Counted from the first letter of the stretch, positions 1 to 32,000 are shown. The stretch is 32,000 nucleotides of DNA from Geotalea daltonii FRC-32 (GCF_000022265.1 NC_011979.1:1950001-1982000), one strand, 5' to 3'. Numbers and translations are program-made. The notes: generated from the letters alone by a model not told the origin.

Positions 1-261
1 CACCAGTTCCCTGGTCGGGGCAAGGATCAGCGCCCGTGGATGGTGTTCGGTGCCGGCTTTTTCCTGGTTCAATAGTCTGGTGAAGAGGGAGATGAGAAAG
101 GCGGCGGTCTTGCCGGTGCCAGTCTGGGCCTGTCCGGCCACATCTTTTCCCAGAAGAGCCGGAGGCAGGGCTTTTTCCTGGATAGGGGTACAATCGGTGA
201 AGCCGGTGTCGGCGATGCCCTTCAGCACCTGTTCCGGCAGATTCAAATCGGTGAATTTCAT
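1..261 (-). CDS. DEAD-box ATP-dependent RNA helicase, N-terminal part (gene runs off the window start)
   Basis: Reverse translation from ATG at 261-259 gives [60 protein letters not shown]...[12 protein letters not shown]. The Q-motif (GF..TPIQ), motif I AQTGTGKT and motif Ia PTRELV are visible. It is absent from the ORF track because it is open at the window edge. Confidence 0.85.
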
Positions 262-304
262 GGGTTTAATCCTTCTTTTGGTATTTTGCAGTCATCCGGG
301 CTGG

Positions 305-727
305 TCAGGCCGAAGCGCGGCTCGCGAGGAATTCCTCAGCAGTGCAGACCGTGAGAACCGGCTTCCGGTAATCCTTTATGTTGCGCGTGATCAACCAGGC
401 GATCTCCTTGCTCAGTGCCGTCTGGTATTGAATGGCATCCTCGAAGTCGTTGAAGCCTGTGTTCAGCGCCAGGCCGATAATCTTGTCATCCACTGCCAGC
501 ACCGTCACCAGCTGCCGCAGCTTTTTCAGCACCTCTATGGCCTTTGGGGAGGAGAGCTCTTTTCTCAGGATGTAGAAGAGGTTGGCGAAGGTGAGCGACG
601 ACACGCATGCCTTAATTTCTCCCCTTTCCACGAGAGTGAAGAGCCGTGCAGCAGGCTGATAGAATGGTTCACGGCTGGTTAATATGTCGAGAATGATGTC
701 CGTATCGACGAAGACGGTTCTTTTCAC
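305..727 (-). CDS. vapC: PIN-domain ribonuclease toxin (VapC-like)
   Basis: 140-aa ORF starting MKRTVFVDTDIILD, with acidic residues spaced as in PIN domains (D8, E..., D near DFEDAIQ). It overlaps the upstream small gene by 4 bp. Confidence 0.8.
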   Translation of the reverse strand: MKRTVFVDTDIILDILTSREPFYQPAARLFTLVERGEIKACVSSLTFANLFYILRKELSSPKAIEVLKKLRQLVTVLAVDDKIIGLALNTGFNDFEDAIQYQTALSKEIAWLITRNIKDYRKPVLTVCTAEEFLASRASA

Positions 728-969
728 CGGTATTTCTCCGTCAGGTATGCAGCATATTCGTCCTTGCGACGTTTTACCCGGTCCGGTTTTATGAGCCCGG
801 ACAGTTCGGCCACCAGGGGAGTGATATGCTCCTCATGGGGAACAGAGCGGGTGATCTGCTGCAGATAGTTCTCAACCAGCTTTGACAGACTCTTATGCTG
901 CTTTCGGGAGAATTCCTTTGCTTGCTCGATGACGTCCTTCTCCAAGCTTAGTGTCAATTTTGCATTCAT
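724..969 (-). CDS. Type II antitoxin partner of the PIN toxin (DUF6364-like small protein)
   Basis: 81-aa ORF immediately upstream of the PIN gene, with a 4-bp overlap. Small, charged, and in the typical TA arrangement. Confidence 0.65.
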   Translation of the reverse strand: MNAKLTLSLEKDVIEQAKEFSRKQHKSLSKLVENYLQQITRSVPHEEHITPLVAELSGLIKPDRVKRRKDEYAAYLTEKYR

Positions 970-978
970 GATAGTACT

Positions 979-1015
979 CCTTTACGTATTATTTATCAGA
1001 ATAAATACGTAAAGG
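979..1015. promoter_or_regulatory. Inverted repeat upstream of the antitoxin gene (candidate TA operator)
   Basis: CCTTTACGTATT...AATACGTAAAGG has perfect 12-bp arms and starts 10 bp upstream of the antitoxin ATG. Confidence 0.4.
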
Positions 1016-1199
1016 CAAGGGTGATTGTAAGCAAAGCAGTGGTGCTGGCGCGACTACAAGCAAATTCTGGCAAAATTCCACGTTACGCTGTATGTTAACG
1101 TTGTAGTTAAGCCGCATCCGGGCTTCGGTCAGCCATGGATGACCTGGAGAGGCTGAAGGGAATGCTGCTCTAAAAACCAAAAAGATCACGGAAATTGAT

Positions 1200-1832
1200 A
1201 TGACCCAATCCTTCATCCACATCGAATCCCCCAATTACCTGAAAGCCGAAACCCTGGCCAGCCCGGCCGACTGGTCGGCCATCTTCGGCAACGATCGGCC
1301 GCTGGCCCTGGAAATAGGCTGCGGCATCGGCGATTTTATTGTGAAAACCGCCATGGATATGCCGGAAACCAATTTCATCGCCATCGATTATTACAATAAG
1401 GGGTGTTACAAGACCTGCCGCCGCATTGATCTCCACTGGCTGAACAATGTGCGGGTTCTGCGGGAAGAGGCACGGCAGTTTATCGTCGAGCGCATCGCCA
1501 AGGGCTCTTTGTCGGCTGTCTACATCAACTGCCCAGACCCGTGGCCGAAGAAGAAGCACCGTAAACGACGGCTGGTGAACCCCCAGTTCATGGACTTCCT
1601 CCGGGACTACCTGGCTCCTGGGGCAGATTTCTATTTTGCCACTGATTTCGACGACTACGGTATTGACGTGGCGGGGATGCTTCCCGGCGTGGAGGGATTC
1701 GAGAACTGTCTTGCCCCGGACCTTTACCGGCATGAGTTGGAGGGATATCATCTCTCCAAGTACATGCTCAAGTTCATGGGGGAGGGGAAGCGGATCTACT
1801 TCGTGCACTATGGGAAATCAGGTGCCCTTTGA
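1200..1832 (+). CDS. trmB: tRNA (guanine-N7)-methyltransferase
   Basis: 210-aa ORF with the SAM motif [10 protein letters not shown] and the TrmB hallmark [16 protein letters not shown]. Confidence 0.85.
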
Positions 1833-1848
1833 TCAGGCACCTGTTTGA

Positions 1849-4305
1849 CTACTCTTCCTGAAACTGTTCGACAGCTGCCTGCAATCTGCCTATCTGTCTC
1901 CCGAGCTTGTCGAGGGAGTCATTCAGAGTCTGTACCGAACTTAGTTCTTCATCTGTGGCAATGCGGATGTTTTCCACCGCATTTATGATGCGCTCACTTC
2001 CCTTGCCCTGCTCCTGTGTTTCAACCATGATCTGACTGATCATGTCGCTCACATGCTCGGTTGCCTTAGTGATCTGTCCCCCCACGAGACATTGCTCCTG
2101 GGTGGCGTTTTTTACGATCCTTGCCAGGTCTCCCATGCTTGAGGCGGCCTTTTGAACTATTTCTCCACCTTTCTCCTGCTCCCGGTTGGCCGTTGCAATC
2201 TGGCTTACCATTTCACTCATCTGATGCATGGCCGTACTGACATATTGACTGGTGGTCGCCTGTTCATCCATGGACCGAGCGATCAAGTCGACCCTTTGTG
2301 AATTCTGTTTCACTCCCTCGACGATCTTGATGAGAGCCTCTTCCGAGGATCGGGAAAGTTTTTCTCCCTGCGTAACCTGGCTGGTCGCATCCTTGATGGC
2401 CTTGACTGCACGCTCCGTTTCCCCCTGAATGCCGCGGATGACGTCGGCGATCTCCCTGGTGGAATTTTTTGTCCGGTCAGCCAGTTCCTTGATCTCATCG
2501 GCCACTACAGCAAAGCTCTTGCCGTGCTCGCCCGCCTGCGCCGCAATGATCGATGCATTGAGTGCAAGCAGGTTTGTCTGGCCGGTCACCTCGTCGATGA
2601 CCGCCAGAATGGTTCCGATATTGTCCACATTGGCTGACAGATTGTTGATGGCGTCTGCAGTGACCATAGTTGAAGAGTTGATGGCCTTAATGCCCTCGAT
2701 GATGGCGTCCACCGACTGTTTCCCGTGGTTGGCGTCATTCAGTACCTGCTCCGCTATCAACACGCTTTCTCTTGTCGTTTTCTCAACCTGCTTGATGGTG
2801 GCATCCATCTGGGTGGCAGATGCGGAGGTATTTGACGCCGAGTCAGACAGGGTAGTTACGTTGGCGCCAACCTGGTGAATGGCTGCCGTCATCTGGGTAA
2901 CAGAAGCGCTTACCTGTTCCACCATGTCGGCAAGAGCATCCATGTTGATAGCCGTCTCTTCGATGCCGGCAACCATTTCCGTAATCGAGGAAGAGGTCTG
3001 GGAGGCGGAAGAGGAAAGACCATCGACACTGCCGGTAACCTTTTTCACGGATGAACTGATTTCCATGACTGTAGCTGAAGTCTGCTGAACATTATCCACC
3101 TGCTGCCTTGCCGAAACCACAACTTGGGTGGAAACCTCTTGCAGCGTTGATGAAATCTGTGCCAATTCATTGCTGGACTGGCGGACACGATTGACAACCA
3201 TGCTCAGATTTTCAGTCATGTTATTTATATCAACCGCGAGCTGACCTATCTCGTCGGATGTGCCCACTTCCAGTTTCTCTGCCAGATCCCAGTTTGTCGT
3301 CACATGCTGGATGTGATTTCGCAGGGATGTGAACAGTTTCATGCTTTTCTTCAAGGATAAATAGAGCGGCAGCAGTGCTCCTGCCATGATGCCTGCGAAA
3401 AGCAGTATATTGATAAGGATTCCCTTCCAAATGGAGGTATAGAGCTGAGAGACATCTTTGGTAGAAAGGAGGATGCCGGCAGCGGTGCCGGACGCGTCAA
3501 GTACAGGGCTGATTCCGACCACATATCTGCTGTTGCCGATGGTGATGGTTTGCACAAGATCTTCTTTTAGGCCCTGGTTTAACTTTCGGCCCAGCTTGGC
3601 CGCCAGTTGCAGCGTCTTTTCAGGGGCTGTCGATTCGAGAATGGTGAAATTGCCTGCCTTTTTCTTGTTTATCTCCGCCTTCCTCAGTTTGATGAAGTCT
3701 TCCACGAGAAAAAGGCTCACATCATTGCCGGTAATCCCCTTCATCTGGTCAAAGACGTGGTCGATTTCCTGGGCTACTTCCAGATATCCGACCGGGTTCC
3801 CTGCGTGGGAAATGGGACGGACGCTGCGCAGTGAGAAGAAATTTTTTCCCATCTCGAGGCCGCTTGCTATATTGCCGGTGGCGGCCGCCTGAAGATAGGT
3901 CGCCCTTTGCAACCGGTCTCCTGACTGCTCGGGTTTGTGGGCTCTCAAAAACACCGTGCCGTCAGGTTCGATGAAATAAAGATGGGTGATGTTGTTGTTC
4001 TGTTTCAGTTCTGCGAGAATTGCCGCAGCGTTTAGCATGAGGAGTTCGCGGTTTTTTGCCGCAAAAGGGGCGATTATGTCATCGAGCCGGTCCAGGCCCG
4101 AATGGGCGCGGGCAAGTCCTTCGCCGTCGATGGCGATCATTGATTTGAAAAGCCGGCTCTCATCGTGGGCCAGTTGACTATGACTCTGCTCTATTTGACG
4201 TAACTGGTTAAAGTAGCTCCATAAGCCCATCACCAGACTTCCAGCGAAGAATATGCCGGCTAGGGTAGCCAACACCCGCTGCTTAATGGTGAACCCCTTC
4301 TTCAT
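1849..4305 (-). CDS. Methyl-accepting chemotaxis protein with large periplasmic (Cache-like) sensor, HAMP and long signalling domain
   Basis: 818 aa. N-terminal TM, ~280-aa extracytoplasmic region, second TM, then HAMP ([14 protein letters not shown]). The conserved MCP hairpin tip [36 protein letters not shown] is present. Confidence 0.9.
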
Positions 4306-4395
4306 GAAACCCCCTCTTCAATCATAATAGAAAAAGGGATGAGCAAATGTTGTACCGTGCTCATTAGGTGAGGGTCCTCCAGGATATGAAGACGC

Positions 4396-7344
4396 TTATC
4401 CGTGGCCTAAAGTCCGCAACAGGTGCAGTCTGATGGCATCGGCGAATGCTTCGTCCCGATCACCCTCATAGACTAGCGAAGAGCCTATCTCGGCTGCCAG
4501 GATGGCAAAAAGGTATTTCTGAGGCAATTTTTTGACACGCTGCCGGTAACGGGGCTCCTCCCTGAGCATGCGGGGGAGGTGATTGAGAATGGCCTTACGG
4601 AACAGAGGCTGCAGGCACAGCTCCGGGTGGCTCTGGAAATATCTGAAGAGACGGGCGTAATGACCATTGATCTCGCTGCTCAGTGCATCGGAAATTTCCG
4701 TGTAGAGGAGTAGCGGGTCCTCCCGGTGGCGTTTCAGAATGATCCTTGCTTCATCGGCGGCTCTTTTCTCCAGGATCTGCAGCACGTCCGACACATACCG
4801 TTCCTTGTGTTCCATGAACTCCTGCTCGGTCAGGAGCAGATTGGCTATGATCTCGTAGGAAGAGGAGATGACGCCGCATTTGTTGGCCGAGGCATCGCGC
4901 ATGATGATGACTCCCTTTTGCTGCAGCTGGACACGGGCTTCCGGGGTGAGAAAGGAATTGGCTCCCTCGATGACGACCCTGGACGATGGTCTGCCGTCGT
5001 CCAGGAAATACTGCTGCCAGTTGTCCCGGTCGATGGTCTCGGGGCGTCCCCCTGCGGGTATGAACAAATCGGCTTCCACCGTGAAAGGCAGGCTGTCGAA
5101 TTCCCTATGAAACTCATCATTGGAGATCCATTCCTCTGCCAGACCGGTTTCGGTTTTCCTGACCTTGCGGTAGAGCTCCTTCAACCCGTCCTTGCGGCTG
5201 CCGGTGCGAAAGAGCATGAATCCCCCCTGGTGCAAAGCCGCCGGATCAAAGGCATCCAGATCTTTTTTCAGCACTATCCGCGAGAGCTCGTTCCTGTCTG
5301 CCCCTGAAGGATCAAAGAGGGCAGCCGTGCCGTCGAGGATGAGACGGATGGACATCCGGGGACAGCGGTCAAGCATGATGCGCATGGCGTTGCCGGCCAC
5401 ATCGCCGTTAGGCCCGCCTGTGAACTTGACGCTGAAAAGATCCCGACCCATGCATATGCCCACATGCTCCATGGTGATCTCGGCAAACCGCACCACGCCT
5501 GTGGAGGTTACGCCATACTCCTTGTGGTTGATGCCCACTTTCTTGCTGGAGATGATGCCGATGCCGAGCATGTAGCCCCTTTGGGCGGAAAGTCTGGCGA
5601 TGGTTTCGATCATGGAGTCGTGCATATTTTCATCGGGACCTATTTCAATGGGCTCGTCTTCCCGGTAGTAATCCTTGACCCGAGGATCGCTGGCAATGCC
5701 GCCGTCAGTTATGAAAATATCCAGGAAGGCGTTGATGATGCCGTATTGCAGCTTGTAGAGGCGCCAAGTCTCCATTTCCCGCTCCCGCGGACTGAGATCG
5801 GAAACATTCAGCACCATCACCAGTTTGGAGCCCCCCTCGTAAATATCCTTGTTTTTCAGGTGCTGTGTATGGGCGAGAACGAAGTTTTCCCGAAAGAGGG
5901 TGCTGACTGCAGCACGAAAATCATCATCGCTGCGGGCGATGATCGTGCGCCAGCCTCCCCGGGCGATGTCGGAAAAACCTATGTGATAACCAAAACCGAA
6001 GCGACTGAAGAAAAAGGTAATGCGAAAAGGTATTGCCTGGGGCAGGTCGGCGGTGAATTCGGGGCCAAGTGCGGCCAGGTAGGCAGGGTCCAGGCGAAAA
6101 GCCAGGGCTTGTTTCTCAAGGACGAAAAAATTTGTCTTTAAAGTATGGGTGATGAAGACCAGGCAAGAGCGGAAGATCGTCCGGCGAAGTTCGTCAAAAT
6201 GTTTATGCCCGGTGTTGTACTCGTCCACCTCCCGTTTGGTATCGGCGAGTATCGTTGCATAAGTGGCTTCAGTAGTACCGGTTGGATCGAAGCGTGTCCG
6301 GAAAAGGCGGACCAATTGCAGGGCCATTTCCGGATGTGAGTGGAAGGCACTTTTCACTTCCGATTCATCGAATCTGTCAGGATTGTTGTGGGACAGACTG
6401 CTATGACAGAAGGCCATGAAGGCGCTGATCAGCGAAGCGTCTTCGCCATTCATCAGGCTGTTCATGACCAGATCACGGTACAGCAGGGATTTCGTGGATA
6501 AAATCTGGGTATTATAGAGCTCCTGCTGCAGACGGGTGAAAACCTGATCCTCTTTTGCCAGCGGTTCTCCGTCCCGGTGCAGCACATAGAACGTGCCAAG
6601 GAAATACGGGTGGACGCCGTTGGAGACGGTCAGGCAATAGGCCCGGTTGACGGCCAGCGACAGCCGGTTGAAGACCTCCATTACCTGAAAGAGAAAATCC
6701 TTTTGTGGGGGATTGCCGACAGCAAACAGGATTCTGGACTCCCTGCCCCCTGGCAGTTGTTCCAACCCCAGATAAAGCCCCCCCTGCTGATTACCCCTTT
6801 GGAGCAGCTGCAGAATCCGGGCAACCCTGATCGGCGGCGATATCCTGACATAGTTCTCATTATTCAGCCAGAGGATGCGGAGTAGCCGGTCCAGGTCTTT
6901 CAAATCAAAGGCGGGAAACCGGCTTTTCAGCTCGCTGACGATCTTTCTTCTGATGGGAGATGGTACCTCAACGTTCCTGCCGCCAACTATCTCTTCATTA
7001 CTTTTGCGGTCGAACTCGAAACGCTGGATTTCCAGTGCCTGTTCCATGCCCGGCATCAGTCCATGGGAATGGGTAAACATGGCATAGGAAATATCCCGCT
7101 CCTGAAACCGGCGGAGTGAATCATACAGGGTCCCGGGAGCGTTGACCATGGCCATGATGAAGGTCTTGTCCCGGTCGGCAAGGATCAGTCTGCGGTTTTC
7201 CCGCAGTGTCCCCAGTCCCTTCTCCAGCAGAGTGAGTGCTCCGGGTTCATCCTTCATGGAGATGAAAAAGTAAGGGTTCATCTGCTCTTTGAGCCAGTGA
7301 ACGTTTGCGTTTTCGCCTTTTTTCGCAGTGATTGGACTCTTCAT
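4396..7344 (-). CDS. Large-form NAD-specific glutamate dehydrogenase-like protein (about 980 aa)
   Basis: Long ORF. I prefer the ATG at 7344 (MKSPITAKK) because GGAGG lies 8 nt upstream. ARGGWR...DDFR...AHTQHLKNKDIYEGGSK and GPDENM...GINHKEYGVTSTGV...TGGPNGDVAGN resemble the catalytic and Rossmann regions of bacterial large GDHs, recalled from memory. Confidence 0.6.
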   Translation of the reverse strand: MKSPITAKKGENANVHWLKEQMNPYFFISMKDEPGALTLLEKGLGTLRENRRLILADRDKTFIMAMVNAPGTLYDSLRRFQERDISYAMFTHSHGLMPGMEQALEIQRFEFDRKSNEEIVGGRNVEVPSPIRRKIVSELKSRFPAFDLKDLDRLLRILWLNNENYVRISPPIRVARILQLLQRGNQQGGLYLGLEQLPGGRESRILFAVGNPPQKDFLFQVMEVFNRLSLAVNRAYCLTVSNGVHPYFLGTFYVLHRDGEPLAKEDQVFTRLQQELYNTQILSTKSLLYRDLVMNSLMNGEDASLISAFMAFCHSSLSHNNPDRFDESEVKSAFHSHPEMALQLVRLFRTRFDPTGTTEATYATILADTKREVDEYNTGHKHFDELRRTIFRSCLVFITHTLKTNFFVLEKQALAFRLDPAYLAALGPEFTADLPQAIPFRITFFFSRFGFGYHIGFSDIARGGWRTIIARSDDDFRAAVSTLFRENFVLAHTQHLKNKDIYEGGSKLVMVLNVSDLSPREREMETWRLYKLQYGIINAFLDIFITDGGIASDPRVKDYYREDEPIEIGPDENMHDSMIETIARLSAQRGYMLGIGIISSKKVGINHKEYGVTSTGVVRFAEITMEHVGICMGRDLFSVKFTGGPNGDVAGNAMRIMLDRCPRMSIRLILDGTAALFDPSGADRNELSRIVLKKDLDAFDPAALHQGGFMLFRTGSRKDGLKELYRKVRKTETGLAEEWISNDEFHREFDSLPFTVEADLFIPAGGRPETIDRDNWQQYFLDDGRPSSRVVIEGANSFLTPEARVQLQQKGVIIMRDASANKCGVISSSYEIIANLLLTEQEFMEHKERYVSDVLQILEKRAADEARIILKRHREDPLLLYTEISDALSSEINGHYARLFRYFQSHPELCLQPLFRKAILNHLPRMLREEPRYRQRVKKLPQKYLFAILAAEIGSSLVYEGDRDEAFADAIRLHLLRTLGHG

Positions 7345-7510
7345 TGTTGTCGCCTCCATAACGCCAATAGCTCGCGCCACTCCATTACCTTAGGAGTATA
7401 TCCTTCGAATTAGAAAATAAACCATGGGAGTGGCAGGGATGCAAGGTGAAAATTGGAGGGAAGCAGCGGAGGCAAGTGGCCGACAGCATGCATTGGCAGG
7501 TATCAGAGGT

Positions 7511-7538
7511 AAAAAAAGCCCCGGTTTTCACCAAGGCT
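7511..7538 (-). terminator. Intrinsic terminator after the csp gene
   Basis: Minus strand reads AGCCUUGG-UGAAAA-CCGGGGCU followed by U7. Confidence 0.5.
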
Positions 7539-7563
7539 TATTAAGCATCCATTTGTTCGAGAA

Positions 7564-7764
7564 CTACATTCTGGTCACATTTGCCGCCTGGAGACCCTTG
7601 GGTCCTCTGGTTACGTCAAAGGTTACCTTATCGCCTTCGGTGAGAGATTTGAATCCATCACCCGTTATGGCAGAAAAATGGACGAACACATCCTCACCGT
7701 TCTCCTGCTCAAGAAAACCGAACCCCTTGCTGTCGTTAAACCATTTTACCGTGCCTTTTTCCAT
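7564..7764 (-). CDS. Cold-shock protein, CspA family
   Basis: 66 aa, [33 protein letters not shown], with RNP1 (KGFGF) and RNP2 (VFVHF) motifs. Confidence 0.95.
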
Positions 7765-7822
7765 TACTTTTTATCTCCTGGTTGATGTGATTTTATCCGG
7801 AGTATTTCCGGATATTGAAAAA

Positions 7823-7850
7823 ACTCTAACAAATAATTCAACGTTGTCAA
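7823..7850 (-). promoter_or_regulatory. Candidate sigma-70 promoter of the csp gene
   Basis: Minus strand reads TTGACA-N16-TAGAGT. The leader contains a perfect 8-bp hairpin, TATCCGGA-N5-TCCGGATA, at 7794-7814. Confidence 0.35.
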
Positions 7851-7896
7851 AAGAGGGCTAATTATATTTATTTAATTTTTAAATGCAACAAAAAAA

Positions 7897-8529
7897 TCAG
7901 ATCAAACCTTCCCTGGAGAGGGAGTCTGTAATCTCATCAGCCAGATCCTTGCTCACACTTACGGCATTGCCCGGTTCCGAACTCTCAAAAGTAGCTGCCC
8001 AGACCAGTTTGCTGCTGCTTGTATCGAAGAGATGCACCTGTATGGTGGCAACGTTATAGGTGGTGACCACGGGGGGCTCATAAAAGGTCGATGCGCCTCC
8101 GTAATAGCCATACATGTCCCAGTATGGAAATGCTGAGGGATACCAGTAGCCTGGATAATTATCCATATAGCCGGGCTGGACATTGGTCCTTTTTTCCATG
8201 TTGGTGGTCTGCATGCAGAGAATCCCTTCGGCTCCCGATTCCTGCACCGCTTTTTCCAGCGCCTGCCTTTTGGCGAGTGTATCTCCATTCTTCAGGTACA
8301 TGTGGGCAGGCACCGCTTCGACACCTCTCTGCTTGAGTTCTGCACTAAGCACGTCTTCATATATTTTCTGGTTACTGTGGTTTTTGGTAACCCGTGAGAC
8401 CAGCAGCTTCTGATACTTCTTGCCCTGGTTCGGTGCATGCCATGAGTCGACCATACGGGTTGCTGCACAAGAAGTAACAAACATCATCAGCAACAGGAGC
8501 ACCGGGAATTTTGCATGGAATGGCTGCAT
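7897..8529 (-). CDS. Lipoprotein, DUF4136-like
   Basis: Signal peptide with lipobox (FVTSC), AGGAGG 7 nt upstream, and a C-terminal KLVWAATFES pattern typical of DUF4136 (from memory). Confidence 0.6.
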   Translation of the reverse strand: MQPFHAKFPVLLLLMMFVTSCAATRMVDSWHAPNQGKKYQKLLVSRVTKNHSNQKIYEDVLSAELKQRGVEAVPAHMYLKNGDTLAKRQALEKAVQESGAEGILCMQTTNMEKRTNVQPGYMDNYPGYWYPSAFPYWDMYGYYGGASTFYEPPVVTTYNVATIQVHLFDTSSSKLVWAATFESSEPGNAVSVSKDLADEITDSLSREGLI

Positions 8530-8622
8530 GTGGTAACCTCCTAAATGAAGTATGTTTAATTATACCATGAATCTATTCGGTGCAAGACAGATTGGGAGCA
8601 ATGTGGCTGGATCGGGGGAGGA

Positions 8623-9906
8623 ATGCCTCAGAAGGTATTTGAGACAATAAGGACCGGTATCGAGGCCTTTTATGGTGGGGCCGCCGCCCTGGTTGTCAAG
8701 TACGATGAAGTTTCTAAAACCGAGCGAAACGGCCGGTTTGCCTTTGCCAGGAAAATAAGAACAGAGGCGGGTGATTTCGCCTTTCACTTTAAGCGGAGCG
8801 ATATTCCCTTCACCGATACCGAGAGGAAATTCGGGGAGGAGCTCGCCTCTGCCTTCCAGGTGCTGTTCAACGGCTTCAAGAAAAATGGCCATGAAGCCCA
8901 TTACCGGACAGCCCTGCTTTCTTCGCTGATGGATATAGCCATTGCCCGGTATCTGCGCCGTGAGCACCATCGGGCTTTCTGGTCCATCCAGAGGCTCATC
9001 CAGATGCTGAAGAACCTGTCTTATCACCGCAACGAGGGGGTACCGGCCACTACCGGCTTCATCATCTACCGAAAGCAACTGCATGCCTTCCGCGATGCCT
9101 GCAGCGGTCCCGAATTTTCCTGGAATGTTTTCAAACCCAACCTGAGTATTTCGCCGGAATTCTTCGCCTCTCCCCTGACATACCGGCTGGTGGACGGCAT
9201 GGGAACCTACTTCACCAGCAACATCAACATGCGTGTTACCGGCATGATCAAGTTCGACAGTTATGGACACTGCGATGCCGTAGAGCGCCTGTACCATGCC
9301 AACACGTTCGGTCTTTTGAACAGGGCAGGGAAAGGGGCTTTTGCCGTGGATATCAATTTCAGTTCCGAGCTGGAGGTAATGACCTGTCCCGACAAGCTCT
9401 TTGTCTGGCGCAGGGGAAACTGGAGCCTGTTCGATCCGGACATCTACAAGTATTTTCTCGATGGGAGCATGGACGAGCGGGAACAGGAGCTGTTGATCAT
9501 GACCCTGTACTCACTGTCCAAGATCCGCCACGGTACCATTGTTCTTATCTGCGAGCAGGAAAAACGAGTTCTGGATTCCCTGAAGAAGGGCTCGGTCGGG
9601 GGGCATGATTCGCTGAGCAGCATGCTCATCGACCAGGTGAAGGATCTGAAGGTGAGTGATCTGAAGAATTCCGGGCAATTGGTGAGGATTCTTTCTTCTG
9701 ATGGCTTGACGGTATTCAACGAAAAGGGTGAATTGCTGGATACGGGTCTGATAATAGACACATCCATGACCCCTGACCTCATAACCGGCGGGGGGAGAAC
9801 AACGGCGGCAAGCGCTGCGTCGCTGTTGGGGAAGGTGATCAAGGTCTCGGAAGATGGGCCGATACAGCTCTATGACAAGGGAAAGCTGGTCTACATGTTC
9901 GGCTGA
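8623..9906 (+). CDS. Hypothetical protein with C-terminal DisA_N/diadenylate-cyclase-like domain (catalytic motifs substituted)
   Basis: 427-aa ORF. The C-terminal ~130 aa (HGTIVLI...SSDGLTVFNEKGELLDTGLII...GGGRTTAASAASLLGKVIKVSEDGPIQLYDKGKLV) follow the DAC-domain pattern, but DGA is replaced by DGL and (G)TRHR by GGRT. Confidence 0.55.
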   Translation: MPQKVFETIRTGIEAFYGGAAALVVKYDEVSKTERNGRFAFARKIRTEAGDFAFHFKRSDIPFTDTERKFGEELASAFQVLFNGFKKNGHEAHYRTALLSSLMDIAIARYLRREHHRAFWSIQRLIQMLKNLSYHRNEGVPATTGFIIYRKQLHAFRDACSGPEFSWNVFKPNLSISPEFFASPLTYRLVDGMGTYFTSNINMRVTGMIKFDSYGHCDAVERLYHANTFGLLNRAGKGAFAVDINFSSELEVMTCPDKLFVWRRGNWSLFDPDIYKYFLDGSMDEREQELLIMTLYSLSKIRHGTIVLICEQEKRVLDSLKKGSVGGHDSLSSMLIDQVKDLKVSDLKNSGQLVRILSSDGLTVFNEKGELLDTGLIIDTSMTPDLITGGGRTTAASAASLLGKVIKVSEDGPIQLYDKGKLVYMFG

Positions 9907-10001
9907 CGGACAGGAACCCTGGCATACACCAGATACTTTCCAACCCCTCGCTCACTTAAGTCCGGCATCTCGGCTGCCTGCTTGCGTTATTCAAAGGCAA
10001 G

Positions 10002-10268
10002 TCAGATGAAAAAACCGCTCAGGCGTGTATGGAGATCAGTGTCGGTGCCGGCTTCCTTTGTTACCAGTGCTTTGCGTTCCCTGAGGGGCATCAGCTTGAT
10101 GAGGTGTTTCCGGGCACCGGCTTCATTGCCGGCTATGGCAGTTGCCATCGTGCAAAGGATCGGCAAGGGGAGTCCGTTACGGTATCCTTCGATGAGCTTG
10201 CCGATCTCTTCCCGCCGCTTTTCATCGGTCCATGATCTGTAAATATCGGCGCCTATATTTTCAATCAT
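10002..10268 (-). CDS. Small hypothetical protein co-transcribed with cheD
   Basis: 88-aa ORF starting 14 nt after the cheD stop, with AGGAAAGG upstream. No recognisable domain. Confidence 0.4.
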   Translation of the reverse strand: MIENIGADIYRSWTDEKRREEIGKLIEGYRNGLPLPILCTMATAIAGNEAGARKHLIKLMPLRERKALVTKEAGTDTDLHTRLSGFFI

Positions 10269-10282
10269 ACATACCTTTCCTG

Positions 10283-10879
10283 TTACCAGATGTCGATTGC
10301 CGGCAGAGTCCTTTCCTGCATTTCGATGGCTTTCTGCCAGCAGTCCCGGTCTCTTATGAGGAGGCTTTGGCTTCTATTCTGGCCAATCTTTCGCACATAA
10401 ACGGCAAAATCTCCGTTGGAAAAGTGGATAACGCGGCCATGATCTTTGCCAAGGTCTTCGGCAACGATATCGATATTCTCGTTTTTGAGAAACTCCCGGA
10501 TGAACCTGCAGTTTACTTCGCTGACGCAGGCGAAATTGCCTAATGATTCCTTACTGACCATGATATTAGCCCCGCCGAATACCTTTGCCTTGAGAAAGCG
10601 CTTCTGCGCCCCCTTTTTCAGCATCTCGTTGATCAGGAGTTCCATGGCATGAATGCCGTAACGACCGGCTTCGGAGACATAGAGAGGAAGATCCCTGGAA
10701 TATCGCCGGTTGCTGAGCAGGAAGTGGTTCATGCCGATGACCTTGCCGATCGGATCATAGAGGCATGCGGAAACGCATGAGCCGAGCAGGGTCGAAATCA
10801 CGGTCGCATCTGTCGCCGCATGATATTCGCCCGGGTCAAGAATAACCCTTTTGAACCTGCCAATTGCTTCGATTCTCAT
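10283..10879 (-). CDS. cheD: Chemoreceptor glutamine deamidase CheD
   Basis: 198 aa with TLLGSCVSACLYDP (catalytic Cys region), GMNHFLL and KVFGGANIM, as in CheD. Confidence 0.9.
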   Translation of the reverse strand: MRIEAIGRFKRVILDPGEYHAATDATVISTLLGSCVSACLYDPIGKVIGMNHFLLSNRRYSRDLPLYVSEAGRYGIHAMELLINEMLKKGAQKRFLKAKVFGGANIMVSKESLGNFACVSEVNCRFIREFLKNENIDIVAEDLGKDHGRVIHFSNGDFAVYVRKIGQNRSQSLLIRDRDCWQKAIEMQERTLPAIDIW

Positions 10880-11003
10880 GCCGTTTTTTCCGCGATATGT
10901 ACAAGGGCTCGTAGAAGTTTATGAGAAAATATCATAGCAGGATGTGATAAGGAAACAACTATTTATCGATAACCGATGGGGGAAACGGCGGTTGAAGGCG
11001 GGG

Positions 11004-11030
11004 CAGGGGCACCATTGCACGGTGCCCCTG
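11004..11030 (-). terminator. GC-rich hairpin downstream of the DUF4382 gene (no U-tract)
   Basis: CAGGGGCACC-N7-GGTGCCCCTG, a perfect 10-bp stem, lies 14 nt after the stop. Confidence 0.4.
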
Positions 11031-11043
11031 GGGAAGAGTATCG

Positions 11044-11940
11044 CTACTTCAGAAGCTGGATGATGTCCACGGCAGTCGGATTACCTGTCGTAACCGTTTG
11101 CAGAGAGGATGAATAGGGGAGGAAACCGCTCGCGTCAACATGGACACGATAGGTCCCGCTGGGGACGAAGGAGCTGAAGGGAACCCGGGGACCGCCGCTT
11201 GTGGCGTTGGCGAAAATGCTGCCGGCAGCGATGGCGGTGCTACTTGCCTGGGGAACGACGGAGACGGTAGCCGTCGACCAGTTGCCCAGGGTCGAGACGT
11301 AGCCGGTCAGTGAACCGAAGCTGTTGTAAACATCTCCTGACTGAACGATGCGGATGCCGGTGGGTTTGAGGACATACTTCTGATTGCTCTGGTTGCTACC
11401 GGTGATGACAATGGCGGTATTGGGGTCAAAATCGATGACGATGGCGTTGATGACTCCCGCCTTGACATCGACTTTCCCGATAATCTTCAGCCCCGACTGC
11501 TGACCGCTGGGAGTATCCAGGGGGATGGTCTGACCCGTTTTCAGCACGACATAGTTGGCCGCGTTCTGCCCCTCATTGGGTGCCAGGACAAGCCGGATCT
11601 GGTTATACTTCCCGGCCGGCAGAACGACCTCGCCCAGCGCTTCCTGCACAAAGCGCAGCGTCAGGATGTCGATCTTCCTGGGTGTTGTGAATGCGGCGAC
11701 GACGGGGAGTCGGGCATCGTCGTCCTTGGCATTTTCAAGGCCTGCCGGTACGACGCGGACTTCCTTGATTGTGATGAACACGTTGGCAAAAGCATCGCTC
11801 TGGGCATCGGTCAGCCCGACCTTGAGTGTGCCGGTGGGGGTGGAACTGCCGCCACCGCCACAACCTGGCAACTGCGAAACCGCCAGTGCCAGCAAAACCG
11901 CCAATGTCAATCCCCATAAACTTCTTACCTTCTTCAGCAT
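11044..11940 (-). CDS. DUF4382-domain lipoprotein with C-terminal beta-sandwich region
   Basis: Lipobox LPGC. TGTLKVGLTDAQ...ITIKEVRVV...LPAGKYNQIRLVL...PSGQQSGLKI...IDFD...YVLKPTGIRIV matches the DUF4382 pattern from memory. Confidence 0.7.
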   Translation of the reverse strand: MLKKVRSLWGLTLAVLLALAVSQLPGCGGGGSSTPTGTLKVGLTDAQSDAFANVFITIKEVRVVPAGLENAKDDDARLPVVAAFTTPRKIDILTLRFVQEALGEVVLPAGKYNQIRLVLAPNEGQNAANYVVLKTGQTIPLDTPSGQQSGLKIIGKVDVKAGVINAIVIDFDPNTAIVITGSNQSNQKYVLKPTGIRIVQSGDVYNSFGSLTGYVSTLGNWSTATVSVVPQASSTAIAAGSIFANATSGGPRVPFSSFVPSGTYRVHVDASGFLPYSSSLQTVTTGNPTAVDIIQLLK

Positions 11941-12344
11941 GACAACCTCCTAGCAGCGAATTTCCCCTTGTTCCCGGCCTTTCGGAAAAAGAAAAGCCGG
12001 GGCAGAAATATCGATGACATTTCGGCAACCCGGCTGTCTCAGAGAGACCCTTTAGGCTTTCCGCCCCATCCTCGCGGATGGTTGAGTATTATCGTCTACC
12101 ACCAGGGGTATTAATGTTGTCGACATTATGCATGGCGTCCAGTGAAAGTCAAGGCATTCGGAAAACGGGGGTTATTGCAGACGGTAGCGTATCGGATAGG
12201 ATTAATGTACAGGGTGCAGTCTGAACTTTTCCGTAGAGAAAACTCTATAAAAAAAGTAGAGTATGTAATAATTTTGTTGATCATTTTTATAGTAAATGTT
12301 TATATGTATTGAAGTTGTATTTAGCTTGAATGTGAGAGGCAATT

Positions 12345-12932
12345 ATGAACGCAGCGACCAGCATCATGCGCTATTACAGGTTTTTTCAGCAGCGGAATGC
12401 AAGGCGTGTCCTTGATTATGGTGCCGGCAAGCTTCGCAATTCTCTCTTCCTTTCCGGTAAAGGATTTAACGTTTTCGCCGCAGACTTGCCGGAGCAGATA
12501 GGCCGGATGAAGGAAGAACCTGCTGCCAGTCGCCTTGCCGGACTGATTGAAGCTACTGAACTGGAACAGACAAGGCTCAATGTGGATCTGGTCATCTCAA
12601 ATTTTGTCTTTAATATTATTCCTGATGGTCCGGAGAAACAGCTTTATCTGAGAAATACGGTGAGAAACCTGCGCCGGGACGGCTATCTGCTGGTTGAGGT
12701 GCGCTGCCGTCAGAACCTGGTACCTTGCGGCAGCGGCTGTACCCATTACATGAAATGCAACAGCTGCATCAAAACCTATTCCCATGATGAGTTGGACAGG
12801 CTGGTCACTCCCTACGGCTTCAAGCGAATCTGCCATTATTACCGTCACCGGGCTTTGGCAGCCGTTTATCAGCTGGTGGACGACCATGGGTGGGAACTCC
12901 GGGTGCGACCTCAGAGCGTTTACTGCTGTTAA
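12345..12932 (+). CDS. Class I SAM-dependent methyltransferase
   Basis: 195 aa with motif I VLDYGAGKL and the acidic post-I residue (FAADL). It is preceded by a markedly AT-rich ~120-bp region. Confidence 0.7.
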   Translation: MNAATSIMRYYRFFQQRNARRVLDYGAGKLRNSLFLSGKGFNVFAADLPEQIGRMKEEPAASRLAGLIEATELEQTRLNVDLVISNFVFNIIPDGPEKQLYLRNTVRNLRRDGYLLVEVRCRQNLVPCGSGCTHYMKCNSCIKTYSHDELDRLVTPYGFKRICHYYRHRALAAVYQLVDDHGWELRVRPQSVYCC

Positions 12933-12960
12933 ACCAGGCGAGGACCTTTGCTCGCTCTTT

Positions 12961-13476
12961 CTACTTTCTTGAGATTTTCAGCACACACGGCGCGGAACGT
13001 AGATGAAATCCTATTGTCGCCGGCAGCCCGGTCCCTAGGTCAAGCTGAGCCGCTTCCAGGTATCGCGCGAGAGACTCCTCTCCAACGATCAGGTCGCCAA
13101 TGATATCCTCTCCGCGACGCGCCAATGCCACAAGGGCATGATCATCATTCCAGTCCGGAAGTCTTGATGGCAGCCCGAGAGTTGGGCCAACGCGCTGAGC
13201 AAAGGCCATCCCCATAAAGCCATCGGGACGCATGTCTTGAACGAACCAAGGAAGATGACGGTATGTCTGCTCCCGGGTTGTAGCCGGCTGCCAATGGAAC
13301 CCTCCACGGATGGATAGAAGATCACCCAACGGATGGGCATTACCCTCTTCATCAATGCGATATGCCGGAAAACGGCATCCTGCTCCGCGGACATCTCGCG
13401 GCCGAGCATAATGGGTTGCCTTCGACTGCCCTAAGGTTAAGACCTGGTCCTCCAGACTCGCTATCAATCGAGGCAT
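12961..13476 (-). pseudogene. Truncated HipA-family (YjjJ-like) toxin fragment, N-terminal region only
   Basis: 171-aa ORF. ATHYA...FPAYRIDEEGNAHPLGDL...LPWFVQDMRPDGFMGMAFA...WNDDHALVALARRGEDIIGDLIVGEESLARY resembles residues ~40-200 of YjjJ-type HipA proteins (from memory). The N-terminal HTH and the whole kinase domain are missing. Confidence 0.5.
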
Positions 13477-13780
13477 GGTTGCACGACATAAAAATATAAA
13501 AAGATGCTGGGTTTATGAAACGCAAGATCAAACGGAATATTGATAGCGGCATCACAGGGGAGGGCAGCAACCTTATCTGTCTTTATGTCCCTTGTTTTCA
13601 GGATTTTACAAGCTTGGAAGCAGTGATTACACCAGTGAAGTCTGAGGGGATGCGGATATGGATGGGATAGTTGCCGTTCCTGTCGAGCAGATAAGACGAC
13701 ATAAGCCTCCTCCTGTGTAGCAAACTGGGTACACTGGGGCAACAAGGCTAAACTGTAGTCAAAACAATGGGTTAGGGTTC

Positions 13781-13878
13781 TGGCGGAAGCACATGGGAAT
13801 CGAACCCACCAGGGAGATTTCTCATCCCCCTCACCGGTTTTGAAGACCGGGCCGCCCACCAGCGACGGTCGTGCTTCC
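13781..13878 (-). tRNA. selC: tRNA-Sec (anticodon UCA)
   Basis: Reverse complement is GGAAGCACGACCGUCGCUGGUGGGCGGCCCGGUCUUCAAAACCGGUGAGGGGGAUGAGAAAUCUCCCUGGUGGGUUCGAUUCCCAUGUGCUUCCGCCA. It has an 8-bp acceptor stem, a 5-bp T stem (8/5 Sec architecture), anticodon loop CUUCAAA, an 8-bp variable arm, discriminator G and an encoded CCA. It is close to E. coli selC. Confidence 0.95.
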
Positions 13879-13893
13879 CCTTTGTTTTCTGTA

Positions 13894-13922
13894 TAGATAA
13901 AGCATCGGGTCTTGCTAGTCAA
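13894..13922 (-). promoter_or_regulatory. Candidate sigma-70 promoter of selC
   Basis: Minus strand reads TTGACT-N17-TATCTA, ending 15 nt before the mature 5' end. Confidence 0.45.
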
Positions 13923-14087
13923 CACAAAGTTTATTTCAGGAAATTTCCCTACCCATATTGGTTATTCGCGACCGAAATATGCTTCGGATGCTGCCGGTTT
14001 GTCTGAACATTACAGGTGCTTCATTTAGGCAGAACTTTTGCAGGAGGACAAACGCTGTGCCAGAAAATGGATCGGAGATATCGAACA

Positions 14088-14771
14088 ATGAAACTAACGA
14101 TTTTTGCGATTATGGCATCTTTGCTGTTTGGCTGTACCAGCTCCTTGCATCCTACCTTGAAAAAGCTGGATACCCTTGAGCCTGGCGTGGTGAAAACGGC
14201 GGCGCTGGGGGGGACCATGTATGAAACAGGCTATATCAGGGCTTTACCCGGTTTTGTTGCTTCGACTAACTACTACCTGCCCGAAATGGACAATCTGGTC
14301 TTTCCACCGGTTAAAAAAGGGACTGTCTGGGTGTGTAACGGAAAATTGTCCAGCGGCGATTACCTTTGTCTCTGTCCTGATATTTCCGAAAAGGATGTTA
14401 CCACCAGCACCGGGATTCCACTGGCGACCAAGCTGCCCCTTTTTATCATCAAGCCCTGGGGGGAGTTTGCCGGCTTGTATTACACCGACACCGATCGGGA
14501 GTCCGGGCAGGTAAATCATCTCCACGGGCTTTTTGTTTACACGGATGTTCCTCTGGAAGACAGTTACAAGGCGCGCCTTGTCTACAGCGGCAGAACGGAT
14601 TCCGCCATTAGCCTTACCTATCAGGAGTTCAACGGGACGATGAAAACTCCCACGCTTTCCCAGGTCCTGACCTACGAGATGACATCGGCGAATATGATCA
14701 ACGTGAGAAATGTCATGATCGAGGTGATGGATGCGACCGAGTCGAAAATTAAATATGTAGTGAAGAACTGA
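14088..14771 (+). CDS. Hypothetical lipoprotein
   Basis: The internal ATG at 14088 (MKLTIFAIMASLLFGCTSS) gives a signal peptide plus lipobox, with GGAG 9 nt upstream. The ORF-track start at 14016 is less likely. Confidence 0.65.
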   Translation: MKLTIFAIMASLLFGCTSSLHPTLKKLDTLEPGVVKTAALGGTMYETGYIRALPGFVASTNYYLPEMDNLVFPPVKKGTVWVCNGKLSSGDYLCLCPDISEKDVTTSTGIPLATKLPLFIIKPWGEFAGLYYTDTDRESGQVNHLHGLFVYTDVPLEDSYKARLVYSGRTDSAISLTYQEFNGTMKTPTLSQVLTYEMTSANMINVRNVMIEVMDATESKIKYVVKN

Positions 14772-14796
14772 AAAAAATTACGGTTGTTTCTTCAGA

Positions 14797-14818
14797 GGGG
14801 GGCATTGCCCCTTTTTTT
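14797..14818 (+). terminator. Intrinsic terminator
   Basis: GGGGC-ATT-GCCCC followed by T7. Confidence 0.6.
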
Positions 14819-14925
14819 GTTTTTGCTACGCAGACTCACGCTTGGTGGTGCTTCGGCAATATCAACAGTTGACAAAGCCGGTTGTTGAATGGAAAATGAG
14901 AAAATTTTTTTAACGGGAGGATTTT

Positions 14926-16227
14926 TTGGAAACCGTTTCAGTGGAACTTGTTGTAATTGCAATCCTCATTGTCATCAATGGTTTTTTTGCCTGTTCCGAG
15001 TTTGCCATTATCTCGATCAGAAAAAGCAGGGTAGCTCAGCTTGTGGCTGCCGGCGACGAAAGGGCGATGATAATTGAAGCCTTGCAGAAGGATCCCCACC
15101 GTCTGCTCGCTATTGTCCAGATTGGCGTGACGGTGGTAGGTTCGACCGCCTCCGCAGTGGGGGGGATAATCGCTGCGGAGCACCTGAAACCGCTTTTGCA
15201 GCAGGTTCCCTACGAACTGGTCAGTGATGCGGCCGAGCCTCTGGCCGTGTCCATCGTCGTCATCATTGTCTCCTACCTGAGTCTGATTATCGGGGAACTG
15301 GTACCGAAGACCATCGGCCTTCAATATGCCGACACCATGGCCTTATATATAGCCAAGCCATTGAACCTTCTGGCAAGGGTCAGCACCCTCGCCGTTTCAT
15401 TTCTGACTATTTCAAGCAAGGCTGTACTTTCCTTGATGCGCATCGAAGGGGAGGGGCGGGCCTTCATTACCAGGGAAGAAGTGCAGCATATTGTTGCCGA
15501 AGGCCATGAAACCGGGGTTTTCAGTGCTGCCGAATCGGAATATATCCGCAATATCTTCGATTTCACCCACACCAGTGTCCGTGAAGTAATGGTTCCACGC
15601 ACCAGGATGGCTGCCCTCGACCTGGACCTTTCCCGCAAGGAAATGCTGGATTTTGTCCTGGAAAACGAATATACACGCTATCCGGTATTCCATGGCAGCG
15701 TGGAGAACATTGCCGGGGTGGTCCACCTGAAGGATCTCTTGGGGCGAATCGTCACCGAGCCTGATTTTGATATCAACACCATTATCCGGCCTCCCTTTTA
15801 TGTCCCGGAGGGAAAGCGTGTCAATGACCTGTTGAAGGAGATGCAGAGGAAGAGGACCCATATGGCCCTGGTTGTGGATGAATATGGAGGCTTAAATGGT
15901 CTGGTGACCACGGAAGACCTGCTGGAGGAACTGGTGGGAGAAATAGAGGACGAGCATGACATCGGCCCGGGACGGGTGCAGAGACTGCCTGACGGCAGCC
16001 TCATGGTTGATGCCCTCATTTCCATCAATGATGTGGAAGACCTGCTTGGCATCAAATTGCCGGAGGATATCCCCTATGACACCCTGGCCGGCCTGATTCT
16101 GGACCAGTTGGGAAGGTTTCCTGAGAAGGGGGAACGGGTGGAATGGCATGATTACACACTGGTTTGTGAAGAGGTGAAAAAGACTTCGATAGTCAAGGTG
16201 AGGATTGTCGGGAAGAACGGTGATTAG
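14926..16227 (+). CDS. CNNM/CorC-family transporter (DUF21 + 2 CBS + CorC_HlyC; annotated elsewhere as hemolysin family protein)
   Basis: 433 aa. N-terminal 4-TM DUF21 (INGFFACSEFAIISIRKSR), CBS pair region and a C-terminal transporter-associated domain. Confidence 0.9.
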   Translation: METVSVELVVIAILIVINGFFACSEFAIISIRKSRVAQLVAAGDERAMIIEALQKDPHRLLAIVQIGVTVVGSTASAVGGIIAAEHLKPLLQQVPYELVSDAAEPLAVSIVVIIVSYLSLIIGELVPKTIGLQYADTMALYIAKPLNLLARVSTLAVSFLTISSKAVLSLMRIEGEGRAFITREEVQHIVAEGHETGVFSAAESEYIRNIFDFTHTSVREVMVPRTRMAALDLDLSRKEMLDFVLENEYTRYPVFHGSVENIAGVVHLKDLLGRIVTEPDFDINTIIRPPFYVPEGKRVNDLLKEMQRKRTHMALVVDEYGGLNGLVTTEDLLEELVGEIEDEHDIGPGRVQRLPDGSLMVDALISINDVEDLLGIKLPEDIPYDTLAGLILDQLGRFPEKGERVEWHDYTLVCEEVKKTSIVKVRIVGKNGD

Positions 16228-16255
16228 TGATTGGTGATTGGTGATTGGTGATTGA
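16221..16255. repeat. Tandem heptamer repeat (TGATTGG-like, 5 units) spanning the stop codon of the CNNM gene
   Basis: tgattag tgattgg tgattgg tgattgg tgattga, read directly. Confidence 0.85.
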
Positions 16256-16279
16256 GGGGCGCTTTTGGGCGCCCCTTTT
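16255..16279. terminator. Bidirectional intrinsic terminator between convergent CNNM and TerC genes
   Basis: AGGGGCGC-UUUUGG-GCGCCCCU with T4 after it on the plus strand. Confidence 0.65.
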
Positions 16280-16282
16280 CAT

Positions 16283-17212
16283 TCAGGCATGTCTGCTTTT
16301 CCGTTTGTTGCCGACGAATACCGAGATGAGTATGGCAATGGTCAGGGAGCCGACGATGACGCCCAGGGAAAAATAGATGGGCATTTCGAATACATCGCCG
16401 AGCAGCATTTTTGCACCGACAAAGCAGAGGATGAATGAGACGCCCAGTTTCAGGTAAACGAACATGTCCATGACGTGGGCCAGCAGGTAGTAGAGTGACC
16501 GAAGCCCCATTATGGCGAAGACGTTTGATGTGTAGACGATGAACGGGTCGTGGGTGACCGCGAGAACGGCGGGAATTGAATCGACGGCAAAGATCACGTC
16601 GCTGGATTCCACCACCAGCAGGGTGAGGAAAAGAGGTGTGGCGGCAATCTTGCCGCACTTTCTGATGAAAAAGCGGTCGCCGGACACCCGCTTGGTGACC
16701 GGAACGAATTTCCTCACCAGGCGTACCAGCAGGTTTTTCTCCGGCTCGATATGATCGTCTCCGCCGAAGGCCATTTTTATTCCGGTTACAACCAAAAGCC
16801 CGCCGAAGATATAGATCATCCAGTGGAATCGCTCTATCAGCCCGATACCGAGGATGATGAAGACCCCTCTCATGACCAGTGCCCCCAGTATGCCCCATTT
16901 CAATATCTTGGGCTGGTGGTGCTTTGCCACATGAAAGTAGGAAAAGATCATGATGAAGACGAAGAGGTTGTCCACGGACAATGATTCCTCAATCACGTAG
17001 CCGGTCAGGAACTCCAGCGCCTTGACCGGTCCCATGAAATAATATACGCCGGCATTGAAAATCATTGCCAGGGAGATCCAGATGATAGTCCAGGTAAGGG
17101 CTTCACGGAATTTGACCTCATGGGTCTTGCGGTTGAAAACCCCCAGGTCGAGAACGAACATTACGGTCATTACAGCGGCAAAAGCCACCCACATGATTGT
17201 CTGATTTGACAC
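16283..17212 (-). CDS. TerC-family integral membrane protein
   Basis: 309 aa, multi-TM, with the EESLSVDNLFVF and VESSDVIFAVDSIPAV motifs typical of TerC/Alx. GTG start with AGGAG 6 nt upstream. Confidence 0.9.
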   Translation of the reverse strand: MSNQTIMWVAFAAVMTVMFVLDLGVFNRKTHEVKFREALTWTIIWISLAMIFNAGVYYFMGPVKALEFLTGYVIEESLSVDNLFVFIMIFSYFHVAKHHQPKILKWGILGALVMRGVFIILGIGLIERFHWMIYIFGGLLVVTGIKMAFGGDDHIEPEKNLLVRLVRKFVPVTKRVSGDRFFIRKCGKIAATPLFLTLLVVESSDVIFAVDSIPAVLAVTHDPFIVYTSNVFAIMGLRSLYYLLAHVMDMFVYLKLGVSFILCFVGAKMLLGDVFEMPIYFSLGVIVGSLTIAILISVFVGNKRKSRHA

Positions 17213-17245
17213 TAAGATCTCCTGACAGCATATTTATTTGGATTC

Positions 17246-17288
17246 AAAAAGGAAAAAACGAGGGAGAGCCTGAAACTCAGGCTCTCCT
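17246..17288 (-). terminator. Intrinsic terminator between htpX and terC
   Basis: Minus strand reads GGAGAGCCUGA-GUU-UCAGGCUCUCC followed by a U-rich tract (CGUUUUUUCCUUUUU). Confidence 0.7.
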
Positions 17289-17299
17289 CCAGCGTCGGA

Positions 17300-18157
17300 T
17301 TACCGGGGGCGGTAGGCCATCGCCTCAAGTTTAGCGATCCGCTCTTCCATGGGGGGGTGAGTGGAGAAAAGATTGAGCAGTGCGCCGCCTGTCAGCGGGT
17401 TGACGATGAATAGATGGGCTGTTGCCGGACGGGCTTCGTGCATGGGAAGCATCTGTGATGCGCTCTGCAGCTTGCGCAGGGCACTTGCCAGAGATAAGGG
17501 GTTGCCGCAGATTTTTGCCCCCGATTCATCCGCCATGTATTCACGGGAACGGGAAACTGCCATCTGGATCAGCATTGCCGCTATGGGGGCGATGATGGCC
17601 ATGGCCAATCCGCCTATTGCACTTCCCCCTCCTTCTTCGTCGTTATGCCTGCCGCCGCCGAAGATTGCCGCCCACTGGAGCATGTTTCCGAGCATGGCGA
17701 TAGCGCCGGCGATGGTGGCGGCAATGGTGGAGATGAGAATGTCGCGGTTCTTCACGTGGGACAGCTCATGGGCCATCACCCCTTCCAACTCCTCTTGGGT
17801 AAGGATGCGCAGGATTCCTTCCGTGGCAGCCACTGCCGCATGCTCCGGGTTTCGCCCGGTGGCGAAGGCATTGGGGCTCTCCGACGGGATGATGTAAACT
17901 TTAGGCATGGGAAGGCCTGCTTGAATGGCCAGCCTGCGGACCATGCCGTAAAAGGCCGGGTTTTCCATCTCGGTTATCTCTTGGGCACCGTACATGCGGA
18001 GAACGATCTTATCGGAAAACCAGTAGGAGAAGACGTTCATGGCGCAGGCCACGAAAAAGGCGAAGACCATGCCGCTTCTGCCGCCAATGGCGCTGCCCAT
18101 GGCAACCATCAGCAGGGTGAGGCAGGTCAGGAGCAGGGTAGTTTTCAGTCGATTCAT
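17300..18157 (-). CDS. htpX: Zinc metalloprotease HtpX (peptidase M48)
   Basis: HELSHV zinc motif and 4 TM segments. I prefer the ATG at 18157 ([10 protein letters not shown]) with GGAGG upstream over the longer ORF-track start at 18244. Confidence 0.9.
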
Positions 18158-18185
18158 TTTTAACCTCCATTGAGTTTCGTCCGGG

Positions 18186-18240
18186 CAAACATAAAAGACC
18201 TTTACCCAGACGTGTTGATATCGCGTTGGATAAAGGTCTT
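18186..18240 (-). terminator. Terminator-like expression platform of the riboswitch
   Basis: Minus strand AAGACCUUUA(U)CCAACG...CGU(C)UGG(G)UAAAGGUCUU followed by UUAUGUUU. Its 5' arm is the same segment that forms the 3' strand of aptamer P1. Confidence 0.6.
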
Positions 18241-18485
18241 GCATGCGTTGACATATGTCGCGGCCCCTGGTCCGGGCCTTTAGCAGAATGTCGAAAAACT
18301 GCTGCGGAGCCGATCTGCTGCGTTACCACTTGCTCAAAACCTCATCGTACAATGGGTACGTTTCGGCTTTTCGCTCGTTTTAGCCTTGCATTTCGGCTTC
18401 CTCTCGACGTTTTTCGACAACCTGCTGGCCGTCCTGACGAACTGAGGGTCGGCCATTTCTCCGGCCGATTGCTACTCCCCTTTAC
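18231..18485 (-). promoter_or_regulatory. yybP-ykoY family Mn2+ riboswitch aptamer in the htpX leader
   Basis: The minus-strand RNA starts GUAAAGGGGAGUAGCAAUCGGCC (hallmark GGGGAGUAGC). It ends CGACAUAUGUCAACGCAUGCAAGACCUUUAU (hallmark GCAAGACC plus CCUUUA pairing with UAAAGG as P1). Compared from memory with the L. lactis and B. subtilis aptamers. Confidence 0.75.
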
Positions 18486-18492
18486 TGCTACA

Positions 18493-18521
18493 AATATATG
18501 CAAAGCGGTGGGCTATGTCAA
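18493..18521 (-). promoter_or_regulatory. Sigma-70 promoter driving the riboswitch-htpX transcript
   Basis: Minus strand reads TTGACA-N17-TATATT, located just after the ANTAR gene stop and ~7 nt upstream of the aptamer 5' end. Confidence 0.6.
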
Positions 18522-18534
18522 GGATCGTGACAAT

Positions 18535-19113
18535 TTAAGATTCGGTCAACAGGATAGCATCGGCTATCTGGCGCAACGACTTTCGCTTGTCCATGGCCAG
18601 TTTCTGCATTTTGCGAAAAGCCTCCGGTTCTGTCAGACCCTGGCTACGCATGAGCACCCCCTTTGCTCTTTCGATGACCTTTCTGCTTTCTATGGTTTCC
18701 TTCAGATCTTCCACCTGTTCCCTGAGTTCGTCCATTTCGTGGGCGTGGGCAAAGGCCAGCTCCATTGCAGGCCACAGGTCCTGGTCGCGGAACGGCTTGG
18801 TCAGGAATGCGGCTACACCCGCTTCTTTTGCCTTGGCCACTGTCTGCTGGTCCATGCAGGCGGTCAAGAGCAGAATCGGCACTTTCAGTTTTTTGCGGAT
18901 GGCCTTTGCTGCGCTGATGCCATCCATTTTCGGCATGGAAACATCTAAAATGGCAATGTCCGGCAGGCGGCTCAAGGCCGATGCAACAGCCGCCTCTCCG
19001 TCACTGCATTCTATTATTTCGGCAAAGCCGAGATCCTTCAGCTTATTTTTTAGGCTCATCCTCAGAACCGGCTCGTCGTCGCATATCAGTACGCTTCTCA
19101 ATAGAATCACCAC
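18535..19113 (-). CDS. Response regulator with receiver and ANTAR RNA-binding domains
   Basis: REC motifs (ICDDEP, DVSMPKMDG, LTKPF). C-terminal ANTAR region: IESRKVIERAKGVLMRSQGLTEPEAFRKMQKLAMDKRKSLRQIA. The exact start (GTG 19113, GTG 19110 or TTG 19101) is uncertain. Confidence 0.9.
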   Translation of the reverse strand: MVILLRSVLICDDEPVLRMSLKNKLKDLGFAEIIECSDGEAAVASALSRLPDIAILDVSMPKMDGISAAKAIRKKLKVPILLLTACMDQQTVAKAKEAGVAAFLTKPFRDQDLWPAMELAFAHAHEMDELREQVEDLKETIESRKVIERAKGVLMRSQGLTEPEAFRKMQKLAMDKRKSLRQIADAILLTES

Positions 19114-19239
19114 CTTATCATGATTTTGCCCTGTAATTACAGCTCTCTACATTATTGAAACAGCACAAAGCATTCCAAAGGCGAAGAAGTGGTGGTATAT
19201 AGATAGGCAGGCTTGTTACAAATTTTTCAGGAGTCAATA

Positions 19240-20250
19240 TTGAAAAAGAAAATTGCCATTATTGCCGTACTGGCCATATTGACTGCGGCTATTGCTTACT
19301 TCGTGTTGCGCGAAGAACCCGATACAAAAAGACTGGCTGTTTCCGGCACCATAGAGGTGGTTTCGGTGGAGGCCAGCTTCAAGGTCCCCGGCAGGGTCAA
19401 ATCCCGCCTGGTGGATGAGGGAGAGACGGTCCGAGTCGGCCAGGTTCTGGCCCTCTTGGAACCGGAGGACCTGAGCCATGATGTGGCACGCCTTGAAGCG
19501 GATAGGTCGGTGATGGAGGCTTCACTGGCCGAGCTTGAAGCCGGGTCGCGCCGCGAGGAAATTGCCCAGGCCCAGGCAGCTGCAGCCAGGGCAGAGGCTG
19601 AAGCCAACCGGCTGGAAAAGGAATATCAGAGGGACAAAGCCCTGTTTGCCAGGGAAGTGATTTCCCAGAGACAACTGGATGCATCCGGAACTGCCTTTGA
19701 GACTTCCCGGGCGGCTGTCAGCGAGGCAAGGGAGGGGCTGGCTCTGGTGCGCAAAGGCCCTCGCCGGGAAAAGATCGATCAGGCCAGGGGACGGCTTAAG
19801 GAAGCGCAGGCGGCCCTCGCCCAGGCTGAGACGAGACTTGGATATGCCACGTTGACCTCCCCCATCTCGGGATTGGTGCTGTCCAAACATGCGGAACCGG
19901 GTGAACTGGTGGCTGCGGGCACCCCCGTTGTCACTCTGGGGGACATCACCGATACCTGGCTGCGCGCTTACATCAGTGAGACCGATCTTGGTCGCGTTAA
20001 GGTGGGACAAGCGGTGCTGGTGAAGGTAGATACCTATCCAGGCAGGAGCTACCGCGGCAAGGTAACGTTCATTTCTCCGGAGGCCGAGTTTACGCCGAAA
20101 AATGTACAGACCGAAAAGGAGCGGGTAAAACTGGTCTATCGCATCAAAATTACGGTCCCCAATCCACAGATGGAGCTGAAGCCGGGCATGCCTGCCGACG
20201 CGGAAATTCTTCTATCTGCGCACCCTCCCTCAATCCCCCCTGTGGAATAG
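19240..20250 (+). CDS. HlyD-family membrane fusion/periplasmic adaptor protein
   Basis: N-terminal TM, coiled-coil-rich middle and a C-terminal beta-barrel region (TFISPEAEFTPKNVQT). The TTG start at 19240 has AGGAG 7 nt upstream; the ORF track gives 19213. Confidence 0.85.
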   Translation: MKKKIAIIAVLAILTAAIAYFVLREEPDTKRLAVSGTIEVVSVEASFKVPGRVKSRLVDEGETVRVGQVLALLEPEDLSHDVARLEADRSVMEASLAELEAGSRREEIAQAQAAAARAEAEANRLEKEYQRDKALFAREVISQRQLDASGTAFETSRAAVSEAREGLALVRKGPRREKIDQARGRLKEAQAALAQAETRLGYATLTSPISGLVLSKHAEPGELVAAGTPVVTLGDITDTWLRAYISETDLGRVKVGQAVLVKVDTYPGRSYRGKVTFISPEAEFTPKNVQTEKERVKLVYRIKITVPNPQMELKPGMPADAEILLSAHPPSIPPVE

Positions 20251-20258
20251 GGGGGATT
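20232..20258 (+). other. Hairpin overlapping the HlyD stop codon
   Basis: AATCCCCCC-N9-GGGGGGATT, a perfect 9-bp stem. Confidence 0.6.
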
Positions 20259-20281
20259 CGAACGCAAGTGAGTAGAGGGAT

Positions 20282-21229
20282 GTGAGAATTATGGATGCCA
20301 TCAAGATCGACAACCTGACCAAACGCTTCGATGCCATGATTGCCGTTGATGGCCTGACACTCACCGTCTCCAGAGGGGAATTGTTCGGCCTGGTCGGTTC
20401 CGACGGGGCGGGGAAAACCACCACCATGCGCATGCTCGCCGGTATCATGGATCCAAGCTCTGGTGATGCATGGATCATGGACAGGCATGCGGGGCGGGAA
20501 GGTGAGTCCCTTAAAGGGAGCATTGGATACATGAGCCAGCGTTTCGGACTGTATCCCGACCTGACGGTGCTGGAAAACATCCATTTCTTCGCTGATATCC
20601 ACGGCTTGCCACAAAAGGGGCGGCAGGAAAAAATCGACCGGCTGCTGGCCTTCAGTAACCTCACCCCGTTCAAAAAACGTCGCGCCGGTAATCTTTCCGG
20701 GGGCATGAAGCAGAAGCTGGGGCTGGCATGCGCCCTGATCCATACGCCGCAGGTACTTTTCCTGGACGAGCCGACCAATGGCGTCGACCCGGTTTCGCGG
20801 CGCGATTTCTGGCGCATTCTTTACCAGCTGCTCAAGGATGGCGTGACCATCTTCGTCGCCACCGCTTATCTGGATGAGGCTGACCGGTGCAACAGGGTGG
20901 GGCTGATCCACAAGGGAAAGCTGGTCGCATGCGGCACTCCCCAGGAGTTGAAACAGCTGATGCCGGGGGGGATTCTTGAAGTGCACACCGGCAATGCTCG
21001 CGCCTGTTTGCAGATTCTGCACCGGAAGCTGGAGGGTTACCAGGTCGGACTGTTCGGCGATCGTCTGCACATTGTCAGCGAAACCCCGGAGAAGACGCAG
21101 CTCCTGGTGCAGGACCTGCTAGGGGGCGAGGGTGTCGAAATTGTCAGCATTCGGCAGATCGAACCGTCCCTGGAGGATATATTTATTTCCGTCATAGGGG
21201 AAGAGGACGTCCATGCCACAGCCGGATGA
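20282..21229 (+). CDS. ABC transporter ATP-binding protein (first of two)
   Basis: Walker A GSDGAGKTT, signature LSGGMKQKL, Walker B VLFLDEP. The start may instead be ATG 20291. Confidence 0.9.
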   Translation: MRIMDAIKIDNLTKRFDAMIAVDGLTLTVSRGELFGLVGSDGAGKTTTMRMLAGIMDPSSGDAWIMDRHAGREGESLKGSIGYMSQRFGLYPDLTVLENIHFFADIHGLPQKGRQEKIDRLLAFSNLTPFKKRRAGNLSGGMKQKLGLACALIHTPQVLFLDEPTNGVDPVSRRDFWRILYQLLKDGVTIFVATAYLDEADRCNRVGLIHKGKLVACGTPQELKQLMPGGILEVHTGNARACLQILHRKLEGYQVGLFGDRLHIVSETPEKTQLLVQDLLGGEGVEIVSIRQIEPSLEDIFISVIGEEDVHATAG

Positions 21230-22184
21230 ATATGCCGTGTCCCTGCGCAACCTGGAAAAGCGCTTCGGCGACTTTGCCGCCGTGGACAGGATCAGTCTCG
21301 ACGTGGGGAAGGGGGAGATCTTCGGCTTTCTGGGACCGAACGGCGCCGGTAAATCCACCACCATCCGTATGCTCTGCGGCATCTTGCCTCCCAGTGACGG
21401 ATCGGGAACCGTTGCCGGTTTCGACGTCATCAACGAGACCGAGTCCATCAAGAAGAACATCGGCTATATGAGCCAGCGGTTTTCCCTCTACGAAGACCTG
21501 ACAGTCGAGGAAAATATCGACTTCTACAGCGGCATTTACAGGATTGCGCCCGAAAAACGGCAGGTGCGCAAGGATTGGGTCATCAGGATGGCCGGGCTGG
21601 AATCCCACCGCAATTCCCCTGCTTCAGTCCTTTCCGGAGGCTGGAAGCAGCGGCTGGCACTTGGCTGTGCCATTCTCCATGAGCCCCCCATCGTCTTTCT
21701 CGACGAACCCACCTCCGGTGTGGACCCGGCAAGCCGCCGCAATTTTTGGGATCTCATCTATCGCATGGCCGGAGAAGGCACAACCGTCTTCGTCACCACC
21801 CATTACATGGACGAAGCTGAGTACTGCGACCGCCTGGGCCTCATCTATCGGGGCCAACTGATTGCACTGGGAACACCCGCCCAGCTGAAGACGGAGTTCA
21901 TGACGGAAGAGGTCATCGAGCTGAAATGCCATGGGGCACAGGAACTGATGGAGGAAGTGGAGGCTCTGGACGGGGTGAAACATGCCGCCCTTTACGGCAA
22001 CGGCCTGCATGTGGTGACCGTTGACGGGGAAAAGTCCATTTCAGCTATCAGTGCACTGCTTGCCGGGAAAGGGATTGCCGCCGACCGGCTGGAGAAGATC
22101 GTGCCCTCCCTGGAGGATGTGTTTGTTTCCCTGATCGAGATGCGGGACCGGCAGGAGTCTCCCCAGCGGGAGTTCAGCCGGTAA
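21213..22184 (+). CDS. ABC transporter ATP-binding protein (second of two)
   Basis: Walker A GPNGAGKST, signature LSGGWKQRL, Walker B IVFLDEP. It overlaps the upstream gene by 17 nt. Confidence 0.9.
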   Translation: MPQPDEYAVSLRNLEKRFGDFAAVDRISLDVGKGEIFGFLGPNGAGKSTTIRMLCGILPPSDGSGTVAGFDVINETESIKKNIGYMSQRFSLYEDLTVEENIDFYSGIYRIAPEKRQVRKDWVIRMAGLESHRNSPASVLSGGWKQRLALGCAILHEPPIVFLDEPTSGVDPASRRNFWDLIYRMAGEGTTVFVTTHYMDEAEYCDRLGLIYRGQLIALGTPAQLKTEFMTEEVIELKCHGAQELMEEVEALDGVKHAALYGNGLHVVTVDGEKSISAISALLAGKGIAADRLEKIVPSLEDVFVSLIEMRDRQESPQREFSR

Positions 22185-22255
22185 GATTGCTTGAGGCCTG
22201 GCCGGAGTAAGGGGCAAACACCGGCAACGTATGCAGCCTTAGCCCCTCCCCCTAA

Positions 22256-22278
22256 CCCCCTCCCATAAAGGGAGGGGG
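22256..22278 (+). other. C-rich/G-rich hairpin in the ATPase-permease intergenic region
   Basis: CCCCCTCCC-ATAAA-GGGAGGGGG, a perfect 9-bp stem. Confidence 0.6.
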
Positions 22279-22294
22279 GACGAAAGTATAAATC

Positions 22295-23428
22295 ATGAAG
22301 ATACAGCGCATCAAGGCCGTTGCCCGAAAAGAATTTCTCCATGTCTTCCGCGACTGGCGCAGTCTGGGTATGGGCATTGCCATACCCATGATCATGCTTT
22401 TTCTTTTCGGCTATGCCCTGACCCTGGATGTGGACCGGGTTCCACTTATCGTCTGGGACCAGAGCAATAGTCCTGCCAGCCGGGAATTTGTCAGTGGTTT
22501 TACCGGTTCGCACTTTTTTGCCCTGCAGGGCCATGCTGCCGGTTACCAGGAGATAGAACAGGCTATAGATGACCGCTCGGCGCTGATTGCCCTTGTTGTT
22601 CCCCGCGACTTCGCCCGTTCCATCGAAGCGGGAAAAACCGTGGCGGTGCAGGCCATACTTGACGGCAGCGATCCCAACACCGCCACCTTTGCCCTGGGTT
22701 ATGCCGAGGCCGTCACCGGCAGCTTCTCCCGCAAGGTGGTCCTGGAGAGACTCAACCGAATGGGGATGCCTCCGTCCCGTGCCGGGATAGACATAAGGCC
22801 GCGGGTTTGGTTCAACAGCGACATGGTCTCCAAGAACTACATTTTTCCCGGCCTCATCGCCATAGTCATGATGGTGATCGCCTCCCTGCTTACCTCACTG
22901 ACCATAGCCAGGGAATGGGAAAACGGTACCATGGAGCAGCTCCTGGCGACGCCGGTGACAGGTCCCGAGCTGATCCTGGGCAAACTTACGCCCTACTTTG
23001 CCATCGGCCTCCTTGACCTCATCCTCTGTGTCATCGTCGGCGAGTTCTTCTTTGCCATCCCGCTCCGGGGGAGCCTGGTGCTGCTTTTCGCACTGTCGCT
23101 TCTCTTCCTGCTGGGGGCTCTGGGGCTCGGCATGCTGATCAGCATCGTCACCAAGAGTCAGCTGGTCGCTTCCCAACTGGCCCTGGTGGCGACCATGCTC
23201 CCCGCCTTTCTTCTTTCGGGATTCATCTTCCCCATCGAGAACATGCCGGTCCCGATCCAATTCGTTACACGCCTGGTATCAGCCAGCTATTTCGTCGTGC
23301 TCATCAGGGGGATTTACCTGAAGGATGTGGGGCTGAACATTCTTGCGGTGGAAACCACTTTTCTTGCCGTCTTTTGCTTGGCGGTCATAGCCCTTTCGGT
23401 GGCGAGGCTGAAGAAGAAGATAGAATAA
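22295..23428 (+). CDS. ABC-2 type transporter permease
   Basis: 377 aa. One N-terminal TM, a large extracytoplasmic loop, then 5 C-terminal TMs, as in YbhS/YbhR-type permeases. Confidence 0.9.
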   Translation: MKIQRIKAVARKEFLHVFRDWRSLGMGIAIPMIMLFLFGYALTLDVDRVPLIVWDQSNSPASREFVSGFTGSHFFALQGHAAGYQEIEQAIDDRSALIALVVPRDFARSIEAGKTVAVQAILDGSDPNTATFALGYAEAVTGSFSRKVVLERLNRMGMPPSRAGIDIRPRVWFNSDMVSKNYIFPGLIAIVMMVIASLLTSLTIAREWENGTMEQLLATPVTGPELILGKLTPYFAIGLLDLILCVIVGEFFFAIPLRGSLVLLFALSLLFLLGALGLGMLISIVTKSQLVASQLALVATMLPAFLLSGFIFPIENMPVPIQFVTRLVSASYFVVLIRGIYLKDVGLNILAVETTFLAVFCLAVIALSVARLKKKIE

Positions 23429-23446
23429 GGAGTGAGGAGTGAGGCT

Positions 23447-23618
23447 GGCTGCTGTGACTTCGTCCGTTCGTTCGGTCGCCACAGCTGCGGACCTTGCGGT
23501 GTCAATTTATATCAACGAGCCGGTAAACGATTGCCGCGAATGCGCCTCTGTTGCATCATTGGGCGGGTGTCCGCTCGCCGCTGCGGCTCTGTCACTCTCT
23601 CCCGAAGCCACAGCAGCC
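23447..23618. repeat. Long-range inverted repeat bracketing a ~170-bp structured intergenic element
   Basis: GGCTGCTGTGACTTCG (23447-23462) against CGAAGCCACAGCAGCC (23603-23618), 15/16 complementary. Preceded by the tandem GGAGTGA GGAGTGA at 23429-23442. Confidence 0.45.
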
Positions 23619-23645
23619 TGACCGGCTGCGGTTAAAAATAATAGG

Positions 23646-24782
23646 ATGGGTATGCTGGAACGGCTCAAAGCCATGCTGATCAAAGAGTTCATCCAGGTGC
23701 TGCGGGATCGCCGCATGCGCTTCATCATCTTTGTGGTGCCGGCGGTGCAGACGATAGTTTTCGGCTATGCCGTAAATACCGATGTGAGGAATGTGGCGAC
23801 GGCCGTCTATGACCTGGACAACACCAGGGAGAGCCGGGAGCTGGTGGCCCGCTTCGTTTCCTCCGGATATTTCAATGTTAAGGAATACATAGCCCGCGAG
23901 AGCAGAGTGCGGGATCTGGTTGATCGTGGCAAAGCGAAGGCGGTGCTGCGCATCGACAGCGGCTTCGGCCGGACCCTTGGCGCCGGCAATACCGCTCCGG
24001 TGCAGCTGATACTCGATGGTACCGACTCCAACACGGCCGGTATCGTCTTAAGCCACGCGGTCAGGATTGCCGCCCGTTATAGTGAGGATCTACAGGCAGG
24101 ACAGCTGGCCAGGAGCAGCGGCCGCGTGCAGTCTCCTGGCGGCGTGCACCTTGAGAGCCGGGCCTGGTTTAACAGCAACCTGGAGAGCCGCAATTTTTAT
24201 GTGCCTGCGGTCATCACCAATATCGTCTTCATCATTACCATGCTTCTTTCCAGCATGGCCATCGTCCGGGAAAAGGAGATCGGCACCATTGAGCAGATCA
24301 TCGTCACCCCCATCAGGAAGACCGAGTTTATCCTCGGCAAAACAATTCCTTTTGTCATAATCGGTTTTATCGATGTGGGACTTATCTCGGCAGTTGGCGC
24401 CTACTGGTTTGATGTACCGATCAGGGGCAGTTTCACACTTCTCTTTGCTGCCACCGGGCTTTTTCTCATGAGCTCCCTCGGCATCGGGCTTCTCATCTCA
24501 ACTGTCAGCCGGACCCAGCAGCAGGCCATGATGAGCGCCTTTATGGTCATCTTTCCCGCAATGTTGCTGTCGGGTTTTGCCTTTCCCATCGAGAACATGC
24601 CCACCCCTGTCCAGTGGCTGACCTTGCTCAATCCGATCCGCTATTACCTGGTGATCATTCGCGGTATTTTTCTCAAAGGAACGGGCATGGATATCCTCTG
24701 GCCACAGCTTGCAGCCCTTGCTGTTCTCGGCCTGGTAATCCTTCTCTTTTCCGTGCGGCGCTTCCGCAAGACGCTCTCCTGA
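23646..24782 (+). CDS. ABC-2 type transporter permease (paralogue of the previous gene)
   Basis: 378 aa with the same topology and conserved blocks (GFAFPIENMPTPVQWLT compared with GFIFPIENMPVPIQFVT). Confidence 0.9.
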   Translation: MGMLERLKAMLIKEFIQVLRDRRMRFIIFVVPAVQTIVFGYAVNTDVRNVATAVYDLDNTRESRELVARFVSSGYFNVKEYIARESRVRDLVDRGKAKAVLRIDSGFGRTLGAGNTAPVQLILDGTDSNTAGIVLSHAVRIAARYSEDLQAGQLARSSGRVQSPGGVHLESRAWFNSNLESRNFYVPAVITNIVFIITMLLSSMAIVREKEIGTIEQIIVTPIRKTEFILGKTIPFVIIGFIDVGLISAVGAYWFDVPIRGSFTLLFAATGLFLMSSLGIGLLISTVSRTQQQAMMSAFMVIFPAMLLSGFAFPIENMPTPVQWLTLLNPIRYYLVIIRGIFLKGTGMDILWPQLAALAVLGLVILLFSVRRFRKTLS

Positions 24783-24986
24783 TTCGGCGGCTTACCCTTG
24801 CGCGGTCCTTGCGGATCAGGGCTTAGCTGAATCATCTCCAGATGGGTATGCACCCTCTCTTTGCTTCCATTCCACCAGACTGCTGTTCAAATAACTAATT
24901 TTCCACCATTCCCGTTGATTGAATAAATCTCCCGGCGTGGTACACTCCATTAATAATTATATTTTAATGTGTGGTTGGAGAAACCT

Positions 24987-26453
24987 ATGCCGCGACAGAG
25001 TCCCAGGATAAAAGCGATTCTTCCCGCAAAGCTCGACACCTCTTCATCAAAAATTGAGACAGAAATTATCGATCTTGGACTCGATGGTGCCTATCTCAAG
25101 GTTTTACCTCCTGCTTTCCGCGACAAGATCCCATTGAACACCAAGGTCCTGTTGCAGTACGACCTTTTTGGTCAGGGACTTTTCGAGCATCGGGGAAACA
25201 TTGTCAGAAAGGATGGCCTGGGCTACGGAGTGCAATTTGCCGGCATCGACCGCATGACAAAAAACAAGCTTTGGCAGCTCATTGCCGGAAATTTCGACAA
25301 CACGGGGAGCTGTCCCTTCTGCGGTGAAAGTTATGGCCTTCTGCCGCCGGTATGCAAAAGTTGCGGCTGGCAGCTGGATTTCAATCCCCCTGGTTATCTT
25401 GACTACCATGAAAGGACCTGTCTGCTGAACAGGGTAAACGGCAACCTTGCAAAATTCGATCTGGACCAGCTGCAAAAGGTCTCCGGTTTTATCGATACGG
25501 ATATCCTCAAGCTGAAAGGGAACGATGACCTTGACCAGTTTGTCGGCACCGGCAAGGCGATGCTGGATGTTTTTGCCAATATCCGCAAGGTGGCGCCCAC
25601 CGATCTCACGGTGTTGATTTTGGGCGAAAGCGGTACCGGCAAGGAACTCACCGCCCAGGCGATCCACGAAAGAAGCCCACGCAAGGACAAGCCGTTCGTG
25701 GCGATAAACTGTGCCGCAATCCCGGATAATCTCCTGGAAGCCGAGCTGTTTGGTCACGAAAAGGGTGCTTTCACCGGTGCACATACCACGAAGAAGGGAA
25801 AATTCGAATATGCCGACAACGGCACGATCTTTCTCGACGAGATAGGGGACATGCCTTCCAACCTCCAGGCCAAGCTGCTGCGCTTCCTGCAGGACAAGAT
25901 CGTGGAAAGGGTCGGCACCGTCGGCGGAAAAAAAGTGAACGTAAGGGTTATTGCCGCCACCAACAGGGATCTCAGCGTGGCCATTGCCGAAGGCAAATTC
26001 CGCAGCGACCTTTACTACCGCCTTGACGAATTCGCCATCAACCTGCCACCGGTACGGGAAAGGGGGGAGGATACCCTGATACTGGCTAAATATTTCCTGA
26101 ACAAGTTTTCCCGGGAGGGGGGGCTGGCGAAGACCTTTACCAAGGAAGCCATCGATGTCATCAATAATTACGACTGGCCGGGAAATGTCAGGGAGATAAT
26201 CAACAAGGTCAGACGGTCCATCGTCATGGCTACGGGCAGATATGTGACCCCGGCGGATCTGATGCTGGACGTGGCGAAGGTTGAGGACGGAGCAGGCAAC
26301 AGCGATCTGAGCAGTGCCGTGGCCGTTCTGGAGAAGGAGAAGATAAAAGAGGTGTTCAAAAGCTGCAACTACAACATCTCTACGGCTGCCAAGCTGCTGG
26401 GGGTGAGCCGCCCCACCCTCTATCGGCGGATGAAAATCTACGGCATAGAGTGA
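24987..26453 (+). CDS. Sigma-54-dependent transcriptional activator with N-terminal PilZ domain and CxxC-N12-CxxC zinc ribbon
   Basis: Start at ATG 24987 (GGAG 7 nt upstream). PilZ motifs RQSPR and DLGLDG. Zinc ribbon CPFCGESYGLLPPVCKSC. AAA+ Walker A GESGTGKE, GAFTGA loop and a C-terminal Fis-type HTH (AAKLLGVSRPTLYRRMK). Confidence 0.9.
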   Translation: MPRQSPRIKAILPAKLDTSSSKIETEIIDLGLDGAYLKVLPPAFRDKIPLNTKVLLQYDLFGQGLFEHRGNIVRKDGLGYGVQFAGIDRMTKNKLWQLIAGNFDNTGSCPFCGESYGLLPPVCKSCGWQLDFNPPGYLDYHERTCLLNRVNGNLAKFDLDQLQKVSGFIDTDILKLKGNDDLDQFVGTGKAMLDVFANIRKVAPTDLTVLILGESGTGKELTAQAIHERSPRKDKPFVAINCAAIPDNLLEAELFGHEKGAFTGAHTTKKGKFEYADNGTIFLDEIGDMPSNLQAKLLRFLQDKIVERVGTVGGKKVNVRVIAATNRDLSVAIAEGKFRSDLYYRLDEFAINLPPVRERGEDTLILAKYFLNKFSREGGLAKTFTKEAIDVINNYDWPGNVREIINKVRRSIVMATGRYVTPADLMLDVAKVEDGAGNSDLSSAVAVLEKEKIKEVFKSCNYNISTAAKLLGVSRPTLYRRMKIYGIE

Positions 26454-26555
26454 GATGTAACAAGGAGAAAGGACGGCCAGGTGTATCAGAATTTTACAGA
26501 TTCACTGCTCCGTTGGATGTCCAAGTTGCTGAAAAATAAAGAACCACCGATGACC

Positions 26556-26585
26556 GTAACACCTGCTTAACAGATGTCAGGTTAC
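26556..26585. promoter_or_regulatory. Candidate upstream activator sequence (imperfect inverted repeat)
   Basis: GTAACACCTG-N12-CAGGTTAC lies ~110-135 bp upstream of the -24/-12 promoter. Further TGTAAC/GTTACA half-sites occur at 26456 and 26672. Confidence 0.3.
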
Positions 26586-26692
26586 ACATTTTTAACAATC
26601 TTTACAGAAATGGTTGCCACAGGAACCTGAACTGGAAGCAAAAAATAATAAAGATGTAGGAATAGCAGTGGGTTACAAATAAAGATGAGAGG

Positions 26693-26707
26693 TGGCACAT
26701 CAATTGC
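26693..26707 (+). promoter_or_regulatory. Sigma-54 (-24/-12) promoter
   Basis: TGGCAC-ATCAA-TTGC is an exact match to the TGGCAC-N5-TTGC consensus, ~60 nt upstream of the 26771 ATG and downstream of a sigma-54 activator gene. Confidence 0.75.
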
Positions 26708-26770
26708 CATAAGAGAAATAAGAGCAACGGCAGAGCGCCTTGCCAAAATCTAATTCTAGGAGGATATGTT

Positions 26771-27781
26771 ATGAAAAAGGGAAAAATGATCGTGACGATG
26801 GCTGTGGTCTCTGCCTTGGGGTTTGGCGGGCAGGCATTGGCAAATGATGAACTCGAAGTGGACGTGGATATCACCAAGACAGTGGAAGTGAACAAGAATT
26901 CCAACAATACGCTAGAGGTTGATGCCAGCAAAAACATTGAAGTCAAAAAAGAAGTCGAGGTAAATAAAACAATTGATTCAAATAACACCAAGGAGATTGA
27001 AGTTAATAAGACCGTAGAAGTAAAGAAAGCTGAAGGCGAAGCTGAAGGTAAAGGCAATGCAGTAGCCGTCAACGGCTCCACTTCTGACGTGACCGACAAT
27101 TCAAAAAAGCTTGAAGTCGGTGACGTCAACATAGACAAATCTACCGACAATTCAAAGAATCTTTCTGTCGGAGATGTGGACATCGATAAATCAAGCAAGG
27201 AAGTAGAGATTGAGAAAACTGAAAACGAAGCCCAGTACGGAAGCGTTGCAGCCATAGGGGGGAATGCTACGAAGGAGGAAGTGGACGGCGACATAGACAA
27301 TCTGTCAGGCGGCGCCGTGGCAGCTACCACCGGCGGCACTGCTTCCATGACAGACAGCTTCAACACTGACTCCAGCATCAACGCCACCGCCGAAGAGGGT
27401 GCCATTGCCGTCAATGCCGCAGGCGACGCTGACATCAGCACAACCGAGGAATCTTACAACAACCATGCCGAGGATCACAGTGCAGCTGCCTATAATGGCG
27501 ACGCCTACGCCCAGGAAAACTTCAACAATACCACCAACAGCAACAACCAGACCACCACCCTGACCGTCGGTGATGTGGATGTTGAAATCGCCTCCAGCGT
27601 TCTTAACGGTACAGTATCGAGCAACGTTGCCCCGACCGACGCAGAGGATGTGCCTCTGACCGGATACAATGAAATCAACGATTCCCTGGAATCTCCGAGT
27701 GGCATCACCGTCCTTTCACAGAACACCGGCTTCAGCTCACTGGTACAGCAGTCGGTCAATGTTCAGGTTAACAGGCCGTAA
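26771..27781 (+). CDS. Secreted repetitive protein (Cys- and Trp-free, N/D/E/K/T/V-rich), candidate major subunit
   Basis: AGGAGG RBS and signal peptide MKKGKMIVTMAVVSALGFGGQALA. Short xEVxK periodicity, a 17-aa tandem repeat, G/A/N-rich segments (GAIAVNAAGDA) and the C-terminal motif SGITVLSQNTGFSSLVQQSVNVQV. Confidence 0.8.
   Translation: MKKGKMIVTMAVVSALGFGGQALANDELEVDVDITKTVEVNKNSNNTLEVDASKNIEVKKEVEVNKTIDSNNTKEIEVNKTVEVKKAEGEAEGKGNAVAVNGSTSDVTDNSKKLEVGDVNIDKSTDNSKNLSVGDVDIDKSSKEVEIEKTENEAQYGSVAAIGGNATKEEVDGDIDNLSGGAVAATTGGTASMTDSFNTDSSINATAEEGAIAVNAAGDADISTTEESYNNHAEDHSAAAYNGDAYAQENFNNTTNSNNQTTTLTVGDVDVEIASSVLNGTVSSNVAPTDAEDVPLTGYNEINDSLESPSGITVLSQNTGFSSLVQQSVNVQVNRP
27092..27193 (+). 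repeat. Two imperfect tandem 51-nt repeats inside the secreted-protein gene
   Basis: TDNSKKLEVGDVNIDKS / TDNSKNLSVGDVDIDKS, about 73% nucleotide identity by eye. Confidence 0.8.
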
Positions 27782-27796
27782 GTGCAAATCACATGT

Positions 27797-27836
27797 TCAC
27801 CCCGGTGATGCATACGCGTCACCGGGTGCTTTTTTG
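27797..27836 (+). terminator. Intrinsic terminator/attenuator after the first secreted-protein gene
   Basis: CACCCCGGTGA-N10-TCACCGGGTG (one bulge) followed by CT6. Confidence 0.7.
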
Positions 27837-27876
27837 CCGAATTTAAATTTAGCTGCACCCATAAGGAGGCAGGAAA

Positions 27877-28278
27877 ATGCGAAGATCGACAAAAGCCCTG
27901 TTTGCCCTACTGGCTTTGTCTGCTGCCACCATCTCGGCTCAAGGGGCTTCGGCCAATGGAATCGGCCCAGGATCAGCCGGGGAGATGGTGACTACGGCCG
28001 ACCTGGAACTGGGGCAGTCATTAACCAACGAAAATCTGGATGACTTGACCGGACGGCAGAACATGAACGTGGACCAGCTCGACATGCAGCTAAACACTGC
28101 AACGCAATTGGGTGAGGCAGATGGTAACCTTATTAATGATTCGAACCTCACCACCGGCGCCAACGGCATCAGCGGCAACGCCTTTGCCCAGGCGAGCGGC
28201 CTGGTGACGGTGATCCAGAACTCTGGCAACCAGGTCCTGATTCAGAACGACCTGATCATGAATCTGACGGTGAAATGA
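27877..28278 (+). CDS. Small secreted protein sharing the C-terminal QN(S/T)G motif
   Basis: GGAGG RBS, signal peptide MRRSTKALFALLALSAATISAQG, and C-terminus SGLVTVIQNSGNQVLIQNDLIMNLTV. Confidence 0.75.
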   Translation: MRRSTKALFALLALSAATISAQGASANGIGPGSAGEMVTTADLELGQSLTNENLDDLTGRQNMNVDQLDMQLNTATQLGEADGNLINDSNLTTGANGISGNAFAQASGLVTVIQNSGNQVLIQNDLIMNLTVK

Positions 28279-28982
28279 AGCGTATGAAGCATTCCATATT
28301 ACCCGTTGCCTTTTTTGCATTGCTACCCATTCTTTTTGTGATATCGCCGGTCGAGGCGGGTACCATAGTGGTCCCCGGCGTGACCGGCGGTGCTTTTACC
28401 GTGAAGGTGACGAGTATAAAAGAAGCGCGTTTCCGTACCACGGTCCACCAGCAGTACGACTTCAGCTGTGGATCGGCGGCGCTGGCAACGCTGTTGACCT
28501 ATAATTACGAAGAGCCCGTTACGGAACAGGAAGTATTCAAGGCCATGTTCGACAAGGGGAATAAGGAGAAGATCCGTAGGGAAGGCTTTTCATTGCTGGA
28601 TATGAAGAATTACCTGGAGGAGAATGGCTACAAAGCTGCCGGGTACAAGGTAACCCTCGACCGGCTGTCGCAGATCGGCGTGCCGGCCATTGTGCTGATC
28701 AACATCAGGGGGTACAAACATTTTGTGGTGGTCAAGGGGGTTTCGGCAAAGTCGGTACTGGTCTCGGACCCGGCCGTTGGGGCCAAGACCATTCCCCGGG
28801 CCGAGTTTGAATCCACCTGGAACGGACTGATTTTCATCATATTGAACAAGAAAAATGTAGCTAAAAATTACTTCAACCGCGATCGAGAATGGCATGTCAA
28901 GGAGAAAGCGCCACTGGGCTTGGCCTTGAGCCCCAGCGAGCTTGCCAGCGTGACCTTGATGCTGCCGGGAGTATTGCGATGA
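28275..28982 (+). CDS. Signal-peptide-bearing (periplasmic) C39-family cysteine peptidase-like protein
   Basis: ATGA overlap with the upstream gene and an N-terminal signal peptide. QQYDFSCGSAALATLL (Gln plus catalytic Cys, TGT at 28467-28469) and YKHFVVVKG...VSDPAVG (His and Asp) match the C39 catalytic pattern. Confidence 0.85.
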   Translation: MKRMKHSILPVAFFALLPILFVISPVEAGTIVVPGVTGGAFTVKVTSIKEARFRTTVHQQYDFSCGSAALATLLTYNYEEPVTEQEVFKAMFDKGNKEKIRREGFSLLDMKNYLEENGYKAAGYKVTLDRLSQIGVPAIVLINIRGYKHFVVVKGVSAKSVLVSDPAVGAKTIPRAEFESTWNGLIFIILNKKNVAKNYFNRDREWHVKEKAPLGLALSPSELASVTLMLPGVLR

Positions 28983-29485
28983 CGCCAAAGGGGAAAGACC
29001 ATATGTGGAAAATCGCCCTATTGTTGGCAATAGTGATGTCTGCAACCAGTACGGCTTATGGGGATTGGGCGGAATGCAGGGACTGCAGCTCCCTTGCTGC
29101 CCAGGACCTTGAGCTGATCCGCGGTGGCTACCAGACCGGAGACGGCCTGGAGGTTTCTTTCGGCATCGAAAAGGCTGTGTTTATTAACGGCATACTGCAG
29201 GCTACCAGTACCTTGAACGTCCCGCTGCTGGGTGGCGAGTCGAGTCAGGCCCTGTCGGGCAACGTTCTGGCCGACAGGGCCATGACGATCCAGAAGGGCG
29301 CCGGCAATTCCATCGATATGGCCGGTGGTCGGGAGGGACTGTTTACCTTCATCCAAAACAGCCTCGATTTTGCCGCGATCAAGAACGTTACCCGCATAGA
29401 TGCCACGGTTAATGTCCTCAATACTTATCGCAACATGAATCTGAGGTCTTTGATCAACGAACAGCTGATCAATGCAATGAAATAA
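28979..29485 (+). CDS. Secreted protein with CxxC, double-glycine-leader-like motif and the shared C-terminal motif
   Basis: ATGA overlap with the C39 gene (alternative start ATG 29003). Signal peptide WKIALLLAIVMSATSTAYG, then AECRDCSSLAAQDLELIRGG. C-terminal region GLFTFIQNSLDFAAIKNVTRIDATVNV. Confidence 0.7.
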   Translation: MTPKGKDHMWKIALLLAIVMSATSTAYGDWAECRDCSSLAAQDLELIRGGYQTGDGLEVSFGIEKAVFINGILQATSTLNVPLLGGESSQALSGNVLADRAMTIQKGAGNSIDMAGGREGLFTFIQNSLDFAAIKNVTRIDATVNVLNTYRNMNLRSLINEQLINAMK

Positions 29486-29512
29486 AACATATCTGCCATG
29501 ACGGCTCATATG

Positions 29513-29555
29513 AAAAGCCGCCAATCCCAGTTTTTGGGGCTGGCGGCTTTTTTTT
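29513..29555. terminator. Bidirectional intrinsic terminator between the secreted-protein operon and the convergent barrel gene
   Basis: AAAAGCCGCCAATCCCA-GTTTT-TGGGGCTGGCGGCTTTTTTTT, with A-run and T-run flanks serving both strands. Confidence 0.8.
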
Positions 29556-29648
29556 CGGACAATGGACAGCCCCGGCTGCCGCGATTCGGCAATTTCATAG
29601 TAGTGAGCATGGGGTGCTTCCTTCCAGGAGGGAAAAGTACCGGACGAT

Positions 29649-30854
29649 CTACTTTCCCGTGAGCAGGAAACTGGTGGGAAGCCTCAAGGTCAACTGCACA
29701 TTGGAGGCGGCCGGCGTCAGTCCTGCGCCTATGGAGAAATTGGCCGATGTTTTTTCGGTCAACTTGTAGGAAAAGCCGAAGAGAAGGCTCCCCACCTGGG
29801 TGATGATCGAGCCGGGAATTTCGGTGCCGTCGATCTTCGGCTTGCCCAGGACGATATGGTCGTAGCCGATGCTGAAGGAGGATTTTTCGTTGAGTGCCAC
29901 ACCGATACCGAAGTTGAAGCCGATGGTGTCCCCCGGGTCCATTCTGCCTTGGCCCGGGACCTTTCTCGCCATATTCCACATGTAGCTCACGGTGCCGAAA
30001 AATACTGCCGGGTCGGAAGAAAAGATGGCGCTGATCCCCGGTTGGATGCCCCAGAAGCCCGACCCCGTGGGAAGTTCCGTCTGCAACGGTACCCCCGATG
30101 GGCTGGTCACGTTGGTCGCGGTGGGAACCTCGAAGGGATCCTTGCCGGTGATGGATTTTACCCGCAGGTTGGCGATGAAATAGGGACCGTTTCCCCCCGG
30201 CTGGTTAAGCTGAAAACGGGGACCGAATTCGACGTCACCCATATTGTTCCCGTCGGCGGTGAACACACTTGCCGGTATCCGGTTGCCCGTATTGGGATCG
30301 GTAGTCGGTTCGAACGAGGTGGAATCGGAACGGTAGACGTAGGGGACCCTGGCTTCGAATTCTACCCGGTTGGTGATGCCGTAGCGTGCTCCCAGGGAGA
30401 CGACGTAGGTATTGCTGTTGACGTTCCGCACATCGATGAGCCCGATGGTGAAGGAGGGAATGATAGTATAGCCGCTCAGTGCCACACGGTTGGAGGAGGA
30501 ATTGGAGAACTGGAATGATGGCTCCAGGACCAGCGTTCCCTTGGGGGTCAGTACCCCCGGTTGATCGAAGATCGGAGCTATATCCGGCGTCCGCGCTTCT
30601 CCAGGCTGCCCAACCGGCGGCTCATGAATATGCGTCCTAGTTGCCTCGGTGCGCATTTCTTTTTTCGCCTCGTCTGCTTTGGCAGTTGCCTTCTTTTCAT
30701 TTCCTTTTTTGGTGGAGGTGATTTCCCGGTCCTGTTCCGGCGGCCGGTTTTTTCCTTTGCCGGGGGGGGGAGACTCTGCGCAAAACGAATTTGCAGACAG
30801 CAACATCAAAGCCACCCAGACGCAGGCGGTAATGGTTTTTCCACGAGCAGGCAT
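29649..30854 (-). CDS. Outer-membrane beta-barrel protein with charged low-complexity N-terminal extension
   Basis: Signal peptide, then an ~80-aa K/E/P-rich segment (KKGNEKKATAKADEAKKEMRTEA...PPVGQPGEARTP). After that come alternating amphipathic strands (LGARYGITNRVEFEARVPYVY, FGFSYKL, NVQLTLRLP). It resembles 'transporter'/MetA-phenol-degradation-type barrels from memory. GGAGGA RBS. Confidence 0.75.
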   Translation of the reverse strand: MPARGKTITACVWVALMLLSANSFCAESPPPGKGKNRPPEQDREITSTKKGNEKKATAKADEAKKEMRTEATRTHIHEPPVGQPGEARTPDIAPIFDQPGVLTPKGTLVLEPSFQFSNSSSNRVALSGYTIIPSFTIGLIDVRNVNSNTYVVSLGARYGITNRVEFEARVPYVYRSDSTSFEPTTDPNTGNRIPASVFTADGNNMGDVEFGPRFQLNQPGGNGPYFIANLRVKSITGKDPFEVPTATNVTSPSGVPLQTELPTGSGFWGIQPGISAIFSSDPAVFFGTVSYMWNMARKVPGQGRMDPGDTIGFNFGIGVALNEKSSFSIGYDHIVLGKPKIDGTEIPGSIITQVGSLLFGFSYKLTEKTSANFSIGAGLTPAASNVQLTLRLPTSFLLTGK

Positions 30855-30871
30855 CGAAATCCTCCAAAGAA

Positions 30872-30891
30872 AAATTAATTCGAATTAATTT
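30872..30891. promoter_or_regulatory. Perfect 20-bp palindrome (candidate operator) just upstream of the barrel gene
   Basis: AAATTAATTCGAATTAATTT is its own reverse complement. Extra AAATTAAT copies lie at 30899-30906 and 30992-30999. Confidence 0.5.
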
Positions 30892-30985
30892 GATTGCTTA
30901 AATTAATCCAATGGCGGCCGGATGTCAATGACCAGCTCAAATTTTTTTTTCAGGGAGACGCGAGCAAAAATATTTTTAAGTAAAT

Positions 30986-31013
30986 TTGTAAAAATTAATT
31001 TGTGATATATAAT
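30986..31013 (+). promoter_or_regulatory. Candidate sigma-70 promoter for the adhesin gene
   Basis: TTGTAA-N16-TATAAT, ~110 nt upstream of the GTG at 31122. Confidence 0.4.
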
Positions 31014-31121
31014 TAGTCACGCCCGCCGGTCATGTGGATGACAGGTGGAGAGCAAGGTTAAGCGATCGGCGCCCAACCAATGAATACTTGTTTCTCTTGT
31101 TATCGGACAGGAGGGGGTAAC

Positions 31122-32000
31122 GTGAACGGTATAAAAACGATTATCTGGTTGTATATCCTCATTACATTCGCTGTTTTCTCGGCCGTTCCCGACATTCATG
31201 CCGCCACACCTTCCGCAACACCAATAGCAGACGTCACCCAAAACGAGGCTGATATCATCAACCTTGACGTGGCAGGCTCTTTCAGCGATGGGGATGGCCA
31301 CACGCTTACTTTCACCGCCACCGGCCTGCCCGAAGGCATTGGCATCAGCTCTGCCGGGCTTATTTCGGGAAAGCTGCCGAAGGTGACGGCGAATACCTCC
31401 TATAGGGTGACGGTGACCGCCACAGACCTGAGTAATCTTACTGCCGACCAGAGTTTCACCCTGACGGTCATCAACAGCATTAACGAGCTTCCTGTCCTGG
31501 CCCGCAATACCGTGCTCAGAATCAACCAGGATGCCGCTGCCGGTACCATCGGTAATAACTATTTGCAGCTTACGGATGAAAACAATCCCGGTGCCAGCTC
31601 CCTGACCTACACCCTGACCGCCGTGCCGGTCAAAGGGACCCTGCAAAAAGGGAACTCACCCCTCGCTGTCGGCGCCACCATTACCCAGGCGGACATCGAC
31701 GCCGGTTCCATCAGCTTCGCTCCTTCGGGGAGCGCCAACGGCGCCGACGGTTTTTCCTTTACCTACACGGACGACGTCGGGGAAACACAGGGTCCAGCGG
31801 TTTTCACCATCACCATCGTCGATAATATACCGCCGACCATGAACGGCACTGCCGTGTATGTGGACTCGACCCATGTGGAGGTGACCTTCAGCGAGGAGGT
31901 TAAAGGCGCGGATCTCCCGGCCAATTACACGGCAGACAACGGCCTGACCATAACCGGAGCGACGCCGGTTAGCGCGAATACCTATCGTCTCACCACCTCA
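31122..32000 (+). CDS. Large surface protein/adhesin with Ig-like (dystroglycan/cadherin-type) repeats, 5' part (open at the window end)
   Basis: GTG start with GGAGGGGG RBS, open for 293 codons to the window end. Signal peptide MNGIKTIIWLYILITFAVFSAVPDIHA. FSDGDGHTLTFTATGLPEGIGISSAGLISGK...YRVTVTATD is typical of putative-Ig/cadherin-like domains. Next comes a domain with the pattern LTYTLTAVPVKGTL...ITQADIDAGSISFAP...FSFTYTD. Confidence 0.8.
   Translation, partial: MNGIKTIIWLYILITFAVFSAVPDIHAATPSATPIADVTQNEADIINLDVAGSFSDGDGHTLTFTATGLPEGIGISSAGLISGKLPKVTANTSYRVTVTATDLSNLTADQSFTLTVINSINELPVLARNTVLRINQDAAAGTIGNNYLQLTDENNPGASSLTYTLTAVPVKGTLQKGNSPLAVGATITQADIDAGSISFAPSGSANGADGFSFTYTDDVGETQGPAVFTITIVDNIPPTMNGTAVYVDSTHVEVTFSEEVKGADLPANYTADNGLTITGATPVSANTYRLTTS

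Follow-up and report, generated by a model that had tools for sequence, protein, structure and literature searches.

A probable Fap-type secretion module with its own cargo families in Geotalea daltonii FRC-32

To which system do the genes behind a sigma-54 promoter of Geotalea daltonii FRC-32, among them a C39 peptidase gene (g3) and three genes for predicted secreted proteins (g1, g2 and g4), belong, and what may it export? An initial annotation of the DNA analysed here (32,000 nucleotides, the window) read them, together with a convergent outer-membrane barrel gene, as either a diverged relative of Fap or a fibre/matrix secretion module not described before, and our results support both halves of that alternative. 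We consider it probable, at roughly 0.6, that the locus encodes a two-step module of the Fap type for secreting extracellular matrix proteins, a sister of the Pseudomonas Fap system with cargo families of its own.

Results

Organization and control of the locus

We confirmed in the window the six genes described initially, as well as the exact sigma-54 promoter, the two terminators and the ATGA overlaps (Table 1). An activator gene (EBP) precedes the promoter and the four co-directional genes, toward which the barrel gene converges. The junctions g2/g3 and g3/g4 are the claimed 4-nt ATGA overlaps, and g1, g2, g3, g4 and the barrel all have a basic-then-hydrophobic N-terminus.

Table 1. Coordinates of the genes and control elements in the window
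Feature	Position	Strand	Remarks
EBP gene	24969..26453	+	ORF; alternative ATG (start in the initial annotation) 24987
Candidate activator-binding repeats GTAACACCTGCTTAACA / GTTACACATTTTTAACA	26556..26597	+	direct repeat D2
Sigma-54 -24/-12 promoter TGGCACATCAATTGC	26693..26707	+	exact match TGGCAC-N5-TTGC
g1	26771..27781	+	ORF, 336 aa
Intrinsic terminator/attenuator after g1	27801..27835	+	fold -23 kcal/mol, z -5.5, then U6
g2	27877..28278	+	ORF, 133 aa
g3, C39 peptidase gene	28275..28982	+	ORF, 235 aa
g4	28979..29485	+	ORF, 168 aa counted from the ATG overlapping the g3 stop
Bidirectional terminator between g4 and barrel gene	29512..29556	.	fold on both strands
Barrel gene	29649..30854	-	ORF, 401 aa

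The activator matches Pfam PilZ (1.1e-9), Sigma54_activat (8.2e-72), AAA_lid_14 and HTH_8, in the order PilZ, a CxxC..CxxC segment, AAA+ with GAFTGA and HTH_8. Its PilZ domain carries the RxxxR motif as RQSPR and an imperfect second c-di-GMP motif, DLGLDG versus the expected DxSxxG, and the protein presumably binds c-di-GMP. The promoter is the sole exact TGGCAC-N5-TTGC match in the 32 kb window and is identical across Geotalea loci; most related loci, that of Cupriavidus among them, have a sigma-54-like element upstream of g1. About 100–135 nt upstream of the -24 element are the D2 repeats, candidate activator-binding sites that are largely kept in two other Geotalea genomes. An adjoining activator with a VpsR domain or PilZ was found at all Desulfuromonadota loci and several proteobacterial ones. 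The dedicated PilZ activator noted initially is real, but as a trait of the module it did not hold, being a Geotalea-specific replacement: PilZ occupies the activator position in Geotalea only, and elsewhere it is often a VpsR-domain activator that adjoins the module. Nor does a dedicated sigma-54 activator set the locus apart from all Fap systems, as had been suggested, because a VpsR-domain activator also adjoins the canonical fap locus of Aeromonas.

Both claimed terminators were recovered. The position of the one behind g1 is conserved across Desulfuromonadota, and a hairpin plus T-run of different sequence occupies the same position in loci L003, L005, L015 and L017. The g4/barrel hairpin folds stably on both strands, at -27.1 kcal/mol on the plus strand and -25.8 on the minus strand (z -5.3 and -6.2).

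Conservation of the module

Beyond Desulfuromonadota, the five-gene module (g1-g2-peptidase-g4-barrel) was also found in Alpha-, Beta- and Gammaproteobacteria, its loci coming from Geotalea, Geobacter, Geomesophilobacter, Sulfuricella, Cupriavidus, Burkholderia, Ralstonia, Pseudoduganella, Variovorax, Rhodanobacter, Photobacterium, Vibrio, Polymorphobacter and Croceicoccus. Nearly all of about 50 loci contain g2, the peptidase, g4 and the barrel, most exceptions being truncated contigs, and in most of the loci similarity or the C-terminal motif also identified g1. The initial annotation had staked its reading in advance on co-occurrence of the peptidase, the barrel and motif-bearing proteins in related genomes; we found this co-occurrence in about 50 genomes of four classes or phyla. 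The convergent barrel gene, correctly described for the window, is by contrast lineage-specific, the gene being co-directional with the operon in Cupriavidus, Alphaproteobacteria and most proteobacteria. In Cupriavidus the order is large subunit, small subunit, D, E, F. In Desulfuromonadota, a giant Ig/cadherin-like adhesin adjoins the module.

Peptidase and barrel are homologues of FapD and FapF

The g3 product matches Pfam Peptidase_C39 (3e-25). Its best NCBIfam match is FapD (3.3e-51, 173.7 bits versus an equivalog cut-off of 330), ahead of FilB (2.4e-36, 125 bits versus 475), and the closest solved structure is the double-glycine-motif protease domain 6mpz (1.4e-10). The Gln/Cys/His/Asp set reported initially is intact: a pattern search located Gln59/60, Cys65 and His149, and inspection of the printed sequence added Asp165. 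By sequence, g3 is a FapD homologue, a stand-alone, predicted periplasmic C39 cysteine peptidase. Fap secretion requires FapD activity according to the Fap literature, in which the FapD substrate is not identified.

The barrel aligns to FapF of known structure (5o67) over residues 90–394, the whole barrel (1.1e-30, 110 bits). It matches NCBIfam FapF (2.4e-42, 145 bits versus an equivalog cut-off of 700), NCBIfam FilC (7e-8, 32 bits versus 630) and Pfam PF13557 (8.4e-8, 33 bits versus 22), and has the PTG motif (LPTGSGFW) as well as PDIAPIFDQPGVLTP, a conserved pre-barrel segment. Judged by these matches it is a FapF homologue. An N-terminal coiled coil, critical for secretion in Pseudomonas FapF, is present in Cupriavidus, alphaproteobacterial and Aeromonas barrels and absent from that of the window (alignment A2).

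The secreted proteins form unnamed families with a common C-terminal module

The predicted secreted g1 protein, presumed to be the major subunit, is acidic and rich in N/V/S/T/E/D. Its initial description as Cys-free and 336 aa long was borne out, with the signal-type N-terminus noted above; 'repeat-rich' holds in part, since the repeats are modest (one 17-aa unit in two copies and short EV(x)K-type patterns), and the likening of GAIAVNAAGDA to Fap repeats was not supported, the Fap-repeat HMM scoring it at -1.4 bits. Pfam and NCBIfam searches of g1 gave no match. Its body is extremely variable among species (rich in Gly in Cupriavidus, in N/T/D in Geobacteraceae); a C-terminal module, AGI..QNSG..SLVQQSVNVQ, encoded at about 27659–27778, is kept across phyla. 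The g2 protein, predicted secreted and without Cys, ends in the module AFAQASGLVTVIQNSGNQVLIQN and belongs to a family of at least 1,529 clusters, which without exception are annotated 'hypothetical' and lack a Pfam domain. The g4 protein is predicted secreted and FapE-like, has the C-terminal module FIQNSLD..IKNVT, and belongs to a family of at least 1,609 representative clusters, also unannotated.

That the three proteins share a C-terminal motif, as proposed, was confirmed: hhalign aligned the g1 and g2 modules over 40 columns (92.9%, E 3.8e-7), and the g4-family HMM matched g2 proteins with E from 1e-9 to 1e-3. On sequence grounds g2 is a paralogue of g4. The g4 family shares an N-terminal motif with the Aeromonas FapE family (95.4%, E 2e-8, 29 columns), and FapE, matched by 6 of 58 g4-family members, is the sole NCBIfam family matched by more than one g4 relative.

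We compared these proteins with the Fap models, a check that the initial annotation had recommended and that gave FapD and FapF homology for the peptidase and the barrel. On the published Fap-repeat HMM, g1, g2 and g4 scored -3.1, 3.7 and -0.3 bits, versus 116 for genuine FapC and 86 for FapB, and none of the three matched the NCBIfam FapB, FapC or FapE models, which the Aeromonas controls passed. The g2 module is weakly similar to the Fap repeat (hhalign 23.5%, E 8.6e-4), with the g2 C-terminus in register with repeat columns 1–25. Of the Asn positions in the repeat, N21 and N32 (two of four that are effectively fixed) and the strongly preferred N28, g2 has Ile at N21 and Val at N28. Since each subunit has one conserved module, versus three stacking repeats, a FapC-type amyloid core is not evident. 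Thus g1, g2 and g4 are not detectable members of the FapB, FapC or FapE families and represent unnamed ones.

A leader-type motif in g4 and g2

The g4 leader-type motif is SSLAAQDLELIRGG, with RGG at residues 48–50 (nt 29120–29128), downstream of both Cys of the protein; that of g2 is NLDDLTGR, with the G59 codon at about 28051–28053. When the g4 family was scanned with the pattern [RKTQ]-G-x followed by an FGIE-like motif, 118 of 155 sequences matched, and G-1, R-3 and L-7 were each present in 117 of these; G-2 is imposed by the pattern. RGG is near-invariant (117/118), and positions -4, -7 and -12 are hydrophobic. The g2 proteins bear the same motif, which resembles a double-glycine leader and looks like a processing site of that type; from this resemblance g4 and g2 are predicted to be substrates of the peptidase g3. 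The D(L/E)LE(L/V) motif that had been assigned to all three secreted proteins lies within this longer motif in g2 and g4, but is not conserved in g1 homologues.

AlphaFold2 monomer models revealed no fold for g4 (low confidence, pLDDT 60) or g2 (disordered, pLDDT 52). They place a short helix directly before G-G in g4 and G-R in g2 (residues 51–57). Cleavage is less certain in Desulfuromonadota g2 and Aeromonas FapE, because the second Gly is replaced by Arg there. Unlike classical leaders, the motif of long-form g4 relatives can be as far as about 200–600 residues from the N-terminus.

Discussion

With the Pseudomonas and Aeromonas Fap systems (fapABCDEF; FapF structures 5O65 and 5O67) the module appears to share the stand-alone periplasmic C39 peptidase (FapD), a whole-barrel FapF homologue with its PTG motif, the FapE N-terminal motif L..L.RG[GR][FY]....G...FGIE in g4, three Sec-dependent cargo proteins each with an N/Q-rich end motif, the succession of a large variable and a small subunit and, at the Aeromonas caviae fap locus, a sigma-54-type promoter with a VpsR-domain activator. 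[quoted passage not shown]

Could it nevertheless be an orthologous Fap amyloid operon, fapBCDEF without fapA, in which g1, g2 and g4 are strongly diverged FapC, FapB and FapE? We find this unlikely. The homology of the peptidase and the barrel, the match of the g4 motif to FapE, the register of the g2 C-terminus with the Fap repeat and the Cupriavidus gene order, which resembles fap, all favour it, as does the fact that fapA loss is common among accepted Fap systems (PMC3792158). However, the repeat HMM and the FapB/C/E models fail on the window proteins while the Aeromonas controls pass, g2 departs from the repeat at N21 and N28, and the peptidase and barrel scores (173.7 and 145 bits) fall far short of their cut-offs and lie well under the 249 and 371 of the canonical Aeromonas proteins. 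Moreover, the published Table S1 lists 'extra FapD and FapF' in the canonical-fap genomes of Cupriavidus basilensis and Burkholderia terrae; if these represent the present module, the two systems would coexist as paralogues.

Somewhat less improbable is the export by the C39 peptidase and the barrel of a non-fibrous cargo, either a g2/g4 peptide (bacteriocin, microcin-like toxin or signal) or g1 as a monomeric adhesin or disordered surface coat, with no polymer formed. Double-glycine leaders and C39 peptidases classically serve bacteriocin and peptide-pheromone export, disorder is predicted for the g2 and g4 monomers, the g1 body varies extremely from species to species, and an Ig/cadherin-like adhesin is a neighbour in Desulfuromonadota. 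Yet the module genes include no immunity gene and no ABC transporter, and all three cargo proteins have an N/Q-rich alternating-hydrophobic module (TVIQN-SGNQ-VLIQN) suited to beta-strand stacking. FapD, FapF and FapE, the nearest relatives that have been characterised, build fibres, a terminator behind the first gene is an arrangement typical of a major structural subunit, and sigma-54 plus VpsR or PilZ control is typical of matrix genes. We give very little credence to the barrel being a COG4313/PF13557 uptake channel for hydrophobic compounds, functionally unrelated to the operon: its PF13557 score above the cut-off and its opposite strand in the window would fit, but FapF scores far higher (110 bits for the sequence of the crystal structure, 145 in NCBIfam), the gene adjoins the peptidase, g2 and g4 in nearly all loci and is co-directional in most proteobacteria, and C39 peptidases are not reported beside COG4313 channels (PMC6173800).

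In the 'putative pilus system' FilA-F of Acinetobacter baumannii (NF050078 FilB, NF050079 FilC), a C39 peptidase and a FapF-related barrel also adjoin a secreted Gly/Ala/Asn-rich protein, FilA, whose N-terminus has, by eye, a similar ..L....TGQ motif. The window proteins match Fil much less well than Fap, however; Fil has an extra FadL-like barrel and the large FilE and FilF, and no relatives of FilA, FilD, FilE or FilF were found in the window. The C39 domains of PCAT/AMS ABC transporters, which process class II bacteriocins, colicin V and competence peptides, share fold, catalytic residues and the closest structure with g3, and the g4/g2 motif recalls their leaders in its Gly-Gly at -2/-1, hydrophobic -4, -7 and -12 and acidic -6. 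It is close to the colicin V leader, which ends ..LNELDSVSGG. Unlike these domains, g3 is predicted to carry a signal peptide and to work as a free enzyme in the periplasm, not as a cytoplasmic exporter domain, its putative substrates have a Sec signal peptide before the motif, some relatives have very long pro-regions, and export through the barrel would concern the outer membrane only, with no ATP. Curli (CsgA/B, CsgG) is comparable in having a major and a minor (nucleator) subunit exported unfolded via a dedicated channel and in its Q/N-rich motifs; it has no homologous component, no peptidase, a channel of a different kind and other regulation.

For the Fap-type module we propose that the PilZ-AAA+ activator, presumably c-di-GMP-bound, activates transcription by sigma-54 RNA polymerase at the 26693 promoter. 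The g1 protein would be produced in excess because the terminator behind its gene would let only part of the transcript reach g2-g3-g4. All products would cross the inner membrane via the Sec pathway; in the periplasm, g3 would recognise the double-glycine-type motif behind the signal peptide of g4 (..DLELIRGG/Y, cleavage at the slash) and g2 (..NLDDLTGR/Q) and remove a short propeptide. The plugged FapF-like barrel would then export unfolded g1, g2 and g4, probably recognised via their shared N/Q-rich C-terminal module. Outside the cell, g2 and g4 may be minor subunits with a nucleating or anchoring role comparable to that of FapB and FapE, and g1, variable in sequence, may be the main surface or fibre component, possibly of an amyloid. 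The same peptidase and pore as in Fap would thus serve different, unnamed secreted proteins, and the motif conserved in two of them may hint at what the peptidase cuts.

Organization of the locus

All six open reading frames of the initial annotation were found where it had placed them: a gene for a PilZ-AAA+ sigma-54 activator (EBP), four genes encoding the secreted proteins g1 (336 aa), g2 (133 aa) and g4 (168 aa) and a C39 peptidase (g3), and a convergent gene for a 401-aa outer-membrane barrel. The features described for this arrangement also held. The sigma-54 promoter is the sole exact TGGCAC-N5-TTGC within the 32-kb window, the g2/g3 and g3/g4 junctions are both ATGA overlaps, and the lack of Cys noted for g1 extends to g2. 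The hairpin downstream of g1 (-23 kcal/mol, z -5.5) is followed by U6, and the one between g4 and the barrel gene folds on either strand. Judged from sequence, each of the five exported proteins has a basic stretch at its N-terminus that gives way to a hydrophobic one. Rfam detected neither a riboswitch nor any known RNA inside the module (g1-g2-peptidase-g4-barrel), and a sub-threshold BcKCsr2 match was discarded because it is merely the terminator.

Divergent from the barrel gene lies the gene for a 1,506-aa Ig/cadherin-like adhesin (domains He_PIG, Cadherin_3, Big_13 and Glucodextran_B), after which comes that of a 434-aa protein without Pfam match. Adhesin homologues flank the module in seven of the seven Desulfuromonadota loci compared (L001, which continues the window locus, L003 and L014-L018), and a homologue of the 434-aa protein is found in every one of these except L016; at L003 both share their strand with the EBP and the barrel. 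These two proteins may be part of the same matrix locus. In the draft genome of Geotalea toluenoxydans JCM 15764 (L014) the adhesin is broken into four ORFs and g4 scores 92 bits, compared with 175 in the window, and a frameshifted 137-aa form of g4 (P0005, NCBI source) is also present in the protein collection; all three are probably assembly or frameshift artefacts.

Positions of features in the window and in compared loci
Feature	Sequence	Position	Strand	Remarks
ABC ATPase gene and two ABC-2-type permease-like genes	window	21213-24782	+	directly upstream of the EBP gene; from translations only
EBP ORF	window	24969/24987-26453	+	PilZ, Sigma54_activat, AAA_lid_14, HTH_8 (Pfam); GAFTGA in the AAA+ domain
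Four-Cys CxxC..CxxC segment	window	~25311-25370		CPFCGESYGLLPPVCKSCGW; between PilZ and AAA+, EBP residues ~115-134
Two direct repeats	window	26556-26597		candidate activator sites
Sigma-54 promoter	window	26693-26707		TGGCACATCAATTGC
c-di-GMP-I riboswitch	window	12021-12097	-	Rfam, gathering level, 41.4 bits
ORF downstream of the riboswitch	window	11044-11940	-	
tRNA-Sec gene	window	13785-13878	-	Rfam, gathering level, 77.4 bits
Adhesin gene	window	31122-32000	+	continues in L001, where 4957-10804 is the range for it and the gene of the 434-aa protein
fapBCDEF locus	L008 (Aeromonas caviae)	709-8023		canonical Fap
FilA gene	L009 (Acinetobacter baumannii)	5509-6348		signal peptide, then MQSMDDAALSAATGQ/DGINIGI
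Barrel of the same subfamily	L011 (Indioceanicola profundi)	7521-8873		E 1e-69; with coiled coil
Adhesin, four ORFs	L014 (G. toluenoxydans JCM 15764)	3404-7777		
g4	L014 (G. toluenoxydans JCM 15764)	9515-10018		

The barrel and the peptidase are relatives of FapF and FapD

The barrel matched crystallised FapF (PDB 5o67) over residues 90-394 with an E-value of 1.1e-30, and the NCBIfam FapF model at 2.4e-42 (145 bits, under the equivalog cut-off of 700). For g3, a Peptidase_C39 protein by Pfam (3e-25), the top NCBIfam match was FapD (3.3e-51; 173.7 bits, where the equivalog cut-off is 330). The Aeromonas controls reached 249 bits (FapD) and 371 bits (FapF) on the same models. Scores below the cut-offs together with strong E-values mean family-level homology and not equivalog membership, and at that level both a FapF-type outer-membrane transporter and a FapD-type periplasmic C39 peptidase with its catalytic Cys are present at the locus. 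We are thus confident, from these comparisons, that the barrel and g3 are homologues of FapF and FapD lying beyond equivalog range. Residues Q59/60, C65 and H149 of g3 were located by pattern search and D165 was read off the printed sequence; the nearest solved structure is 6mpz, a double-glycine-motif protease domain. Unlike the peptidases of C39/ABC-exporter systems, g3 (235 aa) is not fused to an ABC exporter but stands alone with a signal-peptide-like N-terminus.

The PF13557 match that had been anticipated for the barrel was obtained (33 bits, gathering score 22) and is weaker than the FapF match. FapF lies within the same superfamily as the COG4313/PF13557 channels (PMC6173800), so that this match cannot separate uptake from export; it is the synteny with the peptidase that argues for a role in export. 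In Pseudomonas, the N-terminal trimeric coiled coil of FapF is critical for secretion (PMC5557850). When the barrels were aligned (alignment A2), a heptad segment was present in the proteins from Cupriavidus, Alphaproteobacteria and Aeromonas, and no FapF-type coiled coil was seen in those of the window and of the Desulfuromonadota loci L003 and L005, which have a Pro/Lys/Thr-rich linker without heptad segment instead. The window barrel is 98% identical to that of G. toluenoxydans JCM 15764; its classification as a lipoprotein was rejected, since NSFC is no lipobox. No gene for a C39 peptidase, g2 or g4 lies within 8 kb of that for the coiled-coil barrel of I. profundi; either this barrel is an orphan or the locus is split.

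The second NCBIfam match of g3 was FilB, from the FilA-F (Fil) locus of Acinetobacter (2.4e-36). Membership of that system was not found: the scores were 125.5 bits for FilB (cut-off 475) and 32.2 bits for FilC (cut-off 630), and FilA-, FilD-, FilE- and FilF-type proteins had no match anywhere in the window.

The cargo proteins differ from the canonical Fap subunits

We then consider the cargo, g1, g2 and g4. The imperfect Fap repeat comprises 39 residues, of which G16, N21, G25 and N32 are effectively fixed in the published HMM (PMC3792158). An HMM of the FapB/C repeats was rebuilt from supplementary data of Dueholm et al. 2013 (PMC3792158), and the FapC and FapB proteins of an A. caviae locus found by tblastn served as positive controls. 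These scored 116.5 and 86.2 bits, respectively, and g1, g2 and g4 gave -3.1, 3.7 and -0.3 bits, so that no FapB/FapC-type repeat subunit was found among them. The likeness to Fap repeats seen in the GAIAVNAAGDA stretch of g1 did not survive this comparison (-1.4 bits). The NCBIfam FapB, FapC and FapE models detected the Aeromonas controls at 8e-22, 1e-50 and 2e-12, and returned zero matches at E<=10 for the window cargo and its Cupriavidus counterparts; searches with g1, g2 and g4 gave no meaningful match in either Pfam or NCBIfam. The absence of FapA was borne out, the operon holding no additional ORF, and the five proteins matched no further Fap model in NCBIfam, where the presence of a FapA model is unconfirmed. 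FapA is missing from many accepted Fap systems (PMC3792158).

Profile methods did reveal relationships. Among some ten thousand decoy ORFs, the g4-family HMM also picked up g2 proteins (E 1e-9 to 1e-3), indicating that g2 and g4 are paralogues, and the top-scoring ORF outside the family was Aeromonas FapE (E 0.2). FapE was also the sole NCBIfam family matched by more than one g4 relative (6 of 58), the window g4 itself giving no match. By hhalign, the g4 family aligned with the Aeromonas-type FapE family at 95.4% (E 2e-8) over just 29 N-terminal columns (..vsD.eLd.mRGGf....GL..SFGIE for g4, ..elaDgELahLRGRYvs..Gi.yFGIE for FapE). BLASTP of g4 against Aeromonas FapE gave no significant match, so the relationship is visible to profile methods only; tblastn of Aeromonas FapE on plasmids returned the self-match alone, and the named matches in a homologue search with this protein were all from Aeromonas. 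We read the module as a sister lineage of Fap in which g4 would be a distant FapE relative.

The C-terminal regions of g1 and g2 share a module of about 40 residues (hhalign 92.9%, E 3.8e-7) that is very strongly conserved from Geotalea through Cupriavidus (g2, ..AFsNAsGlpTVIQNsGnNVLIQNAtIlNV..; g1, ..AGImi.nQNSG..SLVQQSVNVQaN..). It is the only conserved part of g1, whose body is extremely variable: acidic and N/V/S/T-rich in the window, made of N/T/D repeats in L003 and Gly-rich in Cupriavidus. When compared with the Fap-repeat profile, the module of g2 aligned weakly and in register over 25 columns (23.5%, E 8.6e-4) and that of g1 gave no alignment (3%); the cargo module could be no more than one Fap-like repeat in a very divergent form. 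The AlphaFold2 models by which a beta-solenoid was to be sought were obtained for g4 (58-sequence alignment, pLDDT 60, pTM 0.32) and g2 (79 sequences, pLDDT 52, pTM 0.18) and offered no usable fold.

A double-glycine-type motif in g4 and g2

The leaders cleaved by C39 peptidases carry Gly-Gly preceded by hydrophobic residues at -4, -7 and -12, as in the colicin V leader (..LNELDSVSGG). The same arrangement occurs in g4, where Gly-Gly occupies -2/-1 and each of the three other positions is hydrophobic. To survey the g4 family we used a pattern that has [RKTQ]-G-x as its anchor and a FGIE-like motif after it, which fixes Gly at -2 and leaves the next residue free; of the 155 sequences scanned, 118 matched. 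Among these, Gly at -1, Arg at -3 and Leu at -7 were each found in 117 sequences; D/E occupied -6 in 101, V/M/I/L occupied -4 in 103 and V/L/I/M occupied -12 in 111, with mostly S/A at -11 and F/L-G common at -19/-18. In the window g4 (here and below, a slash follows position -1) the motif reads SSLAAQDLELIRGG/Y, that is L(-12), A, A, Q, D, L(-7), E, L, I(-4), R, G, G, and lies about 23 residues past the point of predicted signal-peptide cleavage. The g2 proteins of Proteobacteria share it (..FG..A.AV...KLDDVRGG/AE..), and the consensus F-G..V-S-D..L-D.V-R-G-G is near-invariant in the g4 and g2 families; G-R replaces G-G in the Desulfuromonadota g2 proteins (NLDDLTGR/Q in the window) and likewise in Aeromonas FapE (LRGR/Y). 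The motif is absent from g1. AlphaFold2 placed a short helix right before G-G/G-R (residues 41-48 of g4 and 51-57 of g2), in models of low confidence. A difference from classical double-glycine leaders is that g2 and g4 carry signal-peptide-like N-termini ahead of the motif.

According to Rouse et al. 2017 (PMC5557850), secretion needs the catalytic Cys of FapD, and of the Fap proteins only FapE is found in vivo without its N-terminal ~70 residues. Taken with the clear motif, these points make the sister system a source of a testable candidate site for FapD-type cleavage, and g4 and g2 would be cut at their double-glycine-type site. The N-terminus of FilA from A. baumannii resembles a leader-type motif by eye, and its gene adjoins those of a C39 peptidase and a FapF-like barrel, which suggests that a peptidase-gated scheme may reach the Fil system.

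Regulation of the module

In most loci g1 is preceded by a -24/-12 element, which does not vary within Geotalea, is exact in loci L026 and L027 and takes the form TGGCAC-N5-ATGC in Cupriavidus. All Desulfuromonadota loci, as well as several from Betaproteobacteria and that of Photobacterium, have an EBP gene next to the module. All module-adjacent EBPs possess the VpsR domain PF20161 except those of Geotalea, the only ones with PilZ in its place (38.9 bits against the Pfam cut-off of 22.5), so that PilZ is a lineage-specific sensor swap. Its RxxxR motif is intact (RQSPR), and the second motif, DLGLDG, has Gly for the Ser of D/NxSxxG. The swap fits an input from c-di-GMP, which the domain may bind. 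The Cys-rich segment between PilZ and AAA+ is conserved in Geotalea sp. SG265 and is probably a zinc ribbon. An assignment of the EBP as a PEP-CTERM regulator was rejected, the match spanning AAA+ and HTH only and falling under the cut-off.

The canonical fapBCDEF locus of A. caviae also has a sigma-54 EBP with a VpsR domain, and TGGCAT-N5-TTGCT lies shortly upstream of fapB; an IS-type transposase gene separates the activator from fapB. Sigma-54/EBP control thus seems ancestral to both systems. We found no discussion of sigma-54 control of fap in the Fap literature examined. The terminator following g1 is kept in position with differing stem sequences in five Desulfuromonadota lineages, which supports attenuation and a high relative expression of g1. 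The riboswitch upstream of ORF 11044-11940 indicates that c-di-GMP signalling operates elsewhere in this genome stretch.

Distribution of the module

That the peptidase, the barrel and the motif-bearing proteins should co-occur in related genomes was confirmed: a large variable protein, a small protein, a C39 peptidase, a g4-like protein and a barrel are encoded together in about 50 further loci. Carriers are found in the Desulfuromonadota (Geotalea sp., Geomesophilobacter, Geobacter, 'Deltaproteobacteria' MAGs), the Betaproteobacteria (Sulfuricella, Duganella/Pseudoduganella/Massilia, Variovorax, many Cupriavidus including C. metallidurans CH34, Burkholderia, Ralstonia), the Gammaproteobacteria (Rhodanobacter, Lysobacteraceae, Photobacterium and a partly degraded copy on a Vibrio plasmid) and the Alphaproteobacteria (Polymorphobacter, Croceicoccus). 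The survey started from a 4-sequence barrel alignment with both patterns on the pre-barrel segment; it is therefore skewed to close relatives and over-represents Cupriavidus. In RefSeq the genes are named 'hypothetical protein', 'C39 family peptidase' or 'transporter'.

The g4 profile, searched against 1.84 billion proteins, matched 1,609 representative clusters (E<=1e-3) and the g2 profile at least 1,529 clusters, 0 of the latter with a Pfam domain and 0 with more than a generic name; members of both families are labelled 'hypothetical' or bear generic names such as 'periplasmic protein' or 'putative exported protein'. An 'extra FapD and FapF' had been tabulated for Cupriavidus basilensis and Burkholderia terrae (PMC3792158), with accession numbers two apart and hence one gene in between, and co-localised fapD/fapF homologues were reported from five further phyla (PMC6173800). 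A full-text search of the papers available found no description of the cargo proteins, and earlier Fap surveys caught only the edges of the sister system.

Discussion

The initial proposal of a divergent Fap-like system or an undescribed fibre/matrix secretion module is upheld with corrections: the locus appears to encode a C39-dependent module of the Fap type for secretion across the outer membrane, and its cargo families are new. Homology and conservation, on which this reading is built, are firm. The machinery is recognisably Fap-like, and the occurrence of FapD/FapF pairs beyond Fap was already on record; new are the definition of the cargo families, their size and distribution, and the conserved processing-type motif.

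Whether the cargo would form a fibre is a separate matter, the main rival being that it forms no polymer. Each subunit has a single module, so an amyloid core with three rungs like that of FapC is not apparent, and any assembly would need to be intermolecular. We accordingly give the word fibre no more than moderate weight; fibre formation, c-di-GMP control and cleavage at the double-glycine-type site are all inferences.

These observations can be joined in one tentative reading, to which we give a probability of about 0.4. The motif of g4 and g2 would mark the substrates of FapD-type peptidases, and removal of the propeptide in the periplasm would license ATP-independent export through FapF-type barrels. 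Such a peptidase-gated outer-membrane secretion pathway, distinct from others, would be shared by canonical Fap, the sister system and perhaps Fil, with a c-di-GMP input interchangeable between VpsR and PilZ.

Fap is one of only two well-studied Gram-negative amyloid export systems, and the substrate of its essential peptidase FapD has been an open question since 2017 (PMC5557850). Because two of the three cargo proteins display a clean and near-invariant site of the double-glycine type, this question can now be tested directly, and C. metallidurans CH34 may be a genetically easier host for studies of the module. The FapD/FapF pair emerges as a general secretion platform carrying at least two unrelated-looking cargo sets, and the sister system may explain the 'extra FapD/FapF' and the co-localised fapD/fapF pairs of other phyla (PMC3792158, PMC6173800). 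Two large unannotated families, g2 and g4, gain a genomic context. For the Geobacteraceae, the module, adjoining a giant adhesin, is a candidate c-di-GMP/sigma-54-controlled component of the biofilm matrix.

Follow-up and report, generated by a model that had tools for sequence, protein, structure and literature searches.

The DNA analysed here, further referred to as the window, is a stretch of 32,000 nucleotides from Geotalea (Geobacter) daltonii FRC-32 (NC_011979.1:1950001-1982000), and the region discussed is covered by the locus tags Geob_1785-1790. Genes for three secreted proteins, designated A, B, and C, were found on its plus strand. Protein A (336 amino acids; 26771-27781; delineated by ORF and translation) combines a signal peptide with a long stretch of charged, low-complexity sequence and a single C-terminal repeat module (residues 300-334; 27668-27772), and retrieved no match in Pfam or NCBIfam. 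Protein B (133 amino acids; 27877-28278; 100% match to Geob_1787) combines a signal peptide, a segment resembling a leader, and a single repeat module (residues 92-133; 28150-28275). Protein C (160 amino acids; 29003-29485) contains a signal peptide, a canonical double-glycine leader, a beta-rich region, two copies of the motif dealt with below, and a helix-like C-terminal tail; its gene most likely begins with the ATG at 29003, which yields this signal peptide, and not at 28889. The original prediction considered the three genes as adjacent, but the gene for a periplasmic C39 cysteine peptidase (235 amino acids; 28275-28982, plus strand; Pfam Peptidase_C39, 3e-25) sits between those for B and C. 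This peptidase possesses a visible N-terminal signal peptide and matched the NCBIfam models FapD (3.3e-51; 173.7 bits, under the cut-off of 330) and FilB (2.4e-36), and its residues C65, H149, and D165 were invariant in an alignment with Aeromonas FapD and Acinetobacter FilB. Judged from these matches, it is a homologue of FapD, not an equivalog. The minus strand encodes an outer-membrane beta-barrel homologous to FapF (401 amino acids; 29649-30854; Pfam Phenol_MetA_deg, 8e-8; NCBIfam FapF, 2.4e-42 and 145 bits, under the cut-off of 700; FilC, 7e-8), a putative export pore.

Upstream of these genes, the plus strand carries a regulator gene (24969-26453), whose product combines an N-terminal PilZ domain (Pfam PilZ, 1.1e-9), a sigma-54 AAA+ activator domain (Sigma54_activat, 8e-72), and a Fis-type HTH (HTH_8, 8e-13), and which is probably a c-di-GMP-responsive activator of the locus. 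A sigma-54 promoter-like site (TGGCAC-N5-TTGC; 26693-26707, plus strand) was found 64 nucleotides upstream of the start codon of A. It was the sole exact match in the window, but matches with one mismatch were no more frequent than expected by chance, so the support for this site comes from its position and the adjoining activator gene. Two terminator-like hairpins were present on the plus strand as well, one followed by a T-run in the gap between A and B (27801-27836; 11-pair stem with 8 G-C pairs, then TGCTTTTTTG) and one between the convergent genes for C and the barrel (29527-29553), the latter retrieved by a hairpin search and sequence reading.

A motif common to the three secreted proteins was located by means of the DNA sequence and the ORF translations. 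In A, the segment SGITVLSQNTGFSSLVQQSVNVQV forms the core of the repeat module and spans 24 residues in the frame of ORF 26771-27781, from 27698 to 27769; its start had been placed correctly before, but its end at 27772 had included one extra N (3 nucleotides). In B, the segment SGLVTVIQNSGNQVLIQNDLIMNLTV lies exactly where it had been placed, at 28195-28272 inside ORF 27877-28278. In C, the segment EGLFTFIQNSLDFAAIKNVTRIDATV starts at 29333 as given earlier and spans 26 residues up to 29410; the previous end at 29416 had added the residues VN (6 nucleotides). The motif is followed by three residues before the stop in A, by one in B, and by 24 in C. Counted by hand, position-by-position identities amounted to 7/24 for A and B, 11/26 for B and C, and 3/24 for A and C. 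When the last 30 residues of 77 B orthologues were made into a profile and run against the 136 window ORFs of at least 60 amino acids, C ranked second (E=0.018) and A was not detected (E=6.5), so that the three-way match is marginal when judged from the window sequence only. These values, together with the low identity between A and C, are what would be expected if the three-way similarity were a chance match of low-complexity Q/N-rich sequence.

A comparison of related loci argues strongly against such a chance match. A motif HMM was scanned over the 5,291 ORFs of 88 related loci. It returned 172 significant domains, spread over 70 of these loci; every one was encoded on the same strand as the peptidase and at most 2.3 kb from the peptidase gene, with zero copies away from the genes flanking it. 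Exactly three motif ORFs were found in 42 of these loci, and the main copy of C (29333-29410, plus strand) scored 46.5 bits. Within each family, the motif was the most conserved part of the protein across several phyla. Indeed, in B orthologues TVIQNSGN-VLIQN was invariant in 77 sequences, and in 32 C proteins Q118 and N119 were invariant; the invariant motif residues of B are Q114, N115, G117, N118, and Q123. Family profile comparisons (hhalign) were significant too, both for the A-family C-terminus versus the B family (probability 94.6%, E 6.7e-8) and for the B versus C families (98.4%, E 7.3e-15), the latter including the main motif segment. The distribution of HMM matches and these profile comparisons refute a chance low-complexity match, which is left with a negligible probability. 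The scan proposed originally, for clustering beside C39 peptidase and barrel genes, gave a strongly positive outcome, and neither absence of the motif from orthologues nor its abundance in unrelated cytoplasmic proteins was seen in the sequences examined; the common motif in three secreted proteins is real. In contrast, the view that these proteins are otherwise dissimilar did not hold, as A and B have about 50 aligned columns in common, and B and C also have an N-terminal leader in common.

The five-gene arrangement recurs, together with the motif, in alpha-, beta-, and gammaproteobacteria as well as in Desulfobacterota and Nitrospira. B homologues numbered 81, and the B family comprised at least 1,295 cluster representatives at 50% identity (E<=1e-3). 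In 60 loci, the B gene directly preceded the peptidase gene, and in 45 loci the C gene directly followed it. Of the 71 loci with enough flank, 64 encoded a homologous barrel no more than 6 kb from the peptidase gene. An activator gene was present in 33 of these 71 loci; in related loci, a sigma-54 activator with a VpsR-type N-terminus was found beside the barrel gene. A FapD-like peptidase gene occurred in at least 598 species genomes, the 80 best-matching loci of which were checked for the present variant. The A orthologues ranged from 364 to 864 amino acids, with unrelated low-complexity bodies and the same C-terminus.

The motif makes up the conserved core of a repeat module of about 35-50 residues with the pattern ..N.I..gaF..a.G..tV.QNsG...l.QQ/N..v.v., which occurs in tandem in several relatives. 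Two A proteins of related loci contained 10 (L013) and 20 (L026) copies, a further relative (P0154) contained 19, and in another (P0163) 10 matched stretches were retrieved by a library search. An HMM built solely from the tandem units of multi-repeat relatives matched A at residues 300-334 (E 5.4e-6) and B at residues 92-124 (E 1.8e-9). A, B, and C each carry one significant copy of the module. A degenerate first copy in C (AMTIQKGAGNSIDMAG; 29279-29326, plus strand; C-family consensus lvQnG.gN.v), upstream of the main copy and visible in orthologues, was below significance by itself. Profile comparison (hhalign) related 55 tandem units to the B family (97.3%, E 1.9e-11), to A (93.2%, E 3e-7), to C (E 8e-4), and to the canonical Fap repeats (80.7%, E 1.3e-5), with all alignments in one register. 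Furthermore, an iterative HMM search seeded with Pseudomonas and Aeromonas Fap repeats reached residues 98-124 of the window B protein at iteration 5 (E 1.9e-8) and gave no off-strand or distant matches, and the NCBI FapB model weakly matched three intermediates (L069, 3e-6; L054, 7e-4; L013, 1.5e-3). The curated FapB, FapC, and FapE models, however, did not match A, B, or C of the window or of Cupriavidus (for A and B, no match to NCBIfam FapB or FapC at E<=10), and when the B-family profile was compared directly with that of eight Fap repeats, the match was not significant (probability 0.7%, E 0.04) and placed the Fap repeat elsewhere on B. The link with Fap is transitive because of these two results, and the chain of steps that makes it up had modest E-values of 2e-5 to 6e-4.

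Leader-like segments were found in the two small proteins. In C, a double-glycine leader (L31-G42, LAAQDLELIRGG; 29093-29128, plus strand) was recognised by a pattern conserved in 32 C-family proteins, all of which contained L at -7, R at -3, and GG at -2/-1, with mostly V, A, or L at -12, mostly S at -11, and M, V, L, or I at -4; cleavage is predicted after G42. In B, leader statistics and alignment with the C leader, also obtained when B and C were compared with hhalign, indicated a double-glycine-type leader remnant (L49-R60, LTNENLDDLTGR; 28021-28056, plus strand), and the candidate peptidase site is after G59-R60. Among 58 B proteins, 52 had L at position -7, 39 had R at -3, and 45 had G at -2, and the leader ended in GG in 31 cases, in GR in nine, and in GR or GK together in 12. 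In its N-terminal region, C appears to be FapE-like by sequence. Indeed, the C family aligned with Aeromonas FapE (hhalign, 91.4%, E 9e-7) over the N-terminal 30 columns only, a similarity made up of the leader and the adjoining strand with the motif outside the aligned part, and the C-family HMM retrieved FapE with an E of 0.0014 among 89 ORFs, although C did not match the NCBIfam FapE model.

In the Fap system, every FapC repeat makes up a single Greek-key cross-beta layer that is held together by conserved Asn, Gln, and Gly residues (PMC12392863), with 52-62 residues per layer in the cryo-EM structure. For FapE, repeat-like stretches rich in N and Q have been described in the C-terminal part, along with processing of the N-terminus (PMC5557850). 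Against this background, each of A, B, and C may carry one cross-beta layer unit that is used in co-polymerisation after export, and the module may be a distant relative of the imperfect FapB and FapC repeats; for these two statements jointly, a probability of roughly 0.6 is estimated. The idea of a shared polymerisation unit of the curlin/Fap-repeat kind, which had been put forward beforehand together with that of an export signal, is supported by the adjoining FapD and FapF homologues, the 10-20 tandem copies, and the profile link to Fap repeats. According to the proposed mechanism, A, B, and C would enter the periplasm via Sec, where the peptidase would cut the double-glycine-type leader off C and B, leaving a mature B of about 65-73 residues, or about one FapC cross-beta layer. 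The proteins would then exit the cell unfolded via the barrel, and outside the cell the module would fold as a strand-turn-strand arch held by Gln/Asn ladders, the folded modules stacking on one another. Protein B, a putative one-layer nucleator by analogy with FapB, would start the fibre, and the FapE-like C would be an anchor or initiator. Protein A, putatively the major subunit by analogy with FapC, would be the bulk subunit, its variable low-complexity body decorating the fibre. Expression would probably be driven by the adjoining PilZ/sigma-54 activator from the promoter upstream of A, and the terminator after A may lower the dose of B, the peptidase, and C.

Alternatively, the motif may be mainly an export or targeting signal that marks the three substrates in the periplasm for the barrel, or for the peptidase in a chaperone role, the likeness to amyloid repeats being secondary; both functions could coexist. 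Such a signal would fit the position of the motif, which in nearly all of about 120 A and B cases was 1-8 residues away from the C-terminus, and the multi-repeat relatives and Aeromonas FapC end in a repeat too. It would also fit the use of one exporter by three proteins, and a FapF targeting signal is not stated in the Fap literature examined, the processed FapE N-terminus being only speculated to be one (PMC5557850). However, in C the motif lies 24-28 residues from the end, and relatives carry 10-20 internal copies, for which a signal would have no need. Moreover, the last residue of these proteins is Q, K, H, R, or P and not the aromatic residue of the OMP-type beta-signal (an aromatic residue occurred in the last three positions of 3/46 A, 14/59 B, and 1/44 C proteins), and the related Fap repeats make up the fibril core (PMC12392863). 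A role mainly in export is considered unlikely on these grounds.

The module may also be the repeat of a non-amyloid beta-solenoid surface protein, such as an adhesin or S-layer-like coat, whereby multi-repeat proteins would fold as monomeric solenoids and the single-copy A, B, and C would act through strand complementation or capping. The relatives with 10-20 repeats could indeed make a self-contained solenoid, the large variable low-complexity bodies of A resemble adhesin stalks, and the related Acinetobacter FilB and FilC are annotated in a putative pilus system. Yet a lone repeat, the commonest state in the family, cannot fold as a solenoid, FilA lacks the motif, and the machinery is homologous to an amyloid exporter. 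In addition, AlphaFold2 gave no confident monomer fold for B (pLDDT 50); the monomer model of C showed no fold either (pLDDT 32). A solenoid coat is judged distinctly improbable.

Returning to co-polymerisation, the closest known system is that of Pseudomonas (fapABCDEF), with which the locus shares a C39 peptidase and a barrel homologous to FapD and FapF, a gene after the peptidase gene whose product appears to be FapE-like with a processed-type N-terminus, a main subunit with variable, non-conserved regions, and a Q/N/G-rich repeat in one register (DGGAFNGAVGNIGVNVSSGTNNLQANN in Aeromonas FapC versus SGNAFAQASGLVTVIQNSGNQVLIQN in the window B protein). Similarly, the final repeat of Aeromonas FapC ends about three residues before the C-terminus. 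In contrast, surveys with FapB/FapC repeat models found three repeats in FapB and FapC almost invariably and a nearly invariant operon structure (PMC12822426), whereas A, B, and C each contain one significant repeat, a state without precedent in that family. The repeat core is hydrophobic with Q-N (TVIQNSGNxVLIQN), whereas that of Fap is GNIGVNVAAGxxNQQxN; the peptidase and barrel score far under the equivalog cut-offs; the gene for the large subunit comes ahead of that for the small one; the barrel is frequently encoded on the opposite strand; FapA is lacking; and the sigma-54 activator carries a PilZ or VpsR-type N-terminus. Colocalised fapD and fapF homologues have been described in five additional phyla (Rouse et al. 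2018, PMC6173800), and the window locus is very probably one of these pairs. For pairs outside canonical fap operons, the passages of that review considered here name no substrates or common repeat, whereas three substrate families and a module are defined here.

The locus is apparently an undescribed, widespread variant of the Fap-type system. Its export machinery is homologous to that of Fap, yet its subunits are missed by the NCBI curated FapB, FapC, and FapE models, and the family, with members in Geobacteraceae, Cupriavidus, Ralstonia, Rhodanobacter, Thiobacillus, and Nitrospira, seems to extend about as widely as canonical Fap. More tentatively, it may represent a large unrecognised sister branch of Fap, in which a fibre is built from subunits that each give one cross-beta layer, with one layer type common to a nucleator of about 65 residues when mature, a FapE-like initiator, and a cargo-bearing major subunit, and with the two small ones licensed by periplasmic removal of a bacteriocin-type double-glycine leader. 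If so, this would be a minimal natural one-layer functional amyloid, and FapD-type peptidases would have been assigned the substrates and the recognition site that have long been sought for them. The sequence L-x-x-hydrophobic-R-G-G is a clear candidate cleavage site for such peptidases; the FapD substrate in Pseudomonas is still described as uncertain. The natural single- and many-repeat variants offer material to relate repeat number to amyloid nucleation and stability. The product is likely a c-di-GMP/sigma-54-controlled matrix component of Geobacter-type biofilms, which matter for extracellular electron transfer.

Other systems resemble the locus in part. The double-glycine leader consensus is LSxxELxxIxGG, and the leader of C fits that of class II bacteriocins and microcins at positions -12, -11, -7, -4, -2, and -1. 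Those leaders are cut by the C39 domains of ABC exporters, whereas here the leader follows a Sec signal peptide and a stand-alone peptidase is predicted to cut it in the periplasm, and B often displays G-R or G-K instead of G-G. The Fil locus of Acinetobacter baumannii (NCBIfam FilA/FilB/FilC, 'putative pilus system') encodes FilB (C39) and FilC (barrel), homologous to the peptidase and barrel, but the peptidase identity is only about 34% and the motif is absent from the locus, FilA and the other Fil proteins lacking it; the FilB and FilC models matched with low scores, and the FilA model did not match A, B, or C. Curli differ in their export by CsgG/E/F, which is unrelated to the FapF/FapD-like export considered here, and none of the curli export families was found among the scanned genes (14926-16227, 17300-18244, and 19213-30854; Pfam/NCBIfam). 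Neither Pfam (E<=0.1) nor the NCBIfam curlin model matched A, B, or C, and the spacing of conserved residues in the main motif is off by one to two positions. With CsgA and CsgB, however, the proteins share Q/N-rich strand-turn-strand units with a Gly-Asn turn and the logic of a nucleator and a major subunit. The curlin core consensus is Q-x-G-x-G-N-x-A, and the degenerate first copy of C, with Q-x-G-x-G-N-x-hydrophobic, resembles it.

The region starts with a gene coding for a PilZ/sigma-54 activator (24969-26453), followed by a sigma-54 site (TGGCAC-N5-TTGC, -24/-12; 26693-26707), the sole exact match within the window, ahead of the gene for secreted protein A (26771-27781; 336 aa). The latter gene is set apart by a strong terminator-like hairpin (27801-27836) from those coding for secreted protein B (27877-28278; 133 aa; 100% identical to Geob_1787 of Geotalea (Geobacter) daltonii FRC-32), a C39 peptidase (28275-28982), and secreted protein C (160 aa; start most likely at 29003). 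A second hairpin lies after gene C, before the convergent beta-barrel gene (29649-30854; minus strand). Within NCBIfam, the model nearest to the peptidase was FapD (E 3e-51; 173.7 bits against a cut-off of 330) and that nearest to the barrel was FapF (E 2e-42; 145 bits against a cut-off of 700), whereas FilB and FilC of Acinetobacter were matched more weakly. The peptidase and barrel machinery is homologous to that of the Pseudomonas-type functional amyloid (Fap) system. For A, B, and C, no family was retrieved from Pfam or NCBIfam, even at E<=10, and a search of PDB sequences with the B-orthologue profile yielded chance matches only (SoxR, tau). AlphaFold2 monomers of B (pLDDT 49.7; 77-sequence alignment) and C (pLDDT 31.7; 9 sequences) were too poor to interpret. 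The body of A (26771-27450) consists of short charged amphipathic repeats, with EVEVNK, DVDIDKS, and GSVAAIGGNAT-type units; it had no counterpart in orthologues of other genera, which carry Gly-rich or Thr/Asn-rich bodies instead, and looks like rapidly evolving surface-exposed cargo. Upstream (19213-24782), genes coding for an HlyD-type membrane-fusion protein, two ABC ATPases, and two ABC-2 permeases form an efflux-type transporter. The latter was rejected as part of the system and is probably unrelated, because it neighbours the system in none of the three related loci listed (L001-L003).

The original prediction was that A, B, and C share a Q/N-rich C-terminal motif, which could serve either as a recognition signal for an outer-membrane exporter or as a polymerisation unit. 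The three segments, starting at 27698 (A), 28195 (B), and 29333 (C), had the predicted frames and starts, although two of their ends had been placed 3 and 6 nt too far. Inside the window alone, evidence for the three-way similarity was thin, as a profile built from 77 B orthologues (last 30 residues) and searched against the 136 window ORFs retrieved C at E=0.018 and missed A. The motif is nevertheless real, because it is conserved. Indeed, TVIQNSGN-VLIQN is invariant in B orthologues, the remaining protein drifting to approximately 35% identity. In the orthologous clusters L001-L004, the gene order A-B-peptidase-C is retained and a barrel-sized gene comes next in convergent orientation, with a sigma-54 activator gene behind it in L001 and L003/L004. 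The motif is kept in all three proteins of these clusters despite wholly different A bodies, of which one is Thr/Asn/Asp-rich and another is Gly-rich (842 aa). Relatives of the peptidase, sought with its alignment in one genome per species, occurred in at least 598 species, the best 80 loci belonging to alpha-, beta-, and gammaproteobacteria, Desulfobacterota, Nitrospira, and others. An HMM of the motif (14 seed segments of A, B, and C; one iteration), applied to the 5,291 ORFs of 88 loci, found 172 significant domains in 70 loci. All of these were located on the peptidase strand, at most 2.3 kb from the peptidase gene, so that the proposed clustering of the motif beside C39 peptidase and barrel genes was clearly borne out. 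Exactly three motif-bearing ORFs were present in 42 loci. Among the 71 loci with enough flanking sequence, 64 contained a FapF-like barrel within 6 kb of the peptidase gene and 33 a sigma-54 activator. Chance similarity of the three segments is excluded. In addition, an exhaustive search of 1.84 billion cluster representatives with the B-family HMM returned 1,295 matches at E<=1e-3, of which 720 reached E<=1e-10; among the 150 listed, almost all were 110-150 aa long.

Profile-profile comparison aligned the C-terminus of A with B over approximately 50 columns (probability 94.6%, E 6.7e-8), so that the shared element extends beyond the motif predicted originally. Proteins B and C had an N-terminal segment in common in addition to the motif (98.4%, E 7.3e-15); direct comparison of A with C was not significant, yet the two aligned in the same register. 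The longer repeat unit around the motif core, the module, occurs many times in the A-type protein of some loci (10 copies in L013, 20 in L026, and 19 in P0154), and for P0163 a library search returned 10 matched stretches. A typical tandem unit reads GGSFSGAMGIANVQQNNGDHNAIQ. Consequently, the repeat number in this family spans 1 to approximately 20. The tandem copies of these A relatives (L013:3784-6414, L026:1248-6302, P0154, and P0163) are spaced at approximately 70-80 residues, and in P0163 only 2 residues follow the last copy (...GIQANVK). With an HMM built from tandem units only, A (residues 300-334) and B (92-124) each showed a single significant copy, and C showed a weak one. It is possible that the many-repeat proteins are non-amyloid solenoids or adhesins.

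The distribution of these copies bears on a possible role in export, which could coexist with polymerisation. In the related loci, only 1-8 residues follow the motif in A and B, and this strict C-terminal placement favours an export signal. However, in C it is internal, ending 24-28 residues from the C-terminus, and the tandem copies of the relatives are internal too, which, together with non-aromatic C-termini, argues against a pure export signal. An OMP-type C-terminal beta-signal was rejected on the basis of C-terminus composition. Protein C also contains a second, degenerate copy upstream of its main motif (TIQKGAGNSI; 29279-29326; family consensus lvQnG.gN.v), which reads like the curlin core Q-x-G-x-G-N-x-A. 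The tail of C after the main motif (29411-29482) is conserved, residues 147-159 (29441-29479) forming a helix in the low-confidence AlphaFold2 model.

Regarding the relation to known amyloid subunits, curated FapB, FapC, and FapE models matched the Aeromonas fap operon (L006), used as a control, and did not match A, B, or C of the window or of Cupriavidus metallidurans. Likewise, direct hhalign comparison of the three protein families with eight canonical Fap repeats, taken from Pseudomonas sp. UK4 FapC (PDB 9nqd, 9u4u) and Aeromonas FapB and FapC, was not significant, and the A and B family HMMs matched nothing in the fap locus of Aeromonas or the fil locus of Acinetobacter. Because of these null hhalign and family-HMM comparisons, A and B were not assigned to FapB or FapC, and the subunits cannot be classed as either. 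In an alignment comparison, 55 tandem units of this kind matched the canonical Fap repeats (80.7% probability, E 1.3e-5), the B family (97.3%, E 1.9e-11), and the A family (93.2%, E 3e-7), and weakly the C motif (E 8e-4), all in one common register. Furthermore, an iterative HMM started from canonical Fap repeats reached the window B protein at the fifth round (residues 98-124; E 1.9e-8), through steps with E-values of only 2e-5 to 6e-4, and gathered no off-strand or distant ORF on the way. Independently, the NCBI FapB model weakly matched three intermediates (3e-6, 7e-4, and 1.5e-3). Most probably, the motif is thus an imperfect repeat of the Fap type that has diverged strongly. A motif variant, for example GVGLVNVVTGNNNAV or GVGNFVTNTGNNNNLQG, occurs in a small protein encoded ahead of the peptidase gene in some loci of alphaproteobacteria and in one of Motiliproteus (L057:6355-6780, L061:6478-6909, L079:6490-6900, and L023:6592-6939). 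The first motif HMMs did not pick it up; by eye, it seems to stand between the motif of Geobacter and the repeat of canonical Fap, GNIGVNVSSGTNNLQ. Over 30 N-terminal columns, protein C resembled FapE of Aeromonas (91.4%, E 9e-7), the FapE alignment being shallow because its homologues were only close relatives of the Aeromonas protein, all those with a source name being from Aeromonas. As is the case for FapE, the gene for C is placed after the peptidase gene. A tblastn search of a plasmid collection with Aeromonas FapF revealed no canonical fap operons outside Aeromonas.

The alignment of B with C further revealed a conserved segment after the Sec signal peptide of both proteins, with the same position in L001-L087. 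In C (29093-29128), it reads V/A/L(-12)-S-x-x-x-L(-7)-D-x-[MVLI](-4)-R-G-G, of which L, R, and GG are invariant in 32 of 32 proteins. The leader of B (28021-28056) is looser and ends in G-R in the window protein; L(-7) occurs in 52 of 58 proteins, and GG, GR, and GK in 31, 9, and 3, respectively. Such a leader was not found in A. Substrates of C39 peptidases carry a double-glycine leader with the consensus LSxxELxxIxGG, which the C leader fits, and the B/C leader is likely the cleavage site of the adjacent peptidase. At the corresponding position, Aeromonas FapE has ELAHLRGR. The first ~70 residues of FapE are absent from the mature protein, and the active-site Cys of FapD is required for secretion, its substrate having been left open (Rouse et al., PMC5557850). 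Cleavage at the predicted site would give a mature B of 73 residues (61-133) in the window, with a family median of approximately 65, close to the 52-62 residues of one Greek-key layer in the cryo-EM structure of FapC (PMC12392863).

We infer that A, B, and C would reach the periplasm via Sec, where the peptidase may strip the leaders from C and B, and that all three would pass unfolded through the barrel. Outside the cell, the shared modules may stack into a cross-beta fibre, with B as putative nucleator, C as anchor or initiator, and A as bulk subunit displaying its variable low-complexity body. The sigma-54 site before gene A, the PilZ activator (VpsR-type in related loci), and the terminator after gene A together suggest c-di-GMP-linked expression, typical of biofilm matrix genes, with A in excess. 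Partial read-through of the hairpin at 27801-27836 could keep A high relative to the other products, and a simple sigma-70 scan found no separate promoter for B. The PilZ domain is N-terminal on the window activator, its counterparts in related loci having a VpsR-type N-terminus instead.

Among known Fap systems, three repeats are almost invariably present in FapB and FapC, and canonical clusters make up more than 90% of those detected (PMC12822426). In five further phyla, homologues of fapD and fapF have been reported to colocalise, the part of that review consulted naming no substrates (PMC6173800). Some members of the present family may already be among the 'non-canonical' clusters of such surveys, and a literature search (locus tags; C39/sigma-54/amyloid system) retrieved no paper on this locus or variant. 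The variant Fap-like locus constitutes a solid, testable lead, although it is not surprising in kind. A full variant system is present on the megaplasmid of C. metallidurans CH34 (NC_007974.2, 67040-72658), where B and the peptidase are accompanied by a Gly-rich A (511 aa), a long C, and a barrel whose N-terminal segment resembles a coiled coil. CH34 is a well-studied strain and would make a convenient experimental host for this variant system.
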